Source: Mycobacteriales bacterium
Lineage (GTDB): Bacteria; Actinomycetota; Actinomycetes; Mycobacteriales; SCTD01
Length of the DNA stretch: 64,000 bases
Reading direction: 5' to 3'
Assembly: GCA_030447385.1 (NCBI GenBank)
Contig: JAUJOY010000006.1
Location: 77,405 to 141,404, forward strand
In this document: positions 1 to 64,000 of the stretch, piece by piece
How positions within the stretch are numbered: position 1 is the stretch's first letter
Layout of the letters: each line of letters opens with the position of its first letter
The notes under the pieces: generated by a model
The model's database searches: none
Told to the model about the DNA's origin: nothing
Seen by the model: the letters and a program-made list of their open reading frames with translations, nothing else
Made by a program: the position numbers and the translations under genes

Positions 1-182
1 ATCGTCGGAAGGCCCTGTGCCAGCTCGATGGGGTCGACGTCGGCGAGGCGCAGGCAGCCGACGAAGCCGGCGACGGCGATCAGGGAGAGGAGCCATCGGG
101 ACACCCGGGTCCGCAGCGGCTGCGCAGGGCGCGGCGGGACGGGGACGAGCCCCACCCCGCTGCGCTCCTGCAGGTCGGTCAT
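1..182 (-). CDS. Phosphonate/phosphite-type ABC transporter permease (PhnE-like), N-terminal part, truncated by window edge
   Basis: Not in the ORF track. ATG at 182 overlaps the TGA of the binding-protein gene (ATGA). Reads MTDLQERSGVGLVPVPPRPAQPLRTRVSRWLLSLIAVAGFVGCLRLADVDPIELAQGLPT, a hydrophobic helix like a PhnE N-terminus. Confidence 0.6.
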   Translation of the reverse strand, partial: MTDLQERSGVGLVPVPPRPAQPLRTRVSRWLLSLIAVAGFVGCLRLADVDPIELAQGLPT

Positions 183-1093
183 CGCCCGATCTTCCCCAGG
201 GACCTGGCGGCTTCGATGATGAGCGCGTAGGTGTCCGCGGTGGCCGGCACGAAGCCGGTGTAGCGCTTGGGCAGCAGGCCGTTGGCCTTGCCGTCGTGCT
301 CGACCGCGAGCACCGCGGCGGTCAGGTCCTGCTTCAGGTCCGGGTCGAGGTCCTTGCGGACCGCGATCGCGTCGTTGGGCAGGTCCGGCGAGGTCCACAC
401 GATCTTGCTCTGCTCAGCCTTGATCGTGCCGGCGTCGATCATGGCGTTGCGGTTGCGGTCGAAGTCGGTGGCGAGGTCGACCTTGTTGTTGGCCACCGCG
501 GTCTCCTGCGCCGGGTGGGCGGCGCCCTCGCTGTAGTCGAAGTAGGTCTTCGGGTCGATGCCCTGCTGCTGAAGCAGGTAGGTCGGGATCAGCCAGCCCG
601 ACGTCGAAGCGGTCTCGGCGAACGACATCCGCAGGCCCTTGGCGTCGCGCGGGTAGTCGACCACCTTGGTGTCGGCAGGGGCCACGACGATCGAGTGGTA
701 GACGGGCTTGCCGTCGTACTCGACCGTGGCGATTGCCTCCGCGCCACCCTTGTCGGCGGCCAGCACGTAGCCGAACGGCCCCATCCAGGCCAGGTCGGTC
801 TTGCCGCTGGCCAGGGACACCGCGAGGCCGGCGTAGTCGCTGCTGACCTCGAGCTCGTAGTCCGCGCCGACCTTCTCGGCGATGGCCCGGAAGAACGGCT
901 CGTAGGCGGTACGGGTGTCCGCCGGGCTCGGCAGGAACGGCCCCACGGCGAAGCGGAGCGTCTCGCGCGGCGTGCTCTGCCCGGCCGCCCCCACGGCGGG
1001 GTCCTGGCCGCTGCCGCAGCCGCTCAGCGCGAACCCCGCGACAGCTGCGAGGGACAAAAAGGTACGGCGGGAGTGCGTGCGCGACATCGACAT
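179..1093 (-). CDS. phnD: Phosphate/phosphite/phosphonate ABC transporter substrate-binding lipoprotein (PhnD/PtxB family), Tat signal
   Basis: SRRTFL twin-arginine motif plus LSGC lipobox; family segments DLAWMGPFGY, ETASTSGWLIP, SPDLPNDAIAVRKDL. Confidence 0.85.
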   Translation of the reverse strand: MSMSRTHSRRTFLSLAAVAGFALSGCGSGQDPAVGAAGQSTPRETLRFAVGPFLPSPADTRTAYEPFFRAIAEKVGADYELEVSSDYAGLAVSLASGKTDLAWMGPFGYVLAADKGGAEAIATVEYDGKPVYHSIVVAPADTKVVDYPRDAKGLRMSFAETASTSGWLIPTYLLQQQGIDPKTYFDYSEGAAHPAQETAVANNKVDLATDFDRNRNAMIDAGTIKAEQSKIVWTSPDLPNDAIAVRKDLDPDLKQDLTAAVLAVEHDGKANGLLPKRYTGFVPATADTYALIIEAARSLGKIGR

Positions 1094-1114
1094 CCGATCG
1101 GGAGAGGAGAGCGC

Positions 1115-2809
1115 TCAGACAGCGCAGTTGTAGACGAGCGGCAGGGAGCCGTCCGCCCGGCGAAGGGTGAGGAAGCGCTCGACCGCGAGCCGCTTGCCCT
1201 CGGCCAGGGACACCGGGCTGTCCGGAGAGGGATGCGCGGCCAGCAGCATGTCCGGGCTGGTCTCCACGTCGGCTCCCGCGGGGTGCCAGTGCACCCCGTC
1301 GGCGGTGTAGGCCAGCTCGGGAACCGTGTTGCCCTCTCCGATCTCCGCCCCGGAGGTGGAGAACCCGCGTTGCACCAGGGGCCGCACCGCGAAGTCCTTG
1401 CCGACGATGCCCATCTGCGTGAGCAGCTCGCGCAGCGGCTCGACCTCGCGGGCGTTCTGCGGCGTCTCGGTCATGCCGACGCGCACCGGAAGCCCCATCT
1501 CCACGGCCAGCTTCAGCCCGTCCATCGCCTTCTGCCACGAGCCCCGCCCGCGGTTCTCGTCGTGCCGCGGAGGCGACGCCGCGTCGATGGAGGTCTGCAG
1601 CACGAGCCGGTCCCGGCCGGCGAGGCGCTGCAGCTGCTCGAGCCGCCAGCCCTGGTAGAGCATCCCGTTGGTGAGGAGGACGACGTCGAGGCGCTCGGTC
1701 GCGTACAGCACCATCTCGACGATGTCGGGCTCGAGGAAGGGCTCACCGCCGGTCAGGTAGATCTCGGAGAACCCCTCCATGACGGCCTCGTCGACGAGGG
1801 ACTTGACCCGCCCGAGGCCGAGGGAGCGCTTCCGGGCCTGCGGGCTGCTGGCGACCGAGCAGTAGGAGCAGGCGAGGTTGCAGTGGAAGTTGGTGTAGAG
1901 CCACAGCCGCGGCGGAAACATCGGCGAGCCGAACAGCGGCACCACCGGCAGCCCGTCGTCGACCACCTCCGGCGCGTCGGCCCACGAGACCGCCTCCTGC
2001 TCGAAGCCCGAGGGCAGGGCCGACCGGTAGAGCTGGTAGCGGCCCTTGCTGCGCTCGTACGGCGGGACGATCTCCAGGCAGGTCGTCCACCAGCCGGTCT
2101 CGACGGTCTCCACGAAGGCCTCGGGGAGGCCACCGGCGCGCATGGACGCGGCCTGCGCCTCCCAGTCGTAGGCGAGCGGGACCAGCTCGGCGCCGACGCT
2201 GCCCGCGTCGAGGTCGACCAGCGCGTACCAGACCTCGCGGCGGCCGTCGTTGGCCGGCCGGCCGAGCACGCCGACGTTGACGACCAGGCTGTCGCCCACC
2301 TGCTTCTGCCAGGGCAGTCCCGAGTGCGTGCACAGGATGAGGTCCGCGCCCGACTCCTGGACCCGCAGCGCGTGCTGCTCGTCCGACAGCGACTCCCACC
2401 AGAAGTCGTTCAGGGCGAGCGTCGACCCGTGGACCATGTGCACGTCGACGCCGTCGAGGCAGAACCGGCGCTCGGTCGGCAGGGTCGTCATCCACTGCGC
2501 GTAGTCGCGGCCCGTGTGGGCGAGCGTGTAGTCGTACATCAACTGGGCGAACTCGTTGTCGCGCGGGTCGGAGTAGCCGCAGCCGCAGTCGGTGTCCCCC
2601 CGGCCGACCGCGACGTCGTAGTTGCCGGCCACGACGGTCACGTCGGCGTCGGTCAACAGCGGCCAGACCGCGTCCGGCTCAGCGCCGTAACCCCCGAGAT
2701 CTCCGAGACAGTAGAGCTTCTCAGCTCCACGGGCCCTCGCGTCGTCCAGGAAGGCCTGCAGCGCGTAGGGGTTGGAGTAGACGCCTCCACACACCGCGAT
2801 GCGGGTCAT
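1115..2809 (-). CDS. Metallophosphoesterase-like domain fused to a radical SAM domain
   Basis: N-terminal half has LGDLGGYG, GNYD, HGS, THSG and NVG motifs. C-terminal half has CNLACSYC (CxxxCxxC), TGGEP and LLTNG. ATG at 2809 is preceded by GGAG. Confidence 0.85.
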   Translation of the reverse strand: MTRIAVCGGVYSNPYALQAFLDDARARGAEKLYCLGDLGGYGAEPDAVWPLLTDADVTVVAGNYDVAVGRGDTDCGCGYSDPRDNEFAQLMYDYTLAHTGRDYAQWMTTLPTERRFCLDGVDVHMVHGSTLALNDFWWESLSDEQHALRVQESGADLILCTHSGLPWQKQVGDSLVVNVGVLGRPANDGRREVWYALVDLDAGSVGAELVPLAYDWEAQAASMRAGGLPEAFVETVETGWWTTCLEIVPPYERSKGRYQLYRSALPSGFEQEAVSWADAPEVVDDGLPVVPLFGSPMFPPRLWLYTNFHCNLACSYCSVASSPQARKRSLGLGRVKSLVDEAVMEGFSEIYLTGGEPFLEPDIVEMVLYATERLDVVLLTNGMLYQGWRLEQLQRLAGRDRLVLQTSIDAASPPRHDENRGRGSWQKAMDGLKLAVEMGLPVRVGMTETPQNAREVEPLRELLTQMGIVGKDFAVRPLVQRGFSTSGAEIGEGNTVPELAYTADGVHWHPAGADVETSPDMLLAAHPSPDSPVSLAEGKRLAVERFLTLRRADGSLPLVYNCAV

Positions 2810-2876
2810 GATCTCCACAGCCGGGTCATGCAGCACGCCCTCCAGGATCAACGGTGGTGCATGACCCTAGCGCGGG

Positions 2877-4283
2877 TCAGGCCTCCAGGCGGCTCACCAC
2901 GTGCTTGACCCGGGTGTAGTCACGCAGCGAGTACGACGACAGGTCGCTGCCGAACCCGGACGAGGCGTAGCCGCCGTGCGGCATCTCGGTGGCGAGCACC
3001 GAGTGGCAGTTGATCCACACGGCGCCGAAGCCGAGCGTGCGGGCGGCGCGCATCGCGCGGCCGTGGTCGGTCGTCCAGACGCTCGCCGCGAGGCCGTACG
3101 TCGTGTCGTTGGCGACCGCGAGCGCCTCCGCCTCGTCCACGACCCGCTGGAGGGTGATCACCGGGCCGAAGACCTCGTCGGTGGCGAGCTCGTCGCCGCT
3201 CCGAACCCCGCTGACGACAGTGGGCGGGTAGTAGAAGCCCTCTCGCGCCATCGGGCTCCCCCCGGTGAGCACGGCGGTGTGGGCCCCGCGCCGGTCGACC
3301 ATGCCGGCGACCCTGGCGAGCTGGTCGGGGTTGTTGAGCGCCCCGAAGTAGCCGTCGGGGCCTACCGGCATCGCCGCGGCCCCCGCGGCGAGGCGGGCGG
3401 CGAGCTCGTCGTGGATGCCGGGTGTGGCGAGCACCTTGCTCGCGGCCGTGCACGACTGCCCGGCGTTGTAGAAGCCGATGTCCAGCAGCCCCTGCACCGT
3501 CTGCTCGAGGTCGGCGTCGTCGAACACCAGCACCGGCGCCTTGCCGCCGAGCTCGAGGTGCAGGCGCTTCACCGTCGGCGCGGCGGCGGCCATGACGGCG
3601 CGACCCGCGCGCACGGATCCGGTCAGGGCCACCAGCGCCGGGACGGGATGCGCCACCATCGCCTGCCCGGTCTCGCGGCCGCCGCAGACGACGTTGAGCA
3701 CCCCGGCCGGCAGCACCCGCGCGGCGAGCTCGGCCAGCATCAGCGGGGTGACCGGTGTCGTCTCGGCGGACTTGAGGACCACCGTGTTTCCGGCGGCCAC
3801 GGCGGGTGCCCACTTCCAGGTGGCCATCATCAGCGGGTAGTTCCACGGCGTGATCTGGGCGATCACCCCGAGCGGCTCGCGGCGCAGCACCGAGGTGTGG
3901 CCGACCGCGTACTCGCCGGCGGCGAGGCCCTCGGGGACTCGCGCAGCGCCTGCGCTGAAACGCACCACGTCGACGATGTGCGGGATCTCCGCGAGCATCG
4001 CGGCCCGCGGCTTGCCGGTGTTGCGGCACTCCGCGTCGACGAGCCCCTCCGCCTCCTGCTCGATCAGGTCGGCAAGGCGCAGCAGCAGGCGCGACCGCAC
4101 GGCCGGCGTGTGCTCCCGCCAGGTGTGGAAGGCCTCGGCCGCACTGGCGAACGCCGCATCGAGGTCGGCGGGTCCGGCGATGGCTGCGTCCTCGTACGCC
4201 AGACCCGTTGCCGGGTCGACGATCGGTGTCGTCGCGTCGGACAGCGGGGGCCGCGCGGATCCCCCGTAGAAGTGCGTCAGCAT
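2877..4283 (-). CDS. NAD-dependent aldehyde dehydrogenase (gamma-aminobutyraldehyde dehydrogenase-like)
   Basis: PWNYP, LELGGKAP, NAGQSC (catalytic Cys) and EVFGPV motifs. Start uncertain (4283 or 4334). Confidence 0.9.
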   Translation of the reverse strand: MLTHFYGGSARPPLSDATTPIVDPATGLAYEDAAIAGPADLDAAFASAAEAFHTWREHTPAVRSRLLLRLADLIEQEAEGLVDAECRNTGKPRAAMLAEIPHIVDVVRFSAGAARVPEGLAAGEYAVGHTSVLRREPLGVIAQITPWNYPLMMATWKWAPAVAAGNTVVLKSAETTPVTPLMLAELAARVLPAGVLNVVCGGRETGQAMVAHPVPALVALTGSVRAGRAVMAAAAPTVKRLHLELGGKAPVLVFDDADLEQTVQGLLDIGFYNAGQSCTAASKVLATPGIHDELAARLAAGAAAMPVGPDGYFGALNNPDQLARVAGMVDRRGAHTAVLTGGSPMAREGFYYPPTVVSGVRSGDELATDEVFGPVITLQRVVDEAEALAVANDTTYGLAASVWTTDHGRAMRAARTLGFGAVWINCHSVLATEMPHGGYASSGFGSDLSSYSLRDYTRVKHVVSRLEA

Positions 4284-4363
4284 CGGGTCGACAGTAGGCA
4301 ACGAGCGGTGCCGGCGCTCGAGGCCGAGTGTCATCAGGCGCCTGGTCCGCCGGCGACGGAGCC

Positions 4364-5830
4364 TCAGAAGGGCGGTTCGTCGTCCGCGGTCGGCGGCGGC
4401 AGCGCGCGCTCGCCGTGCGGGTCGGCCTCGGGCTCGGCCGCGGGCTTGGCGGGCCGCAGGTCGGTGGCGAGGAGGGGTCGTGGTGCCTGTCCCACGGGTG
4501 GTGGTCGTCGTGGTGGGGGTTCGGCGTCCGGGTCGACCCGTGGTGGTGGGGCGTGCGGGCTGGGTCGGGTGTAGGTCCGCCCGAGGGGCTGGTCCAGGTG
4601 GTGCTGCCGTCAAGGTGGCGCACGAGGGCCCAGTCGGTGTGCTTGGCGGCGTGGCAGCGCGCGGAGAGCAGCCCGAGGTTCCACGCGGCGGTCGGGCCTT
4701 CTGGCCAGGGGATCAGGTGGTCGCGGTGGGTGCGGGTCGAGCCGCACCCGGGTGCGGCGCAGCGCACGTCCCGCAGGTCGACCAGGCGGGCGAGGGCGGC
4801 GGACGGGTCGTGCTGCGGCTCCGCCCGGTCGGTGATCACCTCGGGCCGGTTCATCCTGAGGATCTGCTCCCGCAACCCGGATCGGGTCGGGACTGGCAGG
4901 TTCTGGACGGTCCTGCACGTGCAACGGCCGGCCGGTCTCCTCGTCGATGAGCACCCGGCGCAGCAGGGTGGGGCGCAGCAACCGGACGTGCTCAGCGGTG
5001 AGCGGACCGTAGCGGTCCATCATGCCGGGTTCGCGGGACAGCTCCAGCACGGTGCTCATCGGCACGAGCACGTTGAGCACCACCTGCGGGCGCACCTCGA
5101 CACTGGAACCTGCCACCCAACCCGGGACCGCGCCGTCTTGGGCGGCGAGGACCATCGCCGGGAGGGCGGCGAACAGGTCCGCCCGGCGCTGCTGCGCGGT
5201 GCGCTCCACCCCCGCCTGCCGGTCGCAGATGCGCTCCTTCTTCTCCAGGGTGTCCAGACCGGAGCTCCAGCTGGCCAGCTGCTCCGCGGTCAGCACCGCC
5301 CCGGCCAGTCCCAGCCCGTCCGGCTCTGGGCGGTGAGACGTGTGCCGCCCGGCGGCGGCATCGGCGTGGCGTTGCTCCGCCGCTGCTGGACTGTCCTGCT
5401 CGGCCTCGATCCGCAGCAGCGTGCGGGACACCAGCCGGCGCAGATCCGCCGGGCACAGCAGTGCCCCGTCGGGGAGCACCTCCGCCTCGACCTTCGCCGC
5501 GCGATCTCCTGCGGAGCGTGGGAGGTGACGTGCAGCAGCACCGCGGCCTGCGCAGTCAGCAGCTCCCCGCGCTCGAGCATCCCCAACGTCACCGGCAACG
5601 CCGCATACCGCTCGGCCTCATCCAGCCAACGGGACGCGGTCAGCTGGCCGACCCGCAACGACCCGGCGACCTCCAACGGCAAGAACCGCCGGGTGCCGTC
5701 CGTCCCGCTCAACGCGGCCAGGCGCACCACCGCCCGGATCCGCGAGCCCAGCTGCCGGGCGTCCGCCCGAAGGCTGTCCAGCCAGCCGTCCAGCAACGGC
5801 GTTCGACTCCGCCTCCGACGTGCTGGACAT
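4364..5830 (-). pseudogene. DUF222 (REP13E12-like)-HNH endonuclease element, frameshifted
   Basis: Pieces lie in different frames (5290-5796, 4610-5479, from 4875). HNH segment RCAAPGC...DHLIPWPEGPTAAWNLGLLSARCH; the C-terminus ends EPPF-stop at 4364. Confidence 0.8.
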
Positions 5831-5837
5831 GAGGTAA

Positions 5838-5853
5838 TCGTACATGTGTTCGA
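5838..5853 (-). promoter_or_regulatory. LexA (SOS)-like box inside a putative leaderless sigma70 promoter of the DUF222-HNH element
   Basis: Minus strand TCGAAC-ACAT-GTACGA, one mismatch to actinobacterial TCGAAC-N4-GTTCGA. TAGACA(5865-5860)-N17-TACGAT(5842-5837), then 6 nt to ATG 5830. Confidence 0.7.
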
Positions 5854-5878
5854 ACGCCCTGTCTATCGGAATCGACTT

Positions 5879-5914
5879 CTCCACAGCCTCTTTCGCCGGA
5901 ACGAGGCTGTGGAG
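5879..5914. repeat. Perfect 12-bp inverted repeat
   Basis: CTCCACAGCCTC-N12-GAGGCTGTGGAG. Confidence 0.85.
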
Positions 5915-5919
5915 CGGCC

Positions 5920-6135
5920 GGCGTGGGCAGCGGCTGGAGCTGGGTCGGGTTCGGGCTGAGGCCGGGGGGTCGGGCTGAGGCAGGGGCTGGGACTGGGCAG
6001 GGGTCGGGCTGAGGCAGGGGCTCGAGCTGGGGCGGGCGCTCGGCCTGCGGCCCGGGCTCGGCCTGCGGCCGGGGCTGAAGCGGGGACTGGCTGGGGCTCA
6101 GGGAAAGGAACGCTCCCCACCACCCTCCACCCCGA
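5920..6135. repeat. Low-complexity G-rich degenerate repeats
   Basis: Recurring GGGTCGGGCTGAGGC and GGCCTGCGGCC units. Confidence 0.6.
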
Positions 6136-6139
6136 GCCC

Positions 6140-7750
6140 TCAGCCCGACAGCCGCGTCCGCAACACGGCCTTGTCGGTCTTGCCCACCGCGTTCCGCGGC
6201 AGCTCGTCCACCAGCTCGACCACCTTGGGCGCGGCGTAGTCCGCCATCTGCTCGCGCACCCAGGCGCGGATCTCCGGGGCGCTCACCGCAGTGGCAGCCA
6301 CCACGAAGGCCGCCACCGCCTCCCCGGCAAGAGGATCCGGGACGCCCACCACCGCCGCGTCCTCCACGGCCGGATGCCGGCGCAGCAGCTCCTCCACCTC
6401 GGCCGAGAAGATCTTCGTGCCGCCCCGGTTGATCATGTCCTTGGTCCGGTCGAGGATCGTGACGTAGCCCTCGGCGTCCATCCGAGCGACATCCCCGGTG
6501 TCGAACCAGCCGTCGACGATGGCGGCCGCCGTCGCCGCCGGATCGAAGGCGTAGCCGGTGGTCACGAGCGAGCCGCGCAGCCACAGCGAGCCGGGCTCGC
6601 CGGCCGCCAGAACCTCGCCCGCCTCACACCGGACCTGCGCCTCCATGCAGTCCAGCGTCCGGCCGACGCTGCCCGCCCGCTCCCGCAGGTCGGAGTCGGT
6701 CGCGATGCAGCCGGGCGAGTGGGTCTCCGACAACCCGTACACGTCGTGCAGCCGGGCGTGCGGCAGTCGCTCGCGCAGGCCGGCGACCAGGTCCTCGGGA
6801 AACGGGGCGCCGCCGGCAGCCACCCGGGTGAGCGCCGGCAGCGACGACAGGTCCGGCACCCGCAGGCACAGCCGCCACCACGACGGCACGGCGTACGCCC
6901 ACGACACCCGGTGCGCGCCCAGCACAGCGACGTACTCGCGCGGCGACGCGGTGTCCACGAGAACGCAGGAGGCGCCTGCCAGCATCGCCGGCAGCACATG
7001 CGCGTGCATCGCAGAGATGTAGTACATCGGGAACAGCACGGCGGTGACGTCGTCCGGCTCGAGCTGCAGGATGCGCTGGTAGCTCATGCCGGAGTGCACG
7101 GACGCCCGGTGCACCACCTGCGAGGCCTTGGGGCGGCCCGTGGTGCCGGAGGTGTAGACCACGGCGTACGTCGCGTCCTGCGCCGGCCGCTCGTCCTCGG
7201 CGAGGGCCCACGGCTGCTCCGGGGCCGCGTGCAGCACGTCGGCCAGCGGCTCCGCGGCTGCGGCGCCGGCGGAGCGCAGACCGGCGAGGTGGGCCGGGCC
7301 GCCGAGGGCGAGCGCCACGCGCGAGTGCTCCAGCATGTATGTCCACTGCGCCGGTGCGAGGCGGGTGTTGAGCCCGACCATCACCAGCCCCGCTCTGGCG
7401 CAGGCGAACACCGCGGTGGCCAGGTCGAGGGTGTTCCCGGACGCGACGGCCACGGCGGCGCCTGTCGGCAGGCTCCGCGCTCGGAGCGCCGCCGCCGCCC
7501 TCTCGACCCTGCCGGCGAACGTGCAGTAGCTCACCCGCGTGCCGTCGACGTCGATGAAGGCGGTCCGCTCGGGCCAGCGCCGGACCGCCCGGTCGAGCAC
7601 GTCGAGCACCGTCGCCGGCCGGCGGGCGTAGGAGCGGGCCGGCGCACCGAGCCAGGTCTCGACGACGACCGGGTCGCCCGGCCGGTCGTCGAGGTCGTGC
7701 TCCGGGACCGACGAGGGAGCCGCGACCGGCGAGGGATCCGAGCTCAGCAC
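6140..7750 (-). CDS. Class I adenylate-forming enzyme (acyl-CoA ligase / AMP-binding)
   Basis: YTSGTTGRPK P-loop, YGLSET, GWFDTGD, DRTKDMINRGG, and LPRNAVGK. GTG at 7750 with a GAGGAG RBS, overlapping the ArsR stop. Confidence 0.92.
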   Translation of the reverse strand: MLSSDPSPVAAPSSVPEHDLDDRPGDPVVVETWLGAPARSYARRPATVLDVLDRAVRRWPERTAFIDVDGTRVSYCTFAGRVERAAAALRARSLPTGAAVAVASGNTLDLATAVFACARAGLVMVGLNTRLAPAQWTYMLEHSRVALALGGPAHLAGLRSAGAAAAEPLADVLHAAPEQPWALAEDERPAQDATYAVVYTSGTTGRPKASQVVHRASVHSGMSYQRILQLEPDDVTAVLFPMYYISAMHAHVLPAMLAGASCVLVDTASPREYVAVLGAHRVSWAYAVPSWWRLCLRVPDLSSLPALTRVAAGGAPFPEDLVAGLRERLPHARLHDVYGLSETHSPGCIATDSDLRERAGSVGRTLDCMEAQVRCEAGEVLAAGEPGSLWLRGSLVTTGYAFDPAATAAAIVDGWFDTGDVARMDAEGYVTILDRTKDMINRGGTKIFSAEVEELLRRHPAVEDAAVVGVPDPLAGEAVAAFVVAATAVSAPEIRAWVREQMADYAAPKVVELVDELPRNAVGKTDKAVLRTRLSG

Positions 7751-8073
7751 GGCTCCTCGAACGACGTCACAGCCGCCCGGTCGGCCATCACCGCGAGGCG
7801 CTCGCTCAGCACCCGCAGCGTGTCGGACCGCACCCGGTAGACGCGCAGGTTGGAGCACACGGTGCTGTCCACCAGCAGGCTCTGGCGCAGCACCCGCAGG
7901 TGGTGCGACACCAGCGGCTGCGACATGCCGGTCTCCAGAACGAGGTCCCGCGTGCACATCTGCTGGGCGGTGAGCAGGCGCAGCAGCTGGATCCGCCGCG
8001 GCTCTGCGAGCGCCGCCAGAACCGTCGCGTTGTCCACCTCGGCCGAAGGCTCGCCGCTCACGTCCCGAGACAA
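7744..8073 (-). CDS. ArsR/SmtB family transcriptional regulator
   Basis: ALAEPRRIQLLRLL...SQPLVSHHLRVLR winged-HTH signature. True start may be slightly downstream. Confidence 0.88.
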   Translation of the reverse strand: MSRDVSGEPSAEVDNATVLAALAEPRRIQLLRLLTAQQMCTRDLVLETGMSQPLVSHHLRVLRQSLLVDSTVCSNLRVYRVRSDTLRVLSERLAVMADRAAVTSFEEPC

Positions 8074-8100
8074 CCACAGGGGCGCCCTAGTCTTCCCGGC

Positions 8101-9468
8101 GTGCTGCGCAACCGCTCCGGCCGCTCCGGCCGCCTCGCCCGGCTGCGCATCGAGAAGCCGCCGCAGCTCGTCGCCCTGGCATTCGCCGCCGCCGCCGGTC
8201 TCGTCACCCTGCTGCTGAGCCTTCCGGTGGCCAGCGAGGCCGGCACTGCCACGGCGTTCCTGCCGGCCCTGTTCACCGCCACCTCAGCCGTGTGCGTCAC
8301 CGGGCTCATCGTCGTGGACACACCGACCTACTTCTCCTCCTTCGGCGAGCTCGTCATCCTCGGGGCCATCCAGGTCGGCGGCATCGGCATCATGACGCTG
8401 TCCTCCCTGCTCGGGCTGCTGGTCTTCCGGCGGCTCGGCCTGCGCAGCCGCATGACGGCGGCCGTCGAGACGAAGGCGCTGGGGATCGGCGACGTGCGGC
8501 GCGTGCTGCGCTCGGTGGTCGGCTTCTCGCTGTTCTTCGAGAGCGTGGCGATGGTGGTCCTGACGCTGCGCTGGCTCACCGCGTACGACGAGCCGCTCGG
8601 CCGCGCCTTCTACCTCGGCCTCTTCCACGCCGTGTCCGCGTTCAACAACGCCGGCTTCGCGTTGTTCAGCGACAACATGATCAGCTTTCGGACGGACGCG
8701 GTGATCAGCCTGACCCTGTGCCTGGCGGTGATCGCGGGGGGGATCGGTTTCCCGGTCCTCTACGAGCTGCGCCGCGAGCTGCGCACGCCCCGGCTGTGGA
8801 CCGTGCACACCCGGATCACCGTCTGGACGACCGCCATCCTGCTCACCCTGGGGACCGCGACGGTCACGGCCATCGAGTGGAGCAACCCGGACACGCTCGG
8901 TAGCGCGGGGGTGGGCGGCAAGCTGCTGGCCGGCTTCTTCCTCGGGGTGATGCCGCGGACCGCCGGCTTCAACAACATCGACTACGCCGACGCCGACTCG
9001 GCCACGCTGCTCGTGACCGACATCCTCATGTTCATCGGCGGCGGGTCGGCGGGCACCGCCGGCGGCATCAAGGTCACCACGTTCGCCCTGCTCGCCTTTG
9101 TCATGTACGCGGAGGCGCGCGCGCAACCGGAGGTGCTCGTCGCCGGGCGCACCCTGCCGCGCCAGGTGCAGCGCCAGGCCGTGACGGTGGCGCTGCTCGG
9201 GGTGGGGCTCGTCGTCAGCGGCACGCTGGCGCTGCTGCTGCTGACCCCACTGCCGCTGGATGCCGTGCTGTTCGAGGTGACGTCCGCCTTCGCCACGGTG
9301 GGGCTGTCCACGGGGATCACTGCGACGCTGCCAGGGGCCGCCCAGCTGGTGCTGATCGCCCTGATGTTCCTCGGCCGCCTCGGGCCCATCACACTGGCCT
9401 CGGCGCTCGCCTTGCGCTCCCGCCCGATCCTGTACCGACTGCCTGAGGAGCGTCCCATTGTCGGCTGA
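8101..9468 (+). CDS. trkH: TrkH/KtrB potassium uptake membrane subunit
   Basis: ATSAVCVTGL, SAFNNAGF, PRTAGF, SAFATVGLSTG pore motifs. GTG at 8101 lies 7 nt after a TAGTCT -10-like hexamer. Confidence 0.92.
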   Translation: MLRNRSGRSGRLARLRIEKPPQLVALAFAAAAGLVTLLLSLPVASEAGTATAFLPALFTATSAVCVTGLIVVDTPTYFSSFGELVILGAIQVGGIGIMTLSSLLGLLVFRRLGLRSRMTAAVETKALGIGDVRRVLRSVVGFSLFFESVAMVVLTLRWLTAYDEPLGRAFYLGLFHAVSAFNNAGFALFSDNMISFRTDAVISLTLCLAVIAGGIGFPVLYELRRELRTPRLWTVHTRITVWTTAILLTLGTATVTAIEWSNPDTLGSAGVGGKLLAGFFLGVMPRTAGFNNIDYADADSATLLVTDILMFIGGGSAGTAGGIKVTTFALLAFVMYAEARAQPEVLVAGRTLPRQVQRQAVTVALLGVGLVVSGTLALLLLTPLPLDAVLFEVTSAFATVGLSTGITATLPGAAQLVLIALMFLGRLGPITLASALALRSRPILYRLPEERPIVG

Positions 9469-9476
9469 GGCCCGAA

Positions 9477-10145
9477 GTGGCTAAGACCAAGCCGGTCGAT
9501 CCCGTCCTCGTCATCGGGCTGGGCCGGTTCGGCAGCGCGGTGGCGGAGTCACTCGTCGACCTCGGGCACGAGGTGCTCGGCGTCGACCGCGACGACGCGC
9601 TCGTGCAGGAGTGGTCGGGCAAGCTGACCTCCGTGGTCCAGGCCGACACCACCTCGGAGGAGGCGATGCGGCAGATCGGGGCGGCGGACTTCCCGCGAGC
9701 CGTCGTGTGCATCGGTGGCGCGGTGGAGAGCAGCATCCTGTCGGTCGGCGTCCTGGTCGACCTCGAGATCCCTGTGATCTGGGCGAAGGCGCTGACCACC
9801 GCGCACGGGCGCATCCTGGAGCGGGTTGGCGCGCACAAGGTCGTCTACCCCGAGCACGACATGGGGGAGCGGGTGGCGCACATGGTGACCGGGCGGATGC
9901 TGGAGTTCTTCGCCCTCGACGACGACAACTTCGCCCTGGTCGAGACCGAGCCTCCGGGCCAGCTCGTCGGCAAGAAGCTCGGCGCCTCGAACATCCGCCG
10001 TGACCACGGGGTCACGGTGGTGTGCCTCAAGCCGGAGGGTCAGCCGTTCGGCTATGCGACAGCGGAGACGGTCATCACCCCGAAGTCACGACTGATCGTC
10101 GCGGGGGAGACCGAGCTGGTCGAGCGCTTCGCCAACCTCGTCTGA
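9477..10145 (+). CDS. trkA: TrkA/KtrA RCK-domain potassium uptake subunit
   Basis: VIGLGRFG Rossmann motif; VVYPEHDMGERVAH. Confidence 0.92.
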   Translation: MAKTKPVDPVLVIGLGRFGSAVAESLVDLGHEVLGVDRDDALVQEWSGKLTSVVQADTTSEEAMRQIGAADFPRAVVCIGGAVESSILSVGVLVDLEIPVIWAKALTTAHGRILERVGAHKVVYPEHDMGERVAHMVTGRMLEFFALDDDNFALVETEPPGQLVGKKLGASNIRRDHGVTVVCLKPEGQPFGYATAETVITPKSRLIVAGETELVERFANLV

Positions 10146-11227
10146 TGGCGCTCAGCAACCGCGTACCCGGCCCGTCGCGCACGCCTGGTGCGTCCCGCTC
10201 CGCCGGACGGGCGACTGCTGCCGTCGTCCTGCCACACAGGACCCTCGGCCCGGTCAAGGCGGTATTCCGCCGCATCGTCATCGCCATCGCGACGTTGACC
10301 GGCGTCGCCCTCATCGTCTGGCTCGACCGCGACGGCTACACCGACACCTCGGACCGCAGCGTGGACCTGCTCGACGCCTTCTACTACGCGACGGTCAGCC
10401 TCTCCACGACCGGCTACGGCGACATCACCCCCGTCAGTGACCAGGCCCGGCTGGTCAACCTGTTCGTGATCACCCCCCTGCGCCTGCTGTTCCTCATCAT
10501 CCTCGTCGGCACCACCCTCGAGGTGCTCACCGAACGCACCCGTGATCAGATCCGGCAGAACCGTTGGAGGGCCTCCTTGCGCCAGCACACCGTGGTCGTC
10601 GGCTACGGCACCAAGGGACGCAGCGCCGTGCGCGCGCTGCTCGACGACGGCGTCGACAAGGACCGCATCGTGGCCGTGGACAACGACCCCGAGCACATCG
10701 CCGACGCGACCGACGACGGCATCGTCGCCATCGTGGGCGACGGCACGCGTGCCGACGTCCTGCACCGCGCCGACATCGAGCACGCGAAGCGCGTGATCGT
10801 CGCCGTGCCCCGCGACGACGCCGCCGTCCTCGTGACCCTCACCGTGCGCAGGTACAACTCCGCGGCTTACGTTGTTGCCGCGGTGCGCGAGAGCGAGAAC
10901 GCGCTGCTGCTGCGCGAGGGCGGAGCGGACGGGGTCGTCGTCTCGTCCGAGGCCGCCGGACGCCTTCTCGGTGTCGCCGCCACCAGCCCGTCCACCGGTG
11001 CCATCTTCGAGGACCTGCTGGTGCCGGGCTCGGGCCTGGAGCTGGCCGAGCGGGAGGTGACCCGTGAGGAGGTCGGTCTCGCTCCACGAGCGTGCCAGGA
11101 CCTCGTGGTGGCCGTGCTCCGGGACGACGAGAAGACCATGTTCACGGAGGACACCAGCCTGAAGCTGCGCAAGACCGATCGCATCGTCGTGATCCGCAAG
11201 GCCCTGGAGCGGATCCCGCACTCCTGA
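10145..11227 (+). CDS. Potassium channel protein with TrkA-N (RCK) domain
   Basis: STTGYGDI selectivity filter; VVGYGTKG RCK motif; TGATG overlap with trkA. Confidence 0.9.
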   Translation: MALSNRVPGPSRTPGASRSAGRATAAVVLPHRTLGPVKAVFRRIVIAIATLTGVALIVWLDRDGYTDTSDRSVDLLDAFYYATVSLSTTGYGDITPVSDQARLVNLFVITPLRLLFLIILVGTTLEVLTERTRDQIRQNRWRASLRQHTVVVGYGTKGRSAVRALLDDGVDKDRIVAVDNDPEHIADATDDGIVAIVGDGTRADVLHRADIEHAKRVIVAVPRDDAAVLVTLTVRRYNSAAYVVAAVRESENALLLREGGADGVVVSSEAAGRLLGVAATSPSTGAIFEDLLVPGSGLELAEREVTREEVGLAPRACQDLVVAVLRDDEKTMFTEDTSLKLRKTDRIVVIRKALERIPHS

Positions 11228-11239
11228 CACAGGGACGGA

Positions 11240-11272
11240 GGGTGTCTTGACACCCGACCGTTTGCTGTCAAG
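11240..11272 (+). promoter_or_regulatory. Promoter/operator of the tetR gene
   Basis: Palindrome GGGTGTC-TT-GACACCC (11240-11255) and CTTGACA-N13-TGTCAAG (11246-11272) overlap a TTGACA -35 hexamer. Confidence 0.6.
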
Positions 11273-11280
11273 GTAGCCGG

Positions 11281-11859
11281 GTGGCCACGACCCGGGACCT
11301 GCTGCTCGACGCAGCCGCCGAGGCTGTGCTGTCAGGAGCCGCCTGGACCAAGCTCCGGATGGCCGACGTGGCCCGGGACGCCGGTGTGAGCCGGCAGACC
11401 CTCTACTACGAGTTCGGCAGCCGCGACGCCCTCGGCGAGGCGCTCGCGCTGCGCGAGGCCGAGCGCTACATGGCCGGTGCCGATGCCGCCATGGTCGGCC
11501 ACGAGGCCAGCCCGGGGGAGGCTATGGGTGCCGCCACGGCCTACACCCTGTCCGCCGCGGGGAGCAACCCGCTGCTGAAGGCGGTGCTCACGGACGACTC
11601 CGGCAGCCTGCTGCCCTTCCTGACCACCCGCTCGGAGCGGCTGCTGGCAGCGGCGCGGGAGCACTGCGCGTCCTACCTGTGCAACCACTGGCCCGACCTG
11701 GCGTACGAGCAGGTGCTGTTCGTCGTCGACACCGTCAACCGCTTGACCCTGTCCCACCTGATCCTGCCGGGTGCGCGTCCGGACCAGGTGGGCGCCGACA
11801 TCGCCCTGCTCGTCGACAGCCTGCTGAGCTCCCGCTCGGCCCCGAAGGAGAACCCATGA
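11281..11859 (+). CDS. TetR/AcrR family transcriptional regulator
   Basis: MADVARDAGVSRQTLYYEFGSRDAL HTH. Confidence 0.9.
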   Translation: MATTRDLLLDAAAEAVLSGAAWTKLRMADVARDAGVSRQTLYYEFGSRDALGEALALREAERYMAGADAAMVGHEASPGEAMGAATAYTLSAAGSNPLLKAVLTDDSGSLLPFLTTRSERLLAAAREHCASYLCNHWPDLAYEQVLFVVDTVNRLTLSHLILPGARPDQVGADIALLVDSLLSSRSAPKENP

Positions 11860-12962
11860 GCACGCACGAGCTCTACACGATCCCGGTCGAGCACCGCACC
11901 TGGGACGTCGGGATGCAGGGCGCTGCCCGCTTCACCTGGGAGTACGACGACGGCCGCGACCGGCTGCTCTCGCTCTACCAGAAGGGCAAGGACAAGCAGT
12001 GGGACGCCACGACCCGCATCGACTGGTCGGTGGAGGTGGACCCGCACAACGCGCTCGGCCTGCCCGTCGAGGTCATCCCGATCTACGGCACCTCGCAGTG
12101 GGACAGGATCGCGGGTGACCAGAAGGCCATCGACGAGCTGACGCTGCACATGACGGCCTGGCAGTTCAGCCAGTTCCTGCACGGCGAGCAGGGCGCGATG
12201 ATCTGCTCCTCGCGCATCGTGGAGTCCGTGCCCGATCTGGACTCGAAGTTCTACGCCGCCACGCAGACCATGGACGAGGCCCGCCACGCCGAGACCTACG
12301 CCCGCTTCCTGCAGGAGAAGATCGGTCTGGTCTACCCGATCAACCCCTACCTGAAGTCGCTGCTCGACGACACCCTCACCGACAGCCGCTGGGACATGCC
12401 CTACCTCGGCATGCAGGTGCTCATCGAAGGCCTGGCGCTCGCGGCGTTCGGGCTGCTGCGCGACCTGACGAGCTCGACCCTGCCCAAGCAGATCCTGGCG
12501 TACGTCATGCAGGACGAGGCGCGGCACGTCGCCTTCGGGCGGATGGCGCTCAAGGACTACTACGCGCAGCTCACGTCCGCGGAGCGGGCCGAGCGCGAGG
12601 ACTTCGTCGTCGAGGGTTGCTACCTCATGCGCGACCGGTTCCAGATGGAGGAGGTCTGGCAGAACCTCGGCTTCGACGTGGCCGCCTGTGCGGAGGCCGT
12701 GGAGCAGTCCGAGATGTTCCGGGCCTACCAGAGCCTGCTGTTCAGCCGGATCGTGCCGTGCGTCAAGGACATCGGACTGTGGGGCGAGAAGGTGCAGAAG
12801 GCCTACGCCGACATGGGAGTCCTGGACATGGCGGGCATCGACCTCAGCGCCCTCATGAGGGCCGACGAGGACGTCGCGGAGCAGATCGACGCCGAGAAGG
12901 CCGAGATCGCGGCGTCCGCGGTCGCGGTGTCGGAGACCATCGCCGTGGGCGCCGATCACTGA
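11856..12962 (+). CDS. Ferritin-like diiron protein (AurF/diiron oxygenase-like)
   Basis: Two DEARH motifs plus GEQGA and IEGLA; ATGA overlap with tetR. Confidence 0.8.
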   Translation: MSTHELYTIPVEHRTWDVGMQGAARFTWEYDDGRDRLLSLYQKGKDKQWDATTRIDWSVEVDPHNALGLPVEVIPIYGTSQWDRIAGDQKAIDELTLHMTAWQFSQFLHGEQGAMICSSRIVESVPDLDSKFYAATQTMDEARHAETYARFLQEKIGLVYPINPYLKSLLDDTLTDSRWDMPYLGMQVLIEGLALAAFGLLRDLTSSTLPKQILAYVMQDEARHVAFGRMALKDYYAQLTSAERAEREDFVVEGCYLMRDRFQMEEVWQNLGFDVAACAEAVEQSEMFRAYQSLLFSRIVPCVKDIGLWGEKVQKAYADMGVLDMAGIDLSALMRADEDVAEQIDAEKAEIAASAVAVSETIAVGADH

Positions 12963-13279
12963 CGGTGAGCAGGCTGCGACACTGCTTCGCGGCCAAAACG
13001 GCTGCAACTGAGGCAGACCGCCGGTCAAGTGCAGCCGATCGGGTGATGATCCGGGGCGCGGTATAGGTCACTGTCTGTGTTGTACGGCAACACCCTGCCG
13101 GGTCGATCGGGCGAGAGCCCGAAGGACCGGCGGGAAGCGATGATCCGAGCGGTCCTCACCGACACCCCGTCAGGGTGCACGGAGACATGCGGTCGCCTAG
13201 ACCGCTCGGGGAGCCAGAGGCGAGACCGTCCCGTCGACGTCAGCCGCGCCCTCCACGGGCCTCCTGAAACGGGTACGAC

Positions 13280-14317
13280 ATGAGCGCTCCCTCTTCCCCT
13301 CGCCCGCTGTCCTGGACCGCTCGGGTCGCCGTCTGCCTGCCGCTGATGGCGCTGGCTCTTGTCGTCGGACCTGCGGAAGCCTCGCAGCCGGCCGACGGCA
13401 CGGCCGGCAACGCCGCAGGTCGGTCGCCCGCCGGGCAGTCCCCTGACGACGGCAACCGCGGGCGCGACTGCGACGCCAACCCCGGTGCCGGCGACGGCAA
13501 CCCGGCGTTCGGCGCCTGCACTCCGGCGCCGGACGGCGACGGGAGCGACGACGTCGGCTCCGGGAAGGACGTCGTTCTCGACCTGGATGAGGGTGGCGAC
13601 GAGGACGCGGACGTGGTCGGCGGGGGAACAGTCGGTGACGACCCGGCGGGCGGCACGGAGGACACGGGGATCGAAGGGGCGGGTGTCGGAGGCACCGGCA
13701 CCGAGAGCACCGGCACCGAGGGCACCGGCACCGAGGGAACCGGCGGCGGCACCGGCGAGACCGGCGGCGGGGAGACCGGCACCGGGGAGACCGGAGGCGG
13801 CGCCACCGGCACCGGTCCGGGCCAGGACATCGTCACCGGCGGCACGCCCAGCGACGTCGTGACCAGCGGCAGCGGCCCGGACGAGGTCGGCATCAGCTGG
13901 ATCGTCATCAGCCGGCCGATCGTGGAGATCGTGGCTACGGGGAACGAGCTCCCGATGAGCAACCCGGTCGCCGAGTCGGGCGTGACCGCAGCGGTTCTCG
14001 AGCGACCGGCCACCCCCCCGGTTCTCGAGCGACCGGCCACCCCCCCGGTTCTCGAGCGGCCGGCCACCACCCCGGTGCAGCCCGTCGTGCAGGCTCCGGG
14101 AACCGAGCGGGCACTTCCCGCACCGCTTCCCGCCGGCTCCTCGACCCAGCTCGGCTCCGCGCCCGGCTCCCGCGCGCAGAGCAGCACGCCCACCGCGGCG
14201 GTCCCGGCTGCCCTCCCCTTCACGGGCTTCGGCACCGGCTCGGTGGTCCTACTGGGCAGTGGGCTCGCCCTGATCGGCCTGGTGCTCACGCTGGCGGGCC
14301 GCACGCGTACGCACTAG
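13280..14317 (+). CDS. Secreted low-complexity surface protein with LPFTG sorting signal
   Basis: N-terminal signal peptide (AEA), Gly/Thr-rich repeats, and C-terminal LPFTG plus hydrophobic helix plus RTRTH tail. Confidence 0.75.
   Translation: MSAPSSPRPLSWTARVAVCLPLMALALVVGPAEASQPADGTAGNAAGRSPAGQSPDDGNRGRDCDANPGAGDGNPAFGACTPAPDGDGSDDVGSGKDVVLDLDEGGDEDADVVGGGTVGDDPAGGTEDTGIEGAGVGGTGTESTGTEGTGTEGTGGGTGETGGGETGTGETGGGATGTGPGQDIVTGGTPSDVVTSGSGPDEVGISWIVISRPIVEIVATGNELPMSNPVAESGVTAAVLERPATPPVLERPATPPVLERPATTPVQPVVQAPGTERALPAPLPAGSSTQLGSAPGSRAQSSTPTAAVPAALPFTGFGTGSVVLLGSGLALIGLVLTLAGRTRTH
13994..14074 (+). repeat. Three tandem 27-bp repeats (VLERPATPP)
   Basis: GTTCTCGAGCGACCGGCCACCCCCCCG starts at 13994 and 14021; a near copy starts at 14048. 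Confidence 0.9.
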
Positions 14318-14392
14318 CCCGCCGCCCGTCCGGAGGCCGCCGGTCCGCATGTGCGGGCAGGCGGCCTCTGGCGTGCGGAACCCGCGACCGCG

Positions 14393-15388
14393 TCAGGGTG
14401 GCGAGGCGTCCTCGAGCGCCGCCAGCAGCCGGCGCAGCGAGTCGAGACGGGCGGGCGTGGCGCGGCCTCTCGCCGCCCAGTCCGCCAGTGTGCAGCCGAC
14501 CGTACCGGCGAGGTGGTCGCAGCCCGGCGGGCAGTAGGCCGCTCCCTCGGCCAGATCCGGGAACGCGGCGAGCACCCGTGCCGCGGTGACCGCGCCGAGG
14601 CCGAAGGACCGCACCCCAGGGGTGTCGACCACCGTGCCACCGCCGGGCAGCGGGAGCGCCACGGCGGAGGACGAGGTGTGCCGGCCCTTGCCGACACCGG
14701 TGACCTCGCCGACAGCCCGCATCGCGTCCGGCACCAGCAGGTTGACCAGGGTCGACTTGCCCACGCCGGACTGCCCGAACAGGACGCTGACCCGCCCGCT
14801 CAGCCGGGCGCGCAGCTCGGCCACACCCGGGTCCTCGGCGCCCGGGCCGGTCACGACGGAGTCGACCCCGAGCGGTGCGTACAGCGCGAGGAGCTCGGCC
14901 GGATCGGCCAGGTCCCGTTTGGTGAGGCACAGCAGCGGCGCCAGGCCGCCGTCGTAGGCGGCGACGAGGCAGCGGTCGACCAGGCGCGGCCGCGGGACGG
15001 GGTCGGCCAGCGCGGTGACGACGACGAGCACCTCGGCGTTGGCGACGACCGCGCGCTCCACCGGGTCGCTGTCGTCGGGCGTGCGCCGCAGCAGGGACGT
15101 ACGCGGCTCCAGCCGCACGATCCGGGCGAGCGCGTCCGGCCCGCCGGTGCGGTCACCGACGAGAGCAACCCGGTCACCGACCACCACCCCGCGCCGACCG
15201 AGCTCGCGAGCCCGCACCGCGGTGATCAGCAGCCCGTCAGCCGTCCGCAGCCGGAACCGGCCCCGGTCGACGGCCAGCACGTCGGCGGGCGTGGCGTCCT
15301 CGTGGGCAGGCCGGGTGCGCGTACGCGGCCGCGACCCCCGTCCGGGCCGCACCCGGACGTCGTCCTCGTCGAGCTCGCGCGGGCTCAC
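14393..15388 (-). CDS. rsgA: Ribosome small subunit-dependent GTPase RsgA
   Basis: Circularly permuted GTPase: TKRD, GQSGVGKST, GRHT, DTPG; terminal CPPGCDH. Confidence 0.93.
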   Translation of the reverse strand: MSPRELDEDDVRVRPGRGSRPRTRTRPAHEDATPADVLAVDRGRFRLRTADGLLITAVRARELGRRGVVVGDRVALVGDRTGGPDALARIVRLEPRTSLLRRTPDDSDPVERAVVANAEVLVVVTALADPVPRPRLVDRCLVAAYDGGLAPLLCLTKRDLADPAELLALYAPLGVDSVVTGPGAEDPGVAELRARLSGRVSVLFGQSGVGKSTLVNLLVPDAMRAVGEVTGVGKGRHTSSSAVALPLPGGGTVVDTPGVRSFGLGAVTAARVLAAFPDLAEGAAYCPPGCDHLAGTVGCTLADWAARGRATPARLDSLRRLLAALEDASPP

Positions 15389-15430
15389 CGGCCGGCGCTG
15401 CGAACGACGAGGCTGCTCACACCCGGCTGC

Positions 15431-16735
15431 TCACACCGGGGACGCCGTCCGGTGCCCGAGCATCCGGGTCCACGAGCCGACGAAGTCGGGGACGGTCTTG
15501 CGGGTGGTCGCGACGTCCCTGATCGCGATGCCGTCGACGGCGAGGCCGAGCACGGCCCACGCCATGGCGATCCGGTGGTCGTCGTAGCTGTCCAGCGTCG
15601 CGCCGGTGAGGCGGCGGGGGGTGATCGTCAGCCCGTCGGGGGTCTCGACGACGTGGCCGCCGAGCCGCTGCAGCCCGGTCGCGAGCGCGGCGATGCGGTC
15701 GGTCTCCTGCAGCCGGATGTGGGCGACGCCGAAGAAGCGGCTCGGCGAGTCGGCGAGCGCGGCGAGCGCGGCGAGCACCGGGGTCAGCTCGGGGGCGTGG
15801 CGCAGGTCGGCCTCGATCCCGTGCAGGCCGTCGCCCCCGGCCACGCGTACGGCGTCGTCGGTACGCGTGACCCGCGCTCCCATCGCCTCCAGGAGGTCCG
15901 GGAGGACCGCTCCCGGCTGGACGGTGTCCCGCGGCCATCCGGGCACGGTGACCGAGCCGCCGGCCACGAGCGGCGCGGCGAGGTAGGCGGCTGCCGTCGA
16001 CAGGTCGGGTTCGACGGTGACGTCGCCGGGCCGCAGCGCCCCCGGCTCGACGCGCCACAGCCCGCAGGTGCTGTCGTCCACGGTGGCGCCGGCCCGGCGC
16101 AGCGCCGTCACCGTCATGGCGATGTGGGGGGCGCTGGGCAGCGGGCCGCCCTCGTGGCGGACGGTGACGCCGCGGTCGAAGCGCGGCGCCGACAGCAGGA
16201 GCCCGCTGATCAGCTGGGAGGACTGCGAGGCGTCCAGCGTGACGCTGCCGCCGCGCAGGCTGCCCCGCCCCCGCACCACGAGCGGCAGCGCGGCGACCCC
16301 GTCGAGGTCAGCGCCGAGCTGCCGCAGAGCGACCAGCAGCGGGCCAAGCGGGCGCTTCCGCACCCGTGCGTCGCCGTCGAAGCGGACCTCACCGGTGGCC
16401 AGGGCCGCCACGGGCGGCAGGAAGCGGGCGACGGTGCCGGCGTTTCCCACGTCGATGTCCCGGGCGAGGGGCCGCAGCGCACTCCCTCCGCCCTCCACGA
16501 CCCAGTCGCCCTCGGGCGAGTCGGTGACCGGCACACCCAGCGCACGCAGCCCCGCGGCCATGAGCTCGGTGTCCCGGCTGCGCAGCGGGCGGCGCAGCAC
16601 GCCGGTCCCCTCCGCGAGCGCCGCGAGGACCAGCGCCCGGTTCGTGACCGACTTCGAGCCCGGCAGGACGACCGTGGCTCCAAGCGGTGCGTCCGCTCGC
16701 GGAGCCGGCCACGGGTCCGGAGCGGGAGTCTGCAC
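15431..16735 (-). CDS. aroA: 3-phosphoshikimate 1-carboxyvinyltransferase (EPSP synthase)
   Basis: LPGSKS, GNAGT, SSQ, RLQETDRI, DDHRIAMA, KTVPDF. Confidence 0.96.
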   Translation of the reverse strand: MQTPAPDPWPAPRADAPLGATVVLPGSKSVTNRALVLAALAEGTGVLRRPLRSRDTELMAAGLRALGVPVTDSPEGDWVVEGGGSALRPLARDIDVGNAGTVARFLPPVAALATGEVRFDGDARVRKRPLGPLLVALRQLGADLDGVAALPLVVRGRGSLRGGSVTLDASQSSQLISGLLLSAPRFDRGVTVRHEGGPLPSAPHIAMTVTALRRAGATVDDSTCGLWRVEPGALRPGDVTVEPDLSTAAAYLAAPLVAGGSVTVPGWPRDTVQPGAVLPDLLEAMGARVTRTDDAVRVAGGDGLHGIEADLRHAPELTPVLAALAALADSPSRFFGVAHIRLQETDRIAALATGLQRLGGHVVETPDGLTITPRRLTGATLDSYDDHRIAMAWAVLGLAVDGIAIRDVATTRKTVPDFVGSWTRMLGHRTASPV

Positions 16736-16788
16736 GCCGGCAAGTCAAGCACTGGCCCGGACCGCCGCCGCCGTGTCTCAATGGGTCC

Positions 16789-17499
16789 ATGTGCGGCCGG
16801 TACGCCTCCAGCAGAGGGGCGCACGACCTCGCGGCGCACTTCGACGTGGCGGAGCCACCGGCGCAGGAGCTGCCGCCCTCGTACAACGTCGCTCCCACCG
16901 ATCCGGTCCACGGGGTCGTCCAGCGCGCTTCGGTGCGCCGCCTGGTCGTCCTGCGCTGGGGGCTCGTCCCGTCCTGGGCGCCGGACACCAGGGGGGCGGC
17001 CCGGCTGATCAACGCCCGCCGGGAGACGGCGCGCGACAAGCCGGCGTTCCGGGCGGCGTTCGCGCGCCGCCGCTGCCTGCTTCCCGCCGACGGCTACTAC
17101 GAGTGGCAGCGGGACGGTACGCGCAAGCAGCCCTACTACCTGACCTCCCGCGACGGCGCCCCCCTCGCGATGGCCGGGCTGTTCGAGGTGTGGGCCCCGC
17201 CAGGGGGCGAGCGGCTGTGGACATGCACGATCCTGACCACCGAGGCGGCCGACGAGCTCGGCCACATCCACGACCGCACCCCGCTCCTGGTCCGCCCGCA
17301 GGACTGGGCGCGCTGGCTGGACCCGGCCGTGGAGGATCCGGGCGATGACCTCCTCGTGCCGGGGGTGCCGGGGACGCTGGACGCCTGGCCGGTGTCGGCG
17401 GCCGTGGGCAACGTGCGCAACAACGGCCCCCAGCTCGTGGAGCCGCTGGTCCCGGCCCCGCCGTTCCCGGCCCCGCAGCTCCCGGCGCCGCTGTTCTGA
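16789..17499 (+). CDS. SOS response-associated peptidase (SRAP/HMCES family)
   Basis: MCGRY N-terminus, LINARRET, ADGYYEW, IHDRTP. Confidence 0.93.
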   Translation: MCGRYASSRGAHDLAAHFDVAEPPAQELPPSYNVAPTDPVHGVVQRASVRRLVVLRWGLVPSWAPDTRGAARLINARRETARDKPAFRAAFARRRCLLPADGYYEWQRDGTRKQPYYLTSRDGAPLAMAGLFEVWAPPGGERLWTCTILTTEAADELGHIHDRTPLLVRPQDWARWLDPAVEDPGDDLLVPGVPGTLDAWPVSAAVGNVRNNGPQLVEPLVPAPPFPAPQLPAPLF

Positions 17500-17594
17500 A
17501 CCCCGGTGCGGTGACCCCGCTCCCCCGCGGTCTCCTGCCGTGCCGGAGGGTAGGGGCCAGCGCACCGACTTCTTCCTGAGAGGACGCCCCACCC

Positions 17595-17948
17595 GTGGAC
17601 ACCGAGGACGCCCGTCAGCAGCTCGAGCAGATGCTCCGCGAGATCGAGAGCGCGGCCGCCATTCTCGAGGCGGAGGGGGCGGGGGAGAGCAGCGAGCTCA
17701 GCCACGTCGACCAGCACCCGGCCGACACCGCCGGTGAGCTGACCGACGCTGACCACCAGAACGCCCTGCTGGACAACGCGGCGGAGCACCGCGAGCAGAT
17801 CCTCGCCGCACTCGCCCGGATCGACCAGGGCACCTACGGCGTGTGCGTCGACTGCGGTCAGCCGATCCCGCAGGCCCGGCTGGAGGTCCGCCCCGAGGCG
17901 ACGCGGTGCCTCGCGGACCAGGAGAAGGCTGAGGCCGCAGCCGGCTGA
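17595..17948 (+). CDS. TraR/DksA family zinc-finger protein
   Basis: Coiled coil, then YGVCVDCGQPIPQARLEVRPEATRC. Confidence 0.85.
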   Translation: MDTEDARQQLEQMLREIESAAAILEAEGAGESSELSHVDQHPADTAGELTDADHQNALLDNAAEHREQILAALARIDQGTYGVCVDCGQPIPQARLEVRPEATRCLADQEKAEAAAG

Positions 17949-17978
17949 CCTCCGGCCTGCACGAGTGCCAGCAGCAGC

Positions 17979-18779
17979 TCAGGGCTTGCGGGCGCTGACG
18001 ACCAGGTGCAGGCCCGCGGTCTTGCCCTCGCGGCTGGAGGACAACGCCAGCTCGGTGCGCACCAGCGTGCGCAGCGCGGCCGTGCCGCCCTCCGAGAGTG
18101 CCCGCTCGACCGTCCCCGGCGTCAGGACCGTACGCGGGCGCACCCACTCGACGTCGAGCCCGACCTCGAGAAGCAGCAGCTCCAGCTCCTCCGGCCAGAA
18201 GCAGCGGGTGATGCAGCCGTCCTCGTCCGGCACGAGCACGACGTCGGCGGCCGGCACGTCGGCGAGCTCGGCCCACCGCCCCTGGTCGGCGAGCCGGGCG
18301 AGGCCCAGCGGTAGCGAGTCGACGACGAGCAGGAGGCGGCCACCCGGACGCAGCACGCGGCACAGGTGCTCCACCGTGAACTCCGCGGCGAGGCACATCG
18401 ACAGCGCCCGGGACTCGGCCAGCACGAGGTCAACGCTGCTGGACTGCAGCCAGCCGAGGTAGCGGCTGTCGGCGACGACCGGGAGGACCCGGCCGGGACC
18501 GGTCGCCGCCATGGACAGCAGCGAGCTGCTGCGCCGGGCGTGGACGACCTCGTGGCCGAGCGTGACCAGCTGGTCGGCGAACTCCGAGCCGCCCGACAGG
18601 TCGAGCACGCGGGCGGGCCTGGGCGGCAGCCAGGCGGCGACCTGCGCGGCAGCAACCTGGGCGTAGAAGACCCAGTAGGGCGAGTCCGCTGCGGGCACCG
18701 GGTGCACCGGCGCGGCGGCGACCGGCAGCGCCACCGGGTCGGGCTCCCTCGGCGGTGGAACCGGTCCAGGGCGCAGCAC
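17979..18779 (-). CDS. Class I SAM-dependent methyltransferase-like protein
   Basis: RVLDLSGG, VDLVLAE, RVLRPGGRL. Start uncertain. Confidence 0.7.
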   Translation of the reverse strand: MLRPGPVPPPREPDPVALPVAAAPVHPVPAADSPYWVFYAQVAAAQVAAWLPPRPARVLDLSGGSEFADQLVTLGHEVVHARRSSSLLSMAATGPGRVLPVVADSRYLGWLQSSSVDLVLAESRALSMCLAAEFTVEHLCRVLRPGGRLLLVVDSLPLGLARLADQGRWAELADVPAADVVLVPDEDGCITRCFWPEELELLLLEVGLDVEWVRPRTVLTPGTVERALSEGGTAALRTLVRTELALSSSREGKTAGLHLVVSARKP

Positions 18780-18802
18780 GCAGCGTCCCTACCCTGCTGG
18801 TC

Positions 18803-19450
18803 ATGTTCTTGATCCCGGAGTGCCTGGAAACTCCGGTGGGACTCGCCCGGGTGGTCTGCGAGGGGGCGCAGGGGGGCGGTCTGCTCGTTCTGGGCCACGG
18901 CGCGGGTGGCGGGATCGACGCGCCCGACCTGCTGGCCGCCCGCGACGCGGCGCTCGCCGTGGGTCTGGGGGTCGTACGCGTGGAGCAGCCCTGGCGCGTA
19001 CGCGGCCGGCGGGTCGCGGAGCCCCCCGCCCGGCTCGACGTGGCGTGGCGGGCGGTGCTCGCAGCCCTGTCCGCCCGGGCAGCCGGAACCGGCGGGCTGG
19101 TCGTCGGGGGTCGCAGCAGCGGCGCCCGGGTCGCCTGCCGGACCGCGGCAGACGTCGGAGCATCGGCGGTGCTCGCGCTGGCGTTTCCCCTGCATCCGCC
19201 GGGCCGGCCGGAGCGCACCCGGCTTCCGGAGCTGCTCCTGCCGGACCTGCCGCGGCTGGTCGTCCAGGGCGAGCGGGACGCGTTCGGCCGGCCGGAGCCG
19301 GCGCCCGGTCTCGAGGTGTCCGTGGTCCGCGCGGCCGACCACGGCTTCGGCGTTCGCCGTCGGGACGGGCGCACCGCCGCCGAGGTGGCGCAGGAGGTGC
19401 GCGACGTGGTGGGCCGCTGGCTCCAGGCCGTGGCCGCGCCGCCGGCGTGA
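18803..19450 (+). CDS. Alpha/beta hydrolase family protein
   Basis: LGHGAGG, GGRSSGARV nucleophile elbow, VVQGERDAFG, ADHGF. Confidence 0.85.
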   Translation: MFLIPECLETPVGLARVVCEGAQGGGLLVLGHGAGGGIDAPDLLAARDAALAVGLGVVRVEQPWRVRGRRVAEPPARLDVAWRAVLAALSARAAGTGGLVVGGRSSGARVACRTAADVGASAVLALAFPLHPPGRPERTRLPELLLPDLPRLVVQGERDAFGRPEPAPGLEVSVVRAADHGFGVRRRDGRTAAEVAQEVRDVVGRWLQAVAAPPA

Positions 19451-19453
19451 GGG

Positions 19454-20113
19454 TCAGACGCTGACGTAGACCTCGTCGGCCACGTCGGTGTCCACGCGCA
19501 CGGCGACGCCGTCCACGCGCAGCAGGACCTGCCCCTCGTTGCGCTCGCCGACGTCCACCACCTGCCCGGGAAGCAGTCGCGCGACCTCAAGCTCGACCAT
19601 GCGCTCCACGAGGGTCTGCAGGTGCTCGTCGATCCGCCGCACGACGCACGAGCCACCGGGCGGGACGTTGGAGAGCTTCTGCAGCGGGCCCGTCTCCACG
19701 ATGTTGGCCGATCCGGGGATGGGGCTGCCGTGCGGGCAGTTGCCGGGGTCGCCCAGCAGCTCGACCAGGTGACGCTCCAGGTTGTCGCTGATCGCGTGCT
19801 CGAGCCGGCAGGCCTCCTCGTGCACCTGCGGCCACGGCACCTTCAGCACGTCGACGAGCAGCACCTCCGCGAGGCGGTGCCGGCGCAGCATCCGCGTCGC
19901 GTACGCCCGGCCGGGCTCGGTCAGGTGGAGCACCCGGTCGCCATCGAGCGTGACGTACCCCTCTCGCTCCAGGCGCTTCACCGTCTCGCTGACCGCGGGG
20001 GCGGAGACCCCGAGGCGGTCGACGATCCGCGCCCGCAGCGGGACGATCCCGGCCTCCTCGAGCTCGAGAATCGTCTCGAGGTACTGCTCGACGGCAGGGT
20101 GGTGGCCTTCCAT
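19454..20113 (-). CDS. DtxR/IdeR/MntR family metal-dependent regulator
   Basis: [33 protein letters not shown], and a FeoA-like C-terminus. Confidence 0.92.
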
Positions 20114-20163
20114 GCCCGGATGGTACGGCGCGGGAGGTACGCGCAGCCGCGTCCGCCGCTCGC

Positions 20164-20191
20164 GGGAACAGACCCCCGCCTTCCCGGCGTT
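20164..20191 (+). promoter_or_regulatory. SigH/SigR-type promoter (autoregulatory)
   Basis: GGGAAC-N18-CGTT upstream of sigH; resembles the GGAAY...GTT consensus. Confidence 0.6.
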
Positions 20192-20448
20192 CGGACCAGC
20201 GCCGGGCTCTCCCGGCCGAAGCTCGTTCGACGGGGACCTCGACAGGAGCGCAGATGCCACCAGCGTGTGGGGTGGAGGGGAGTTCGCCGCTCGAGGCGAC
20301 GGCTCTTCCCACCCGCTGGGCCCCGTGGGGGCCGCCCGATCCTGCAGGACGTCCGACTGTCCGCGTACTCTCGGCTGCGGCTGCAGAGGCCGGAGTGGTG
20401 GTGCGTCCCGTGCCCGACCCTCCACGACCCGCGAGGGGAGGTGCGGCG

Positions 20449-21051
20449 GTGACCGAGGTGGAGACCAGCGAGCAGCGGCGGGCCCGCTTCGAGCGCGACG
20501 CGCTGCCCTTCCTGGACCAGCTGTACTCCGCGGCCTTGCGCATGACGCGCAACCCTGCGGACGCCGAGGACCTGGTGCAGGAGACGTTCGTGAAGGCGTT
20601 CGCGGCGTTCCACCAGTTCCAGGAGGGCACCAACCTCAAGGCGTGGCTCTACCGGATCCTCACCAACACGTTCATCAACACCTACCGCAAGAAGCAGCGC
20701 CAGCCGCTGCAGAGCCCGACCGACGAGATCACCGACTGGCAGATCGCGGCCGCCGAGGCCCACACCAGCTCCGGCCTGCGCAGCGCCGAGACCGAGGCGC
20801 TCGACCACCTGCCCGACTCCGACGTCAAGGAGGCCCTGCAGGCGCTGCCCGAGGACTTCCGGATGGCCGTCTACCTGGCCGACGTCGAGGGCTTCGCCTA
20901 CAAGGAGATCGCCGAGATCATGGGCACTCCGATCGGCACGGTGATGAGCCGCCTGCACCGCGGACGACGCGGTCTGCGCACGCTGCTGGCCGACTACGCC
21001 GTCGAGCGGGGCCTGGTGAAGGCGAGCACCGGAGCGGGGGAGACGCCATGA
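20449..21051 (+). CDS. sigH: ECF sigma factor SigH/SigR
   Basis: [33 protein letters not shown]; sits before an anti-sigma. A possible longer in-frame start exists at 20254. Confidence 0.95.
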
Positions 21052-21332
21052 GCTGCGGCGAGCCGCACGAGATGCCGTGCAGCGAGGTGCTCGAGGCCGT
21101 CTACCTCTACCTCGACGGCGAGCAGGACGACCACCACCACGACAAGGTCCGCCTCCACCTGGACGAGTGCGCGCCGTGCCTTCGGCAGTACGGCCTGGAG
21201 CAGGCCGTCAAGTCCCTGGTCGCCCGTTGCTGCGGCAGCGACCCCGCACCGCTCGACCTGCGCGACCGCGTGCTCGTCCGGATCCAGCAGGTACGCCTCG
21301 AGATCGAGCAGGTTGAGTACCGCGCCGAGTAG
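21048..21332 (+). CDS. rshA: ZAS anti-sigma factor RshA/RsrA
   Basis: [15 protein letters not shown]...HLDECAPC (HxxxCxxC). Confidence 0.93.
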
Positions 21333-21362
21333 TGCCGGATTGCGTGACCAGGGCCCTGCGGG

Positions 21363-22325
21363 ATGACCTGGCTGGTGACCGGCGGAGCCGGCTACATCGG
21401 CGCCCACGTGGTGCGCGCCCTGCATCAGGACGGCGCGCAGGTCGTCGTCCTGGACGACCTGTCCACCGGACACCGGTCCCGCGTCGAGGCGGGGGTTCCG
21501 CTGGAGGACGGCACGGTCCTCGACGGCCCCTTCGTACGCCGGGTGCTGGCAGACCACCAGGTCAGCGGGGTCGTGCACATCGCCGCGAAGAAGCAGGTCG
21601 GCGAGTCGATGGCCGACCCGCTGCTCTACTACCGCGAGAACGTCAGCGGGCTCGTCGCCCTGCTCGACGCGTGCCGGTCCGAGGGGGTCGAGCGCTTCGT
21701 CTTCTCCTCCAGCGCCGCGACCTACGGCCTGCCCGACGTCGAGCTCGTGGACGAGGACACCCCGGGCGTCCCGCTGTCGCCGTACGGGGAGAGCAAGCTC
21801 GTGGGCGAGTGGCTGCTGCGCGACTGCGCCGCTGCCTATACCATGCGCGTGATCTCGCTGCGCTACTTCAACGTCGCCGGCGCGGCGGGCCCCGAGCTGG
21901 GGGACCCCGGCGTGTTCAACCTCATCCCCCTGGTCTTCCAGGCGCTCAGCGAGGGGCGGCGGCCGAGGGTGTTCGGCGGCGACTACCCGACGCCCGACGG
22001 CACCTGCATCCGCGACTACGTGCACGTCGCCGACATCGCCGACGCCCACCTTGCGGCCGCCCGGGCGCTGGAGTCGGGCAGCCCCAGCGAGACCTACAAC
22101 ATCGGGCGCGGCGAGGGCTCGAGCGTGCTCGACGTCCTGCGTGTGGTGGGGGACGTGATCGGCAAACAGGTGGAGTACGACGTCGTCGACCGCCGGCCGG
22201 GCGACCCAGCCCGGGTGGTCGCTGCGGTCGACCGCATCCGCAAGGGCCTGGGCTTCGAGGCGCGGCGGGACCTGCCCGACATGGTCGGGAGCGCCTGGGC
22301 CGGCTGGCAGGCGCGCCCCGCCTGA
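21363..22325 (+). CDS. galE: UDP-glucose 4-epimerase
   Basis: TGGAGYIG, FSSSAA, YGESK, LRYFNVAG, RDYVHV, RRPGD. Confidence 0.92.
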   Translation: MTWLVTGGAGYIGAHVVRALHQDGAQVVVLDDLSTGHRSRVEAGVPLEDGTVLDGPFVRRVLADHQVSGVVHIAAKKQVGESMADPLLYYRENVSGLVALLDACRSEGVERFVFSSSAATYGLPDVELVDEDTPGVPLSPYGESKLVGEWLLRDCAAAYTMRVISLRYFNVAGAAGPELGDPGVFNLIPLVFQALSEGRRPRVFGGDYPTPDGTCIRDYVHVADIADAHLAAARALESGSPSETYNIGRGEGSSVLDVLRVVGDVIGKQVEYDVVDRRPGDPARVVAAVDRIRKGLGFEARRDLPDMVGSAWAGWQARPA

Positions 22326-22494
22326 GCGGTGTGCGGCCGTGGTCGATGCCCGGCGTCCTGCCGTTCCTGCGTGCCGGGGACCAACTCGTTCTTCCTCGCA
22401 ATGCACGATCGCCCGACCAGTCGGGATTCCCGAACGCTGATCAGCCGGCACTCGCGACGGGCTGATCCCACTCGCTGGGGATGCTGCGCCCGCA

Positions 22495-22774
22495 GCTGCG
22501 ACGCCGCCAAGCACACCGACTGGGCCCTCGTGCGCCACCCCGACGGCAGCACCACGTGGACCAGCCCACTGGGCCGGACCTGCACCCGGCCCAGCCCGCA
22601 CGCGCCACCACCCCGGGTCGACCCCGCCGAACCCCCACCACTCCGACCACCACCTGTGGGGCAGACGCCCCGACCCTCCTCGCCACCGACCTGCACCCCC
22701 CCAAGCCCGCGGCCGAGCTCGCGGTGAAGCCGACACCGCTGCCGCTGTCCGAGGACGACCAGCCGCCCTTCTGA
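22495..22774 (+). pseudogene. 3' remnant of a DUF222-HNH element
   Basis: AAKHTDWALVRHPDGSTTWTSP...QPPF-stop; nucleotide-level similarity to the reverse complement of 4364-4660. Confidence 0.8.
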
Positions 22775-22884
22775 GCGGGCTCCGTCGGCGGCGCAGCCGG
22801 GCGCCTAGCGACTTCCCTCTGGGATGGGCAGTGGCCTACGGGCAGCGGCTCATCGCCCTGCCTGGCTAGAGCCGCCCCCCGCCT

Positions 22885-22959
22885 TTACGCGTTCGGACGC
22901 TTGCCGTGGTTGGCGGCGTTCTTCTTGCGCCCCCGGCGCTTGCGGCCTCGCTTGGCCAT
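22885..22959 (-). CDS. 50S ribosomal protein bL37 (24 aa, absent from the ORF track)
   Basis: MAKRGRKRRGRKKNAANHGKRPNA with a GGAGAG RBS; matches the actinobacterial bL37 pattern (ANHGKRPN) found near rsrA/rshA. Confidence 0.9.
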   Translation of the reverse strand: MAKRGRKRRGRKKNAANHGKRPNA

Positions 22960-23068
22960 GTCGGCTCTCCCTCGTACGGCGGAGCCGCAGCCTACAAGGC
23001 AGGCATGCGTGGCCCCTGCGCACCACTCGTCCTGGGGTTGAGCCTCCCGGCGTGCCCAGGTGCTGCGC

Positions 23069-23929
23069 CTACGGTGCGCGAGGTGCCCAGCGCAGCGGCA
23101 GAAGCCGGGACGCCCACCGCGCCGGCGGCGTCCACGGCTGCGCGGCTGGACGCGCGGGGCGCGGTGGCGGCTCGGGCCGTGGTTCGGATGGCGGCTCGGG
23201 CCGTGGCTCGGGCCGTGGCTCGGGCGGCCGTGGAGGCCGGGACCCGTGCGGAAGTAGCGGCCGGGATCCGGGCTGCGGTGGAGGTCGAGGCTGCGGCTGA
23301 GGCTGGGGCCGGCGTGAGGGTGTGGCCGGGGCTGCGGACATCACCCGCGGAACATGCTCAGCCAGCGGGGAGGGCGGCCTGGCGGCTCCGCGGGGCGGCT
23401 TCGGCGGGCGGGGCGCACCGAGCATGCCCGTCGTCACCAGCTGCGCCAGGCCGGCGGCGATGAGGACGTCTCCGGGGCTGAGCACCTCTGGGCGTACGGG
23501 CAGCGGGAAGGGGATGACGTCACCGAGCCAGCGCAGGCGCGTCTGCGCGCCCGCCAGCTCGTGACGCGCACCAGCGCCCCTGAGCAGGTCCTGCACCGAG
23601 ACGCCCGCGCGACCGGCTGCCGTGGCCGAGACGGGCATGGCGCCGTTGGCCCCCACGACGAGGACGTTGGCGAGCAGCCCGGCCGCAACCAGCGCCGTCC
23701 CGGCGATTCGGCGGTTGCGGCTCAGGAAGAAGATCACCAGCGAGGTCGAGACGATCAGCCCCACGGCGTAGAACGGCCCGCCGATGACGGTTCCGAGAAC
23801 CTGGGCCAGCAGAGCGCCGACGACGAGCCGGCGCCGCCGCAGGTGCAGCCGGCCGAGGTTGTCCACGCTTCCACCGAAGGCCCGCCCGAGCAGCAGGGCG
23901 GTCAGGAGCACCACCACGGTCAGGGACAC
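23069..23929 (-). CDS. DUF5317-like membrane protein with Pro-rich repeat tail
   Basis: GLLANVLVVGANGAMPVS, LRWLGDVIP, VLSPGDVLIAAG; the tail carries PEPR repeats (12-bp units near 23167-23235). Confidence 0.72.
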   Translation of the reverse strand: MSLTVVVLLTALLLGRAFGGSVDNLGRLHLRRRRLVVGALLAQVLGTVIGGPFYAVGLIVSTSLVIFFLSRNRRIAGTALVAAGLLANVLVVGANGAMPVSATAAGRAGVSVQDLLRGAGARHELAGAQTRLRWLGDVIPFPLPVRPEVLSPGDVLIAAGLAQLVTTGMLGAPRPPKPPRGAARPPSPLAEHVPRVMSAAPATPSRRPQPQPQPRPPPQPGSRPLLPHGSRPPRPPEPRPEPRPEPPSEPRPEPPPRPARPAAQPWTPPARWASRLLPLRWAPRAP

Positions 23930-24010
23930 GCCGCTAGTCTCGCCGCCGGCGGCCGGCCATGTGTGCCCCGCCCCAGGTGCCCCTGTGGCGCACGCTCGTG
24001 GCGCGCTGGT

Positions 24011-24035
24011 GTGGCGCGCACCCTGTGCGCGCCAC
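24011..24035. repeat. Intergenic perfect 10-bp hairpin
   Basis: GTGGCGCGCA-CCCTG-TGCGCGCCAC. Confidence 0.75.
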
Positions 24036-24171
24036 GCTGCGCGGCGCGCTCTCGGTGGTAGGCACCCGTATGCCGTCATCGGCAGCCTCGCTGCCACCAT
24101 CTGCGTCGCCGGCGGCCCTGGCTGCCGGCGCCGCCCGCGGCTGTACGAGTGACCGTACCGAGGAGGCGCAC

Positions 24172-24936
24172 ATGAGCGACCTGCAGGTCCAACGCCGCTC
24201 CGGCCAGACCTGGATGACGATCACCCGGGAAGCACGCCGCAACGCCCTCAACGACGCGGTGCTGCGCGGCATGCTCGAGGTGCTGACCTCCCCGGGCGAC
24301 ACCACGGTGGTGCTGGTCGACAGCGTCGGGCCGGTGTTCTGCTCGGGTGCCGACCTCGTGCAGATGGCCCCCGGATCGAGCGGCCTGGCCGTCCACGAGT
24401 CCCGCGGCCTGCTGCGGGAGGTCGTGCTGGGCATGCAGGCGTGCCCGGTGCCAGTGGTGGCCGTCGTGCAGGGGCCGTGCCTGGCCGGAGGGGTGGGGCT
24501 GGCCCTCGGCTGCGACATCGTCCTGGCTGCCCACGACGCCGTCTTCGGGCTGCCCGAGGTGGACCTGGGGCTGTGGCCGTTCATGGTCAGCGCGCTGCTC
24601 GGCCGGCACGTCAGCCCCAAGCAGGCCATGGAGCTGATGCTCACCGGGCGGCGGGTGGGTGCCGACGAGGCGCTGGCGCTGGGGATGGTCAGCCGCGTCG
24701 TCGACAGCGGCGACCTGAGGCAGGAGGCGCAGAGCCTCGCTGGTGTGCTGGCCGCCAAGCCTCCGGCGGCCGTACGCCTGGGGAAGGCGGCGTTCCAGGC
24801 TGCGATGCAGTCCCCGCTGCCGGCGGCCCTGGCCGCGATGCAGGCGCAGCTGTCCCTGCTCGCGATGAGCGAGGACGCCGCAGAAGGGGTCGCCGCCTTC
24901 CTCGAGAAGCGGCCGCCGCACTGGACCGGCAACTGA
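24172..24936 (+). CDS. Enoyl-CoA hydratase/isomerase family protein
   Basis: RRNAL, FCSGADL, AGGVGLALGCD, FGLPEVDLG, SEDAAEGVAAFLEKRPP. Confidence 0.92.
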   Translation: MSDLQVQRRSGQTWMTITREARRNALNDAVLRGMLEVLTSPGDTTVVLVDSVGPVFCSGADLVQMAPGSSGLAVHESRGLLREVVLGMQACPVPVVAVVQGPCLAGGVGLALGCDIVLAAHDAVFGLPEVDLGLWPFMVSALLGRHVSPKQAMELMLTGRRVGADEALALGMVSRVVDSGDLRQEAQSLAGVLAAKPPAAVRLGKAAFQAAMQSPLPAALAAMQAQLSLLAMSEDAAEGVAAFLEKRPPHWTGN

Positions 24937-24962
24937 CGGGCCCCCCGCAGACCCCAGAACCT

Positions 24963-25004
24963 GCGCTGATCATGGCGCCCGAGCAACAACTCGATGATCA
25001 GCGC
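24963..25004. repeat. Intergenic palindrome (terminator or REP-like)
   Basis: GCGCTGATCAT...ATGATCAGCGC with an inner CGAG-CAACAA-CTCG hairpin. Confidence 0.65.
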
Positions 25005-25043
25005 GGAGGTGGGTGGGGTAGGCGGGCGTCGTAGGCTCGCCTC

Positions 25044-26456
25044 ATGAGTGAGCAGCCGGAGACGCCCGGAGCTGCGACGCACGACCCCGACCGGCCGGCG
25101 GCGCTGCTCGAGTTCATGACCACCGGCTGGGCGGTGCGCGAGGACCCGCTGCCCGAGCCTGAATCTGCCGCGCCCTACCGCGCGGCGCGCCGAGCGGCGC
25201 TGGCCCAGCACTTCCCGGGGGAGCGGCTCGTGGTGCCGACGGGGACCTATCAGACGCGCGCCAACGACACGGAGTACCGCTTCCGGCCGGCCACCGAGTT
25301 CGCGCACCTCGCCGGCTCGCACGAGCCCGACGCGGTGCTCGTACTCGACCCGGACGGCAGCGCCGTGCTCTACCAGGCACCGGTCATGGACCGCTCGACG
25401 CCGGCCTTCTTCACCGACCGGGTCTACGGCGAGCTCTGGGTCGGGCCGCGGCCGTCGCTGGAGGCGACCAGCGCGCGCCTGGGCCTCGAGGCGCGACCGC
25501 TCGAGGAGCTCGACAAGCTCTCCGGCCCGGCGCGGGTCGTACGCGGCTACGACCCGCGGGTCGAGGCGCTGTTCGAGACCGACGAGGAGGCCGACGCGGA
25601 GCTGACGACGTTCCTGAGCGAGCTGCGGCTGGTCAAGGACGAGCACGAGATCGCGCAGCTCCAGCAGGCTGTCGACGCGACGATCTCCGGCTTCGAGGAC
25701 GTCGTCCGCCAGCTGGACCGGGCCCAGGAGACCAGCGAGCGGTGGATGGAGGGGGTCTTCGGCCTGCGGGCTCGGGTCGAGGGCAACGACGTCGGGTACG
25801 GCAGCATCTGCGCCGCCGGGGCGCACGCCTGCACGCTGCACTGGACCGACAACGACGGGCCGGTCCGCGACGGCGACCTGGTCCTGCTGGACATGGGGGT
25901 GGAGGGCTATGAGCTCTACACCGCCGACGTCACCCGGACGCTTCCGGTGAGCGGCACCTACACGCCCTGCCAGCGCGAGGTCTACTCGCTGGTGCTCGAC
26001 GCCCAGGAGGCCGCCCTCGCCGCCTGCCGTCCCGGAGCGGACTTCCTCGACCCGCACCGCGCGGCGATGAAGGTGCTGGCCGAGGGGCTCGAGCGCCTCG
26101 GGGTGCTCCCCGATGCGCACGCGGCGCTGGCCGAGGACGCCCAGCTCTACCGGCGCTACACCCTGCACGGGGTCAGCCACATGCTGGGCCTGGACGTCCA
26201 CGACTGCGCCCACGCCCGGCAGGAGGTCTACCGCAAGGGGACGCTGCAGCCCGGCTACGTCCTGACCGTCGAGCCTGGGCTGTACTTCCAGCCCGACGAC
26301 GAGACGGTGCCCGCGGAGCTGCGCGGCATCGGCGTGCGGATCGAGGACGACGTCGTCATCACCGAGGACGGCTGCCGCAACCTGTCAGCCGCCCTCCCCC
26401 GCGACCCCGACGCGATCGAGCAGTGGATGGCGAGGCTTCGGAGCAGCCACGCCTGA
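25044..26456 (+). CDS. pepP: Xaa-Pro aminopeptidase P
   Basis: LLDMG, ADVTRT, HGVSHMLGLDVHD, TVEPG, GVRIEDD. Confidence 0.93.
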   Translation: MSEQPETPGAATHDPDRPAALLEFMTTGWAVREDPLPEPESAAPYRAARRAALAQHFPGERLVVPTGTYQTRANDTEYRFRPATEFAHLAGSHEPDAVLVLDPDGSAVLYQAPVMDRSTPAFFTDRVYGELWVGPRPSLEATSARLGLEARPLEELDKLSGPARVVRGYDPRVEALFETDEEADAELTTFLSELRLVKDEHEIAQLQQAVDATISGFEDVVRQLDRAQETSERWMEGVFGLRARVEGNDVGYGSICAAGAHACTLHWTDNDGPVRDGDLVLLDMGVEGYELYTADVTRTLPVSGTYTPCQREVYSLVLDAQEAALAACRPGADFLDPHRAAMKVLAEGLERLGVLPDAHAALAEDAQLYRRYTLHGVSHMLGLDVHDCAHARQEVYRKGTLQPGYVLTVEPGLYFQPDDETVPAELRGIGVRIEDDVVITEDGCRNLSAALPRDPDAIEQWMARLRSSHA

Positions 26457-26476
26457 CGCGTCCCGCCCGCCCGCCG

Positions 26477-26531
26477 GAGATCTTGGGAAGATCCCCAGCA
26501 TCAGGGTGCTGGGGATGCTCCGAAGATCTTG
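26477..26531. repeat. REP-like palindromic element, copy A
   Basis: AGATCTT...ATCCCCAGCA-TCAGGG-TGCTGGGGAT...CCGAAGATCTTG. Confidence 0.7.
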
Positions 26532-26646
26532 ACCCGGGGGTGGCGGCGCTCCCACCCGGCCGGCGACCGCGCCCACCACCCCCACCGCCGCACCACCGCC
26601 CGCCGCACAGGTCAAGCCCTCCCGGCTGCACGCCGAAGACGACTTC

Positions 26647-27726
26647 GTGACCTCCTCGATCGAGCCCTTCCTGCGCGCTCTGGTGGACTGCGGCGGCTCC
26701 GACCTGCACTGCAAGGTGGGCTCGCCGCCTCGGGTGCGGATCGACGGCAAGCTGCGCAAGCTCCAGACCCGCGACCTCACCTCGGCCGACACCGCGCAGA
26801 TGGTCAGCGAGGTGCTGCGTGACGACCTCGTCGAGGAGTTCCACAAGTCCAACGAGGCCGACTTCGCGTACGCGGTCGCCGGCCTCGGCCGCTTCCGCGT
26901 CAATGCCTTCCGCAGCCGCGGATCCGCCGGGCTGGTCTTCCGCCGCGTCAGCGTGGGGGCGATAGCCCTGAACGACCTGGGCCTGCCGCCCGTGCTCGCC
27001 TCGCTGGCCATGGAGCCGCGTGGCCTCGTCCTGGTCACCGGGCCCACGGGATCGGGCAAGACCACCACGCTGGCCGGGATGATCGACCACATCAACGAGC
27101 ACAAGGAGGTGCACGTCGTCACGATCGAGGACCCGATCGAGGTGCTGCACTTCGACAAGATGGCGATGATCAACCAGCGCGAGGTCCGGGTCGACACCGA
27201 GGACTTCGTCACCGCCATGCGCGCCGCGATGCGCCAGGACCCCGACGTCATCCTGGTCGGCGAGATGCGCGACCACGAGACGGTCAAGGCCGGGCTCGCC
27301 GCCGCCGAGACCGGTCACTTCGTCATGTCGACCCTGCACACGACGGACGCGGCTGAGACGATCAACCGCATCATCGACTTCTTCCCTCCGCACGAGCAGA
27401 AGCAGGTACGGCTGGCGCTCGCCGGCTCGCTGCGCGGCATCATCTGCCAGCGCCTCGTGCCGCGGGCCGACGGGGAGGGGCGGTGCGTGGTCATGGAGGT
27501 CGCGGTCAACACCGGACGCATCGCCGACGCGATCGCCGACCCGGACAAGACCTCCACCATCAGCCAGCTCATCTCCGAGGGCACCTACTACGGCATGCAG
27601 ACCTTCGACCAGCACCTCGTGTCCTTCATCCGTGACGGGGTGATCACGATGGAGGCGGCGATGGCGGCCTCGACCTCGCCCCACGACCTCACCGTCGAGC
27701 TGCGCCGCCTCGGGCTGGTCGCCTGA
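26647..27726 (+). CDS. pilT: Type IV pilus retraction ATPase PilT/PilU
   Basis: SDLHCKVGSPPRVRIDG, GPTGSGKTTT, TIEDPIE, RQDPDVILVGEMRD, AETGH, TLHT, GMQTFDQ. Confidence 0.92.
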   Translation: MTSSIEPFLRALVDCGGSDLHCKVGSPPRVRIDGKLRKLQTRDLTSADTAQMVSEVLRDDLVEEFHKSNEADFAYAVAGLGRFRVNAFRSRGSAGLVFRRVSVGAIALNDLGLPPVLASLAMEPRGLVLVTGPTGSGKTTTLAGMIDHINEHKEVHVVTIEDPIEVLHFDKMAMINQREVRVDTEDFVTAMRAAMRQDPDVILVGEMRDHETVKAGLAAAETGHFVMSTLHTTDAAETINRIIDFFPPHEQKQVRLALAGSLRGIICQRLVPRADGEGRCVVMEVAVNTGRIADAIADPDKTSTISQLISEGTYYGMQTFDQHLVSFIRDGVITMEAAMAASTSPHDLTVELRRLGLVA

Positions 27727-27765
27727 CGCGACGGGCACGCGCGCTGACCCTGCGCCGACCCGCCG

Positions 27766-28428
27766 TCAGGACGTACGCCGCCCGTGCTCGCTGCAGTCGG
27801 CCGACCACCCGGTCGGCGTGACCTGCACGACCATCCGGCGCCGGCAGTGCAGGCAGTAGCGGGGCGGGTCGAGCTCCGCGCTGCGCCGGCACGCCTCGTG
27901 CCCCTCCACCGTCAGCTCGCGCCCGCAGTGGCCGCACCAGGGCGCGAGCGGCAGCGCGAAGGCCTCCAGCAGCAGCCCGGGGACGAGGAACCAGTCCAGC
28001 GAGGGCGTCCGGACGAAGCCCAGCCGGGCGTAGAGGCGGTGCGCCGCCGTCATGTTGGTCTGGGAGGACAGGCGGACCATCGCGCAGCCGTCCTGACGGG
28101 CCAGCTCGAGAGCAGCCCGCACCAGGGCTTCGCCGACCCGCACGCCGCGGGCCTCCGGAGCAACCGCCAGCATGCGGATCACGGCCTCGCCGGGGACCGC
28201 CAGCTCGGCCAGCGGCCCGCCTCGGGTCGCCACCGCGAGCGAGCCCACGAGCTGCTCGCGCAGGAGCGCCACCAGCACCGTCGACTGCTCGGCCCGCCCG
28301 GTGACGTCGCGCAGCTGCGGCTCGTAGTCGAGCGAGGTCAAGCCCTCGCCGATGTAGACCGAGGCGGTGAGCTCGGCCACCGCCGCATGCTCAACTGGGG
28401 CGATCTCCCGGACTGTGACGCACATCAC
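27766..28428 (-). CDS. GNAT acetyltransferase fused to a BsaP-like (biotin synthase auxiliary protein) domain
   Basis: GNAT motif [18 protein letters not shown]-terminal WCGHCG...[31 protein letters not shown] resembles Rv1590/BsaP as I recall it. Confidence 0.8.
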
Positions 28429-28496
28429 TGCGCGCCTCCAAACGATCTAACCTAACGCCCGCATCAGAGTGCGTCAAGGATGGTACAGACGTCGAC

Positions 28497-28580
28497 ATGC
28501 TTCCCTCCCTCAGTTGGCCCGGCCTGCTGTTCTCCGTGGTCCTGTCCTTCGTCCTCGTCCTGGTGCTCGGGCTCCTCTAG
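28497..28580 (+). CDS. Putative 27-aa single-helix membrane peptide
   Basis: MLPSLSWPGLLFSVVLSFVLVLVLGLL-stop; its TAG overlaps the tag stop in CTAG; codons are GC3-rich. Confidence 0.45.
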   Translation: MLPSLSWPGLLFSVVLSFVLVLVLGLL

Positions 28581-29155
28581 CCGGCCGGGTGCTCCGCGGG
28601 CCGCACCCCGGCCCGCAACGCCTCGACCTCGCCGCGGACCGGGCACTGCACCAGGTGGTCGTTGACCAGCCCGCAGGCCTGCATCAGCGCGTACACCGTC
28701 GTCGGGCCGACGAAGGTGAAGCCCCGGCGGCGCATCTCGCGCGCGAGCACCGCTGACGCCGCCGTGTGCGCCGGCACACCGGCCGGCGCCGTGGGGGCCG
28801 GGCCGGGCAGCGGCGCGATCGACCACAGCAGCGCCGGCAGGCCCCCGTCCGCCCGCAGCGCCACCGTGGCGGCCGCGTTGGTGACGCAGGCCCGCAGCTT
28901 GGCCCGCGACCGGATCAGCCGGGCGTCGAGCAGCAGCGGCTCCACGTCGAGCCCGGCCACCGCCTCGGGGTCGAAGCCGGCGAACACCTCCCGCAGCGCC
29001 TCGCGCTTGCGCAGCACGGTGATCCACGCGAGCCCGGCCTGGAAGCCCTCCAGGCAGATCCGCTCGTACAGCGCCTGCTCCGTGACCTGCGGACGGCCCC
29101 ACTCGAGGTCGTGGTAGCGCTCGTACAGCGGGTCGCCCTCCCCGAAGCACCGCAC
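28577..29155 (-). CDS. tag: DNA-3-methyladenine glycosylase I
   Basis: RC...YHDLEWG, LEGFQAGLAW, GFTFVGPTTVYALMQACGLVNDH...C. Confidence 0.93.
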   Translation of the reverse strand: MRCFGEGDPLYERYHDLEWGRPQVTEQALYERICLEGFQAGLAWITVLRKREALREVFAGFDPEAVAGLDVEPLLLDARLIRSRAKLRACVTNAAATVALRADGGLPALLWSIAPLPGPAPTAPAGVPAHTAASAVLAREMRRRGFTFVGPTTVYALMQACGLVNDHLVQCPVRGEVEALRAGVRPAEHPAG

Positions 29156-29168
29156 CGCCGCCGCCGGG

Positions 29169-30170
29169 TCAGATCGTGGAGCGCAGCGCCGAGATCGGCA
29201 TGCGGAGGTCCTGCAGCATCTCCAGGTCCTCCGCCGCAGGGCGCCCCAGCGTGGTCAGGTAGTTGCCGACGATCAGGGCGTTGATGCCGCCGAGCATCCC
29301 GTCCCGGGCGAGATCCCCGAGTGTGATCTCCCGCCCGCCGGCGAACCGCAGGACCGTGCGGGGCAGCGTCAGGCGGAAGACGGCGATCGCCCGCAGCGCG
29401 TCCTCGGGACGCAGAACCGGCAGGTCGCCGAACGGCGTGCCGGGCCGGGGGTTGAGGAAGTTCAGCGGCACCTCGTCCGGGTCCAGCTCGGCCAGCTCCA
29501 CGGCGAACTCCGCTCGCTGCTCCAGCGTCTCGCCCATCCCGAGGATGCCGCCGCAGCACACCTGCATCCCGGCCGCCCAGACCATCCGCAGGGTCTCGTG
29601 CCGCTCCTCCCACGTGTGCGTCGTGACCACCTGCGGGAAGTACGAGCGCGCCGTCTCGAGGTTGTGGTTGTAGCGGTGCACGCCGAGGTCGCGCAGGGCA
29701 GCCACCTGCTGGGACGTGAGCATCCCCAGCGAGCAGGCGATGTCGATGTCCACCGCCTCGCGGATCGCCCGGATGCCCGCCTCGACCTGGGCCATGAGCC
29801 TGGCGTCGGGCCCGCGTACGGCCGCCACGATGCAGAACTCGCTCGCACCCGTGGCGCGGGTCTCGACAGCCGCCCGGACGAGGGAGTCGACGTCGAGCAG
29901 TGCGGCGCGCACCGGGCTCGGGAACAGCCCCGACTGGCTGCAGAAGTGGCAGTCCTCCACGCAGCCGCCGGTCTTGAGGCTGACGATGCCCTCGACCTCG
30001 ACCTGGGGGCCGCAGTGCCGCAGGCGCACCTCGTGGGCGAGCTGGAGCAGCTCCGGCAGGTGGCAGTCGGGCAGCAGCAGGGCGGCCAGGGCCTGCTGCT
30101 TCGCGAGCCCCACCCCCCGCTCGAGGACCTGCTCCCTCGCGACGCCCAGGATGTCGCTGCTGCCGGTCAC
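29169..30170 (-). CDS. bioB: Biotin synthase
   Basis: [53 protein letters not shown]. Confidence 0.95.
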
Positions 30171-30268
30171 GCCGGAAGTCTGCCAGCGCCGCGTACCGTC
30201 ACGCAGTCGTCGCACGGCCGACACCTGCCGGATGCCCAGCCAGTGCACCCTGACAGCCGCGCCCCCAG

Positions 30269-30622
30269 GTGGGGCCAGACCCGAAGGAGGCTGCTGTGCA
30301 CGCTCTTTCCACATGGGCCGACGAGGCCGCGTTCCACGCGGCGGATCCTCGTCGCCGGTTCTCCTTCGAGGTCGACCTCGGCGCCACCTGGCGCCGGGAG
30401 GGCTCCAACGACGCGTGGCGGCTCGCGTGGCTGCGCGAGACCGGCGAGCTGTACGTCTGCCGCGCCGACGGCTACGACGGCTCGTGCACGGACGTGTCGG
30501 TGCTGGCGCTCGTCCCCCGGGAGCGGGACCTCGACGCGATGCTCGCCGGGTGGCGGGAGCACCGCGTCCACCCGGACGGGCTGTCGTGGGTGGTTCGCCG
30601 CACTGCACCGGTCGCCGCCTAG
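30269..30622 (+). CDS. Hypothetical protein
   Basis: Coherent ORF divergent from bioB and co-directional with pdtaS. Confidence 0.55.
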
Positions 30623-30680
30623 AGCCGCACGCACCTGCGTCCGCGGCGGGTGGGGCGGTCGGCCTGCCTACGCTTCTCCC

Positions 30681-32201
30681 GTGTCGACGCTGGCAGACCT
30701 GCTCCGGGCCCGTACGGCCCTCGAGGAGGAGGACGTCGACTGGCTGCAGCGGCTGGTGGGGGAGTGGCAGCTGGTAGCTGACCTGTCCTTCGCGGACCTG
30801 GTCCTGCACGTCCGCACCCGCGAGAGCTCCTGGCTGACCGTCGCGCACATGCGCCCCACGACCGGGCCCACTGCCCATCCGCTGGACGTGGTGGGCACCG
30901 ATCTCCCGGTCGGTGAGGTGCCGCGCTTCGAGCGCGCCGTCCGTGAGGGGCGGATCCTCGGCGAGCCCGAGCCGGGCTCGGCGGAGCGGCTCGCGGCCCG
31001 CCAGGAGGTCGTCCCGGTCCGTCGCGGCCCGCACGTCGTGGCCGTGCTCACCCGGGAGACGCCCGTGTCGGTGGCCCGCATGCCCAGTGCCCTCGAGCTC
31101 ACCTACCTGACCACCGCGAACGAGCTGCTGCAGATGGTGAGCGAGGGGCTGTTTCCCTTCCCCGGCTCGGTGCCCGACGCGGAGCACGCCCCCCGCGTCG
31201 GCGACGGCCTGCTGCGCCTGGACCGGACCGGGCACGTGGTCTACGCCAGCCCGAACGCGCTGTCGGCCTACCGGCGCCTGGGCGTCAGCGGAGACCTGCT
31301 CGGCGCGCACCTCGGCTCGACCATCGCCCGCCTCAGCGCCGGCCCCGGCCTGCTCGACGAGCCCCGGGGGTCGGCTGCGCTCGCGGCCGTGCTGCGCTTC
31401 GGCGAGCCGCGGGAGTCCGAGGTGGAGGCTCGGGGCGCCACGGTCCTGCTGCGGGCGCTGCCGCTCCACCCGGGCGGCGAGCCGCGGGGGGCCCTGCTCC
31501 TGGTCCGCGACGTGACCGAGCTGCGCAGCCGGGACCGTCAGCTCCTGGGCAAGGACGCCACCATCCGCGAGATCCACCACCGCGTGAAGAACAACCTGCA
31601 GACCGTCGCCGCGCTGCTACGGCTGCAGGCCCGGCGCATGCAGGTGCCCCAGGCCCGCGCGGCGCTGGAGGACTCGGTGCGCCGGGTCGCCTCGATCGCG
31701 CTGGTCCACGAGACGCTCTCGCAGGCCTGGGAGGCCGGAGTGCCCTTCGACGAGATCGCCGACCGGGTGCTGGCGATGTGCGCCGAGGTGGCGGCTCCGG
31801 AGTCCTCGGTGGCCGTACGCCGCACCGGCAGCTTCGGCGAGCTCCCGGCGGAGGTGGCCACGCCGCTGGCCATGGCGCTCACCGAGCTCGTGCAGAACGC
31901 CGTGGAGCACGGGTTCCCCGAGACCGGGGATGGCACCCGTGCAGGCACGATCGCGGTGCGGGCCACGCGCAGAGAGGCCGACCTGCACGTCGAGGTGGTC
32001 GACGACGGGGTCGGGCTGCCCGCCGGCTTCGACCTCGGTGCGACCAGCCAGCTCGGGCTGCAGATCGTGCGCACGCTCGTGTCCGCCGAGCTCCGTGGCT
32101 CCTTGGTCCTCACCGCCGGGGCGGGTGGCCGCGGGACCAGGGCCGTCGTGGATGTGCCGCTCGCTCCCGAACTCAGCGCAGGAGCAGGGGTAGCGCGCTG
32201 A
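30681..32201 (+). CDS. pdtaS: Cytosolic sensor histidine kinase PdtaS
   Basis: [15 protein letters not shown]-domain, PAS region, [26 protein letters not shown]. Confidence 0.92.
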
Positions 32202-32400
32202 GCTCCGGGGCGTGGCGCCCGAGCGAGTTGAGTCCCGGGTCCTGCGAGGCGGTTTCGGACAGAGCCTGGAAGGCCAGGAAGAGCCCGCCGAGCAGCAGGG
32301 CCATGACCACCAGGCCCAGCAGCCGGAACCGCCACACCGCCCGCCACCGCGGCGGGAGCTCGCGGGCCAGCAGGGGCGGTCGGACGTAGCGGTCAGCCAT
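32173..32400 (-). CDS. Small membrane protein
   Basis: MADRYVRPPL... with one hydrophobic helix; downstream of whiB1. Confidence 0.55.
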   Translation of the reverse strand: MADRYVRPPLLARELPPRWRAVWRFRLLGLVVMALLLGGLFLAFQALSETASQDPGLNSLGRHAPELSALPLLLR

Positions 32401-32432
32401 GCCGGGCCGGGTAGCGCCGGATGCCGCCGACC

Positions 32433-32684
32433 TCAGGCGCTCGGAGCGTGCGCGCGACCCGCCTGGCGCCGCAGCACGCGCCGCTCGTCCTCGCTCGTGC
32501 CGCCCCAGACGCCGGCCTCCTGCGCCGTGTCGAGCGCCCAGCCCAGGCACGGTTCCACGACGGGGCAGCGCCGGCAGACCACTTTGGCCTCGGCGACCTG
32601 GGATGCCGCGGGCCCGGTCGTCCCGATGGGGAAGAACAGCTCAGGGTCCTCGTCGCGGCAGAGCGCTGCGTGGCGCCAGTCCAT
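32433..32684 (-). CDS. whiB1: WhiB family regulator WhiB1/WblE
   Basis: MDWRHAALCRDEDPELFFPIG...CRRC...C...GVWGG; adjacent to pdtaS. Confidence 0.93.
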   Translation of the reverse strand: MDWRHAALCRDEDPELFFPIGTTGPAASQVAEAKVVCRRCPVVEPCLGWALDTAQEAGVWGGTSEDERRVLRRQAGRAHAPSA

Positions 32685-32981
32685 GGGTGCTACTCCTGTC
32701 CTCGGCGGCCGCGCGCCCTCGCACGTCGGCCGTCTTCATCCGGCACGACGTGCGCCGGTTCCTGCCAGCACCGACTTCCGGTCCTGCCCGCGGGCGGTCA
32801 GGGTCGGCCGTACATGCTCGTTGATCCAGCCTGTCATCACTGGTGTACGCCGCGCAAGGGTTCGCCCCTGACCTTGGGGGGGAACGCGTGTCGGCTTGGT
32901 CACGTTCTGATCGGCGCCCTGCCCCACGCGCCCCGCGCTTACTCCTCGAAGGTGCAATCGCTCGCCCGCGGAGCGTGACGC

Positions 32982-33902
32982 TCAGGCCAGGACCTCGAGC
33001 GCTCGGGGCACCGAGCGGAAGGCCACCTTGCTACGGTCGCCGAGGTCGTCGCCGTCCAGCTGCAGCGCAGCCGGGCGCTCGGTGGTGATCGTGAAGCCCT
33101 CCTGGTCGTGCAGGGCGTAGACCGCCCGGCCCCGGGGACGCCCGTCGCTCGCGAGGATCTGGCGCAGGTGGCGCAGGGTGCTGACCGTCCCGAGGCTGCG
33201 CAGCCCGAACAGGTCCAGACCCAGCTCGAAGCTGGCCGCCGGGCAGGGGCGTACCGGGCGCGGCCCGAAGTAGGTCCACGGGTCGGCGTTGCAGACCAGA
33301 GCGAGCGCGAGCCGCTCCTCTGGCCCGTCGAGCGGCGTGACCGTCAGCGGCAGGCTGCTCCGGTCGGTCTTGAGGAAGAACTGGCGCAGACCCTCCCGGA
33401 CGAACAGGGCCGGTGTGGCCTCCTTGCCTCCGGAGCGCTGCGCCTCCACCAGCCGGACCGCCTCGGCGTCCATCCCCAGCCCCGCGCAGAAGGTGAAGTA
33501 GCGCTCGTTGGCCTTGCCGAGCCCCACGGTGCGCCGGCACGAGCCGCGGACCGCCTCCAGCAGCCGGTCCGTGGCCTCCACAGGGGAGTTGGGCAGCCCG
33601 ACCGCTCGGGCGAAGACGTTGGCGCTTCCGCCGGGGACCACGCCGAGCGCCGGCAGGCCAGCCTTCGGACCCTCGGCCAGCAGGCCGTTGACGACCTCGT
33701 TCACGGTCCCGTCACCGCCGAGGGCAACGACGATGTCGAGCCCGTCGCGTGCCGCCTCGGCGGCAAGGGTCGTGGCGTGGTCGCGGGCCTCGGTGCGCAC
33801 GACCTCGAGCTTGAGCTCGCTGGCAAGGGCCCGAGCCAGCACGTCGCACACCCCACCGGTCGTCGTCGTGGCCTTGGGGTTGACGACGAGGAGGGCGCGC
33901 AT
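32982..33902 (-). CDS. Diacylglycerol kinase family lipid kinase
   Basis: VNPKA, GGDGTVNEV, PGGSANVFAR, QLDGD. Confidence 0.92.
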   Translation of the reverse strand: MRALLVVNPKATTTTGGVCDVLARALASELKLEVVRTEARDHATTLAAEAARDGLDIVVALGGDGTVNEVVNGLLAEGPKAGLPALGVVPGGSANVFARAVGLPNSPVEATDRLLEAVRGSCRRTVGLGKANERYFTFCAGLGMDAEAVRLVEAQRSGGKEATPALFVREGLRQFFLKTDRSSLPLTVTPLDGPEERLALALVCNADPWTYFGPRPVRPCPAASFELGLDLFGLRSLGTVSTLRHLRQILASDGRPRGRAVYALHDQEGFTITTERPAALQLDGDDLGDRSKVAFRSVPRALEVLA

Positions 33903-33935
33903 GCCTCAGCGTATCCACGACTAGCGTGATCGTCC

Positions 33936-34313
33936 GTGAGCCTGCCCACCGCCGTCACCCGGGCGGCGCTGCTCGTCGCCGTGGAGGGGGCGGGGCTGGC
34001 GGTCCTGGGCCTCGGCTACGGGGCGGCCGCGCTCGCCGGGCAGCCGTTCGACCGCAGGGCGGCGCTGCTCGAGGGAGGCTTCACGCTGCTGGCCGGCCTG
34101 CTGGTGCTGCTCGTCGCCAGGGGCCTCGCGGGGGCGGCCGGCTGGTCCCGCGCGCCGACCGTCGTCCTGCAGCTGCTGGCCCTTCCGGTCGGCGTCGGCC
34201 TCGTGCAGGGCCAGGTCTGGTACGCCGCCCTGCCGGTGCTGGCGCTCGCCTCGGCCGTGCTCTACCAGCTGGCGACGCCGCAGGCGCGCGCTGCGTTCTC
34301 GGGCACCGACTGA
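33936..34313 (+). CDS. Conserved membrane protein
   Basis: Four hydrophobic segments; position matches the actinobacterial backbone. Confidence 0.7.
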   Translation: MSLPTAVTRAALLVAVEGAGLAVLGLGYGAAALAGQPFDRRAALLEGGFTLLAGLLVLLVARGLAGAAGWSRAPTVVLQLLALPVGVGLVQGQVWYAALPVLALASAVLYQLATPQARAAFSGTD

Positions 34314-34327
34314 GGCACGGGAGGGGC

Positions 34328-35242
34328 CTACTCCTCGAGCAGCAGCCCGGTCCGCAGCTGGGCCAGGGTGCGCGCGAGCAGCCGGGAGACGTGCATCTGG
34401 CTGATTCCGAGCTCGGTGGCGATCTGCGACTGGGTCATGTTGCCGAAGAAGCGCAGCATGAGGATCTTCTTCTCCCGCGGGGGCAGCTGCTCGAGCAGCG
34501 GCTTGAGGGACTCGCGGTACTCCACCCCCTCCAGCGCGTCGTCCATCATCCCCAGCGAGTCCGCGACCACGGGGGAGTCGTCGTCGCCGCCGTCCGGAGC
34601 GTCGAGGCTGACCGCGGAGTAGGCGTTGGCGGACTCCAGCCCCTCGAGGATGTCCTCCTCGCTGAGCCCGAGGTGCACCGCCAGCTCGGCCACCGTGGGG
34701 GAGCGGCCGTTCTTCTGGGACAGGTCGCTGGTGGCCTTGGTGAGGCTGAGCTTGAGCTCCTGCAGCCGGCGGGGGACGCGGATGGCCCAGCCCTTGTCGC
34801 GGAAGTGCCGCTTGATCTCCCCCACGATCGTCGGGGTGGCGTAGGTCGAGAACTCCACACCCCGCTCGAGGTCGAAGCGGTCCACCGACTTGATCAGGCC
34901 GATGGTCGCCACCTGGACGAGGTCGTCGAGCGGCTCGCCCCGGTTGCGGAAGCGCCGGGCGAGGTACTCCACGAGCGGCAGGTGCGCCTCGACGAGCTCC
35001 TCGCGCAGGCGGGTCCGCTCCGGCGCGTCCGGCGGCAGCTCCGACAGGCGCACGAACATCGCGCGGGCGTGCGCCCGGTCGGAGGCGGTGCGCTCCTGCC
35101 GCAGGGTCAGCGGGATGACCTCCTGGAGGCTCTCGGCCGGAGGAGGGCTGGCCTGACCGGGTGGGACCAGCGCCTCGTCCGCGACGACGTCGATCAGGGC
35201 CTCGTCGACCACGAGAGGGTCCAGTCCGGTGGCGTCGGTCAC
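34328..35242 (-). CDS. SigB/SigF/SigG-type RNA polymerase sigma factor
   Basis: DDLVQVATIGLIKSVDRFD, YATPTIVGEIKRHFRD, RFFGNMTQSQIA; GTGA overlap with the anti-sigma. Confidence 0.94.
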   Translation of the reverse strand: MTDATGLDPLVVDEALIDVVADEALVPPGQASPPPAESLQEVIPLTLRQERTASDRAHARAMFVRLSELPPDAPERTRLREELVEAHLPLVEYLARRFRNRGEPLDDLVQVATIGLIKSVDRFDLERGVEFSTYATPTIVGEIKRHFRDKGWAIRVPRRLQELKLSLTKATSDLSQKNGRSPTVAELAVHLGLSEEDILEGLESANAYSAVSLDAPDGGDDDSPVVADSLGMMDDALEGVEYRESLKPLLEQLPPREKKILMLRFFGNMTQSQIATELGISQMHVSRLLARTLAQLRTGLLLEE

Positions 35243-35712
35243 GATCCCGTCCCAGAGAGGTTGGCCTTGCGCTTGTACAGCGACAGGGTCACGCGGTTGT
35301 CGGCGTCGAGCGAGCTGTCGACCTCGCCGGCCAGCGCGGTGAGCACGGTCCAGGCGAAGGTGTCCCGGGACGGCTCCTGCCCGTCGAGCGTCAGCACGCT
35401 GACGTCGACGCGGATGGCCGAGGACGTGAGCTCGAACGTGCAGTCCAGGTCGGCCCCAGGCACGGCCTGGGTGAGGAGCATCGCGCAGGCCTCGTCGACC
35501 GCGATCCGCAGGTCCTCGATGTCGTCGATGGTGAAGTCGAGCCGGGAAGCCAGGCCCGCGGTGGCCGTACGCAGCACGCTCAGGTAGGCGCCGGCCGCCG
35601 GAAGCCGGAGCACCACGACGTCGCGTCGCGCGCCCGAGGGCAGACCCTCCTCGACCTGGGTGGTCGCGCCCGCAGGCCGGCTGCCCTGCGAGCCCGAGTC
35701 CTGCTGCGACAT
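35239..35712 (-). CDS. Anti-sigma factor (RsbW/UsfX-like)
   Basis: LRLPAAGAYLSVLRTATAGLA...IEDLRIAVDEAC. Confidence 0.9.
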   Translation of the reverse strand: MSQQDSGSQGSRPAGATTQVEEGLPSGARRDVVVLRLPAAGAYLSVLRTATAGLASRLDFTIDDIEDLRIAVDEACAMLLTQAVPGADLDCTFELTSSAIRVDVSVLTLDGQEPSRDTFAWTVLTALAGEVDSSLDADNRVTLSLYKRKANLSGTGS

Positions 35713-35958
35713 GCCCCCTCCGATTGCCGGCGAAGGCCGGCGTCATCTTCCTGCTGGCGTCCCCCTGACACGGCGGGCTCCCGGCGCCCGGCTCCCGAAG
35801 GCCGCGGTGCCGCCAATCCTATGTCGGGGAAGATCGGGGCTGCATCCGGACCGGGTGGGGAAGTCCGACGGGACTGCGAAGGCAGCACGTGCCGCCCGGC
35901 CCGGGATGCGATCCTGGGAGGACGACCACCCGCTCCGGAGACCGAATGCACCCCTTCG

Positions 35959-37914
35959 ATGCACCCTGACCGTCGCACCGTCCTCAAGGGCATGGCCGCG
36001 GGCGCCGCTGCCCTGGGCGGCCTGTCGGCCTTCCCCGCACGCGCCGCCGGCGCTGCCGCCCGGCCGCCGGCTGCCGCGGGCACGACGCTCGACAGCACGG
36101 TCGTACGCGGCGCCGCGCTCAACCCGCAGGGCTACGTCCGCCTCGCGAGCGGGCGCGGCGAGCCGCACCTGACGCGCGACGACCTGGGGGCGAGCGCGCA
36201 GAGCGGCCGGGAGACCAGGCGCGTCGGCCTGCTGGCCTTCGCGCACCTCACCGACATCCACGTGATCGACGCCCAGTCGCCCGGCCGGGTCGAGTTCCTG
36301 GACCGCTACAACGACGGGCCGGGGGAGCCGCTGTTCTTCGGGTCGGCCTACCGCCCGCAGGAGTTCCTCACCCCGCAGGTGTCCGATGCGCTGGTGTCCG
36401 CCGTCGAGCGGGTGGGGCTCGGGCCGGTGAGCCGCCGCGGCCTCGACTTCGCGCTCTGCACGGGGGACAACACCGACAACGCCCAGCTCAACGAGCTCCG
36501 GTGGGGGATCGACGTCCTCGACGGCGGGACGTCGGTGCGGCCGGACAGCGGCGCGACCGACCGGTTCGAGGGCGTGCACGACCAGGACGCCCTGTCCTAC
36601 GACGTGCACTACTGGCACCCGGACGGCACGCCGCTGGGCAAGCCCGACGACAACGCCCGTCGCCTGTACGGCTTCCCGGTGGTCCCCGGGCTGCTCGACG
36701 CCGCGCGGCGGCCGTTCACCCCCGTCGGGCTGTCCATCCCCTGGTACACCTGCTACGGCAACCACGACGGGCTGGTGCAGGGCAACTTCCCGCAGTCCTT
36801 CCAGCTGACCCAGCTGACGACCGGTCCGCTGAAGATCGTCGGGCTGCCCGCCGGGGTCTCCCCCGACGACCTCGAGCGGGGCCTGACAGGTGCCGACCCC
36901 GCCGTCCTGGACTCCCTGGCGACAGCGCCCGCACGTCCCGTGACGCCCGATCCCGCCCGTGAGGTCATCCCGCGGCTGCGCAACGTCCAGGAGCACTTCA
37001 GGACCGGCGGAGCGCCACTCGGGCACGGGTTCACGCAGCAGAACCTCGACGACGGCACCGCCTACTACGCCTTCGACCCCTCGCCGCAGGTGCGGGGCAT
37101 CGTCCTCGACACGGTGAACCCCAACGGGGAGTCCAGCGGGTCGCTGGACCAGGCGCAGTTCCGCTGGCTGCGGGCCCGGCTCGAGGAGGTGAGCGGGCCT
37201 GGCCGGAACCGGCTCGTGCTGGTGTTCAGCCACCACACGATCGCGAGCATGACCAACGCGCTGGTGTTCGCCGACGACCCCACGCCGCGGGTGCTGGGTC
37301 CGCAGGTGCGCGACCTGCTGCTGCAGTTCCCCAACGTCGTGCTGTGGGTCAACGGGCACACCCATGTCAACCGCGTGACGCCCTACCGCCGGGCGGACGG
37401 CAGCGGCTTCTGGGAGGTCAACACGGCCAGCCACGTCGACTGGCCGAGCCAGGCGCGCCTCGTCGAGCTCGTCGACAACCGCGACGGGACGCTGTCGGTG
37501 TTCGGCACGCTGCTGGACGCCGACGCCCCGCTGTCGTACGGAGGACGGCTGGACTCCCCCCGCGCGCTGGCCTCCCTGGCCCGTGAGCTGGCGGCGAACG
37601 ACTGGCAGGAGCGCAACGACGTACGCCGCGGGCTGATCGAGGACCGCAACGTCGAGCTGCTGGTGCGCGCGCCGTTCCCGCTCGCGGTGCGGGCGCCCGC
37701 GGAGCGGACCGGTACCCCGGTGGCTGGCGTGCCGGGTGGCGCTCCCGCCGGGGCGGCGGCGCAGCGGCTGGTCGCTGCGGCGCCGGCCGGCACGCTGGCC
37801 GCCACGGGTGGGAGTGACCCGAGGGCCATCGGGGCCGTGGCGCTCACAGCGGCAGCGGTCGCGCTGCGGCTTGGGCGCGGCCGGTCGCCGGCAGGGGCGC
37901 CGGACCCCGCCTGA
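35959..37914 (+). CDS. Tat-exported metallophosphoesterase (TIGR03767-like) with C-terminal LAATG sorting signal
   Basis: DRRTVLK Tat motif; TDIH, GDNTD, GNHD, HH, GHTH; C-terminal LAATG plus hydrophobic stretch plus RLGRGR. Confidence 0.87.
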   Translation: MHPDRRTVLKGMAAGAAALGGLSAFPARAAGAAARPPAAAGTTLDSTVVRGAALNPQGYVRLASGRGEPHLTRDDLGASAQSGRETRRVGLLAFAHLTDIHVIDAQSPGRVEFLDRYNDGPGEPLFFGSAYRPQEFLTPQVSDALVSAVERVGLGPVSRRGLDFALCTGDNTDNAQLNELRWGIDVLDGGTSVRPDSGATDRFEGVHDQDALSYDVHYWHPDGTPLGKPDDNARRLYGFPVVPGLLDAARRPFTPVGLSIPWYTCYGNHDGLVQGNFPQSFQLTQLTTGPLKIVGLPAGVSPDDLERGLTGADPAVLDSLATAPARPVTPDPAREVIPRLRNVQEHFRTGGAPLGHGFTQQNLDDGTAYYAFDPSPQVRGIVLDTVNPNGESSGSLDQAQFRWLRARLEEVSGPGRNRLVLVFSHHTIASMTNALVFADDPTPRVLGPQVRDLLLQFPNVVLWVNGHTHVNRVTPYRRADGSGFWEVNTASHVDWPSQARLVELVDNRDGTLSVFGTLLDADAPLSYGGRLDSPRALASLARELAANDWQERNDVRRGLIEDRNVELLVRAPFPLAVRAPAERTGTPVAGVPGGAPAGAAAQRLVAAAPAGTLAATGGSDPRAIGAVALTAAAVALRLGRGRSPAGAPDPA

Positions 37915-37941
37915 GCTCCGGCTACGGGCGCCGCAGGGCGG

Positions 37942-38445
37942 TCAGCCGCTGCCGAGGGTCCGCAGCGCCTTCCCGTCGAGGCGGAAGGTGGTCCAGTCCT
38001 CCTGCGGCACCGCGCCGAGCGAGCGGTAGAAGCCGATCGCGGGAGTGTTCCAGTCGAGCACCCACCACTCGAGGCGGGCATAGCCGCGGGCCAGGCAGAC
38101 CTCGGCGAGCGCCTGCAGGAGTCCCCGCCCGAGACCGGTGCCGCGCCCGGCGGGGCGTACGAACAGGTCCTCCAGCCACAGGCCGGGCAGGCCGCGCCAG
38201 GTGGAGAAGGTGACGTACCAGAGGGCGAAGCCGACCACCGCGCCGTCGTGGAGCGCCACGTGGCAGGAGGCGACCGGAGCCCGCCCGAACAGCGCGTCGT
38301 CCAGCAGGGCCGCCGTGGCCTCGACGGCGTCGGGCTCGCGCTCGTAGGCAGCGAGCTCGTGCACCAGCTCGAGCAGGACGGGTACGTCGTCGGGGACCGC
38401 CGGCCGGATCCGCTCGTCGGGGGTCGGGCGGGTCAGGTGTTCCAC
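37942..38445 (-). CDS. GNAT N-acetyltransferase (SSAT-like)
   Basis: ELAAYERE, LWLEDLFVRP..RGTGLG, WWVLDWNTPAIGFY. Confidence 0.9.
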   Translation of the reverse strand: MEHLTRPTPDERIRPAVPDDVPVLLELVHELAAYEREPDAVEATAALLDDALFGRAPVASCHVALHDGAVVGFALWYVTFSTWRGLPGLWLEDLFVRPAGRGTGLGRGLLQALAEVCLARGYARLEWWVLDWNTPAIGFYRSLGAVPQEDWTTFRLDGKALRTLGSG

Positions 38446-38993
38446 GTCAGGATCGCCGGGAAGTCGTGCTCGAAGCCGAGCGTGGAGATGGCCCCGGCGC
38501 CGAGCGGCAGGTGGCGCCCGGTGACCGGCGGCAGATCGAGCCAGCAGGCCGCCGCCACCCGCAGCGAGTGTCCGTGCGCGACCAGGCACGCGTCGGCCCC
38601 GCTCTCGAGCACGCCGCGCACCCGATCGAGCACCCGGTGCTGGCGCTCGGCGAGCTCGTCCATGCTCTCGCCGAGGCCGACGTCGTCCCAGACCGTCCAG
38701 CCCGGCCTGGTCTCCCGCGCCTGATCGGTCGTGCGGCCCTCCTCGGGGCCGTAGTCGAGCTCCACGAGGTCGTCATCGATCTCGGGGTGCAGCCCGGCGA
38801 GCTCGGCCGTGCGCACCGCCCGCTGGAGGGGGGAGCAGAGCACCAGCCCGAACTCCCGCTCCGACAGCCGGGAGTGCAGCGAGCGGGCGTCGGACTCGCC
38901 TTCGTCGTTCAACGGCACGTCGGTGCGTCCGGTGTGCTTGCCCTCCACCGACCAGTCGGTCTGTCCGTGCCTGACGAGTACGAGTTCGGCCAT
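38433..38993 (-). CDS. Histidine phosphatase family protein
   Basis: LVRHGQT, SPLQRA, VAHGH. Confidence 0.92.
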   Translation of the reverse strand: MAELVLVRHGQTDWSVEGKHTGRTDVPLNDEGESDARSLHSRLSEREFGLVLCSPLQRAVRTAELAGLHPEIDDDLVELDYGPEEGRTTDQARETRPGWTVWDDVGLGESMDELAERQHRVLDRVRGVLESGADACLVAHGHSLRVAAACWLDLPPVTGRHLPLGAGAISTLGFEHDFPAILTWNT

Positions 38994-39020
38994 GCGTCAG
39001 TCAAGCAAGCGGCCGGGAGC

Positions 39021-39443
39021 TCACGCAGGCGGGGTGTAGGTCGTGCCCTTGGTCTCCCAGAAGATGGTCGCGATCTGGTCGATCCCGTCGAGCAGCTTCT
39101 GGCCCTCGGCCGGGTCGAGCTTCTGCTTGGCACCCGTGCCGCTGGCCTGCTTGATGGTGGTGTTGATGAGCATGTGCAGCTCGGGGTACTTCTCGAAGTG
39201 CTCGGCCTTGAAGTAGTCGTGCCACAGCACCGCGAGGTGATGCTTGGCCAGGCTCGCCCGTTCCTCGATGATGCCGATCGCGCGGGCCCGGAACACCGGG
39301 TCGTCGTTCGCGGCGTACTTCTCCTGCATGGCCTTCACCGACTGCGCCTCTATGCGGGCCTGAGCCGGGTCGTACACGCCGCAGGGCAGGTCGCAGTGGG
39401 CGGACACGACAGTGGTCGGGGTGAGCAGACGGGGCAGCTTCAT
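39021..39443 (-). CDS. sodN: Nickel superoxide dismutase precursor
   Basis: Nickel hook HCDLPCGVY after a short propeptide. Confidence 0.97.
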   Translation of the reverse strand: MKLPRLLTPTTVVSAHCDLPCGVYDPAQARIEAQSVKAMQEKYAANDDPVFRARAIGIIEERASLAKHHLAVLWHDYFKAEHFEKYPELHMLINTTIKQASGTGAKQKLDPAEGQKLLDGIDQIATIFWETKGTTYTPPA

Positions 39444-39524
39444 ACTCGTCCTCCAGAGCTCGGGGATCTTCGGCTTCTCGTCCGGACCCTACCCCCGGCC
39501 CTTCCACGAAGGAACCGGGAGAGC

Positions 39525-39851
39525 GTGCGCACTGCCTTCGGAGTCGTCCTCGTGGAGGGTCCTTCCATGCTGCCGACCCTGCGGCCGGGCGACTGCCTGG
39601 TGGTGCGGCGGGGAGCCCGTACGCATCCGGGTGATGTGGTGGTCGCGCGGTTCCCCGCGCGCCCGGACCTGCTCGTGGTCAAGCGGGCGGCGCGGCCGGT
39701 CCAGGGCCTGTGGTGGGTGGAGTCGGACAACCCGGCGGTCACCGACGACAGCCGGCGGTACGGTCCGGCCGAGGTCGTCAGCCGGGTGGTGCTGCGCTAC
39801 TGGCCCCTGCCGCTGCGAAGGGTGTCCTCGCCGCCGCGCAGGCTGTCGTAG
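39525..39851 (+). CDS. sodX: Ni-SOD maturation protease (S26 family)
   Basis: VEGPSMLPTL, LVVKR, WVESDN, DSRRYG; divergent from sodN. Confidence 0.9.
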   Translation: MRTAFGVVLVEGPSMLPTLRPGDCLVVRRGARTHPGDVVVARFPARPDLLVVKRAARPVQGLWWVESDNPAVTDDSRRYGPAEVVSRVVLRYWPLPLRRVSSPPRRLS

Positions 39852-40429
39852 AGCTGCAGGCAGGCGGTGTACGACGGCAGCACCCCGGCGGCGTCGGCGT
39901 CGGCCAGCGAGGGGGCACGCGCGTCCCGTTCGGACAGGCGGGGCTCCACGTCCGCTGGCCAGGGCAGCGCCAGCGCGGGGTCGAGGGCGCACACCCCGTG
40001 CTCGTGACCGGGGTTGTACGGCTCGCTGCACAGGTAGGTGACATCGGCCTGGTCGCTGAGCGCCAGGAACGCGTGCCCCAGGCCCTGCGAGAGGTAGACG
40101 CCTCGGCGGTCCACCTCGTCGAGGCGCACCGCGTCGCTCTCCCCGAACGTCGGGGAGCCGACCCGCAGGTCGACGACCACGTCGAGCACCGCGCCGCGGC
40201 TGCAGTAGACGTACTTCGCCTGCCCGGGCGGGACGTCGGCGAAGTGGACCCCGCGCAGGGCGCCCTTCCGCGACACGCTGTGGTTGGCCTGCTTCACCGT
40301 CAGCGGGTGGCCCAGCGCGTCCGCCAGCACCTCCCCCTTGAACCACTCCAGGAACAGCCCGCGGGGGTCGGGGAGCTGGCGGGGTGTGAAGGACCACGCC
40401 CCCGGTACGCGGAGCTCGGCGACCTGCAC
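39797..40429 (-). CDS. rmlC: dTDP-4-dehydrorhamnose 3,5-epimerase
   Basis: DPRGLF, QANHSVSRKGALRGVH, DLRVGSPTFG, GHAF, DPALALPWP. Confidence 0.93.
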   Translation of the reverse strand: MQVAELRVPGAWSFTPRQLPDPRGLFLEWFKGEVLADALGHPLTVKQANHSVSRKGALRGVHFADVPPGQAKYVYCSRGAVLDVVVDLRVGSPTFGESDAVRLDEVDRRGVYLSQGLGHAFLALSDQADVTYLCSEPYNPGHEHGVCALDPALALPWPADVEPRLSERDARAPSLADADAAGVLPSYTACLQLYDSLRGGEDTLRSGRGQ

Positions 40430-40504
40430 CCGGGCACTGTAGGGGCCGCTTGCGCGCGGCTGCGAGGATGACGGTCCGGAAGTGCCTAGCTGGAGGGACC
40501 TGAC

Positions 40505-41698
40505 GTGCCGACGCCGCCCGGCCCGAACGACCACTCCGACCGGGACAGCGACCCGGCGTTCCGGCTCCACCGGGGCGGCAAGGTGGAGGTGGTGTCCTCG
40601 GTGCCGCTCGAGACCCGTGAGGACCTCTCGCTCGCCTACACCCCGGGAGTCGCCCGGATCTGCACGGCCATCGAGCACGAGCCTGACCTCGCGTACGACT
40701 ACACGTGGAAGGGCCGCACCGTCGCGGTCGTCACCGACGGCACCGCGGTGCTCGGGCTGGGCGACATCGGGCCGCTGGCCTCGCTGCCCGTGATGGAGGG
40801 GAAGGCGCTGCTGTTCAAGCAGTTCGGCGGGATCGACGCGGTGCCGATCTGTCTGGCCGTCACTGACGTCGACGAGCTGATCGAGACGGTCGTACGCCTC
40901 GCGCCCGGCTTCGGCGGCATCAACCTCGAGGACATCAGCGCGCCGAGGTGCTTCGAGGTGGAGCGCCGGCTGCAGGAGCGGCTCGACATCCCGGTCTTCC
41001 ACGACGACCAGCACGGCACGGCGATCGTCGTCCTGGCGGCCCTGCGCAACGCCGCGCGGCTGACCGGCCGCAGCCTGGCCGACCTGCGGGTGGTCGTGTC
41101 CGGTGCCGGCGCCGCCGGTATCGCGGTGTCGAAGATGATCCTGGAGGCCGGCATCGGCGACCTCGCGATCGCCGACAGCAAGGGCATGATCCACCAGGGG
41201 CGCGAGGACCTCAACGAGCAGAAGCAGGCGTTCGCCGAGATCAGCAACACCGGCGGGCATCGGGGGACCTTCGTCGAGGCGCTGCAGGACGCGGACGTCC
41301 TGATCGGGCTGTCCTCCGGCACCATCCCGCCCGAGGCGGTGGCCACGATGGCGCCGGACTCGATCGTGTTCGCGATGGCCAACCCCGACCCCGAGGTGCA
41401 CCCGGACGTGGCGCACGCCAACGGCGCCTGCGTGGTGGCGACCGGGCGCAGCGACTTCCCCAACCAGATCAACAACGTGCTCGCCTTCCCCGGGGTGTTC
41501 CGCGGCGCCATGGCCGTACGCGCGACCCGCGTCACCGAGGGCATGAAGCTCGCCGCGTCGGAGGCGCTGGCGGCGGTGGTGGGCGACGACCTCGCGCCGG
41601 ACCTGGTGATCCCGAGCGTGTTCGACACGCGGGTGGCACCGGCCGTCGCCGACGCGGTCGCCGCCGCCGCCCGGGCCGAGGGCGTCGCCCGGCTCTGA
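40505..41698 (+). CDS. NAD(P)-dependent malic enzyme
   Basis: LAYTPGVA, VVTDGTAVLGLG, EDISAPRCF, HDDQHGT, GRSDFPNQINN. Confidence 0.94.
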   Translation: MPTPPGPNDHSDRDSDPAFRLHRGGKVEVVSSVPLETREDLSLAYTPGVARICTAIEHEPDLAYDYTWKGRTVAVVTDGTAVLGLGDIGPLASLPVMEGKALLFKQFGGIDAVPICLAVTDVDELIETVVRLAPGFGGINLEDISAPRCFEVERRLQERLDIPVFHDDQHGTAIVVLAALRNAARLTGRSLADLRVVVSGAGAAGIAVSKMILEAGIGDLAIADSKGMIHQGREDLNEQKQAFAEISNTGGHRGTFVEALQDADVLIGLSSGTIPPEAVATMAPDSIVFAMANPDPEVHPDVAHANGACVVATGRSDFPNQINNVLAFPGVFRGAMAVRATRVTEGMKLAASEALAAVVGDDLAPDLVIPSVFDTRVAPAVADAVAAAARAEGVARL

Positions 41699-41722
41699 CA
41701 GCGCCCGCTCTAGGGTCGACGG

Positions 41723-42703
41723 ATGCTCGCCGTCACCTGCACGTCCCAGTCCATCGACGACCCGCTCTCGGGGCTGACGGTGGGCGAGCGACCCGATCCG
41801 GAGCCGCCGGACGGGTGGGTGCGCGTGGCGGTGCGCGCCGCCTCGCTCAACCACCACGACCTGTGGTCCCTGCGCGGTGTGGGCCTGCCCGGGGACCGGC
41901 TGCCCATGATCCTCGGCTGCGACGCCGCCGGGATCGCCGCGGACGGTGCGGAGGTGGTCGTCCATGCGATCGTCGGCGACGCGGACTGGCTGGGTGACGA
42001 GACGCTCGACCCCCGGCGCAGCATCCTGTCCGAGCGCTACCAGGGGACGCTGGCCGACTCGGTCGTCGTCCCCCGCCGCAACCTGATCCCCAAGCCGGAG
42101 GGCCTGTCGTTCGAGGAGGCGGCCTGCCTTCCGACGGCCTGGCTTACGGCGTACCGGATGCTGTTCACCTCTGCCGGCCTGCATCCCGGCGACCGGGTGC
42201 TGATCCAGGGCGCCGGGGGTGGCGTGTCGACGGCAGCGATCGCGCTGGCCCGCGCGGCCGGGCTCGTGGTGTGGGTGACCGGCCGCGAGGAGGACCGGCG
42301 TCACCGGGCGCTGGAGCTGGGGGCGCACGAGGTGTTCGAGCCCGGCGCCCGGCTGCCGGCGCGGGTGGACGCGGTGCTGGAGACGGTCGGCAAGGCGACC
42401 TGGGCGCACTCGATGAAGAGCCTGCGTCCCGGCGGCACCCTCGTGGTTTCGGGGGCCACCACCGGAGCCGACCCGGGCGCCGACCTGAACCGGCTGTTCT
42501 TCTTGCAGCTGCGGGTGGTCGGTTCGACGATGGGCACCCGCGACGAGCTCGCCGGGCTGCTGTCGATGCTGGCGGTCACCGGGGTCCGGCCGCAGATCGA
42601 TGAGGTGATCCCGCTGGGTGAGGCCCGCCGGGGCTTCGAGCGGCTGCTGGCGGGGGACGTCGTCGGCAAGATCGTGCTGCGCCCCGACAGCCCGCACTCC
42701 TAA
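41723..42703 (+). CDS. Zinc-binding dehydrogenase / NADPH:quinone oxidoreductase (MDR family)
   Basis: SLNHHD, LGCDAAG, LPTAWLTAY, QGAGGGV. Confidence 0.9.
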   Translation: MLAVTCTSQSIDDPLSGLTVGERPDPEPPDGWVRVAVRAASLNHHDLWSLRGVGLPGDRLPMILGCDAAGIAADGAEVVVHAIVGDADWLGDETLDPRRSILSERYQGTLADSVVVPRRNLIPKPEGLSFEEAACLPTAWLTAYRMLFTSAGLHPGDRVLIQGAGGGVSTAAIALARAAGLVVWVTGREEDRRHRALELGAHEVFEPGARLPARVDAVLETVGKATWAHSMKSLRPGGTLVVSGATTGADPGADLNRLFFLQLRVVGSTMGTRDELAGLLSMLAVTGVRPQIDEVIPLGEARRGFERLLAGDVVGKIVLRPDSPHS

Positions 42704-42715
42704 GGAGCCCCCGGC

Positions 42716-43528
42716 GTGGTCCTGCCCGTCCATGACATCAACCCGACGCGCCGCGCCCCGTGGGTCACCCGGTTCCTGCTGCTCGCCAACATCCTGGTGT
42801 TCGTCCTGAGCCCCGTCGCCCTGGCGCCGCTGTTCGGAGCGGACGATGCGGCCTCCACCTGCGGGGTGGTGGCGTTCCTCGACGAGTACGCCGCGAAGCC
42901 CAGCGAGGTCATCGGCAACGACCCGCCGGCCGAGGTCGCGACTGGCGAGGTCGGCCGCGACGCCACGGGCAACGAGGGCTGCGTGGTGCAGTCCCCGCCG
43001 CCGTACGAGAAGTCGCCGGCGCTGTCGGTCCTGACGGCGATGTTCCTGCACGGCGGGTGGCTGCACCTCTTGGGCAACATGCTGTTCCTCTACGTCTTCG
43101 GCAACAACGTGGAGGACCGGCTCGGCCGGTTCCGCTTCCTGCTGTTCTACCTCGGGTGCGGGTTCGCGGCGACGTACGGCTTCTCGGTCTTCTTCGCGGG
43201 CTCGTCGGTGCCGCTGGTCGGCGCATCGGGCGCCATCGCGGGGGTGCTGGGGGCCTACCTGGTGCTCTTCCCGCGGGCCAAGGTCTGGTCGCTGCTGACC
43301 TTCTTCTTCTTCCTGCCGGTACGCCTGCCGGCCTGGCTGGTGCTCGGCAGCTGGTTCGTCCTGCAGTACCTCTACACCCGCGGCGCGGGGCTCACCGGGG
43401 AGACGGAGACCGCCTACCTCGCGCACGTGATCGGCTTCGTCGTGGGGGCGGCCCTGGCCTGGCCGCTGCGCGGGAGCGGGCAGGCCCGGGAGCTCGACCC
43501 GCGGTGGGGGCCGTACGCCCGGCGTTGA
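42716..43528 (+). CDS. Rhomboid intramembrane serine protease
   Basis: HGGWLHLLGNM, VGASGAI, AYLAHVIG. Confidence 0.93.
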   Translation: MVLPVHDINPTRRAPWVTRFLLLANILVFVLSPVALAPLFGADDAASTCGVVAFLDEYAAKPSEVIGNDPPAEVATGEVGRDATGNEGCVVQSPPPYEKSPALSVLTAMFLHGGWLHLLGNMLFLYVFGNNVEDRLGRFRFLLFYLGCGFAATYGFSVFFAGSSVPLVGASGAIAGVLGAYLVLFPRAKVWSLLTFFFFLPVRLPAWLVLGSWFVLQYLYTRGAGLTGETETAYLAHVIGFVVGAALAWPLRGSGQARELDPRWGPYARR

Positions 43529-43640
43529 GCGGGACGTCCGGCGTGTCTCGCCTGAGCTGTATCGCCTGAGCTGATGGCCTGAGCTGACATCGGAGATGCC
43601 GGTCGGAGCGGCTCAGAGCGTCCACCGGTAGCGCCCGTCC

Positions 43641-43861
<221 letters not shown>

Positions 43862-43967
43862 GGGGGAGATGGGGCCACCCGCGGCTTCGATGCAACGCAT
43901 CGGCGGGGGCGACCCACGGCACCCGCGAACCCACTGACCAACTCACCCGTCAACTCGCGGGCCAACT

Positions 43968-45402
43968 TCATGCCAGGACCGGCGGTCCGTGGCTGTGGAC
44001 GCTCAGCCAGGGCACGTGCAGCTGGTGGAGTTGGAGTCGGCCTTGGTGCCACATCACGTGGTGGCGTCGGCAGAGCAGGGCGAGGTTGTGCAGTGCTGTG
44101 TCGCCGCCGTTCTCGCGGTGGGTGAGGTGGTGGGCGTCGCACAGGGCGGGGGTCGGGTGCAGCCGCGGGTGGTGCAGCTCGATCGCGGGCGGCGAGGGCT
44201 CGGCGTTGGGCGGTGGTGATGTTGTCGGTGAGGGATTCCAGCCCGTGTACTTGGCCTAGGGGTTGAGCAGACGCGGCTGAGCCGGGCGTCGCACAGGATC
44301 GTCTCGATCCGGGTGCGGGTCTGCGGTCCGGTCCACGCCGCGGTCGCGCAGGTGCGCCGGGAGCGAGCGCGGAGCCCTCCGCTGCCGCCGCCCGCGTCGG
44401 TGGCCGTTGCCGCGCCGGTCCGCGTGCCGTCGAGCGAACCCAGCCTTGTGCCGGGTGCGCCGGGCTCGTCGAGCGTGCTGTGGGGCTCGCTGATCCGGGT
44501 GCCGAACGCGTCGAGCGTGTCCGGGCAGCCGGGGGTCGCCTCGGGGTTGCCTCGGTTGCCGAGCTCGGTGCGGATCAGCTCGCTGATCGGCGGCGGTGGC
44601 TCGCCGGCTGCCCGGTCGGCGGGCAGGAGGTAGCTGAGCTGCGGGCGGTGCCCGGCGGTGTCGGGCAGCTGCCCGTGCCGCAGGACCTGTTCGCACACCT
44701 CGATCAGCGCGTCGGCGCGGCGTTGTCCGGCGGTGCGGCCATCCGCCAGGCCGGTGGAACGGGCCAGGGCTCCAGCACGATCAGCACCGTTTCGGCGTCG
44801 CCCACGGGCAGGACGAAGGTGCCGCGGATGGCGCCGTCGTCGGGGTGCCGGGTCTGCAGGTAGCGCCGGGACTGTGCGGTGCGCTCCTCCGCGTCCAGCT
44901 GCGGTTCGCAGTGCGTGGCGATCAGCTCGCGCTCCCACACCGCGAGGGCGTGCGGATCGCGGCCGGCGGCAACCTCGATGAGCGGGTCCTGACTGGCCAG
45001 GAGCTCCTCGGGATGGATCGGGCCGACCAGCCGGGTCAGCACCGCGGCCTGCTCGCGTCCGAGCGTGCCGTTCACGACCGCGTCGCGGACCGCGGACAGC
45101 TCACGCAGCCCGCTCGGCCAGGCGCACCGACGCGCCGGCCGCGGTGCCGCCGCACAGGGTGGCCTCGCGCAGCCACGCCCGGAGCGGCACCTGACGGCCG
45201 TCCCCACAGGCGGCGGGCACCTGACCTGCGGCGCGGCGGCGAGCTCGCCCAGGGCGCTGTCCAGCCACCCGCCGAGCCGGTCACCCAGGGCGCTCACCTC
45301 CCGGATCGCGCCCTGCAACTGCGACACGCTCACCGCAGCCGGCGGGACCGCCAGCAGCACCTCCACGCTGCCGGCCAGTCCAACCACCGCACCCGAACTC
45401 AT
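43968..45402 (-). pseudogene. Second DUF222-HNH element, frameshifted
   Basis: DUF222-like frames at 44704-45402 and 44054-44938; terminal HNH ...HH...NLALLCRRHHVMWHQG, stop at 43968. Confidence 0.8.
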
Positions 45403-45437
45403 GTTCGAATCCTACCGCATCCGCCACTCCTTGACAA
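45393..45437 (-). promoter_or_regulatory. Sigma70 promoter with LexA-like box over the start codon
   Basis: TTGTCA(45437-45432)-N17-TAGGAT(45414-45409), followed at once by TCGAAC-ATGA-GTTCGG, which contains ATG 45402. Confidence 0.75.
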
Positions 45438-45637
45438 GGCTGCTGTGCATGAATCCTGCCGGCGTACAGGGCTTCTCGTTGTCCACAGACTCAGCCCGGC
45501 CCCTGGATAGTCGCCGCTGGTGGGCTCCCGGTGCGGGCAGCTCCCGAGTCCGGGGGAGCCCCCGACCGGATGATCTCTCGATTCGTGGTCTGGTCCCGGA
45601 CACGCCGGCGGGTCGATGCCCGGCCCACGATTCAGAA

Positions 45638-45762
45638 GATCCAACCGGCTGGCCGCTCGGCCAAAGATCCAACCGGGCCGGCCGCCATCACAATGATCCA
45701 ACCGGACCGGCCGCCATCACAATGATCCAACCGGACCGGCCGCCCCGGGAAGATCCCCCGGA
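45638..45762. repeat. Five 28-29-bp direct repeats
   Basis: GATCC at 45638, 45666, 45695, 45724 and 45752; core GATCCAACCGG..GGCCGC. Confidence 0.85.
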
Positions 45763-45840
45763 AACGGGCCGACCCGGGGGAAGGCTGCAACGGGCCGGGG
45801 ACCTGAGGGAACCAACGGGGCCGCCGCCCCACACCCCCAC

Positions 45841-46017
45841 CTACTCGTCCTCGTCGTCCAACCGGGCCAGCCAGGTCGCCAGCCGCTCCACCGGGACCTC
45901 GAACTCCGGCGACGCGTCGACGAACTGCCGCATGCGCTCAGCCAGCCACAAGAGGCTGACCATCTCCTCGCCGCGCCGCTCGGCGAGCTCCTCCAGGCCG
46001 CGGTCGGTGAAGTACAC
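45841..46017 (-). CDS. DUF6104-like small conserved protein
   Basis: MYFTDRGLEELAERRGEE...VERLATWLARLDDED, downstream of kgd. Confidence 0.85.
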   Translation of the reverse strand: MYFTDRGLEELAERRGEEMVSLLWLAERMRQFVDASPEFEVPVERLATWLARLDDEDE

Positions 46018-46022
46018 GCCCG

Positions 46023-49808
<3,786 letters not shown>

Positions 49809-49912
49809 GCCTGCGGTTCGCCTCTTCCTCACTCACGTGCACCTGCCTGTACGGGCTCCAGGTTACTCGCGGGTTTCCTGACGACCCGTCGTTCGGCTCG
49901 GCCCGCCGCGGG

Positions 49913-50101
49913 CTAGTTGGACTCCTCCAGCCGGCTGATCGACCGGATCGTGTCCTGGGTCTCCCGATCGCCCTCGTCCACCGGGACTGCTGCGTCGTCC
50001 AGGCCCTTCTCGACGGCGGCGGGAACCGGCAGCTCCGGCCCGTCGTGGTCGGACTCTGACGGGCTGGATCCGGGGTCGCTGGAGCTGCTGGAAGTGTCCA
50101 T
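49913..50101 (-). CDS. Possible small acidic protein (62 aa)
   Basis: MDTSSSSSDP...SISRLEESN fills the gap upstream of kgd; no homology recognised. Confidence 0.35.
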   Translation of the reverse strand: MDTSSSSSDPGSSPSESDHDGPELPVPAAVEKGLDDAAVPVDEGDRETQDTIRSISRLEESN

Positions 50102-50141
50102 GGAAGGCGGAGTACCCACTGGAGCGGCACCCACGGGCAAC

Positions 50142-51707
50142 ATGACGCAGACTTCTCGGGTGAAGTCCCTGGCGGTCGGCGTGGTGACGGTGGCGCTGCT
50201 CGCAAGCGCGTGCACGGGCGGCGCCGCTCCGGACGTCTCCGCACCCACGGACAGCGGAACCGCCTCGGGCGCGCCCGGCAGCCCAGGGGCACCGAACGCG
50301 GAGCCGCCCCGCCCGGAGCCGCCGGCGCCGGTCGTGGCGCCGCTGGTCTGGGCGCCGTGCGAAGCCGGGTTCGAGTGCTCCACGCTGCGGGTCCCGTTCG
50401 TGGAGGAGGACCCGTCGAAGGGCACGGTCGACCTCGCCCTGACGCGGAAGGTGACGCCCGACCCGGCGCGGCGCCTCGGCTCGCTCGTCATCAACCCGGG
50501 AGGTCCCGGCGCCTCCGCCGTCGGCTACCTGCAGGACGCGTGGGAGCAGATCCCGAAGGAGGTGCGGGCGCGCTTCGACCTGGTCGCGTTCGACCCGCGC
50601 GGGGTTGGGCGCAGCGCTCCCGTGCGGTGCGGCACCACGAAGGAGCTCGATGGCTACTTCGCCGTCGACCCCAGTCCCGACAGCCCCGCCGAGATGAGCG
50701 CTCTCACGCTCGCCAACAGCCAGTTCGCGCAGGGGTGCCAGCGCCGATCGGGCGCCACCCTCCCGTACGTCTCGACCGCCGACGCCGCCCGCGACCTCGA
50801 CAAGGTCCGCGAGGGGCTGGGCGACCAGAAGCTGACCTACCTCGGCTACTCCTACGGCACCTCGCTGGGCGCGGAGTACCTCGACCGGTTCCCGAAGCGG
50901 GTACGCGCGATGGTGCTCGACGGTGGTGTCGACCCGACGCTGAGCTGGGATCGCCTGCTGGAAGGGCAGTCTCGCGGCTTCGACCAGGCACTGGAGGCTT
51001 TCCTCGCCAACTGCGAGCGCATCAACTGCGCCTTCCGCCGGGTGGCCACCGGCCCGCTGGGGGCGGCGTACGACGCCCTGGCCGCGCGCATCGAGAAGTC
51101 ACCGCTGCCGGGCGACGGCAAGCGCACGCTCGGGCCGGCGGAGTTCTCGCTCGGGGTCGGTGCCGGGCTCTACAGCAAGGAGAACGGCTGGCCGGCCATC
51201 TCCGCCGGGCTTGCCGCCGCGGTGGAGCAGGGCAAGGGGCGGATCCTGCTCTCGCTGAGCGACCTCTACCTCTCGCGCACCGACGAGGGCTATGAGAACA
51301 CCAACGAGGCCAACCTCGCGGTGAACTGCCTGGACCGGCCGTGGCCGCGCGACGACGCGCCGTACCTCGCCCTGGCCGAGAAGGTGCGCCCGGACGCGCC
51401 GCGGTTCGGCCCGGCCATCGCCCTGGCGGGGCTGGCCTGCGCGCGCTGGCCGGTCGAGCCGGTGGGCGAGCCGTCAGCGGTCACGGCGCCAGGCGCACCG
51501 CCGATCCTGGTGATCGGGACCACCGGGGACCCGGCGACGCCGTTCGCCTGGTCCGAGGCGCTCGCCGACCAGCTGTCCTCGGGGGTGCTGCTCACGCACG
51601 AGGGCGACGGCCACACCGTCTACCGGGCGGGGGCGCCGGAGTGCGTGCTGGACGCCGCCAACCGCTACTTGCTGACGGGCGAGGCGCCCAAGCCGCTCAC
51701 CTGCTGA
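50142..51707 (+). CDS. Alpha/beta hydrolase lipoprotein (TAP-like peptidase)
   Basis: LASAC lipobox, INPGGPG, FDPRGVG, GYSYG, GDPATP, GHT. Confidence 0.92.
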   Translation: MTQTSRVKSLAVGVVTVALLASACTGGAAPDVSAPTDSGTASGAPGSPGAPNAEPPRPEPPAPVVAPLVWAPCEAGFECSTLRVPFVEEDPSKGTVDLALTRKVTPDPARRLGSLVINPGGPGASAVGYLQDAWEQIPKEVRARFDLVAFDPRGVGRSAPVRCGTTKELDGYFAVDPSPDSPAEMSALTLANSQFAQGCQRRSGATLPYVSTADAARDLDKVREGLGDQKLTYLGYSYGTSLGAEYLDRFPKRVRAMVLDGGVDPTLSWDRLLEGQSRGFDQALEAFLANCERINCAFRRVATGPLGAAYDALAARIEKSPLPGDGKRTLGPAEFSLGVGAGLYSKENGWPAISAGLAAAVEQGKGRILLSLSDLYLSRTDEGYENTNEANLAVNCLDRPWPRDDAPYLALAEKVRPDAPRFGPAIALAGLACARWPVEPVGEPSAVTAPGAPPILVIGTTGDPATPFAWSEALADQLSSGVLLTHEGDGHTVYRAGAPECVLDAANRYLLTGEAPKPLTC

Positions 51708-51730
51708 GGGCCGTTCCGGGTCAGGACGCC

Positions 51731-52135
51731 CTACGTGGGCTGGCGGGACCGCCGGCTGCGCTCGTCGGTCAGCGAGATGACGGTGTCCTCGTCGTCGATG
51801 TAGAGCGGCAGGGGCTTCTGAGCCACGTCCGGTGCCGCCGCCTCCAGCGAGGCGAACGCCTCAGCCTCCTGGTCGAGCAGCTGCCGCAGGGCGAGGAGGT
51901 GATGGTGGACCTGGTCGCTGGCCGCAGGGCCGTAGCGGGTCAGGTGCGCGATGGCGTCATCGAGGCTGCGCCTGCGCGCGAGCCACACGGCCAGGCGCCT
52001 GAGGTCTTCTCGGCCGGGTTCCACAGGAGCAAGAGTGAGGCCTCGGGGGTCCCGTGCGCAGCCGAATCGGGCGACCTGTGAGCGGTGCTGCTCTGCCTGC
52101 GGTTCGGGCTGTGCCGGCGCCCATCCAGCGGGCAT
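51731..52135 (-). CDS. Hypothetical protein
   Basis: ORF only; start uncertain. Confidence 0.35.
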   Translation of the reverse strand: MPAGWAPAQPEPQAEQHRSQVARFGCARDPRGLTLAPVEPGREDLRRLAVWLARRRSLDDAIAHLTRYGPAASDQVHHHLLALRQLLDQEAEAFASLEAAAPDVAQKPLPLYIDDEDTVISLTDERSRRSRQPT

Positions 52136-52207
52136 CGACGGGGTTGAAGCGGATGGTCACGCATCGTGGCGTTTCAGGGTGCTGTCGCTGATCTGAAGCG
52201 CCGCGCG

Positions 52208-52223
52208 TGTGATGTGAGTCACA
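52208..52223. promoter_or_regulatory. CRP/GlxR-type binding site
   Basis: Perfect TGTGA-N6-TCACA in an AT-richer intergenic region. Confidence 0.75.
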
Positions 52224-52433
52224 AAACGTTTGCCTGAAACATGACAAACGCCCGTACATCGACCGGAGACCCAGTCACGCGTAGGCAGGGGACGTCACGC
52301 GGCGTAACTACTAATGACCAGTGTCGTTGACGTGGCAGAACAGCTCGGCGAGCTTCCCGCCACCCTCCCCTCGAGCTCCACCCGGCTCTGTCCTGCCCTT
52401 CTTCGCCCCCTCTTCCGTTCAGGAGACTCCGCC

Positions 52434-52706
52434 ATGTACACCTCCAGCACCCCCGCCCTCGGCGCCGTCGCTGCCACCACCGCTGCGGCCGGAGCCACCA
52501 CCCAGACCGGCGTCCTGTCCGCCGGCTCCACCGGGGTGCAGACGGTCCCCGGCTCGGGCGCGACCGTCGCCGCAGCGGTGCAGACGCTCCCCTTCACCGG
52601 CGTGAACGTCTTCTTCCTGATCCTCAGCGCCATCACCCTGATCCTCATGGGCGCCGCCCTGATCCGGATCGGCCGCACGCTGACCACGCACGAGGCCACT
52701 GCCTGA
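52434..52706 (+). CDS. Small (90 aa) protein with LPFTG sorting signal
   Basis: AGGAG RBS; Ala/Thr/Gly-rich, then LPFTG, a TM helix and a basic tail. Confidence 0.7.
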   Translation: MYTSSTPALGAVAATTAAAGATTQTGVLSAGSTGVQTVPGSGATVAAAVQTLPFTGVNVFFLILSAITLILMGAALIRIGRTLTTHEATA

Positions 52707-52727
52707 GCCGGCTGAGCGGCGGACCTC

Positions 52728-52753
52728 GCCCCGGATCCTCAGGCATCCGGGGC
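52728..52753 (+). terminator. GC-rich hairpin after the small LPFTG gene
   Basis: GCCCCGGAT-N8-ATCCGGGGC; no U-tract. Confidence 0.45.
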
Positions 52754-52818
52754 GGGGCGCCGATGTAGCCCCAGCGCCTGCCGCCCTGGCTTGCCGCGCC
52801 GCCCGCTCGAGGAGACCG

Positions 52819-53979
52819 ATGCCGACCGTCGACGCCCGGCCCCTCGTGCCTGTGCAGCGCGCCCCAGCCCCCGTGTCGCTGCAGAAGCCGCGGGTGAGCT
52901 CCCGCAAGCGAAAGCGCGGCCACCGCAAGGACTTCCAGCGCACGATCGTGCTCATTCCCGCCCACAACGAGGAGGAGCAGATCGCCGAGGCGATCGAGTC
53001 CGTGCTCGCGCAGACCTACCGCGCGGGCCTCGTCGTCGTCATCGGTGACAACTGCACCGATAGCACGCTGGAGATCGCGCGCCGCTATCCCGTCGAGGTC
53101 ATGGAGACCGTCGGCAACCGCGACCGGAAGGCCGGCGCGCTCAACCAGGCCTGGGAGAAGTACGGCCAGGACGCCCGCTTCGTCGTGACGATGGACGCCG
53201 ACACCATCCTCGACTCCCGCTGCCTGGAGCTCCTGCGCCAGCAGGCGGTGAAGGACCCGAAGATCGGCGGCATCTGCGGGCGCCCGCTCAACAAGGTGCC
53301 GCCGGCGGGGATGTCTGTCTGGAGCTCGGTGCTGTGGCGCCTGCTCGCGCTGGACTTCGCGATGTACGACCAGGTGCTCATCCGCCGCAAGTACGCCACC
53401 GAGGTGCTCGGCGGCTTCGGGTCGCTGTTCCGCAACAGCGCCCTGCGCGACGTCGCAGCGCTGCACGGCAACCCGTGGGCCGTCGACAGCATCGTCGAGG
53501 ACTACCGGCTGTCGCTGCACCTGCGCGAGGCCGACTGGAAGATCCGGGTGGCGCCGCACGCGCTGGCGTACACCGACACGCCGATCACGCTCCGCGCCCT
53601 GTGGCGGCAGCGGCTGCGGTGGTCGGGGGGAACGTTCGAGGAGCTGGTACGCGCCGGCTGGAAGCCGTGGACGCGCCGGAACTGGCTGTCCTACAGCATG
53701 ATCTGGCTCGGGGTGCTGCTGCGGATCGCCATGCTCGTCGCGTGGGGGCTGATCGTCGCGCTGGACCTGCCGTTGCAGCTGGAGTGGTACTACGCGCTGC
53801 CGTTCCTCGTGTCGGCGCTGGACCGGCTGGTCGTCTCGCTGAAGATGCGGCACTCGAACTGGCTCAACCACCTGCTCGCGGTCGCCGTGCTGCCGCTGGA
53901 GCTGATGACGCTGATGGGGCAGTGCTGGTCGATCCGGTCGACCTGGCTGGTGCTGCGGAAGAAGCCGCTGAGCTGGTAG
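52819..53979 (+). CDS. Processive GT2 glycosyltransferase (polysaccharide synthase-like)
   Basis: IPAHNEE, DADT, VED and QRLRW (D,D,D,QxxRW), then TM helices. Confidence 0.9.
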   Translation: MPTVDARPLVPVQRAPAPVSLQKPRVSSRKRKRGHRKDFQRTIVLIPAHNEEEQIAEAIESVLAQTYRAGLVVVIGDNCTDSTLEIARRYPVEVMETVGNRDRKAGALNQAWEKYGQDARFVVTMDADTILDSRCLELLRQQAVKDPKIGGICGRPLNKVPPAGMSVWSSVLWRLLALDFAMYDQVLIRRKYATEVLGGFGSLFRNSALRDVAALHGNPWAVDSIVEDYRLSLHLREADWKIRVAPHALAYTDTPITLRALWRQRLRWSGGTFEELVRAGWKPWTRRNWLSYSMIWLGVLLRIAMLVAWGLIVALDLPLQLEWYYALPFLVSALDRLVVSLKMRHSNWLNHLLAVAVLPLELMTLMGQCWSIRSTWLVLRKKPLSW

Positions 53980-54000
53980 GTCGTGTTGGTCTTCTGGCCC

Positions 54001-54833
54001 TCAGGCGTGACGCGGGACGTAGCGCGGGCGGCCGAGGCAGGTCAGGGCCGCGCCGAGCAGGATCAGCGCCGCGCTCAGGGTGATGCCAGCCGTCGTGCTG
54101 GCGCCGGTGTAGGGCAGCTGGGCCGGGATGTTGTTGGGCCCGCTGGCCGGCGGCACGGGGTCCGGGGACGCGGTGAAGGCGGGCTCCGAGAGCTCGGGGC
54201 CGGGGACCTGGTCGGTGATGCTCGGGCTCGGGCTCGGGGTCTGGACGGCGGCGGCGCGCAGGGTCGTCGTCTGGGTGGAGCGGTTGTCGGCCAGGGCGTC
54301 GTCCGGCTCGCCCTGCGCCTGGGTGACCTCGGCGGCAACCTGCTGCGGGCCCACGAGCTCCCGGCTGTAGTGCAGCGTGATCGTCATGGCCGGCGCTGTT
54401 GCGCCGGCGGGTAGGCCCGCTGGGAACGAGCAGTAGATGTCGCTGGCGTGCTGCACCTGGCCATCGTGGTTGAAGCTCGTGCCGAGCACGCAGGTCCATT
54501 GATCAACGGCGCGTGCGGACTGGACCGAGACACCCTCCCGGCAGCCGCGTTCCTGCGGAGAACGTCGAGGCGGCAGCATCACCGTGGTTGCGGACGGTCA
54601 GCGTCCAGACTGCGGTCGTGCCGGCCGTTCCCTCTTGCCGGTCCCGTGAAGGTGATGGCGAGGTCGGGGGTGGCGGCCTGCGCCTGGGTTGTCGTGGGCG
54701 TCGGCGTCGGGGTGGGCTTCTTGGCGTACGCGGCCGGGGTGGAGGTGAGCAGGAACAGTGCGAGGCTGCCAGCGAGGACAACTGCCCGGCGGGACTCGAC
54801 GAGGGTGCGAAGGGGCAGCGGGTCGGAGATCAT
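54001..54833 (-). pseudogene. Secreted DUF11-like surface protein with LPYTG sorting signal, frameshifted
   Basis: Signal peptide frame (54579-54833), DLAIT/WTLTVRNHG segment and C-terminal LPYTG-TM frame (54001-54582) are out of frame with each other. Confidence 0.65.
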
Positions 54834-55320
54834 GTCGGCATCCGTCCGATCGGTTGCGAGACCGGACAGGTCGAGACGCCCCCACCTGCTTGTCCCCCCG
54901 CGCCGCCACCATGGCGGTTCTCGGCTGTCTTGTCAGGCCGATCGCGCAGGCGCTGGCCGAGAGCCGCGACGTGGCGAAGGTCCGCTGTGCCGGCCGCCGC
55001 ACGACGACATCGGCCGCCTTCAGGCGCTCGTACTCGCTCGCCACGTCGCGCCGGGTCAGGCCGCCGAGGTTCCAGCGGGTGGGCAGCCGGTCATCCTGGC
55101 CGTGACGACAGCCACGACCTACAGCTCCTTGGTTCGAAGGCTCGCGCGGGCTGGACGCTGCTCCCCATGACGCACGTACCGCTCCTCGAGCGCCTCCCGT
55201 CCGGACGAGCGGCTGCGGAACGCGGGATGCCCAGTCTCCGGCCGGCCATGTCTCGCAACCCGTGTTGCAGCATGGGCCTGTCGATCTCCTGGTGCAGTTG
55301 GGTGGGTGCAGCGGCGGAGG

Positions 55321-55653
55321 CTACCCGCCGTCGGACGGCTCTGCTCGTACCAGGAACAGCCCCTCGTCGAACCCGCCGCGCAGCTCGCGCTTGCTGTCGG
55401 CCAGGTCCACGACGTCCTCGAAGGAGAGCCCGAGAGTCCTCGCCAGCGCACGGACGACCTCGACGACGTCTGCCAGCTCCTCCGGCAGCTCGTCGTCGGA
55501 GGCTGCGGCTGACTCCGCTGCTTCCTCGGCCAGCTTCTCGAGCAGCGCGGGACGACGCTCGGCCGTGGGCAGGACTTCGACGACCGGTGTCCGCCCATCA
55601 GCCGTGATGAGGTCCGGGATCCTGTCGCGCACCAGCTTGCCGAAGCCGGTCAC
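55321..55653 (-). CDS. MazG-like nucleoside triphosphate pyrophosphohydrolase
   Basis: KLVRDRIP, KLAEE, EELADVVEV, KRELRGGF; GTGA overlap with the upstream HNH gene. Confidence 0.88.
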   Translation of the reverse strand: MTGFGKLVRDRIPDLITADGRTPVVEVLPTAERRPALLEKLAEEAAESAAASDDELPEELADVVEVVRALARTLGLSFEDVVDLADSKRELRGGFDEGLFLVRAEPSDGG

Positions 55654-56774
55654 GTTGCCTCCAGCAGGGGCAGCACCTCGAGCAGTCGCGCCCGATCGAG
55701 CACGGTGTAGACGCCGGGCTCCTGCCACAGCGCGGTCCCAGACGGCAGATGCGCGTAGAGGCCGCGTGCCACCCGCTTGGAGCGTTCGAGCTGCAGCGGC
55801 CAGCCCGCGTCGTCGGCGACCTGGCCGAAGACGCCCTCGGGTCGGCTGGCCCAGCGGGTCAACAACGTGAGGTCGGCGTAGTGGTCGCGCTTGTCGTTGT
55901 TGCAGCGCCGGTCGGCCAGCACGAGGTTGCCGAGCGCGTCGTTCGGCATCCGCGACCACGGCACGAAGTGGTCGATCTCTACGTCACCGGCCGGCAGCGG
56001 CCGGCGGCAGTAGAAGCACTGGCCCGCCTGAGCCTCCCGCAGACCAGGGCCGAGTGACCGCAGGTTGACCCGGTCGCTGCCGAACAGGAACTGCCGCAGA
56101 TGGTCCTCCGGCAGCTCCTCGTTGCTGAAGCTCGCGACTGCTCGCGTCCAGTGCAGCTCCACGACTGGTCGCAGCAGGCCGCCGAGGCTGACCAGCCAGT
56201 CGCCGACGTTCGGCTTCAGCACGACGTCCATTGGTCGTTGGCGCAGCTGCCGTGCCGTCACCCCCTCGTGAAAAGGCTTGTCGTCGTAGAGGAACCGGGG
56301 ATAGTCGGCGGCGCCATTCGCCGCGTATCCCTGCGGCCGCTGAAGCTTCCCGAGCGGCATCTGCACGAGGGTGAGCTCGATCAGCCCGATTGTCTGCTCG
56401 TACGCCGTCGGCAGTGCCCGCTGCGCCCCCGCCGGGCTTCGCGCGCCGACCGCTTGGGCCCGGTTGCGCAGCGCCCGTACCGCGTCGACGGTGACAGCGC
56501 GCGGCTGGCTCGACTGCCGTAGCAGCGGGGAGCCGTCGTGGCGGGCGTACGGGCGGACCTGTGGCCAGTACAGCTCAAGCACGCGGACGGCCAGGTCCTG
56601 GACAGGGACCCGGCTGGGGGCGCGACCTTCCGCGTCAGCCGAGAGCGCGCAGCAGTCGATCAGGGCGAGCAGCACGGCGAGCTTGTAGGTGGCGGTGCGG
56701 CGTCCCTCGTCGAGGATCGTCAGCACCAGCTGCGCCCAGGCAGCCGCGTTGCCGGAGCTGCTGTCCTCGTGCAC
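55650..56774 (-). CDS. HNH endonuclease with large N-terminal domain
   Basis: TATYKLAVLLAL N-terminal motif; CFYC...IDHFVPWS...NLVLADRRCN. Confidence 0.87.
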   Translation of the reverse strand: MHEDSSSGNAAAWAQLVLTILDEGRRTATYKLAVLLALIDCCALSADAEGRAPSRVPVQDLAVRVLELYWPQVRPYARHDGSPLLRQSSQPRAVTVDAVRALRNRAQAVGARSPAGAQRALPTAYEQTIGLIELTLVQMPLGKLQRPQGYAANGAADYPRFLYDDKPFHEGVTARQLRQRPMDVVLKPNVGDWLVSLGGLLRPVVELHWTRAVASFSNEELPEDHLRQFLFGSDRVNLRSLGPGLREAQAGQCFYCRRPLPAGDVEIDHFVPWSRMPNDALGNLVLADRRCNNDKRDHYADLTLLTRWASRPEGVFGQVADDAGWPLQLERSKRVARGLYAHLPSGTALWQEPGVYTVLDRARLLEVLPLLEAT

Positions 56775-56799
56775 GGGTCGACTGTCCCACCTGGCCCTA

Positions 56800-56998
56800 T
56801 CAGCGCTGCTCGTCCTCAGCCTCCGGCCGCGGACCTTCCGCCCGCGGACCCACCGCCCGGTGAAGCGGCGCCCGGCGCAGCCGAACTCGTTGAGCATCCG
56901 CCGTCGTGCAGCAGGCACTCGTCAGGCAGCGGGGCGGTCAGCTCGTCGGAGGACCGCGCCGGCGAGGCCCCCAGCTCGACGGTCTCGTTCGTGATCAT
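56800..56998 (-). pseudogene. Possible DUF2695-like fragment
   Basis: LTAPLPDECLL / RMLNEFGC split across frames and truncated. Confidence 0.35.
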
Positions 56999-57055
56999 GG
57001 GGTCTCCTTTGATCGGGAGCCTGGCATTTCGGGTGAAGTCCGTCGCCGCCGGCTT

Positions 57056-57935
57056 CTACGGCCGCGTGAAGGTCCGCCACCGCTGCTCGAGCAGGTCCCG
57101 GTCGGGCCGATCGACGACGCGCCTGGGCAGCTCGAGCGTCCAGCCGTGGACGTCCTGGATGCCGTGCTTGAGCATCGGCCCGTCCACCTCGACCAGCACG
57201 TCACGGCGCACCTCTACAACGAAATCCGGACGCACGCCGAGGATGCCGCGGTCATAGGCAGCATGGTGGATCTTGCACAGCGACAGCCCGTTCGGGACGA
57301 CTGGCTGGCCGCCCTCGGCGTCGGACAGGATGTGCGCGGCGTCCAGCAGGTCGACGTGCCGAAGCCGGCAGATCGCGCAGGCCCGCTCGTACGCCATCAG
57401 GACTCGAGCCCGGAACACCGGCTGGTGCAGCCGAAGCTTGGTGAGTCGCTCGGCGTATTCCCGCGTGTCGGCGGTAGGCGCCGATCCCGCGAGGAAGCGC
57501 AGGTTCTCGTCCAACGCGATCTCGACGAATCGACCCACCGGGTTGTCGGCGACGACGTAGACCGGAAAGGTCGGGACGAATACCCCAGGAGCGATGCCCT
57601 GCAGCAGGACGAGCGGCAACCCCAGCTCCGCGACGCGGCGGAGCTTGCGGTTGTCGCCGCCATCGGGATCGCCGTCCCGGTAGGCATAGCGCAGCAGCCC
57701 GTCCTCCGTCTCGGCGTCGTCGTACGGCCCCTCCGGTTGGCTCAGGATCGACAGGGTGGCCGCCAGCTGCCGGGGGTTGCGGATGCCGCGGCTCTGGTCG
57801 ATCAGCTTGAGCCGCTCGCTGCCGTAGGAGAACGCCTCGAGCTGAGCCCGCGTGACCACTCCGCCGGGACGAGGCCATGAGCTGGGCGAGGTAGGCCATC
57901 GCCGACCGGCGTACCTCGAGCTCGTACAGCAGCAT
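57056..57935 (-). CDS. HNH endonuclease with SRA/PUA-like N-terminal domain; frameshift near 57870
   Basis: FRARVLMAY..CAIC...LLDAAHI...NGLSLCKIHHAAYD. The start frame (ATG 57935) shifts in a C-run into GGVVTRAQL. Confidence 0.8.
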
Positions 57936-57988
57936 GCGGGAGGTCTACCAGGCAGCACAACCACACGCTGCTCTGCCAGGCTCCGCAC

Positions 57989-58930
57989 ATGACCCGCTGC
58001 TTTCCGCCGAACCCCGAGTTCGGCAGAGGCCGGCACGGCGAGCGCGCCGTGTGGGAGGCGCTGAGCGCGCACCTGCCTGACGAGGCAGCAATCCTCTACT
58101 CGCGCTGGATCGTCGAGGAGGCTCGTGAGCACGAGATCGACGTGCTCGTGGCCTGGCTCGGGATCGGCTCGCGGCGATCGAGGTCAAGGGCGGTCATGTC
58201 GAGCGCGACGCGCGGGACCGCTGGTGGAGCAACCGGGGACACGACAGGCGCCAGATCGCGCACCCGCTGACCCAGGCCGCCGACGCGCGGCACGCCCTGC
58301 AGCGGCACCTGGCGAGGGCCCCTCGCGCTCGACTGGGGTGCGCCGCCGCCGAGTGGCGACGAGAGCGACTACTACGAGCAGGAGCTCCCGCGGGCGCTCG
58401 GTGAGCTGGCGCTCGGTCGACCAGTCGCTGAGCGATTAGAGGCCGTGGTCGTCGACGAGGCGCAGGACTTCTGCGAGCTGTGGTGGCCCTCGCTGCTGTC
58501 CTGCCTGAAGGACCCCGACTTCGGCGGCGTCTACGTGTTCCTGGTCGCGGCGCAGCGCGTGTTTCAGCCGGCAGGCCGAGCCACCGATCTCGATCCCGCC
58601 GTACGTGCTCTACGACAACATCCGCAGCACCAAGCGCATCGCGCAAGGTGTTCGGAGCCTCGGCGCGGAGCAGGGCGCGTACGCCGGGATCGAGGGGCGC
58701 CGGTGCGCTTCGTGCAGTGCGCCCCGCAGGAGGCGACCGGACGCGCCGACGATGCCGTCGACGCCCTGCTGAACGACTGGGCTCCTGGGCACGCCCTGTC
58801 CACCACCAACCACCGGCACAACCTGCCGCACGAGGTCGTGGGCAATCAGGGCTGGAACGCCTACTGGGACGGCTTCTTCGCCGAGGACGACGTCCTCTAC
58901 GGGCACGTGCTCGGATTCAAGGGCCTGGAG
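57989..58930 (+). pseudogene. NERD nuclease-UvrD-like helicase, degraded
   Basis: GERAVW...EIDVLV..IEVKGG (NERD) and VVVDEAQDF...FKGLE (helicase) in several frames; the middle is missing. Confidence 0.7.
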
Positions 58931-58991
58931 CCGTCTCCGCCGACCGGGCGGAGCCTCGGTGCAGGGCGTCGGCAGCTTCATCCGCTCCAGC

Positions 58992-59047
58992 CAAGATCCT
59001 CGGAACTTCCACAGCATTCCCGTGCTGTGGAAAGGCCGAAGATCTTG
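58992..59047. repeat. REP-like palindromic element, copy B
   Basis: AAGATC...TTCCACAGCA-TTCCCG-TGCTGTGGAA...CCGAAGATCTTG. Confidence 0.7.
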
Positions 59048-59131
59048 AAGACGGGGATCGTCACAAGGACCGCTGCGCCGAGGACCGTGATGGCGGCAGG
59101 TGCCGCGGCGCCATGACCGGCCGATCCAGGC

Positions 59132-60523
59132 TCAGCCCTGCAAGACCGCGGCGATCGAAGGGCGCGGCGACCGCCCGGACGGAAGGACCTGCTGGACCCG
59201 CCGCAGCGCCTCGACCTCCGAGGTCCCAGTGACCAGGGCGCCGTACGCGGCGGCGACCACCGGGGTGCGCGTCTGCGCGTGCACGCAGTGCAGCAGTACC
59301 GACTTGCCCTCGGCACGCAGCGCCTGGACCGCCGCCGCGGCATCCGTGACCGCCGCCCGCAGGTCGATGTTCGCGTCCTCCTTGTCCACGATCCACACCT
59401 CGATGTGGTCCTGCGGCGCCACGCCCTCGAGCGGGACATCGTCGCCGAGACGGCAGAGGCTGACGACAGCATCCGCGACTCCCGGCCGCAGCGTTCCCAC
59501 CGCACCGAGCAGGACCCCCGGGTCGTCCGGGTGCGCCACCACCTCGCCGGCGGCGACCGCGTACGTCATCGTCCCTGGCCAGCCGTCCTGGTCGGGCCGG
59601 CCCTGGCCCACCGTCAGCAACGCCAGCCGGCTCAGGTCCCGGGCGCGCAGATCCGGCCAGCCGTGCAGCAGCCGGCGCCAGCGGAACGGCACCGCGCTCC
59701 CCCCATGCCTCGCTCCGAGAAGAGCGCCCGCGATCGACGCAACCGTGTCGGTGTCGCCACCGCCTGCCACGGCCGCGACCAGCCCTGCCTCCAGGGTCGA
59801 CGTGTGCGTGATGGCCGACCACGCGCCCTGCAGGGCGGAGACGACCCAGCCGTTGCTGTGCGCCAAGTGCGACGGCTCGAGCGCCTCCGCCTCCTCCAGC
59901 AGCGCGCCCCATGTCGCGTCCACCCGCGGGAGTCCGACGTGGACGTCGAGCTCCCCGGTGCGTACCGCAGTGTCGATAGCCAGGCACCACAGCACGCACG
60001 CGTCTCCTGCGACAGGGTCGTGATGGGTCAGCTCGCTGATCGCCCGCGCCGCCCCGGCGAGAGCGTCGGGGTCACCGAGGTGGGCCAGCGCGACGGGCGA
60101 GGTGCGCATGAGCGATCCGTTGCCCGCGGTCCTGCCCGTACGCGCATGCAGATGCGCCGCGGCGGCCCGCAGCTGTGGCGCGACCGGCCCGTCCCCCACA
60201 GCCGACAGCACCCTCCGGGTCTGGATGCCGACATCGGGCGGGTCGGCCGCGCACCACCCGAGAAAGCCCTGCGCCACAGCCTCCAGCGCCTCCTCGCTGC
60301 CCAGGTCGGCGCCGGTGGCAGCGACTCGGGCAATGACGGCAGCCATCTCGGTGTCGTCGCTCCACTGCCCAGGAGCCAGGCCGCCGAGCCCACCGCCGAG
60401 CATCTGCGGCTCGCCCTCGACAGGACGCGAGCCGTACTCGTACGGGACGCCGAGGGCATCACCGGCCGCGGCACCCAGCAGGGCACCGACCGCACGGTCA
60501 GCCTGTTGCGGGGACAGGCGCAT
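59132..60523 (-). CDS. ADP-ribosylglycohydrolase fused to a Cys-based (CX5R) phosphatase domain
   Basis: GDALG, WSDDTE, GNGSLMR, GGDTDT; C-terminal LLHCVHAQTRT. Confidence 0.9.
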   Translation of the reverse strand: MRLSPQQADRAVGALLGAAAGDALGVPYEYGSRPVEGEPQMLGGGLGGLAPGQWSDDTEMAAVIARVAATGADLGSEEALEAVAQGFLGWCAADPPDVGIQTRRVLSAVGDGPVAPQLRAAAAHLHARTGRTAGNGSLMRTSPVALAHLGDPDALAGAARAISELTHHDPVAGDACVLWCLAIDTAVRTGELDVHVGLPRVDATWGALLEEAEALEPSHLAHSNGWVVSALQGAWSAITHTSTLEAGLVAAVAGGGDTDTVASIAGALLGARHGGSAVPFRWRRLLHGWPDLRARDLSRLALLTVGQGRPDQDGWPGTMTYAVAAGEVVAHPDDPGVLLGAVGTLRPGVADAVVSLCRLGDDVPLEGVAPQDHIEVWIVDKEDANIDLRAAVTDAAAAVQALRAEGKSVLLHCVHAQTRTPVVAAAYGALVTGTSEVEALRRVQQVLPSGRSPRPSIAAVLQG

Positions 60524-61368
60524 CAGGCCGCCACCAGCTCGTGCCGGCGGTTCACCGCGACGGCGTGCACGGCACGATCCCGCCACAGCAGTCCGCCGAG
60601 GTGTGCGTACGGCGAAGCACCGCGCACGCCGGTTGCTGCTCCCGCCGGCTGCTCCACGACGGACACCGACTCCAGGCGCCCGACGAACCGCCGCGCCCGC
60701 CGTCCGGGAGTTGCGACTGGCGCGGCACCTACGGCGTCGAGAGCCACCGAGCTGAGCAGCGCCTGCCAGGCGGAGGCCAGGGTGCGGGGGGAGTCGAAGA
60801 CCTCCAGCAGCAGCGGCTGGCCGCTGATCCCGACGAGGACGCCGCACTGGTGCGGCAGCGGGCGGACACCGGCGAGCAGTGCGTTCGCCGCCTCCTGGGC
60901 CCGCCTTGTCGCGTCCAGCAGGGAGTGCGTGTCACTGCGGTCGTAGCGCTGCTCGTAGCGGTTCACCTCGGCCCACACGGCGCTCTGGTCGCGGACGGCG
61001 CGTACGGAGGTCGGGGCCCGGCGGCCTCCACGGTGGTGCCGCGCCGCGCCGGACCAGCGGCCCTGCTCCACGCAGGAGACGTCCAGCACGAGAGAACTCC
61101 CGGCGTCGATCAGGACCGAGCGGGAGCAGACGCGGTGCTGCTGGCCGCCTTCGAGCAGCTCGCCTTCGAGGAGAAGCGCGGGCCGCTTGCCCGCGTTGGT
61201 CACCACGAGCTCCCCGACGACGGCTGAGCCGGCCCGCTCGCTCACGTCCAGGTCCGACGTACGGAGGTCGTAGCCGCGGCTGGCTACGGCCGCGCCGTTC
61301 CACACCGGGAACAGGCTCAGCGCACCGCGATGCAGGGGCTCGCCGAGGTGGAGGTCGAGGAGCTTCAT
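60523..61368 (-). CDS. ARPP-1 / DUF6569 family protein
   Basis: LVVTN...LLLEGELLEGGQQHRV...SCVEQGRW; stop overlaps the ARG start. Confidence 0.8.
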   Translation of the reverse strand: MKLLDLHLGEPLHRGALSLFPVWNGAAVASRGYDLRTSDLDVSERAGSAVVGELVVTNAGKRPALLLEGELLEGGQQHRVCSRSVLIDAGSSLVLDVSCVEQGRWSGAARHHRGGRRAPTSVRAVRDQSAVWAEVNRYEQRYDRSDTHSLLDATRRAQEAANALLAGVRPLPHQCGVLVGISGQPLLLEVFDSPRTLASAWQALLSSVALDAVGAAPVATPGRRARRFVGRLESVSVVEQPAGAATGVRGASPYAHLGGLLWRDRAVHAVAVNRRHELVAA

Positions 61369-61380
61369 GAGCCCTCCTTC

Positions 61381-61406
61381 TATTTAGCGCGAAGCCGCGC
61401 TAAATA
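61381..61406. promoter_or_regulatory. Palindromic operator, likely bound by the NrtR-like regulator
   Basis: TATTTAGCGCG-AAGC-CGCGCTAAATA perfect 11-bp inverted repeat in the divergent intergenic region; a second half-site CCGCGCTAT lies near 61419. Confidence 0.75.
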
Positions 61407-61437
61407 ATAAGAGCAGATCCGCGCTATCTTGTCTAAC

Positions 61438-62106
61438 ATGGCCTGGACGGACGCCCACGGCAAGACGCTCGCGGACTACCCCCGTCCCTCACTGGCCGTT
61501 GACGTGGCGCTCCTGACGGTCCGTTTCGACGAGGAGCGAGACGCCCAGCTGTGCGTGCTGCTCCTGCCGCACGAGGACGGCAGGTGGTCCCTTCCGGGCT
61601 CCTTCGTGCGCGCGGGGGAGCGGCTCGTCGAGGCCGTACGCCGCACCGTCTCCGGCAAGCTGGGGCTCGAGACGCGCGACCCCAGGCAGCTCGCGGTATT
61701 CGACGACCCGGCCCGCGACACCCGTGGACATGTGGTGTCCGTAGCGCACGTGGACCTGCTGGCGGAGTCCCGGCTGCGGGGGGAGGGCGGCTGGCTGCTC
61801 GCCCCGGTCGAACGCGGCCGCGCCCGGGCGCCGGGGCGCCGGCGGCTGCTGTACGACCACGATGCGATCGTGGCCGCAGCGGCGTCCTGGGCGCAGGAGC
61901 GCTACCGGCGCCGGCCGGACCCCTCACATCTGCTGCCCGAGCCGTTCACGTTGCGTGAGCTCCGGCTGCTGCACGAGGCAGTGCTGGGGGAGCGGCTGCA
62001 GAAGGACAGCTTCCGGCGCGCCATGAGCGACTCGCTCGTCGAGGTGCCGGAACGCAGCTCGGGCGGACCGGGTCGCCCGGCGGCGAAGTTCCAGCTGCCG
62101 CGCTGA
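61438..62106 (+). CDS. nrtR: NrtR-like Nudix-wHTH transcriptional regulator
   Basis: DYPRPSLAVDV, LPGSFV, DDPARDTRGHVVS, DH, FTLREL...FRR, GRPA. Confidence 0.87.
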   Translation: MAWTDAHGKTLADYPRPSLAVDVALLTVRFDEERDAQLCVLLLPHEDGRWSLPGSFVRAGERLVEAVRRTVSGKLGLETRDPRQLAVFDDPARDTRGHVVSVAHVDLLAESRLRGEGGWLLAPVERGRARAPGRRRLLYDHDAIVAAAASWAQERYRRRPDPSHLLPEPFTLRELRLLHEAVLGERLQKDSFRRAMSDSLVEVPERSSGGPGRPAAKFQLPR

Positions 62107-62155
62107 CCGGCCCGCATGTCGCTCGCAGTCGCGCCTGGCGGGTCGCCACGGCCGG

Positions 62156-63241
62156 TCAGACCGGCGCCGTCGTCAGCTCGTAGAAGCGCCAGAACCCGAA
62201 CGCGGAGATGGGCAGGACGTTCATCCCGGTGAAGCCGGCGTCGAGCGCGTACTGCCTCAGCGTCGCCGGTCTCATCACCGTGCCCGTGCCGGCGCTCGGC
62301 GGGTGGGAGAGCCCGTCGGGAAGGCAGATGAGCAGACTGAAGCCGTACATCAGCCGTTCCAGCTCATCACCGGGAGCCGAGAAGGACTCGGCGACCGCTT
62401 CGTCCATCACGATCATCGTCCGGCCCGGCGCGAGCGCCCGTCGGGCCGCGGCCAGCACGTCCACGGGCCGGGGCATGTCGTGGACGCACTCGAACGCGAA
62501 GATCGCGTCGTAGGAGTCAGCCGCCAGCTCCTCCGCGTCTGCGCAGCGGAAGGTGAGCCGGTCGGTCATCCCGGAAGCAGCTGCGTTGCCGAGGGCGAGC
62601 CCGATCGAAGGGGCATCGATGTCCACCCCCTCGACCACCGCTGCGGGGTAGGTGCGGGCCAGGGCGAGGCTGGACCAGCCGGCACCGCATCCCACGTCGG
62701 CGATCCGGGCGCCCGGCCGGCTCAGGACGACGTCGAGGGACGCGACGCCCTTCAACGCCTCCGGCAGCGCCTTCTCGTACCACGGCCGGTTCATGTCGGC
62801 CTGTGACTCGCGTGCGTCGGCGCCGAACTGCGACCAGCTGACCCCGCCCCCGGACCTGTACGCCTCGAGCAGGGCGGGCAGCTGCCCAGCCGCCGCGGCC
62901 AGCATCCGCGCCAGCGGGGCCATGTAGGACAGGCTCGACCTGTCGGTCAGGACCTCCTCCGCCCCTGGCGGGAGGGAGAAGCGCCTGTCCTCGTCCACGG
63001 CCAGCACTGCATTGACAGCCTGCTGCTCCAGCCACTCCCTGGCGTAGCGGGGATGGGTTCCGGTGCGACGAGCCAGCTCCTCAGCCGTCGCCGGCCCGTC
63101 GGCAGACAGGCTGCGGTACCAGCCGAGCCGGTCTCCCAGGTAGATCGCCAGCATGTCGGTCATCCCCAGCGCTGCACTCAGCACGCGCTCACCGAAGGCG
63201 TCCGTGTCCCGCCGGTCCGGCACCTGTGGTGGTGATGTCAT
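62156..63241 (-). CDS. wHTH-class I SAM methyltransferase (Rv2258c-like)
   Basis: LGDRLGWY, RYAREWL, IADVGCGAGW, FECVHDM, GTGTVM. Confidence 0.88.
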   Translation of the reverse strand: MTSPPQVPDRRDTDAFGERVLSAALGMTDMLAIYLGDRLGWYRSLSADGPATAEELARRTGTHPRYAREWLEQQAVNAVLAVDEDRRFSLPPGAEEVLTDRSSLSYMAPLARMLAAAAGQLPALLEAYRSGGGVSWSQFGADARESQADMNRPWYEKALPEALKGVASLDVVLSRPGARIADVGCGAGWSSLALARTYPAAVVEGVDIDAPSIGLALGNAAASGMTDRLTFRCADAEELAADSYDAIFAFECVHDMPRPVDVLAAARRALAPGRTMIVMDEAVAESFSAPGDELERLMYGFSLLICLPDGLSHPPSAGTGTVMRPATLRQYALDAGFTGMNVLPISAFGFWRFYELTTAPV

Positions 63242-63523
63242 GGGCCGCCCCCGTCCCGCAGGTTGAACCACAACTGTGCTCGTCCCCCAGCGACGTCGCA
63301 AGGGGCTGCTGCAGTCCCCAGTGCCGCGGAACCGCCCTGCCGCGCTGTCGTCGGGGACTTCACCCGGCCGGAGCGCATCGATCTCGGCGCCTTCGTGCAA
63401 GCCGTCGGACTGCTGCGGCTCCGCGCCGACGGCAACACCTACGAGCCGTTCCTCGCCGATGACGTACGCGTGCTGGCGACCGGGGGATCGACGGCTGCAC
63501 TACGCGCTGAACGGATCAGTGCC

Positions 63524-64000
63524 TCAGGCTGGGACGGCGAAGACGATGACGTTGCTCAGGTAGCTCTTCGCCGAGGGGTCGAACTCCCCGCCGCAGGTGA
63601 TCAGGCGCAGGCTCGTCGTGCCGTCCCCCCGGTAGACCGCGTCAGTGGGGAAGTTCCGCTTCGCGAAGGTCTCCACCCGCTCCACGACGAAGGCAGCGAC
63701 CGACCCATCCGCGCGAAGGACGTCCACCGCGTCCCCGGGGACGAGGCTGCCGACGCGGGCGAAGATCCCTGGGCCGCGAAAGCTGTCGACATGGCCGACG
63801 ATGACGGCTGGGCCGTCGTCCCCGGGCGCCGGTCCCTGGCTGTACCAGCCGGCCCGCTTCGCATCCTCGGGCACCTGCAGCGAGCCGTCGCGGTTCTTGC
63901 GCAGTCCGCTGAGCCGCGTGTCGATGTCGAGCGTCGGGATCCGCAGGCTCACCGGCGGGGCGACCTCCGGCAGCACGGCGGCCACCGGGATGCGCGGGCC
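63524..64000 (-). CDS. Class F sortase, 5' end beyond window
   Basis: GWYSQGPAPG..GPAVIVGHVDS, LRLITCGG. Confidence 0.92.
   Translation of the reverse strand, partial: GPRIPVAAVLPEVAPPVSLRIPTLDIDTRLSGLRKNRDGSLQVPEDAKRAGWYSQGPAPGDDGPAVIVGHVDSFRGPGIFARVGSLVPGDAVDVLRADGSVAAFVVERVETFAKRNFPTDAVYRGDGTTSLRLITCGGEFDPSAKSYLSNVIVFAVPA

Follow-up and report, generated by a model that had tools for sequence, protein, structure and literature searches.

A metallophosphoesterase-radical SAM fusion protein of Actinomycetota as a candidate enzyme of organoarsenic synthesis

In the literature consulted, the only origins named for carbon-arsenic (C-As) bonds are ArsM-type methylation, catalysis by either of two radical SAM (rSAM) enzymes, ArsS or ArsL, and a route through arsenoenolpyruvate that does not involve SAM. 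ArsS, the arsenosugar rSAM (TIGR04167), adenosylates dimethylarsenite and has a C-terminal Cys-rich (or Sec) DUF3641 domain, and ArsL, the arsinothricin rSAM, moves SAM's 3-amino-3-carboxypropyl moiety (ACP) onto As(III) and binds arsenic through a C-terminal RCCLKC motif. According to reviews, the organoarsenicals known from actinomycetes are limited to methylarsenicals and bisenarsan (PMC12159101). Car1 of Rufibacter tibetensis is described as an As(V) reductase of the metallophosphoesterase (MPE) fold (Shen et al. 2024, Mol Microbiol 122:201, via PMC12124457), in which, according to the same second-hand account, Cys74 and Cys76 are essential.

Here we describe an MPE-rSAM fusion protein encoded in a 64,000-nucleotide stretch of DNA from a Mycobacteriales bacterium (hereafter, the window). 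Judging from its sequence and genomic surroundings, the most likely product of this protein is a carbon-arsenic compound, formed by an undescribed route. In our preferred reading, to which we assign a probability of about 0.55, it would be a two-module organoarsenic enzyme, in which a Car1-derived arsenic module is joined to a C-As-forming rSAM module that stands in for ArsS.

Architecture and conservation of the fusion protein

The fusion protein (564 aa) is encoded on the minus strand by a single uninterrupted open reading frame (positions 1115..2809, stop codon at 1115-1117), as stated in a preliminary description of this locus, and all of the motifs named there, namely GGVYSN, GNY, DCGCGY, CxxxCxxC and the terminal NCAV, are present, with SPASM cysteines missing as reported. 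Pfam searches identified Metallophos_2 at residues 13-202 (E = 2e-13; 51 bits, above the gathering score of 27) and Radical_SAM (PF04055) at residues 309-462 (E = 4.7e-21; 76.1 bits, gathering score 29.5), the latter placing the C-terminal half in the rSAM superfamily. A GGAG ribosome-binding site is located 4 nt before the ATG at 2809, and the homologs are 558-565 aa long with the N-terminus M-x-R-I-A; both points favour this ATG and make an alternative start, a TTG at 2851, improbable.

The fusion protein has more than 2,000 matches among database proteins, and the best 120 of these are all approximately 560 aa long, contain both domains and display 68-90% identity to it. Because the same fusion is conserved across 243 species genomes, including those of cultured Streptomyces and Pseudonocardia, and linker residues are conserved as well, an assembly chimera is ruled out, and the concern voiced in the preliminary description, that the fusion might be absent from relatives, can be set aside. 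The linker itself (residues 259-299; 1913..2035, minus strand) is partly conserved, with the motifs P288-V-x-x-L-F and F298-P-x-R-L-W in homolog alignments, and is modelled with low confidence (pLDDT 53-77). The fusion is encoded by an accessory gene, carried by 6 of the 22 good genomes of relatives, and a plasmid search for the full-length protein yielded single-domain relatives only. Literature searches for metallophosphoesterase-radical SAM fusions, Rv1681 as a radical SAM enzyme, arsenosugars in combination with metallophosphoesterases, and DUF2064 in combination with arsenic returned no relevant publications.

The C-terminal half (residues 300-564; 1118..1912, minus strand) is an Rv1681-like rSAM domain, as indicated by Pfam Radical_SAM, NF049973 and Foldseek, which matched the structure model to SkfB, BlsE, SuiB and anSME. 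Its [4Fe-4S]/SAM cluster motif, C310-x3-C314-x2-C317 (1859..1882, minus strand), is invariant in 79 of 79 homologs. The domain has no SPASM or twitch cysteine set, because C562 is the sole cysteine after residue 317. This invariant residue lies in the C-terminal N-C562-A-V (1118..1129, minus strand), and a cysteine is common to the corresponding endings of the Rv1681 family, which read FRCA in P0165 and FPCA in the M. vanbaalenii homolog. The Rv1681 family equivalog model NF049973 is the best-scoring rSAM family and aligns over model positions 72-287 of 326, with a score of 269.5 bits, below the curated cut-off of 380 bits; the true member P0165 scores 437 bits. The Rv1681-family rSAM relatives have no known arsenic link, and the radical chemistry of the fusion could therefore be something else. 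The rSAM half is not related to PhnJ or to ArsS, the two enzymes cited in the preliminary description: the score against the ArsS model TIGR04167 is 46-48 bits (cut-off 300), and a DUF3641 (PF12345) domain is absent. Nor is the protein an ArsL. BLASTP against PGAP-annotated ArsL, represented by the annotated protein from a Pseudomonas amygdali plasmid, aligns 49 residues around the cluster motif (E = 0.003), and the fusion ends in YNCAV, without the C-terminal RCCLKC of ArsL.

The N-terminal domain and its Car1-type relatives

The N-terminal half (residues 1-258; 2036..2809, minus strand) is assigned by Metallophos_2, Foldseek and alignment to the Car1-type (YfcE/SapH-like) MPE fold and, within it, to a "half-site" branch. 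Its structure model matches 3QFM, 3RQZ, 1NNW and 2GJU at a TM score of about 0.8, and its sequence is 32% identical (E = 5e-49) to P0234, a canonical CGC-bearing MPE. The comparison with Car1-type proteins was made through homologs from Hymenobacteraceae, the family of Car1, and from Paraclostridium: C75 and C77 of the fusion align with C74 and C76 of P0234 and of the MPE from a Paraclostridium ars operon. By sequence, the MPE half is thus a member of the clade of MPEs with a CxC motif that includes Car1.

The CxC motif, D74-C75-G-C77-G-Y79 (2573..2590, minus strand), which is equivalent to Cys74/Cys76 of Car1, is invariant in 79 homologs and in all 11 sequences of the MPE alignment. Together with G62-N-Y-D, which takes the place of GNH, this insert characterizes the whole YfcE-like subfamily, including members with canonical DxH and GHxH motifs; both features are thus inherited and not, as had been supposed, peculiar to the fusion. 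What is derived is the loss of all 3 metal-1 ligands (D to G9, H to Y11, and the second His of GHxH to G164), which leaves the binuclear site (DxH, GD, GNH, H, GHxH) incomplete; the 4 metal-2 ligands (D37, N63, H127 and H162) are invariant. Motif I, canonically D-x-H-x-N, accordingly reads C7-G-G-V-Y-S-N13 (2771..2791, minus strand), with G9 invariant and Y11 present in at least 90% of 36 homologs. A further motif near the end of the domain, G-W-W-T-T-C244-L-E (2072..2095, minus strand), contains a cysteine conserved in the half-site branch only and invariant among fusion homologs. Of 423 sequences, 355 combine the tail cysteine with absence of both DxH and the second GHxH histidine; among canonical sequences, the count is 0 of 8.

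Since the catalytic cysteines of Car1 are the counterparts of the CGC cysteines in the alignments, the idea that the cysteine cluster may bind a metalloid, put forward in the preliminary description, has a concrete precedent. A two-step enzyme, as proposed in the same place, is also the best reading, the steps here taken to be the handling or reduction of arsenic and subsequent radical SAM chemistry. The N-terminal module would have descended from MPE-fold arsenate reductases of the Car1 type through loss of one metal site and gain of a third cysteine on a flexible tail. Arsenic would be bound on the thiolates of C75, C77 and probably C244, perhaps reduced there from As(V), and presented as an As(III) or methyl-As(III) species to the fused rSAM domain, although loss of the metal-1 site may have abolished the reductase activity. 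The MPE half may thereby exemplify a stepwise remodelling of a phosphoesterase active site into a thiol-based metalloid site.

Canonical CGC-bearing MPEs are encoded in ars operons, with the gene orders ArsR-DUF6428-MPE-GNAT-ACR3 in Hymenobacter and ArsR-MPE-ArsM in Paraclostridium. The half-site MPE is elsewhere fused to an arsenosugar-type ArsM (NF038099, 465 bits, cut-off 400), and, in Casimicrobiaceae, a stand-alone half-site MPE gene overlaps a true ArsS gene (TIGR04167, 457 bits, cut-off 300), which is followed by TIGR04283. Fusions of a half-site MPE to another Rv1681-like rSAM are found in hundreds of alphaproteobacterial proteins. The neighbours of a cyanobacterial stand-alone half-site MPE (locus L091) were uninformative.

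The degenerate metal site is also what would be expected if the N-terminal domain were an arsenic carrier or pseudo-enzyme only, with the rSAM domain modifying or breaking an existing organoarsenical, for instance by rearrangement of a sugar or side chain or by C-As cleavage of an imported methylarsenical. Motif I is likewise degenerate in the solved relatives 1NNW and 2GJU, the C-As former could be the second, unrelated rSAM found near the fusion in 32 of the 39 loci considered below, and PhnCDE could import a pentavalent organoarsenical resembling a phosphonate. We nevertheless regard this alternative as unlikely: the genome of the window contains neither a second rSAM nor a canonical ArsS, yet the fusion has been kept next to ArsM, and the stand-alone half-site MPE of Casimicrobiaceae is paired directly with ArsS, a known C-As former.

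That the enzyme in truth acts on a different metalloid or on a chalcogen (Se, Te, Sb or S) appears to us very doubtful, given that its specific connections lead to arsenic families above curated cut-offs (NF038099 for ArsM, TIGR04167 for ArsS) and to ACR3 operons, and that Car1, the sole relative of the MPE half reported to have been assayed, reduces arsenate (PMC12124457). The case for another element is made by the MerA-like disulfide reductases and the AhpC/TSA-like and AhpD-like redox proteins carried by related clusters, and by the sulfur-relay-type, TusA-like segment discerned by eye only in Rv1681-family relatives. ArsM-family enzymes, in addition, are able to methylate other elements.

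Gene neighbourhoods and the proposed pathway

In the window, the fusion gene belongs to a string of minus-strand genes headed by an ArsR/SmtB metalloregulator with 3 conserved cysteines (7744..8073; NF033788, 67.5 bits, cut-off 55); a paralog with the same 3 cysteines at C3:71031-71393 brings the number of ArsR genes in the locus to two. The string includes an AMP-dependent acyl-CoA ligase (6140..7726, minus strand, start approximate) and, 67 nt upstream of the fusion, an aldehyde dehydrogenase similar to aminobutyraldehyde and betaine-aldehyde dehydrogenases (2877..4310, minus strand). Located 21 nt downstream of the fusion is the gene for a PhnD-type lipoprotein substrate-binding protein (179..1093, minus strand; PF12974, E = 1.9e-56), the stop of which is overlapped by the start of phnE (5' part at 1..182, minus strand, continuing beyond the window; TIGR01097, 262 bits, cut-off 217). 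CoA ligases and an ArsM-family methyltransferase are also among the neighbours. The protein is uncharacterised, as held in the preliminary description, and the genes around it point to arsenic.

A survey of the gene neighbourhoods of fusion loci, of the kind proposed in the preliminary description, revealed recurrent arsenic-type partners, with PhnCDE accompanying the fusion in 5 of 80 loci. Partners were counted in those loci, 39 in number, where the fusion is flanked on each side by 8 kb or more of sequence: TIGR04283 is found near the fusion in 35, a flavoprotein in 34, the second rSAM in 32, a PNP/MTAP-type phosphorylase in 25 and TIGR04282 in 22, and only 17 have an ArsM-like gene at a distance of up to 10 kb. 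TIGR04282 and TIGR04283 score above their cut-offs in the fusion loci of Streptomyces and Pseudonocardia (181 versus 134 and 232 versus 182 bits), and the Streptomyces loci carry these families together with the MTAP-like phosphorylase and the flavoprotein. The "arsenosugar" names of TIGR04282 and TIGR04283 derive from co-occurrence. The gene order ligase-aldehyde dehydrogenase-fusion is found in close relatives, and an aldehyde dehydrogenase adjoins the fusion in 8 of the 13 loci that have one.

No phosphonate genes are among the conserved partners of the fusion, and PhnCDE was inserted beside it in a particular lineage without being part of the core. The functional link to the PhnD/PhnE transporter, which the preliminary description had assumed, is correspondingly weak, the more so as ArsM directly follows the fusion in close relatives (loci L008, L012 and L013). 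Of the substrate classes considered there, the organoarsenic one was retained, and the organophosphorus one was abandoned, with PhnJ absent from the window's 100%-complete genome and the conserved partners being of non-phosphonate type. An organophosphorus enzyme would take up a phosphonate or phosphite through PhnCDE, hydrolyse a phosphoester with its MPE half and act on the C-P bond with its rSAM half. PhnC and PhnE do reach the equivalog cut-offs and the N-terminal half does have a phosphoesterase fold, but the PhnD-type protein (TIGR01098, 174.6 bits, cut-off 112) remains below the PhnD equivalog cut-off (184.5 versus 261 bits), half of the binuclear phosphoesterase centre is gone and all recurrent partners are arsenic-type, which makes this function exceedingly improbable.

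The neighbouring ArsM-family methyltransferase points to a different possibility. Its best model is that of arsinothricin ArsM (336 bits, full length), and its 4 catalytic cysteines, at 30/53/180/232, agree in position with those of BgArsM at 30/54/181/233 (PMC8552651). The fusion might thus act in the manner of ArsL, transferring the ACP group of SAM to As(III), with subsequent ArsM methylation yielding an arsinothricin-type amino acid; the MTAP-like genes of related clusters would then serve to clear the MTA that ArsL gives as a by-product (bioRxiv 10.64898/2026.04.29.721666). We consider such an activity improbable, ranking it below a carrier-only N-terminal domain and above a substrate other than arsenic. 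Similarity to ArsL is confined to the short segment described above and the arsenic-binding tail is missing, whereas the methyltransferase is closer to a Staphylococcus/Cupriavidus clade (52-54% identity), which has no rSAM partner, than to the ArsM of the arsinothricin cluster (39%), and TIGR04282, TIGR04283 and the aldehyde dehydrogenase better match a ribose-derived product.

In the two-module organoarsenic enzyme that we favour, the rSAM module would replace ArsS in cleaving SAM and forming the C-As bond, and we infer that trivalent arsenic would most likely be the acceptor of the 5'-deoxyadenosyl radical, after which the adenine would be stripped by a PNP/MTAP-type phosphorylase. In the organism of the window, the chain derived from the sugar would be processed by the aldehyde dehydrogenase and the CoA ligases, the ArsM-family enzyme encoded nearby would methylate the arsenic, PhnCDE would probably import an arsenic oxyanion and ArsR would control the gene set. 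This organoarsenic reading is supported by the kinship to Car1, the fusion of the half-site branch to ArsM and its gene overlap with ArsS elsewhere, the presence of ArsR and ArsM at the fusion's own locus, the partners recurring in the 39 loci, the correlation of metal-1 loss with gain of the tail cysteine and the lack of a canonical ArsS in the genome. Speaking against it are the presence of an ArsM-like gene in fewer than half of the 39 loci and the absence of TIGR04282 and TIGR04283 orthologs and of the second rSAM from the window's genome. More tentatively, the fusion may constitute a self-contained third lineage of C-As-forming rSAM enzymes, in which the Car1-derived module would reduce arsenate or methylarsonate imported by PhnCDE and keep the arsenic bound to 3 thiolates right at the rSAM active site, and which, together with the ArsM-family enzyme, the aldehyde dehydrogenase and the ligases, would give rise to an undescribed organoarsenic acid or lipid-linked product; this is possible, if clearly less probable than a substitute for ArsS.

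The fusion family is found in hundreds of Actinomycetota from soil and freshwater, culturable Streptomyces and Pseudonocardia among them, with sister fusions in Alphaproteobacteria. If it does form C-As bonds, it would represent a third enzyme lineage with this ability, explain the coupling of arsenate reduction to organoarsenical synthesis and hint at undiscovered natural products containing arsenic, a class that includes antibiotics such as arsinothricin.

Comparison with described systems

The proposed sequence of reactions has a parallel in the synthesis of the hopanoid side chain by HpnH and HpnG, where the 5'-deoxyadenosyl radical is first added by an rSAM enzyme and the adenine is subsequently released by a member of the PNP family. 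The likeness is one of pathway logic only, with hopene as the substrate there and a proposed arsenic substrate here; matches of the HpnH and HpnG models to the rSAM half and to neighbouring phosphorylases are weak, far below the cut-offs. Like ArsL, the fusion is an rSAM protein with extra cysteines outside the cluster motif, which bind arsenic in ArsL and putatively do so in the fusion, and it is followed by a methyltransferase of the ArsM family with kinship to the arsinothricin type. ArsL differs, however, in its N-terminal domain and CCxxC tail, and there is no meaningful similarity beyond the cluster motif. ArsS shares the CX3CX2C core with the fusion and holds an equivalent place beside the half-site MPE, TIGR04283/TIGR04282 and a disulfide reductase. 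Unlike the true ArsS of locus L092, which carries PF12345, the fusion has an Rv1681-type C-terminal part with just one cysteine, at the terminus.

The Rv1681 (MoeX) family shares W-H-P-x-G-x-D as a motif, and C-A as a C-terminal ending, with the fusion, which is 47% identical to a Mycolicibacterium plasmid member of this family. The N-terminal approximately 70 residues of Rv1681-family proteins (TusA-like by eye only) are replaced in the fusion by the 258-residue MPE domain, and these proteins pair with TusA-like and SBP-like (Rv1680-type) partners. For the N-terminal half, the closest described system is the Car1 type, with which it shares the YfcE/SapH-like fold, the GNYD motif and the C-G-C insert, located at 74/76 in Car1-type homologs and at 75/77 here. 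Identity to such homologs (e.g., Paraclostridium Orf1) is about 30-33% over approximately 237 residues, and both are found in an arsenic gene context. In contrast to the Car1 type, the MPE half has lost the whole metal-1 site, with motif I missing its D and H and GHxH its second histidine, and has gained a conserved cysteine on a C-terminal tail; it is also covalently fused to an rSAM domain.

A two-domain protein encoded by a single gene

The fusion protein is encoded by one ORF of 564 codons (window positions 1115-2809, minus strand), with a metallophosphoesterase (MPE) domain (Pfam Metallophos_2, residues 13-202) followed by a radical SAM (rSAM) domain (Radical_SAM, residues 309-462). The ATG at 2809, preceded by GGAG at 4-nt spacing, agrees with the starts and lengths of the homologs, and the upstream TTG at 2851 was therefore rejected as the start. 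All motifs named in the preliminary description are present, namely C-G-G-V-Y-S-N in place of D-x-H-x-N, G-N-Y-D, D-C-G-C-G-Y, C310-x3-C314-x2-C317 and the N-C-A-V ending. The reported lack of SPASM cysteines also holds: C562 is the sole cysteine after the cluster motif, and a SPASM or twitch domain is therefore missing. The fusion is not the assembly chimera that had been considered: it was found in 243 species-representative genomes, and the linker is partly conserved. The carriers include Mycobacteriales/Frankiales-type MAGs, Acidimicrobiales, Pseudonocardia, Thermoleophilia and many cultured Streptomyces. Over 2,000 proteins matched in a search of 5.8 billion; the top 120 are all approximately 560 aa long, contain both domains and display 68-90% identity. 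Across 79 homologs, stretches of the linker are conserved in part and cysteines C75, C77, C160, C244, C310, C314, C317 and C562 are invariant. In the genus and order of the host, the gene is distributed unevenly, with 6 of 22 high-quality genomes carrying it, as an accessory trait would be.

The C-terminal half has a standard radical SAM core, with SkfB, BlsE, SuiB and anSME as the nearest solved folds (Foldseek). The best curated family, "Rv1681 family radical SAM", matches at 269.5 bits, under the cut-off of 380 and without the first 71 model positions; the family and the fusion have in common a W-H-P-x-G-x-D motif and, two or three residues before the C-terminal end, a cysteine. Identity with ArsS was rejected (46-48 bits versus 300, DUF3641 absent), as was identity with ArsL, represented by the PGAP-annotated protein of a Pseudomonas amygdali plasmid (49 residues around the cluster motif align, RCCLKC tail absent). 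Among the alternatives to the ArsS-analogous reaction favored below, an ArsL-like ACP transfer is the most probable. A separate Rv1681-like rSAM protein, 47% identical to the rSAM half and ending in FPCA, is encoded on a Mycolicibacterium vanbaalenii plasmid (NZ_CP126902.1, 125445-140095), 3' of an acyl-CoA dehydrogenase and a PhnD/SsuA-like protein taken as cytoplasmic; this trio is of the M. tuberculosis Rv1679-Rv1681 type and is surrounded by redox genes (deiodinase-like, AhpD-like, glutaredoxin, CcdA), another rSAM gene and a methyltransferase gene.

Kinship of the N-terminal half with arsenic-linked MPEs

In the AlphaFold model (mean pLDDT 88), the N-terminal domain resembles SapH/Spr1479 (3QFM), 3RQZ, 1NNW and 2GJU, with TM of approximately 0.8 over the target; these structures represent the YfcE-like MPE branch with a helical insert. 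The two metals of MPEs share the bridging D of motif II. Metal 1 is further bound by D and H of motif I and by the second GHxH histidine; the other ligands of metal 2 are N of motif III, His of motif IV and the first GHxH histidine. The three ligands specific to metal 1 are all replaced in the fusion (G9, Y11 and G164); D37, N63, H127 and H162 are invariant. The lineage lacking the metal-1 ligands, referred to here as the half-site branch, has also acquired a C-terminal tail, T-G-W-W-T-T-C-L-E, whose cysteine is conserved. Loss of D-x-H, loss of the second His of GHxH and presence of the tail cysteine occur together in 355 of the 423 CxC-bearing sequences collected; the tail cysteine is found in none of the 8 canonical sequences, a small sample. 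Given that the usual ligand set of As(III) is three thiolates, these changes may reflect a shift from a metal-assisted reductase to a thiol-based arsenic-holding site.

An exhaustive search revealed that G-N-Y-D and the C-G-C insert at positions 74/76 are already present in a subfamily whose D-x-H and G-H-T-H are canonical, exemplified by protein P0234. With P0234, the N-terminal domain shares 32% identity (E 5e-49), and C75/C77 align exactly on C74/C76. P0234 homologs on annotated plasmids are located in ars operons, including ArsR-DUF6428-MPE-GNAT-ACR3 in Hymenobacter and ArsR-MPE-ArsM in Paraclostridium. According to a paper that cites the original work, Car1 of Rufibacter tibetensis is an MPE-type As(V) reductase in which Cys74 and Cys76 are essential, and Orf1 of the Paraclostridium ars operon is approximately 40% identical to it (PMC12124457). 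The uncharacterised DUF6428 is a regular member of the gene set around the canonical CGC-bearing MPE on plasmid pHA of Hymenobacter sp. APR13 (16800-20112).

Outside the fusion, the half-site branch recurs in combination with arsenic enzymes. One alphaproteobacterial form is a fusion to an ArsM that passes the curated "arsenosugar ArsM" model (465 bits, cut-off 400), and its gene adjoins a PhnD-type ABC transporter, echoing the arrangement in the window; hundreds of other alphaproteobacterial proteins combine it with another Rv1681-like rSAM domain. A Casimicrobiaceae MAG has the half-site MPE as a stand-alone gene, which comes after a disulfide reductase and a DedA/VTT protein. It overlaps the beginning of a true ArsS (TIGR04167, 457 bits, cut-off 300); next come TIGR04283 (247 bits, cut-off 182) and the first part of TIGR04282.

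Gene neighborhoods in the host and its relatives

In the host genome, the genes on one strand are ordered as ArsR, acyl-CoA ligase, an inserted DUF222-HNH element, aldehyde dehydrogenase, fusion, PhnD, PhnE, PhnC, ArsM-family methyltransferase, FabI-like reductase, second ligase, second ArsR, PstS, PstCA, PstB, flavoprotein and PNP-family phosphorylase. The DUF222-HNH-type element (4364-5914, both strands, with an HNH-like stretch in the ORF list) appears to have split the operon, because the flanking ligase and dehydrogenase genes are adjacent in relatives L007, L009 and L012. The pair of ArsR and AMP-dependent ligase is duplicated approximately 12 kb apart, at 6140-8073 and, outside the window, at genome positions C3:71031-73333. 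Three cysteines are shared by the two ArsR copies, in xxCTRDL, in STxCSN and in EPC at the C-terminus. The Pst genes adjoin the second ArsR (C3:65359-70664, outside the window, upstream of its position 1), beside the phosphorylase and a flavoprotein of family fam2, which shares 56% identity with the one that accompanies the fusion in Streptomyces; both are conserved partners of the fusion in other genomes. On the opposite strand just past ArsR (7900-11227) lie TrkH-like, TrkA-like and K+ channel-like genes, recognized from translations only, a K+ uptake-like set that is probably unrelated to the fusion.

The best, full-length match of the methyltransferase is the arsinothricin ArsM model (336 bits, cut-off 500), and its cysteines at 30, 53, 180 and 232 compare with 30, 54, 181 and 233 in BgArsM (PMC8552651). 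Its closest annotated relatives (52-54% identity) come from a Staphylococcus plasmid, where ArsR, a permease and the methyltransferase form a cassette next to arsRBC. Collectively, these features identify it as a methyltransferase of arsenic type, not demonstrably of arsinothricin type. The 53% identical protein of such a cassette on Staphylococcus aureus plasmid pSA159 (44598-46967) is annotated just as "methyltransferase domain-containing protein".

Close relatives keep the order ligase-aldehyde dehydrogenase-fusion, with ArsM 3' of the fusion. In some of them PhnDEC separates the two; in L008, L012 and L013 ArsM is the next gene, which identifies PhnCDE as an insertion. With PhnCDE at 5 of 80 loci, the functional link to the adjacent PhnD/PhnE transporter proposed in the preliminary description is weak. 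The host genome encodes neither PhnJ nor ArsS, and phosphorus chemistry is the least probable of the alternatives.

In Streptomyces and Pseudonocardia, the fusion lies in a tight co-directional string comprising a MerA-like disulfide reductase, a MauE-like protein, a second, unnamed 470-aa rSAM, an MTAP-like phosphorylase, TIGR04282, TIGR04283, the fusion and a flavoprotein, with a methyltransferase, DedA and an ArsM-like gene divergent from it. In the 39 loci that extend for 8 kb or more to either side of the fusion, the most frequent partners are TIGR04283 (35), the fam2 flavoprotein (34), the second rSAM (32) and the MerA-like reductase (30), followed by PNP/MTAP-type phosphorylase (25), TIGR04282 (22) and ArsM-like proteins (17). 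The second rSAM, absent from the host genome, carries a CNLKCTPC motif in Streptomyces loci L049 and L060 (about 6100-7760), where no NCBIfam model matched it and Pfam Radical_SAM did so only barely. Acidimicrobiales have a compact unit of flavoprotein, PNP-like protein, aldehyde dehydrogenase and fusion.

Proposed reaction and comparison with known systems

Homology, fusions and gene order suggest arsenic as the substrate. The N-terminal domain would supply it and perhaps also reduce it, and the rSAM reaction is most likely an ArsS-analogous adenosylation of trivalent arsenic, a reading preferred for the ArsS-like position of the fusion, its ArsS-accompanying module and the frequent PNP/MTAP-type partner, which could remove adenine from the 5'-deoxyadenosyl adduct. 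A radical step other than C-As chemistry and, less probably, another metalloid rank between the ArsL-like and phosphorus alternatives. Our literature searches retrieved no paper describing the fusion or its cluster, and according to a 2025 review, actinomycetes were known to make only methylarsenicals and bisenarsan (PMC12159101). Compared with ArsS, the fusion holds the position of ArsS in the proteobacterial cassette, joined to the module that accompanies ArsS there. Adenine removal from a 5'-deoxyadenosyl adduct would follow the same logic as in HpnH/HpnG and in ArsS followed by a nucleosidase. We rate the fusion as belonging with the arsenic radical SAM systems and not yet as a new category.

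Follow-up and report, generated by a model that had tools for sequence, protein, structure and literature searches.

The locus

The window, by which we mean the whole 64,000-nucleotide stretch of DNA that was analysed, derives from an uncultured soil actinobacterium in which the small, probably Fe-S-binding biotin synthase auxiliary protein (BsaP) forms the tail of a protein of the acetyltransferase type. The gene encoding this fusion (Table 1) lies on the bioB strand, 740 nt downstream of bioB, and ends with a stop codon at 27766-27768. Translation from GTG 28428 gives 220 residues; the public-data call starts at ATG 28425 and gives 219, and a database protein of that length (P0001) is 100% identical to the fusion. 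The first-pass annotation had seen neither a stop codon nor an obvious internal start between the two domains, and this has been borne out: the GNAT and BsaP domains share one frame with no stop codon between them, and in-frame ATG, GTG and TTG codons are absent from M126 to V174 of the fusion protein. Since the BsaP domain opens with an invariant C165-x2-C168 pair, a complete BsaP is not independently startable.

Table 1. Features of the bioB-tag-GNAT-BsaP segment of the window
Feature	Position	Strand	Basis or remark
GNAT-BsaP fusion CDS	27766..28428	-	ORF list; NCBIfam and Pfam scans; AlphaFold2 model; database homologues
BsaP module	27781..27939	-	residues 164-216; NF052237
GNAT module	27946..28428	-	residues 1-161; Pfam PF00583, PF13508
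Divergent intergenic region	28429..28496	.	read directly; the fusion gene's own putative expression signals
27-codon conserved ORF	28497-28580	opposite	between tag and the fusion gene
tag, DNA-3-methyladenine glycosylase I	28577-29155	-	Pfam PF03352 (Adenine_glyco), 192 bits
bioB, BsaP-associated-type biotin synthase	29169-30170	-	GTG start 30170; TIGR00433

The placing of bioB and tag upstream on the same strand stands as first described. That tag separates bioB from the fusion gene is correct as far as it goes, for tag does sit between the two, starting 13 nt past the bioB stop, but the small ORF on the opposite strand separates them too. (The assignment of tag comes from Pfam; on TIGR00624 the protein scores 200 bits, under the cut-off of 232.5.) The bioB-tag-...-GNAT_BsaP order is kept in family f1; in family f16 there is no tag at this position and bioB abuts the fusion gene. 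On a wider scale, the GNAT is a long-standing resident of the neighbourhood whiB1-pdtaS-[bioB]-GNAT-[bsaP]-BCCP-like TB7.3-rshA-sigH, and its constant neighbours are biotin-related: the BCCP-like TB7.3, a biotin-carboxylase-like gene, bioB and bsaP.

Upstream of the fusion gene, a putative GGAGG ribosome-binding site (28439-28435), read by eye, is located 6 nt ahead of the GTG. A promoter likewise picked out by eye (TTGACG at 28477-28472, a 17-nt spacer and TAGGTT at 28454-28449) is held with low confidence, because a consensus scan of the intergenic region found no sigma-70-type match. A search of the window for a BioQ-type operator (TGAAC-N3-GTTCA, with at most one mismatch) found none, and no common sequence or palindrome was found in the upstream regions of bioB and of the fusion gene, so that these searches gave no sign that the two are co-regulated.

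The BsaP module and its BioB

The suggestion that the C-terminus is BsaP-like has turned out to be right. The NCBIfam equivalog model NF052237 (biotin_BsaP) is matched over its full length (profile positions 1-53 of 53) with 87.1 bits and an E value of 5.6e-25, the cut-off being 39 bits, which is as high a score as stand-alone BsaPs attain. A six-frame search of the genome with the same model returned the fusion, at 89.9 bits, as the sole BsaP match. The module runs from W164 to G216 (WCGHCG, 17 protein letters not shown, then CSEHG) and contains eight candidate metal ligands: C165, C168, H177, C180, C192, C195, C212 and H215. The spacing of C192, C195 and C212 (C-x2-C-x16-C) is identical to that of C44, C47 and C64 of M. 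tuberculosis BsaP. These cysteines are 96-99% conserved among 150 BsaP cluster representatives; among the 120 fused homologues listed, C192 and C212 never vary and C195 is retained in at least 90%. At conserved BsaP columns the module in the window shows 0 deviations of 36. A PDB sequence search with the BsaP part gave no match. Most BsaPs are small proteins (131 of the 150 best cluster representatives have no more than 150 aa), and a BsaP that forms the C-terminal module of a 220-aa protein departs from that habit. Nevertheless, the stand-alone state is typical of the family, not defining, because a fusion of BioB with BsaP has been described in it before.

The neighbouring bioB product scores 357 bits on TIGR00433 (cut-off 225). 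A HMMER alignment with the E. coli enzyme (1R30) shows S43, R95, C128, Y149 and S218 replaced by E, E, A, R and E respectively. The changes C128A, S43E, R95E, Y149R and S218E are those listed for BsaP-dependent BioB (PMC11099021), and the BioB of the window thus carries all five of the five signature changes. Across family f1 the occurrence of BsaP follows that of bioB: 53 genomes have both and 14 neither, with 11 discordant genomes, all less than 90% complete (Fisher p = 3e-7). The 21 high-quality genomes of the family comprise 19 with both genes and two with neither, and none with BsaP only or bioB only (Fisher p = 0.005).

In M. tuberculosis BsaP, a basic patch formed by R49, R63 and R66 has been proposed as the BioB-docking site (PMC11099021). 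In the window R197 is present, position 211 has D where most relatives have R, and position 214 has E, as in at least 90% of the fused clade; these positions were mapped by cysteine spacing only. The acidic D211 and E214, standing where that paper places R63 and R66 (again by cysteine spacing only), weigh against the BioB-serving reading preferred below. They might be taken to mean that the BsaP-like tail has been recruited by the acetyltransferase as a metal-binding accessory, zinc-ribbon-like or Fe-S-containing, for substrate recognition or redox control for example, and no longer serves BioB. The eight conserved Cys/His ligands would suffice for two metal sites, and the tail is rigidly associated with the GNAT in the predicted structure. 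We nonetheless consider this very improbable: the tail does not occur where bioB is absent, no other BsaP is encoded in this genome, whose BioB shows the signature of BsaP dependence, and the equivalog score of the tail is as high as those of stand-alone BsaPs.

The GNAT module

The GNAT domain spans about residues 6-160, its last beta strand closing with ...EAFALPL. Residues 44-138 match PF00583 (Acetyltransf_1) with 56 bits (gathering score 20.7), and PF13508 is matched with 48 bits (27). The module reaches the cut-off of no curated NCBIfam equivalog, the best match being 33.5 bits on a model with a cut-off of 142. All of the top 50 Foldseek matches to the AlphaFold2 model are GNATs, of a generic kind and 13-23% identical, and assign no function. 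Many homologues are named RimI in the JGI annotation, in which 'RimI-like' is a generic label; an identification as RimI was rejected, the score on TIGR01575 (29.1 bits) being far under the cut-off of 86.4.

Motif A of GNATs, R/Q-x-x-G-x-G/A, forms the loop that binds the pyrophosphate of acetyl-CoA. In the window it reads R94-G95-V96-R97-V98-G99, compared with R-G-x-G-x-G in relatives: R97 replaces a glycine that is at least 90% conserved among them. Throughout the fused family Y133, H130, R94 and G99 do not vary. The GNAT of the window is the most divergent among the 120 homologues listed, G97R included, whereas its BsaP part is unchanged.

The AlphaFold2 model of the fusion (pLDDT 95.2, pTM 0.90) is one rigid unit with virtually no linker, and therefore suggests that the two modules, as modelled, are mutually adapted. 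Over 36 fused genes, NG86 puts omega at about 0.5 in the GNAT and at 0.43 in the BsaP part; with dS saturated and GC3-biased, these values go no further than showing no obvious decay of either module across the clade.

Fused, split and single forms

A survey for further GNAT-BsaP fusions, proposed in the first-pass annotation, was productive. At least 120 homologues listed, with 64-87% identity, have the same architecture of about 219 aa, their coverage of the query being mostly 95-100% (90-93% in four). The fusion is spread over at least six GTDB families within the order (f1, f4, f9, f11, f13 and f16), and GNAT-BsaP proteins account for 12 of the 150 best BsaP clusters at 50% identity. Fusion partners of BsaP in other clusters are BioD-like proteins, a methyltransferase, BioA and BioF. 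The claim of novelty holds in one sense: the GNAT-BsaP architecture is not described in the literature that was searched, and the paper on BsaP mentions one fusion type alone, BioB-BsaP (PMC11099021). It does not hold in the sense of a one-off, the fusion belonging to a large family.

The split counterpart, a bioB-GNAT-bsaP operon, is found in f14 (which includes the cultured Cryptosporangium), f7, f11 and one f1 genome. Its bsaP start lies 0-2 codons from the GNAT stop, overlapping or abutting it, and in one f14 genome nothing but an in-frame TGA parts GNAT from bsaP. The GNAT tree requires at least five changes between the fused and split states.

With genes so arranged it is reasonable to ask whether the fusion is a product of sequencing or assembly, by frameshift or lost stop. 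A single indel error easily merges overlapping genes of high GC content, and some long-read MAG relatives (L054) do show obvious frameshifts. Yet the same in-frame junction recurs in the 120 independent database sequences listed, and in dozens of genomes from differing studies and sequencing platforms. In an alignment of 21 sequences the junction is gapless, with L159, L161 and W164 invariant, and L159 is invariant across all 120 listed. We give an artefact next to no credence and reject it on the conservation of the junction.

The two modules also part company. In GNAT-only relatives the BsaP tail is cleanly gone, the seven sequences having seven different ORF ends just past ...YALPL; these deletions are taken to be independent because the ORFs end at different points. 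Six syntenic GNAT-only genomes contain no bioB anywhere in the genome. Conversely, in six f1 genomes the corresponding place is taken by bioB and a stand-alone bsaP while the locus lacks a GNAT gene, and in three of them (G182, G227 and G266) there is no match of GNAT strength genome-wide, the best E value being about 1e-17. All five f18 genomes have the GNAT without BsaP, and in f17 and f12 bioB-bsaP is located elsewhere, unlinked to the GNAT.

Origin and role of the fusion

Our assessment is that the BsaP module probably serves BioB, and that the fusion represents a recurrent merger of translationally coupled neighbours and not a new regulatory link. The C-terminal 57 residues are a genuine BsaP, a small cysteine-rich and probably Fe-S-binding protein of the kind that actinobacterial BioB enzymes of the 'Ala-for-Cys128' type need for converting dethiobiotin to biotin. 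As the genome has no other BsaP, its most likely client is the BioB whose gene lies 740 nt upstream, a step that draws on membership of the family, on co-occurrence and on the signature of the BioB. A GNAT-fold, acyl-CoA-dependent acyltransferase is predicted for the N-terminal 160 residues. The fusion probably arose by loss of the GNAT stop codon: in the split form the start of bsaP overlaps or directly adjoins that stop, and a single indel or stop-to-sense change suffices to merge the genes. Such a merger would have been repeated, or reversed, several times within the order, and would bring about 1:1 co-production of the modules. It would be tolerated because the N-terminus of BsaP can be extended, as the fusions to BioB, BioD, BioF, BioA and a methyltransferase indicate. 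Biotin synthase can probably function without the activity of the GNAT.

Two readings had been offered at the outset, a link of acetyl-CoA status or protein acylation to biotin synthesis, and a 'fortuitous but functional fusion'. The second fits better, since GNAT and bsaP are adjacent, translationally coupled genes in sister families, close relatives hold bioB and bsaP without the GNAT, relatives that lost bioB deleted the BsaP tail alone and kept the GNAT, and family f18 has the GNAT with no BsaP whatever. The first fits less well.

Some observations nevertheless sit uneasily with a simple merger. Several families conserve the bioB-GNAT-bsaP order, in which the GNAT is the middle gene and not an outer one; the fusions recur and selection maintains them, beyond what one would expect of accident alone; and the near-linkerless rigidity of the modelled unit and the biotin-related company that the GNAT constantly keeps point the same way. 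One may suppose, then, that the GNAT does work within biotin metabolism, an activity which the fusion couples physically to the BioB-BsaP complex: it might acylate or 'deacylate-protect' BioB, BsaP, TB7.3 or a pathway amine such as DAPA or KAPA, or it might sense acyl-CoA. Consistent with this are the translationally coupled operon conserved in f14, f7 and f11, the five or more fusion and fission events with fused forms retained in six families, the rigid model, the catalytic-type residues invariant in the fused family, the small biotinyl-domain protein that is always beside the GNAT, with or without bsaP, and the fact that all other BsaP fusion partners found are biotin-pathway enzymes. Against it, mycobacterial BioB-BsaP is active in vitro without any GNAT (PMC11099021), six f1 genomes with bioB and bsaP have no GNAT gene at the locus and three of these no match of GNAT strength genome-wide, the GNAT outlives the loss of bioB and BsaP through seven differently ended deletions, it stands without BsaP in f18 and unlinked to bioB-bsaP in f17 and f12, and in the window it is the GNAT that has diverged while BsaP has not. 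On balance we think a working role of this kind unlikely. A more specific proposition, that actinobacterial biotin metabolism includes the GNAT as a hitherto unrecognised, acyl-CoA-dependent enzyme acting on BioB-BsaP, TB7.3 or a pathway amine, and that the fusion is a 'Rosetta stone' signal of a GNAT-BsaP-BioB complex tying sulfur insertion to acyl-CoA status, is likewise doubtful in our estimation.

Whichever way the GNAT is regarded, the fusion has its uses. BsaP was first discovered in 2024 and BsaP mutants were unstable; a GNAT-fused BsaP, presumably stabilised by nature, and rigid and confidently predicted as modelled, could be a better-behaved form for structural and biochemical work. 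Close relatives make up a natural series of fused, split, BsaP-alone and GNAT-alone forms that provides ready comparative controls. The fusion of BsaP to whatever gene happens to lie next to it implies a free BsaP N-terminus within the complex with BioB, and this limits the docking models that can apply. The bioB-GNAT-bsaP operon beside a biotinyl protein supplies a biotin-related hypothesis, testable in cultured Cryptosporangium, for a widespread actinobacterial GNAT family. Finally, public annotation gives these proteins as 'GNAT/RimI-like' only, so that genome-based calls of BsaP presence and biotin prototrophy miss them.

Comparison with known systems

The closest known counterpart of the C-terminal module is BsaP (Rv1590) of M. 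tuberculosis and M. smegmatis, with which it shares the full-length NF052237 match and the C-x2-C-x16-C triad (PMC11099021), as well as a common signature (22 protein letters, not shown). Both are single-copy and lie near a bioB with Ala at E. coli Cys128 and the four other changes. Rv1590, however, is a stand-alone protein of ~80 aa encoded directly after bioB, whereas in the window tag and the small opposite-strand ORF intervene. R63 and R66 of Rv1590 contrast with acidic residues here, as aligned by cysteine spacing, and the module in the window has an additional invariant N-terminal C-x2-C...H-x2-C, found in about 60-70% of BsaP clusters.

The BioB-BsaP fusion of Pseudonocardia likewise carries BsaP as a C-terminal module (PMC11099021, Fig. 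6c), attached to the protein of its upstream neighbour, and implies that BsaP tolerates an N-terminal extension. Its partner is the client enzyme; in the window the partner is a GNAT without a known role in biotin synthesis. A third counterpart is the split operon of Cryptosporangiaceae (e.g. Cryptosporangium minutisporangium), f7 and f11, where both GNAT (42-51% identity) and BsaP are orthologous, gene order and strand agree, and the TB7.3-rshA-sigH neighbourhood is shared. There the two remain separate genes, the GNAT ending ...YTRKL* or similarly and the bsaP start overlapping or abutting that end, and, unlike in the window, no tag lies between bioB and GNAT. Generic small GNATs (RimI-like, YncA/phosphinothricin-type, PA4794) share the fold (Foldseek TM 0.6-0.8 on target) and the acetyl-CoA-binding motif A of the window's relatives, of which the window's own copy is R-G-V-R-V-G; they are 13-23% identical to its GNAT, which misses every curated NCBIfam cut-off.

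Fusion protein and locus

The first-pass annotation placed bioB and tag upstream, on the same strand, of an ORF joining a GNAT module to BsaP, the biotin synthase auxiliary protein (NF052237), and it is correct in every detail. The GNAT domain occupies the first ~160 residues (PF00583, 56 bits), and residues 164-216 match the NCBIfam BsaP equivalog over all 53 profile positions (87.1 bits; cut-off 39). As had been read, no stop lies between the domains; near the junction, in-frame start codons occur only at M126, within the GNAT, and at V174, past the invariant C165-x2-C168, so that a complete BsaP is not producible on its own. The survey for such fusions yielded 12 of the 150 best BsaP clusters (the ones analyzed, from 295 found among 1.84 billion representatives) and, from a search of 5.8 billion proteins, 120 homologues among the matches listed. 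These share 64-87% identity with the window protein and are nearly all 215-226 aa long, mostly with 95-100% query coverage (90-93% in four), and all but one have GNAT Pfam domains together with PF26519, evidently the Pfam family for the BsaP domain. The junction is aligned without a gap; L159, L161 and W164 are invariant in a 21-sequence alignment and L159 also across all 120 listed homologues. That the fusion is real and conserved is well supported. The AlphaFold2 model from the 120-sequence alignment (pLDDT 95.2, pTM 0.90) predicts a single rigid two-domain body, essentially linker-free.

Features of the locus in the window
Feature	Position	Strand	Remarks
sigH and rshA	about 20.5-21.3 kb (20542-21296)		
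GNAT-BsaP fusion ORF	27766-28428	-	220 codons; 148-nt gap after tag
Hydrophobic ORF, MLPSLSWPGLLFSVVLSFVLVLVLGLL	28497-28580	+	27 codons; convergent with tag, divergent from fusion gene
tag	28577-29155	-	Pfam Adenine_glyco, 192 bits; start 13 nt past bioB stop
bioB	29169-30170	-	TIGR00433, 357 bits
ORF, 117 aa	30269-30622	+	between bioB and pdtaS-like kinase gene; divergent from bioB
pdtaS and whiB	30.7-32.7 kb (30700-32684)		

The relatives, MAGs of uncultured 'Frankiales/Mycobacteriales', share the gene order bioB-tag-(variable insert)-GNAT_BsaP-<pilT-<pepP. The small hydrophobic ORF that separates tag from the fusion gene on the opposite strand is conserved and syntenic in 19 of the fetched loci; in 18 related loci, similar peptides (...PSLLLS.VVT.VLLLLLGVL) adjoin tag, again on the opposite strand, whenever the contig includes it. 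The product of the ORF may be a conserved micro-protein with a single membrane helix.

The fusion gene is probably transcribed separately from bioB-tag, since this opposite-strand ORF lies between them. The 68-nt divergent region contains a GGAGG ribosome-binding site and, by eye, a TTGACG-17-TAGGTT site that a consensus promoter scan did not call. Neither a BioQ-type box nor an operator shared by bioB and the fusion gene was found.

The BsaP module and its BioB partner

The genome (3.4 Mb, 100% complete) has one copy of BsaP, the one in the fusion ORF. C192, C195 and C212 are spaced identically to C44, C47 and C64 of the M. tuberculosis protein, the triad highlighted in PMC11099021, which is 96-99% conserved in the 150 best of the 295 clusters. 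Aligned with E. coli BioB (1R30), the window BioB has Glu for S43, Glu for R95, Ala for C128, Arg for Y149 and Glu for S218: exactly the five substitutions (S43E, R95E, C128A, Y149R, S218E; E. coli numbering) that PMC11099021 lists for BsaP-dependent enzymes. In the window's GTDB family (f1), 53 of 78 genomes have both bioB and BsaP, 14 have neither and 11 are discordant, all of the latter <90% complete; the 21 high-quality genomes divide into 19 with both, two with neither and none discordant. From these comparisons it is most likely that the BsaP module serves BioB.

The Ala that replaces Cys128 of the E. coli enzyme is directly followed by a Cys (codons A165-C166, 29674-29679; I-A-C-S-L-G). 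This A-C pair occurs in 34 of 42 sampled BsaP-linked BioBs; in f14 and f7 its place is taken by A-A, the pair also reported for M. tuberculosis. The closest PDB sequence match of the window BioB is 8vdw, with C-C at these positions, rather than E. coli 1R30. Cys166 could be an alternative cluster ligand.

Split forms and the origin of the fusion

Elsewhere in the order, the GNAT and bsaP are separate genes of a bioB-GNAT-bsaP operon, among others in f14 (identified as Cryptosporangiaceae from named homologues), f7, f11 and one f1 genome. In these split forms the GNAT stop lies 8-31 nt ahead of the first BsaP cysteine codon and the bsaP start overlaps or abuts it; in one genome an in-frame TGA is all that separates the two. 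Fused forms occur in f1, f4, f9, f11, f13 and f16, with differing junction peptides. The GNAT-domain tree requires at least five changes of the fused/split character and, within one genus, places a fused and a split gene as sisters. The fusion is thus a merger of translationally coupled neighbours that is easily made and has recurred, and ordinary gene fusion within an operon most likely explains GNAT-BsaP. One MAG (G144; 90% complete, 1% contamination) has two divergent fused loci on contigs C49 and C96 (L106, L107), both with tag, pilT and pepP, which could represent a duplication or a two-strain mixture.

Separability of GNAT from BsaP and BioB

In six genomes with a syntenic tail-less GNAT, bioB is absent genome-wide. 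The tail-less ORFs have seven different end points just past ...YALPL, often directly abutting pilT, indicating that the BsaP tail was deleted independently each time with the GNAT preserved, and that bioB/BsaP has been lost repeatedly in f1. All five f18 genomes (>=99% complete) have the GNAT and wholly lack BsaP. In six f1 genomes bioB and a stand-alone bsaP occupy the corresponding position, ahead of pilT, and the locus has no GNAT gene; for three of them a genome-wide search found no match of GNAT strength. One genome has the mycobacterial-type bioB-bsaP arrangement, GNAT and bsaP lie 1.4 kb apart in one, and in f17 and f12 bioB-bsaP is at another locus. Since GNAT-only and bioB-bsaP-only genomes both exist, the GNAT is dispensable for BsaP and BioB, and they for it. 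The 14 f1 genomes with neither bioB nor BsaP (G001, G006, G009, G010, G091 and G246, for example) include members of the window's own genus and are likely biotin auxotrophs, close relatives of a prototroph.

The GNAT module

The relatives found for the GNAT by sequence and fold searches are all generic GNATs (13-23% identity), and the module reached no curated family threshold. Residues of catalytic type do not vary within the family. The window GNAT is the most deviant of 120. Out of 80 columns with >=90% conservation across 119 homologues it differs at 10 (median 1), among other changes by G97R (codon 28138-28140), in the R-G-x-G-x-G acetyl-CoA pyrophosphate loop, by W73L and by Q76L. The BsaP module deviates at none of 36 conserved columns, so that constraint on the GNAT may be relaxed or shifted in this organism, with the BsaP tail fully maintained.

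The order whiB1-pdtaS-[bioB]-GNAT-[bsaP]-small biotinyl-domain protein (TB7.3-like)-(biotin-carboxylase-like gene)-rshA-sigH recurs in at least eight families (fetched loci L058, 2068-6078, and L008 are examples, as are the two ends of the window locus); in this neighbourhood the GNAT is long established. In f18 the gene ahead of the TB7.3-like one is biotin-carboxylase-like, 389 aa long, with a degenerate ATP-grasp N-terminus (VLVAGRGPAA).

Fusions of BsaP and known systems

BsaP fuses readily with neighbours. Most of the 150 best cluster representatives (131) have a length of <=150 aa; fusions other than GNAT-BsaP (P0256, P0285, P0294, P0332 and P0388 in the representative library) join it to BioD-like (AAA_26) domains, class-I methyltransferases, possibly BioC-like, and aminotransferases of BioA type (a fragment) and BioF type. 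All these partners are biotin-pathway enzymes, the methyltransferase only plausibly so. This pattern, the biotin-themed neighbourhood and the recurrence of GNAT-BsaP fusions leave room for a biotin-related role of the GNAT, to which we assign a rather low probability. The first-pass annotation had offered a fortuitous but functional fusion or a link of acetyl-CoA status or protein acylation to biotin synthesis: the former is the better fit, as an operon merger, and the regulatory link is kept as a minority possibility.

Public annotation calls GNAT-BsaP proteins 'GNAT/RimI-like' only; recognizing them corrects it. The finding also gives a GNAT that is widespread but uncharacterised a hypothesis open to experiment. 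The modelled fusion should offer a stable natural BsaP construct, and the relatives' variants a set of natural controls. The BioB-BsaP fusion is known from the literature; the BioD-like, methyltransferase, BioA-type and BioF-type fusions are not described in the papers searched, and GNAT-BsaP, likewise unmentioned there, is well supported as a real, new domain-architecture variant of this recently described auxiliary protein.

Follow-up and report, generated by a model that had tools for sequence, protein, structure and literature searches.

The genetic linkage of a nuclease with a small nucleotide hydrolase has been noted in passing since 2011, for the SauUSI-type enzymes, for the His-Me Group 23 proteins and, in 2026, with MazG among the predicted defence domains. 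At least 60 SauUSI-like enzymes are linked to putative pyrophosphohydrolases of unknown function, and the partner of SauUSI is similar to pyrophosphohydrolases and to hydrolases of the MutT/NUDIX type (Xu et al., 2011; PMC3141236). The Group 23 bacterial His-Me finger proteins are encoded next to genes of the MazG family, with a function that was stated to be unknown, and were described as lacking entries in Pfam, CDD and SCOP (Jablonska et al., 2017; PMC5714182). No tested explanation of why a restriction enzyme should need a linked nucleotide hydrolase was found in the literature. Human DCTPP1 is one of the all-alpha NTP pyrophosphatases that clean modified dNTPs. The pairing of nuclease and hydrolase described here recurs in many bacteria and looks like a candidate restriction-type anti-phage module.

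The pair lies on the minus strand of the window, the whole stretch of 64,000 nucleotides that was analysed, which comes from a soil actinobacterium. The nuclease gene (55650–56774) was read from its open reading frame and translation; it begins with a GTG at 56774, ends with a TGA at 55650–55652 and encodes 374 residues, the same length as a database entry that is 99% identical. The gene downstream (55321–55653) encodes an acidic, all-alpha MazG-like NTP pyrophosphohydrolase of 110 residues and the COG4997 type. The plus strand reads tcac at 55650–55653, giving GTGA on the minus strand, and the TGA stop of the nuclease gene overlaps the GTG start of the MazG-like gene, as an earlier note on this DNA had claimed. 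A Shine-Dalgarno sequence, GGAGG, occupies 55658–55662 of the minus strand, 4 nt upstream of this GTG, and with the overlap forms a translational-coupling junction at 55650–55662. The same 4-nt overlap was found in four of six related loci (GTGA in three, ATGA in one), and the two other junctions are gaps of 2 and 15 nt. Because it recurs in this way the overlap is no chance feature.

The C-terminal part of the nuclease contains an HNH (His-Me finger) catalytic core at residues 253–299 (55878–56018, minus strand). The core was matched by Pfam HNH_4 (PF13395) at 39.5 bits against a cut-off of 22 (E=5.7e-10), and PF01844 matched the nuclease at 27.3 bits against 21.4. The core reads CFYC...DH(268–269)...N283...C291-N292, which is the Cas9 HNH pattern. 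D268, H269, N283, C291 and K295 were invariant in alignments of 19 and of 70 sequences, and N292 was invariant in the former and nearly so in the latter. The profile score and these residues, which supply the D-H pair of the active site and the structural and metal-binding Asn of a beta-beta-alpha fold, identify the protein as a predicted HNH_4 nuclease of the Cas9 type, and more than 470 homologues of it were found in the database. The AF2 model of the nuclease had a mean pLDDT of 91. Foldseek aligned the core with isolated Cas9 HNH domains at a probability of 1.0, and with the whole model searched against the PDB and viral models the matches were limited to this core. A search with PADLOC for a known defence system, which the earlier note had recommended, came back empty: neither PADLOC nor NCBIfam recognised a system for the pair, and only the generic HNH core was matched, by PtuB and Cas9 models. 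Hits of the nuclease in PHROGs were likewise confined to the core.

The remainder of the nuclease is an N-terminal domain of residues 1–245 (56040–56774, minus strand), which is basic (pI 9.0) and mainly alpha-helical and contains a G-RRTA-TYK-LA loop. Within the loop G24, T29, Y30 and K31 were invariant across 70 sequences and R25–A28, L32 and A33 nearly invariant. The TYKLA motif, already picked out in the earlier note, is the most conserved element of the nuclease family. The same note had described an HNH protein with an uncharacterised N-terminal domain of about 250 residues, and the Pfam search agrees, with HNH_4 on the core and no family on residues 1–245. When folded alone the domain gave an AF2 pLDDT of 87, and Foldseek of this separate model against the PDB returned no match (best E about 1, TM about 0.2). 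A profile search against PDB sequences matched the HNH part only, with nothing for the N-terminal domain. Pfam, PDB fold and profile searches also gave no recognised modification-reading domain (SRA, EVE/PUA, DUF3427, SBD, McrB-N or like) in the nuclease. The domain is common to 1074 representative clusters and is presumed to be the target-recognition domain.

The MazG-like protein has a pI of 4.3, with 25 Asp and Glu against 13 Lys and Arg. Its Pfam MazG match (PF03819) is marginal, at 22.9 bits against a cut-off of 22, and the MazG-like (PF12643) and PRA-PH (PF01503) profiles fall just under their cut-offs; the acidic MazG-type partner of the earlier note is confirmed. A relative in another locus of the family (L118) matched PRA-PH at 32.1 bits against a cut-off of 21.3. 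There are 108 homologues, several of which are named ‘house-cleaning noncanonical NTP pyrophosphatase’ by JGI. In the metal-binding motif EExxE...ExxD, E44, E59 and D62 were invariant and E43 and E47 nearly so among 44 sequences, and K6, L7, R9 and D10 were also conserved. The ExxE...ExxD pattern was present in eight of the nine MazG partners at nuclease loci. The best match of the profile in the PDB was MazZ (7ody, E=1.7e-3), and HisE and YpjD were also matched, whereas PHROGs and PADLOC gave no match. The profile match and the ExxE...ExxD motif place the protein among the MazG, or all-alpha, NTP pyrophosphohydrolases. It is predicted to be catalytically competent; the nucleotide-depleting role implied in the earlier note is an assumption.

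The distribution of partners was examined on a tree of 93 members of the nuclease family, of which about 83 loci, from many phyla, could be assessed. In the clade of the window (support 99) the hydrolase gene lies directly downstream in all six assessable members, and the co-conservation on which the earlier note depended is therefore real. The surroundings of these six are unrelated: the pair adjoins NERD and HNH_2 genes in one locus (L011), follows recC/recB-like genes in others (L013/L031 and L032) and precedes a PLD gene and a DEAD-helicase-DUF3427 gene in another (L014). Across the assessable loci nine nucleases had a MazG-like partner, 23 had a HIT protein and 51 had neither. The nine MazG-carrying members fall in two well-separated clades, and in the second the gene of the same MazG family diverges from the nuclease gene or converges on it. 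HIT is unrelated to MazG; its genes are fused, adjacent or divergent, with fusions to this nuclease family in many lineages, and the His triad HxHxHxx was intact in all 25 HIT sequences checked. For the 23 members with HIT, well-supported branches force at least four changes. Inside a clade of support 100, a subclade with MazG is the sister of one with divergent HIT, a pattern that suggests displacement at the same site. Hydrolase partners have been recruited and displaced repeatedly and independently. Far outside the Actinomycetota, HIT-HNH pairs with about 30% identity were found on plasmids of Betaproteobacteria, and in one of them the genes overlap by 4 nt. In distant plasmid relatives a small TehB/TPMT-like class I (SAM) methyltransferase gene is coupled in place of the hydrolase, an arrangement that could point to a different logic. 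Three loci had a second gene of the DCTPP1/MazG type near the nuclease.

These patterns bear on whether the two genes function together at all. A stand-alone restriction nuclease and a house-cleaning NTPase might simply be neighbours, given that defence islands pack unrelated genes tightly, that co-location in an island can arise without functional linkage, and that each family occurs without the other. However, the 4-nt overlap and its internal Shine-Dalgarno sequence persist in four of the six relatives, down to 53% identity and in differing surroundings. The same nuclease family has been fused to HIT in many lineages. The linkage also arose repeatedly, and when the partner labels were shuffled on the tree none of 500 shuffles clustered as strongly as the observed partners. 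Chance adjacency of independent genes is accordingly considered unlikely.

The overlapping start, which would give 1:1 synthesis of a basic nuclease and a small, acidic (pI 4.3), all-helical partner, is also what would be expected of a toxin and its immunity protein. Here an HNH DNase toxin would be held in check as colicin DNases are by Im proteins, until infection freed the toxin and the cell died. The catalytic residues of the partner are nevertheless invariant, and what replaces it is HIT, which differs in fold, keeps its active site intact and is thus an enzyme rather than an inhibitor. Partners are in addition transcribed divergently or convergently, which is unusual for antitoxins, and the MazG-like family is also found apart from the nuclease: in a sample of 401 genomes, six of the seven carrying it had no nuclease match at E<=1e-20. 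The 51 loci without either hydrolase show that pairing is not obligatory and are evidence against a strict toxin-antitoxin or abortive-infection pair, and we consider this explanation quite unlikely. Pfam tallies of the 86 nearest neighbours in loci without a hydrolase showed no common substitute partner, and in most lineages the nuclease therefore works with no partner gene linked to it.

The gene directly upstream of the pair (57056–57935, minus strand) encodes a TagI/VcaM4I-like HNH_2 nuclease, in keeping with the island containing other nucleases that the earlier note had proposed. Pfam HNH_2 and NCBIfam PT-DNA_restrict match its C-terminal part, and its profile matches PDB 6yex and TagI (6ghs). 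The alignment places its first 40 or so residues in another frame, and the gene is probably frameshifted near 57860 in the window. Throughout the family the neighbours are mostly modification-dependent, type IV restriction genes: TagI-like HNH_2 genes were found in 14 loci, NERD genes in eight and SauUSI-like PLD-helicase-DUF3427 genes in six, McrBC was seen at L025 and elsewhere, and BREX genes were also found. In one case (G139) the MazG-like gene is divergent from that of a 1330-residue HIT-PLD-helicase-DUF3427 protein, and both hydrolases thus also keep company with a second type IV enzyme. No DNA methyltransferase gene was seen beside the nuclease in the window and no cluster of them among the neighbours of the family, although small TehB/TPMT-like methyltransferase genes are coupled to the distant relatives. 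Two further stretches of the window were considered. A 60-residue open reading frame with a strong Shine-Dalgarno sequence between the two nuclease genes (56816–56998) was rejected as part of the module, having no counterpart in any related locus. The region 57989–59116 is a doubtful candidate for a decayed NERD-helicase gene, as its NERD score lies below threshold (16.4 bits against 22.1) and it does not resemble the NERD gene found in the sister locus.

The nuclease is patchily distributed, being present in ten of 401 Actinomycetota genomes and in one of 19 genomes of the same genus, and members of the family are carried on plasmids and beside integrases. The GC content of 55.1–59 kb is 0.69–0.73, mostly about 0.70, compared to about 0.72–0.745 in the flanks, a difference too small to argue for recent transfer. 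This distribution is difficult to reconcile with a DNA-repair and pool-sanitation module, in which the hydrolase would clear a damaged nucleotide and the nuclease would nick DNA that had incorporated it. House-cleaning and repair are classical functions of MazG and HIT enzymes, and the position of the pair after recC/recB-like genes in L013/L031 and L032 would suit such a role. A module that is so patchy even within a genus, that travels on plasmids and beside integrases, and that has restriction and BREX genes rather than repair genes as neighbours is nonetheless very unlikely to serve repair. HNH genes are often mobile, and the nuclease could in principle be a selfish homing-type element. 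There is only one copy in the source genome, and 50,697 phage records yielded no match to the family. Nor does the gene interrupt other genes, and the large N-terminal domain is conserved within a stable architecture, all of which make a homing element scarcely credible.

We favour, at slightly better than even confidence, the interpretation that the pair consists of a restriction-type nuclease, as yet without a name, and an accessory enzyme of the nucleotide pool, which together form a mobile module of defence islands. The earlier note had proposed a two-gene restriction or abortive-infection system. Co-conservation, repeated hydrolase linkage, the defence-island setting and patchiness all speak for this proposal in part, whereas a partner that is absent from most loci speaks against a strict toxin-antitoxin or abortive-infection pair. 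In the favoured interpretation the effector would be a single-chain DNase, in which the basic alpha-helical N-terminal domain of 245 residues would pick the target, perhaps modified DNA, and the Cas9-type HNH core would cut it. The translationally coupled MazG-like enzyme would be made in fixed stoichiometry with the nuclease, and in other lineages a HIT hydrolase, or in distant relatives perhaps the TehB/TPMT-like methyltransferase, would fill the same job. The hydrolase may act on a non-canonical nucleotide, phage-type or modified, and so starve an invading phage of it. It may also keep such a nucleotide out of the host chromosome, so that the nuclease would spare self DNA. HIT enzymes are not known as dNTP sanitisers, and a single substrate common to MazG and HIT is for this reason a conjecture.

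A bolder version, which we regard as possible though rather doubtful, is that the N-terminal domain reads, in a way not described before, either a non-canonical base or a modification of the DNA, and that the MazG-like, HIT and TehB/TPMT-like partners are interchangeable, each disposing of the corresponding free nucleotide. Candidate substrates are nucleotides set free when invader DNA is degraded and bearing a thio or another modification. The thio-nucleotides are suggested by the HINT-type HIT enzymes, which desulfurise nucleoside phosphorothioates. If true, this would amount to a general immune strategy of a nuclease plus a nucleotide-pool guard, in which the guard shields the host chromosome from its own modification-dependent nuclease, and the pyrophosphohydrolases that accompany SauUSI-type enzymes would be accounted for in the same way.

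The family is a clean test case for these ideas, because the unit is small, both of its genes encode an intact active site that is easy to mutate, and nature supplies variants whose partner is MazG, is HIT (either fused or separate) or is missing. Restriction biology would gain a nucleotide-pool layer if the hydrolase shielded the host against the nuclease or removed phage-specific nucleotides, and if the hydrolase proved dispensable its recurring linkage would still want an explanation. The N-terminal domain could yield a new DNA-reader domain with possible use as a tool.

When the pair was compared with known systems, partial similarities were found to several. As in Septu, which combines the PtuA ATPase with the PtuB HNH protein, the HNH core is matched by the PADLOC PtuB models; the match covers only about 55–70 residues of the core, the N-terminal domain is unrelated, and no PtuA-like ATPase gene flanks the pair among the open reading frames of the window searched with Pfam. 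The nuclease is set apart from Group 23, as that group has been described, by its clear match to Pfam HNH_4, and because Group 23 has no Pfam entry it probably belongs to another His-Me group. The hydrolase shares its superfamily and metal-binding motif with DCTPP1 and phage MazZ (PDB 7ody), and differs from them in its subfamily, which is of the COG4997 type and has a KLVRDRIP element at the N-terminus. The modification-dependent endonucleases TagI, VcaM4I/TspA15I and ScoMcrA (Lutz et al., 2019; PMC6765204), which join a reader and an HNH in a single chain, resemble the nuclease in having an N-terminal non-catalytic domain followed by a C-terminal HNH. In the window no DNA methyltransferase gene was seen beside the nuclease gene. 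A gene for a TagI/VcaM4I-like enzyme adjoins the pair in the window, and the same is true of 13 further loci. Despite the similar layout, neither the sequence nor the fold of the N-terminal domain is like that of SRA, EVE, PUA or SBD, and the HNH is of the Cas9/HNH_4 type rather than HNH_2. Compared to SauUSI, the nuclease is a single HNH domain without helicase, PLD or DUF3427, and the partner is MazG-like, not similar to pyrophosphohydrolases and MutT/NUDIX enzymes as that of SauUSI is. The two share the arrangement of a restriction-type nuclease genetically linked to a small nucleotide pyrophosphohydrolase, and in relatives the same MazG-like and HIT modules are found beside, or fused to, a SauUSI-like PLD-helicase-DUF3427 protein.

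The nuclease gene (55650–56774, minus strand) was found to be a 374-residue open reading frame with a GTG start and a TGA end, followed by the gene of the MazG-like partner (55321–55653, minus strand), a 110-residue frame also starting with GTG. The sequence reads GTGA at 55650–55653, the nuclease TGA sharing bases with the partner GTG, and a GGAGG motif lies within the nuclease gene 4 nt 5' of this GTG. The computed pI was 4.3 (acidic) for the partner and 9.0 (basic) for nuclease residues 1–245. All features named in the earlier note were present, namely the GTGA overlap, the HNH protein with an uncharacterised front domain of about 250 residues bearing TYKLA, the acidic MazG-type partner and the island with other nucleases.

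Pfam placed an HNH_4 domain at residues 253–299 of the nuclease and matched no family to residues 1–245, the front domain. A database search gave more than 470 clusters of nuclease homologues at 90% identity, while the front domain as sole query returned 1074 representative clusters at 50% identity. Conservation was scored on two alignments, of 19 and 70 family members. In both, the catalytic residues D268, H269 and N283 were invariant, as were C253, C256, C291 and K295 and a front-domain loop, G24-(RRTA)-T29-Y30-K31; N292 was invariant in the smaller alignment and nearly so in the larger. The sequence around these residues, EIDHFVPW...GNLVLAD..CNNDK, follows the pattern of Cas9 HNH domains. 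AlphaFold2 models were confident, with a pLDDT of 91 for the entire nuclease and 87 for the N-terminal domain. Foldseek with the entire model matched only Cas9 and other HNH domains, with the front domain it gave no match (best E about 1, TM about 0.2), and a nuclease sequence profile run against all PDB chains retrieved HNH domains and nothing for the front domain. Because these searches matched the HNH part only, the front domain is regarded, from its sequence and predicted model, as a conserved, basic and mostly helical module without a described relative. In one family member, the 560-residue database protein P0275, the HNH is followed by an additional domain at the C-terminus, Peptidase_S24 (LexA-like).

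The partner matched MazG at the Pfam threshold, with MazG-like and PRA-PH slightly below theirs. Several of its 108 homologues carry the JGI name 'predicted house-cleaning noncanonical NTP pyrophosphatase (MazG superfamily)'. Alignment of the homologues showed K6, L7, R9, D10, E44, E59 and D62 to be invariant and E43, E47, E65, K88, R92, G93 and F95 nearly so, a pattern corresponding to the ExxE...ExxD metal site of all-alpha NTP pyrophosphatases, kept by purifying selection. The top solved relatives by profile, every match being weak, were phage MazZ (7ody), HisE and YpjD-type proteins. Elsewhere, in genome G358 (locus L111, 931–1866, minus strand), one protein combines a MazG-like domain with a fused phosphoribosyltransferase domain (Pfam Pribosyltran, E=2e-12), and its gene lies just 3' of a UvrD-like helicase gene.

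Co-conservation of the nuclease and hydrolase, on which the reading as a two-gene system in the earlier note depended, held in the window's clade and was only partial at family level. Homologues with 79%, 56% and 53% identity, in three unrelated neighbourhoods, have a gene of about 107–112 residues directly downstream, and of the junctions within the clade three read GTGA and one ATGA, the remaining two being gaps of 2 and 15 nt. A family-wide scan, sampling one genome per species and including many incomplete MAGs, gave 267 loci from Actinomycetota, Myxococcota, Acidobacteriota, Gemmatimonadota, Planctomycetota and other phyla. Partners were counted with purpose-built profiles on the best 80 of the 267 loci plus earlier loci, with neighbouring frames selected by a GC3 heuristic. 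A MazG-like gene adjoined the nuclease at 9 loci, lying downstream and co-directional in 6, divergent in 2 and convergent in 1, and a HIT hydrolase, unrelated to MazG, was fused or adjoining in 23 (about 15 upstream co-directional or fused, 7 divergent), its HxHxHxx active site being kept in 25 of 25 sequences checked. No match to either profile within 400 bp was found at 51 loci, and 10 more at contig ends could not be judged; more than half of the family does without a linked hydrolase. At the cut-offs used, a sample of 401 Actinomycetota genomes contained the MazG-like family in 7 and the nuclease in 10, both occurring only in the window's genome, so the MazG-like family also occurs independently of the nuclease. 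The nuclease itself is patchy, with 1 of 19 other genomes of the same genus carrying it. That both families occur apart favours the rival explanation of independent neighbours, against which stands the family tree (maximum-likelihood, quick search, SH-aLRT support only), on which partner labels clustered far beyond shuffled labels. Of the rows in the window's clade (support 99), 6 were MazG and 2 unassessable. A second MazG group was sister to a divergent-HIT group inside a clade of support 100, and the minimum number of changes forced by well-supported branches was 2 for MazG and 4 for HIT.

Distant relatives of about 30% identity, with the front domain covered, occur on proteobacterial plasmids, including HIT-HNH pairs in Aromatoleum (4-nt overlap) and Polaromonas. 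A class I SAM methyltransferase of roughly 200 residues overlaps the nuclease relative upstream on a Pseudoalteromonas plasmid (L122, 4357–6098) and downstream on a Roseomonas plasmid (L126, 2965–4621). The two are homologous (41% identical) with weak TehB/TPMT matches, and such methyltransferases may represent a third partner type. On Acinetobacter baumannii pPUMA0052_1 (L120, 4941–10912) the relative has a large integrase gene on one side and, following it, a BREX operon (WYL protein, DUF1819, DUF1788, brxC).

Clustering of genes within 2.5 kb of the nuclease gave an HNH_2 protein like that at window 57056–57935 in 14 loci, separate HIT genes in 14, NERD in 8, SauUSI-like PLD-helicase-DUF3427 enzymes in 6, a putative DUF2075-like protein (assigned by reading the sequence) in 4 and a second gene of DCTPP1/MazG type in 3. 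The HNH_2 profile matches TagI (6ghs) and PDB 6yex ('HNH endonuclease'), which we take to be the EVE-HNH enzyme VcaM4I. McrBC borders the nuclease both in L025 and on a plasmid of Marinomonas. Most of the neighbours are modification-dependent restriction enzymes, which speaks against another rival, an accessory repair module. Integrases flank the nuclease in L017. No family member was matched among 50,697 phage records, which speaks against the further rival of a homing element. PADLOC and NCBIfam recognised no system at the pair. In L025 a gene overlapping the nuclease 3' end (5225–6007, minus strand) encodes DUF6884 and DUF7662 and no hydrolase. Genes for ADP-ribosylglycohydrolase and/or dual-specificity phosphatase are found repeatedly in the vicinity of the family (window 59132–60847, L011 4853–5443 and two no-partner loci), which suggests that the ARPP-1/ARG unit shares islands with it.

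In the window, the TagI/VcaM4I-like HNH_2 gene adjoining the pair (57056–57935, minus strand) seems frameshifted by 1 nt near 57860. Translation from the ATG at 57935 gives the conserved N-terminal helix (…RRSAMAYLAQLMASSRRSG), whereas the remainder (VVTRAQLEAFSYG…) lies in the next frame. Either the gene is a pseudogene, or the assembly is in error here, or a truncated protein starts at an internal GTG. Between both nuclease genes lies a 60-residue frame (56816–56998, minus strand) with a near-perfect Shine-Dalgarno (AAAGGAG, spacer, ATG) and a Gly-, Ala- and Ser-rich tail, its counterpart being absent from all related loci. The region 57989–59116 (plus strand) contains several broken frames, a sub-threshold NERD match (57989–58270, 16.4 bits) and a helicase-like motif, VVDEAQDF, at about 58445, and may be a decayed NERD-helicase gene.

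Two unrelated hydrolases with intact active sites have been recruited repeatedly and in any orientation, by modes including fusion and in-place displacement, which argues that the nuclease lineage gains from catalysis on a nucleotide rather than from mere protein binding. A toxin-immunity pair is the rival to be considered here. We slightly favour a functionally linked restriction-type defence module, of which the most economical model would be a restriction-type nuclease with an accessory enzyme destroying a non-canonical nucleotide. The hydrolase would thereby deny that nucleotide to an invader and prevent it from entering host DNA; this specific pool-guard mechanism is more tentative, roughly half as probable as the module itself.

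A literature search found no account of the front domain, of MazG/HIT alternation on the nuclease or of any experiment. Published mentions of such nuclease-hydrolase linkage number three, all in passing. His-Me 'Group 23', probably a different family from the Pfam-recognised nuclease, adjoins MazG genes (PMC5714182), and MazG is listed among predicted, unvalidated defence domains (PMC13092281). Xu et al. (2011) reported that at least 60 SauUSI-like genes are linked to putative pyrophosphohydrolases, to which they assigned no function (PMC3141236). In genome G139, of the window's order (L118, 6764–11303), a MazG-like gene belonging to the partner's subfamily is oriented divergently from the gene of a 1330-residue SauUSI-like protein that reads as HIT, PLD nuclease, SF2 helicase, a DUF3427-type region and an S24/LexA-like C-terminal part, flanked by an 834-residue SMC-like ATPase and an 812-residue McrB-like AAA protein. 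It appears to carry the same kind of S24 appendage as P0275, and this SauUSI-like enzyme shares with the nuclease family the same MazG-like and HIT hydrolases.

Follow-up and report, generated by a model that had tools for sequence, protein, structure and literature searches.

The window (the whole stretch of 64,000 nucleotides that was analysed) contains a gene for an NrtR-like regulator and, divergent from it, a two-gene operon encoding ARPP-1 and an ADP-ribosylglycohydrolase (ARG) fused to a phosphatase, which raises the question of what these proteins accomplish together and of whose ADP-ribosylation they would process. ARG-centred systems, for which a role against virus-imposed ADP-ribosylation was predicted, have been described by Iyer, Burroughs, Anantharaman, and Aravind (Viruses 2022; PMC9503650, section 3.8). 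They are marked by an ARG without a coupled ADP-ribosyltransferase or sirtuin, by a Nudix-HTH or WYL negative regulator, by a phosphatase that is fused or adjacent to the ARG and in most cases belongs to the rhodanese-phosphatase superfamily, and by an ARPP with an absolutely conserved Cys and Gln; the phosphatases were proposed to process the released ADPr (PMC9503650). The system type has therefore already been published in silico, and the present locus is a further member of it. In particular, we can state with high confidence that it belongs, as a compact member that regulates itself, to the ARG-centred systems of ADP-ribose processing, with the order nrtR-like <O2-O1> arpp-1, then arg::dusp. 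The original prediction, that of an inducible system reversing ADP-ribosylation, matches the comparative genomics of Iyer et al. (PMC9503650), and all of the sequence-level tests that were run fit the function that we infer. The same prediction had called the system experimentally uncharacterised, and our literature search likewise yielded no experimental paper on it.

The NrtR-like gene, the ARPP-1 gene, and the ARG-phosphatase gene form a real, intact three-gene unit. The regulator gene, on the plus strand (61438 to 62106), encodes 222 amino acids with an N-terminal Nudix sensor and a C-terminal NrtR winged helix, and on the minus strand the ARPP-1 (DUF6569; PF20208) gene (60523 to 61368; 281 amino acids) precedes the gene of the fusion (59132 to 60523; 463 amino acids), so that the divergence of the operon from a Nudix-wHTH regulator, coordinates included, was correctly predicted. 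The stop and start codons of the two minus-strand genes overlap as TGATG (60521 to 60525), with one base common to both, and an ATGA or GTGA overlap is found at this junction in the orthologous loci, which bears out the claim of a two-gene operon. An alternative start of nrtR is TTG 61429, but ATG 61438 is favored by the orthologue alignment and by the NCBI gene call (222 amino acids). The 11-bp inverted repeat that had been placed in a 60-bp gap is indeed perfect; the gap measures 60 bp only from the TTG, and 69 bp from the favored ATG. All three genes are under purifying selection (dN/dS, 0.22 to 0.30), the individual values being 0.24 for nrtR (versus the orthologous locus L023), 0.30 for ARPP-1, and 0.22 for the fusion. 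The nrtR<>arpp-arg/ptp order is kept in Pseudonocardia and other actinomycete loci, and the three-gene core is present in many orthologous loci. The neighbors of the locus are HNH, methyltransferase, sortase, and glycosyltransferase genes, with no adjoining ADP-ribosyltransferase gene among them.

Between the divergent genes, the predicted operator O1 (61381 to 61406) is a perfect 11+4+11 palindrome, TATTTAGCGCG-aagc-CGCGCTAAATA, whose conserved 8+4+8 core, TTAGCGCG-N4-CGCGCTAA, lies at 61384 to 61403 and has the consensus TTAGCGCR-N4-YGCGCTAA. The palindrome is the sole copy in the 3.41-Mb genome, even with up to 5 mismatches allowed, and perfect inverted repeats of 11 nt with a 0- to 10-nt loop number just 262 genome-wide, only 8 of which carry five or more A/T in each arm. 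Furthermore, the core is kept in 10 orthologous loci, the proteins of which are just 44 to 76% identical; the palindrome expected at this position is thus perfect, unique in the genome, and conserved in its core. O1 is located between the putative -10 element and the ribosome-binding site (GAAGGAGGG; 61372 to 61380, minus strand) of the ARPP-1 operon.

A candidate second binding site, O2 (61408 to 61427), which was absent from the original prediction, as were the atypical fold of the phosphatase and the decay of the nuclease/helicase effector part, reads ATAGCGCG-gatc-TGCTCTTA on the minus strand, an imperfect palindrome at a distance of 24 bp from O1, centre to centre. Its half-sites are kept in register, as TTAGCGCA-N4-TGCTCTTA, in 8 of the 10 orthologues, and its counterpart in L009 is TGCTCTAA. 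O2 overlaps the putative -10 elements of both divergent promoters. That of nrtR, TATCTT (61425 to 61430, plus strand; TAnnnT type), precedes ATG 61438 by 7 nt, with no Shine-Dalgarno sequence, which suggests that the nrtR mRNA may be leaderless and autoregulated; most orthologues present TAACTT at an equal offset. The putative promoter of the ARPP-1 operon (61407 to 61435, minus strand) would consist of a TAGACA -35 element (61430 to 61435), a 17-nt spacer, and an extended -10 element, TGc-TCTTAT (61407 to 61415), of which GACA and TGCTCTTAT are kept among the orthologues. The promoter elements were picked by eye at conserved positions, and a simple scan for sigma-70 consensus promoters and terminators gave no match for either of the two. 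This layout of operators and promoters is not in the paper by Iyer et al. (PMC9503650).

The regulator matches NrtR_WHD (1.2e-14) and NUDIX (6.6e-6) in Pfam, and its sequence matches in the PDB are 2fml, AraR (5bs6), and the NrtR of Shewanella (3gz5). The glutamates of the REUXEE signature are replaced in its Nudix box with T, G, and K and are missing in 8 of 8 orthologues too; judging from these replacements, the box is catalytically dead across the clade. A 2-bp deletion in the nrtR gene of Logan contig L028 was set aside as a probable assembly error, as it falls in a G-run and the contig shows several further 1-bp indels. The regulator has in common with the NrtR family (Shewanella NrtR structures 3gz5/3gz6/3gz8) its Nudix-like sensor, the signature of which is degenerate, and its winged helix at the C terminus, as well as the divergent arrangement of its gene and the palindromic sites; in this family, ADP-ribose frees the protein from DNA and the operator motifs differ among lineages (Rodionov et al. 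2008, PMC2330246). However, different from the common NrtR operator, which spans 21 bp and has a GT-N7-AC core, the predicted site is 20 bp long and follows the consensus given above for O1, and, different from NAD-type NrtR proteins, no NAD-biosynthesis target has this site in the genome. Moreover, the score against the NCBIfam equivalog of the ADPR-responsive NAD-gene repressor (NF050029) is 68.8 bits, compared to a cut-off of 400, so that the regulator belongs to a paralogous branch and is not the NAD regulator. Given an operator outside the common core and this low score, it is possible to hypothesize that the regulator may respond to a different derivative of ADPR. Divergons of the type "nrtR2<#>nrtX-nrtY," with function unassigned, have been noticed in Actinobacteria (Rodionov et al. 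2008, PMC2330246). A further NrtR paralogue of the genome, on contig C7, adjoins an Fpg/Nei-like gene and not NAD genes.

The N-terminal part of the fusion (approximately 59687 to 60487, minus strand) matches the Pfam family ADP_ribosyl_GH with 5.3e-51 and 174 bits (residues 13 to 279), is closest to DraG and Tri1, and is DraG-like in the PDB comparison. The residues E29, D56-D57-T58, and D259-T260 are invariant, and D257 is nearly so, being missing from one aligned row. The domain has in common with the DraG/Tri1/ARH-type hydrolases (PDB 2woc, 3g9d, and 6dre) the fold family and the metal-binding motifs (E29, SDDTE, and GGDTDT). However, the fusion scores far under the cut-offs of the DraG (TIGR02662; 118 versus 337) and Tri1 (NF041672; 84 versus 490) equivalogs and is therefore not an orthologue of either; different from both, the ARG is here joined to a phosphatase, and a partner transferase is lacking. 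The gene of the fusion is the sole ARG gene in the genome.

The C-terminal part (approximately 59135 to 59539, minus strand) reaches 23 to 26 bits against Pfam DSPc (residues 371 to 434), under the cut-off of 33.5 bits, and its sequence matches in the PDB are marginal as well (E of about 0.003 to 0.1), which made a fold prediction necessary to place it. The AlphaFold2 model of residues 290 to 463 (pLDDT 84) retrieves DUSP28, DUSP5, DUSP22, and Tk-PTP with Foldseek at TM scores of 0.6 to 0.78. According to the model, the domain presents an atypical dual-specificity-phosphatase (DUSP) fold with an HCX5R(S/T) P-loop, HCVHAQTRT (59264 to 59290), in agreement with the CX5R phosphatase domain that had been recognized on the ARG. 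In 25 homologues the HCX5RT loop is invariant, as are D380, H412, C413, R419, and T420; D380 lies 33 residues upstream of the Cys, and we infer that it is the general acid. Predicted fold, HCX5R(T) P-loop, and upstream Asp are shared with the atypical DUSPs (DUSP28, DUSP5, DUSP22, archaeal Tk-PTP, and PTPMT1), but the P-loop features an alanine where most of them have a glycine, and, different from them, the domain occurs solely as a C-terminal fusion to ARG.

The explanation that we favor as a whole, and that we consider rather probable, is that of a Nudix-wHTH-repressed, ADPR-induced eraser of externally imposed ADP-ribosylation, composed of ARPP-1 and the ARG-DUSP fusion. A dimeric repressor with a dead Nudix box would sit on the two neighboring 20-bp operators; its occupancy of O2 would block both -10 elements, and that of O1 would cover the transcript start of the operon, so that, by default, neither the operon nor nrtR would be expressed. 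Binding of ADP-ribose, or of a near derivative of it, to the Nudix domain would cause the repressor to leave the DNA, and translational coupling would then provide ARPP-1 and the fusion enzyme in a fixed ratio, acting together. The DraG-like, metal-dependent ARG domain would cut ADP-ribose off a modified macromolecule, the HCX5R DUSP-fold domain would take a phosphate from that substrate or from the released product, and the Cys99/Gln77/Arg79/Glu44 site of ARPP-1, a protein of unsolved fold, would bind or chemically process the ribose moiety. The most likely role of such a pathway would be the removal of ADP-ribosylation set by a phage or toxin ADP-ribosyltransferase.

A sensor of a type that binds free ADPR and a hydrolase fused to a phosphatase would also suit the clean-up or salvage of small molecules, whereby free ADPR species from NAD(P) cleavage (such as 2'-phospho-ADPR, ADPR-1''-phosphate, or O-acetyl-ADPR) would be sensed and processed, or the non-enzymatic glycation of proteins by ADP-ribose would be repaired, with the phosphatase acting on phospho-ADPR species and ARPP-1 capturing reactive ribose. 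The proposal of Iyer et al. that released ADPr is the phosphatase substrate (PMC9503650) points in the same direction, as does the addition, in relatives, of HAD_SAK_2 and Macro, domains tied to ADPR-phosphate and RNA-end chemistry. However, the ARG domain is nearest to DraG and Tri1, enzymes with protein arginine as their target, the patchy occurrence of the module (3 of 41 related genomes) would be odd for a housekeeping function, and in relatives the module is linked with nucleases and helicases of the kind that marks conflict systems; we regard this explanation as unlikely, albeit one to be taken seriously.

ARPP-1 matches PF20208 with 217 bits (cut-off, 27) and belongs to a family of more than 5,000 clusters at 50% identity, in 68 diverse homologues of which E44, Q77, R79, C99, R104, Q128, W132, and G176 are invariant. 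Its AlphaFold2 model is very confident (pLDDT 96.9), and neither the PDB nor the viral structure set yielded a match to it with Foldseek; ARPP-1 represents a large family without an assigned activity or a solved structural relative. It could be supposed that the central catalytic role falls to ARPP-1 rather than to the hydrolase, ARPP-1 being a Cys-dependent enzyme of unsolved fold which, complexed with ARG-DUSP, would handle the ribose or phospho-ribose stub, the core being a stand-alone, nuclease-free "eraser" immunity. The stub would be the one left once ADP-ribose has been cut from a protein or from a nucleic-acid end, and ARPP-1 would capture or convert it. A complex is suggested by one relative (L011) in which ARPP, ARG, and phosphatase are fused in a single polypeptide of 782 amino acids, and a stand-alone, nuclease-free eraser would be suggested by a core that is under selection here despite the loss of helicase and REase. 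Taken as a whole, we consider this proposal quite unlikely.

Erasure of a foreign modification also has to be weighed against an endogenous regulatory cycle, in which the hydrolase would undo ADP-ribosylation by an endogenous transferase, as in DraT/DraG or in Streptomyces development, with NrtR as feedback. The nrtR-draG locus of Streptomyces has been tied to reversible protein ADP-ribosylation (Rodionov et al. 2008, PMC2330246), and the ARG domain is DraG-like; nevertheless, the DraG equivalog is far from being reached (118 versus 337), the locus is without a transferase, a search of the genome for the ADPrib_exo_Tox and Arr-type (Arr-ms) families found no member of either, and, of 19 further genomes of the genus, 18 lack ARPP-1, so that such a cycle appears decidedly improbable.

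The lack of a transferase, at the locus and, for the two families named, in the genome, is instead a feature that the locus shares with the systems of Iyer et al., together with an adjoining, divergent Nudix-NrtR_WHD regulator with conserved predicted operators, a phosphatase fused to the ARG, an ARPP-1 in which C99 and Q77 are invariant (68 sequences), and Macro, REase, and helicase additions that are variable among its relatives. The closest relative's locus adds HAD, Macro, REase-ARP, and NERD helicase genes, the last two convergent to the operon, an intact arrangement with a convergent NERD helicase is found in L023 and L024, and a plasmid variant of the module has a RecB-like nuclease. 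Different from those systems, the locus is devoid of chaperone, Macro, and REase genes, and of the helicase only a pseudogene is left: a tblastn search with the 573-amino-acid NERD helicase of L023 detected a NERD-UvrD remnant (57995 to 58936, plus strand) covering residues 20 to 77, 78 to 126 (in another frame), and 305 to 510 of the query, with 127 to 304 missing. The locus would thus be a trimmed version, the nuclease/helicase effector part of which has decayed, and the loss of the effector genes could mean that it is on its way out. That the three genes are already a functionless leftover of an abortive-infection system, in which they would have provided sensing and processing and the lost REase-ARP nuclease and NERD helicase would have been the real effectors, is suggested by these losses, by the convergent effector genes of the closest relative, and by the nuclease of the plasmid variant, but is highly improbable in view of the dN/dS values (0.22 to 0.30), of catalytic and invariant residues that are all intact, of two intact predicted operators, O1 being perfect, and of a three-gene core present in many orthologous loci.

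With the nuclease/helicase second line of its relatives lost, the eraser core alone would remain, and the locus offers a clean, minimal version for testing: one repressor, two predicted operators, and two coupled genes, with the nuclease effectors already gone. To our knowledge, the erasure by a host of ADP-ribosylation imposed by a phage or a toxin has been predicted and never demonstrated. No copy of the module was found among 50,697 phage records, and PADLOC has no model covering any of the three proteins. The flanking methyltransferase, taken as a marker of the empty site, had a close match in none of 7 congener genomes (the one match showed 32% identity); since it is itself not conserved, the island borders are not fixed by the congener comparison. 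Homologues of HAD_SAK_2 and Macro on contig C8 adjoin a RecC-like gene and look unrelated to the locus.

The module extends from 59132 to 62106, as delineated by ORF and Pfam analysis of the window. A regulator of 222 aa containing NUDIX and NrtR winged-helix domains is encoded on the plus strand (ATG at 61438, or TTG at 61429, to 62106), divergently from an ARPP-1 gene (61368 to 60523, minus strand; 281 aa; Pfam ARPP-1/PF20208, 217 bits versus a cut-off of 27) and an ADP-ribosylglycohydrolase (ARG)-phosphatase fusion (60523 to 59132, minus strand; 463 aa), with the ARG domain at residues 13 to 279 (5.3e-51). The last two ORFs have one base in common (TGATG, 60521 to 60525), and the locus recurs with 99.95% identity in an independent NCBI assembly, GCA_030446855.1. 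The original prediction of a two-gene operon with a stop/start overlap, divergent from a Nudix-wHTH regulator, is thus confirmed.

The module type has already been described computationally. ARG-centred neighbourhoods of exactly the same kind, which lack a coupled transferase and combine a repressor of the Nudix-HTH or WYL type with a phosphatase of the rhodanese-phosphatase superfamily, ARPP and a varying presence of Macro, REase and helicase genes, were reported by Iyer, Burroughs, Anantharaman and Aravind (Viruses 2022, PMC9503650, section 3.8), who proposed that they erase virus-imposed ADP-ribosylation once ADP-ribose derepresses them. Rodionov et al. (2008, PMC2330246) had already listed nrtR-draG in Streptomyces, as well as actinobacterial 'nrtR2<#>nrtX-nrtY' divergons with no function assigned there. 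No experimental work on such systems was found in the literature searched, in keeping with their earlier description as experimentally uncharacterised. What is new at this locus is the predicted dual-operator/promoter layout, the predicted fold of the phosphatase domain, a relative in which ARPP-1, ARG and phosphatase are fused, and a core kept under selection despite nuclease/helicase decay.

Between nrtR and arpp-1, the expected perfect 11-bp inverted repeat was found as TATTTAGCGCG-aagc-CGCGCTAAATA (11+4+11, 61381 to 61406). The 3.41-Mb genome contains no other copy, even when up to 5 mismatches are tolerated, and among the 262 perfect 11-nt inverted repeats of the genome (loops of 0 to 10 nt) only 8 carry at least 5 A/T per arm; therefore, it is not a chance feature. 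In the orthologous loci compared, from Pseudonocardia, Amycolatopsis and uncultured actinomycetes (protein identity, 44 to 76%), the intergenic plan is kept in the same register, and the conserved core of this first predicted operator (O1) is TTAGCGCR-N4-YGCGCTAA (61384 to 61403 in the window). A predicted second 20-bp site (O2; 61408 to 61427), reading ATAGCGCG-gatc-TGCTCTTA on the minus strand, lies four bases from O1, with the centres 24 bp apart. The left half of O2 matches the O1 half-site, and its right half, TGCTCTTA, hardly varies among the orthologues (TGCTCTAA in the related locus L009).

A simple sigma-70 scan of the intergenic region returned no promoter, and the promoter elements proposed here were assigned by eye. 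In particular, a putative extended -10 of the operon (TGc-TCTTAT, 61407 to 61415, minus strand) coincides with the right half of O2, and a -35 candidate (TAGACA, 61430 to 61435, minus strand; TAGACA/TCGACA conserved) lies 17 nt upstream of it. O1 would then be placed between this -10 and the strong ribosome-binding site GAAGGAGGG (61372 to 61380). On the plus strand, the left half of O2 runs into TATCTT (61425 to 61430; TAACTT in most orthologues), a -10 candidate for nrtR. Since it lies only seven bases upstream of the ATG, with no Shine-Dalgarno sequence, the nrtR transcript is likely to be leaderless, and likely autoregulated.

The regulator aligns with Nudix-wHTH regulators of known structure, namely 2fml, Bacteroides AraR (5bs6) and Shewanella NrtR (3gz5). 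Its Nudix box reads R-T-V-S-G-K in place of REUXEE, and the catalytic glutamates are likewise lost in all eight aligned orthologues, which argues for a sensor rather than a hydrolase. With the NAD-type NrtR equivalog model, for which the cut-off is 400 bits, it reaches only 69 bits, and its operator departs from the 21-bp GT-N7-AC core common in the NrtR family (Rodionov et al.). In architecture the regulator is of the NrtR family, but it is on a separate branch, so that we can only infer an ADP-ribose-type ligand. A second NrtR-like paralogue of the same genome (246 aa, 33% identical; contig C7, 89684 to 90424, minus strand) is divergent from a Fpg/Nei-like DNA glycosylase gene and not beside NAD biosynthesis genes.

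The ARG domain is closest to DraG (PDB 2woc/3g9d) and Tri1, although far below both equivalog cut-offs, and retains E29, S55-D56-D57-T58 and the GGDTDT motif, positions with little or no variation across 25 homologues. The predicted CX5R phosphatase domain was borne out by the HCVHAQTRT loop in the C-terminal stretch, by a sub-threshold DSPc match and by a DUSP-like predicted fold. Modelled alone (pLDDT 84), this domain matched DUSP28, DUSP5, DUSP22, Tk-PTP and PTPMT1 in Foldseek (TM 0.6 to 0.78, probability 1.00), the model thus matching the atypical dual-specificity phosphatases. H412, C413, R419 and T420 are invariant in the 25 homologues, as is Asp380, 33 residues upstream.

The ARPP-1 family comprises 5,288 clusters at 50% identity (E <= 0.001). 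Across 68 diverse homologues, eight positions are invariant (E44, Q77, R79, C99, R104, Q128, W132 and G176), which include both the Cys and the Gln highlighted in the ARPP of the systems of Iyer et al. The confidence of the AlphaFold model is very high (pLDDT 96.9, pTM 0.93), but neither the PDB (best TM < 0.2) nor a viral structure set yielded a match to it at E <= 0.001.

The gene order nrtR<>arpp-arg/ptp is repeated among the orthologous loci, and the ARPP-1 stop is overlapped by the ARG start in all orthologues examined (ATGA or GTGA). Moreover, an uncultured Actinomycetota MAG (L011, 5992 to 8337, plus strand) encodes ARPP-1, ARG and the CX5R phosphatase in one 782-aa protein, and dN/dS versus the closest relative (L023) is 0.24 for nrtR, 0.30 for arpp-1 and 0.22 for the arg fusion. 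These data point to three functional genes that act in concert. Within the limits of sequence evidence, the inducible sensing and reversal of ADP-ribosylation originally predicted is supported; the biological role would be the erasure of foreign ADP-ribosylation, with the ligand, substrates and ARPP-1 activity likewise presumptive. Family searches of the genome revealed neither a second ARG gene nor a transferase of the ADPrib_exo_Tox or Arr type.

In the closest relative (L023/L024), whose ARPP-1 is 73% identical, the system is more complete. Its order is HAD_SAK_2, nrtR <> arpp-1, arg::ptp, Macro, after which come REase-ARP (PF22558) and NERD-UvrD helicase genes in convergent orientation. 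At the window locus, REase-ARP and Macro are missing and the helicase is a pseudogene remnant (57995 to 58936, plus strand), with a frameshift near 58168 and a deletion of homologue residues 127 to 304 (about 178 codons). As judged from sequence comparison, the locus demonstrates a three-gene core still under selection after the nuclease/helicase part decayed. Beyond the remnant, two HNH endonuclease genes (55650 to 56918 and 57056 to 57859, both minus strand), matching PADLOC HNH, PtuB-like and Cas9-HNH models, may represent a small defence islet of their own. On the other side, a Rv2258c-like wHTH-methyltransferase (62156 to 63241, minus strand) lacks a close homologue in all seven of the related genomes compared, so that the variable region reaches past the ARG module.

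Of 41 related genomes, only 3 contain ARPP-1; within the genus, 1 of the 19 other genomes has it, and there was no match among 50,697 phage records. Only two plasmids carry it, both from Pimelobacter, with a RecB-like nuclease after ARG. In P. simplex plasmid pA-N39 (L035, 31515 to 35862), DUF6569/ARPP-1, a small ORF, a 502-aa ARG-family protein and the RecB-like nuclease follow a gene annotated as hypothetical, which is co-directional and not divergent.

Relative to the window, the NCBI assembly and a metagenomic Logan contig of the same strain (L028) have a 3-bp ATC insertion at 58791, within the helicase pseudogene. L028 also has a 2-bp deletion in a G-run (61782 to 61783) that would truncate nrtR; as the contig contains five other 1-bp indels, the deletion probably arose in assembly and does not represent a natural derepressed variant.
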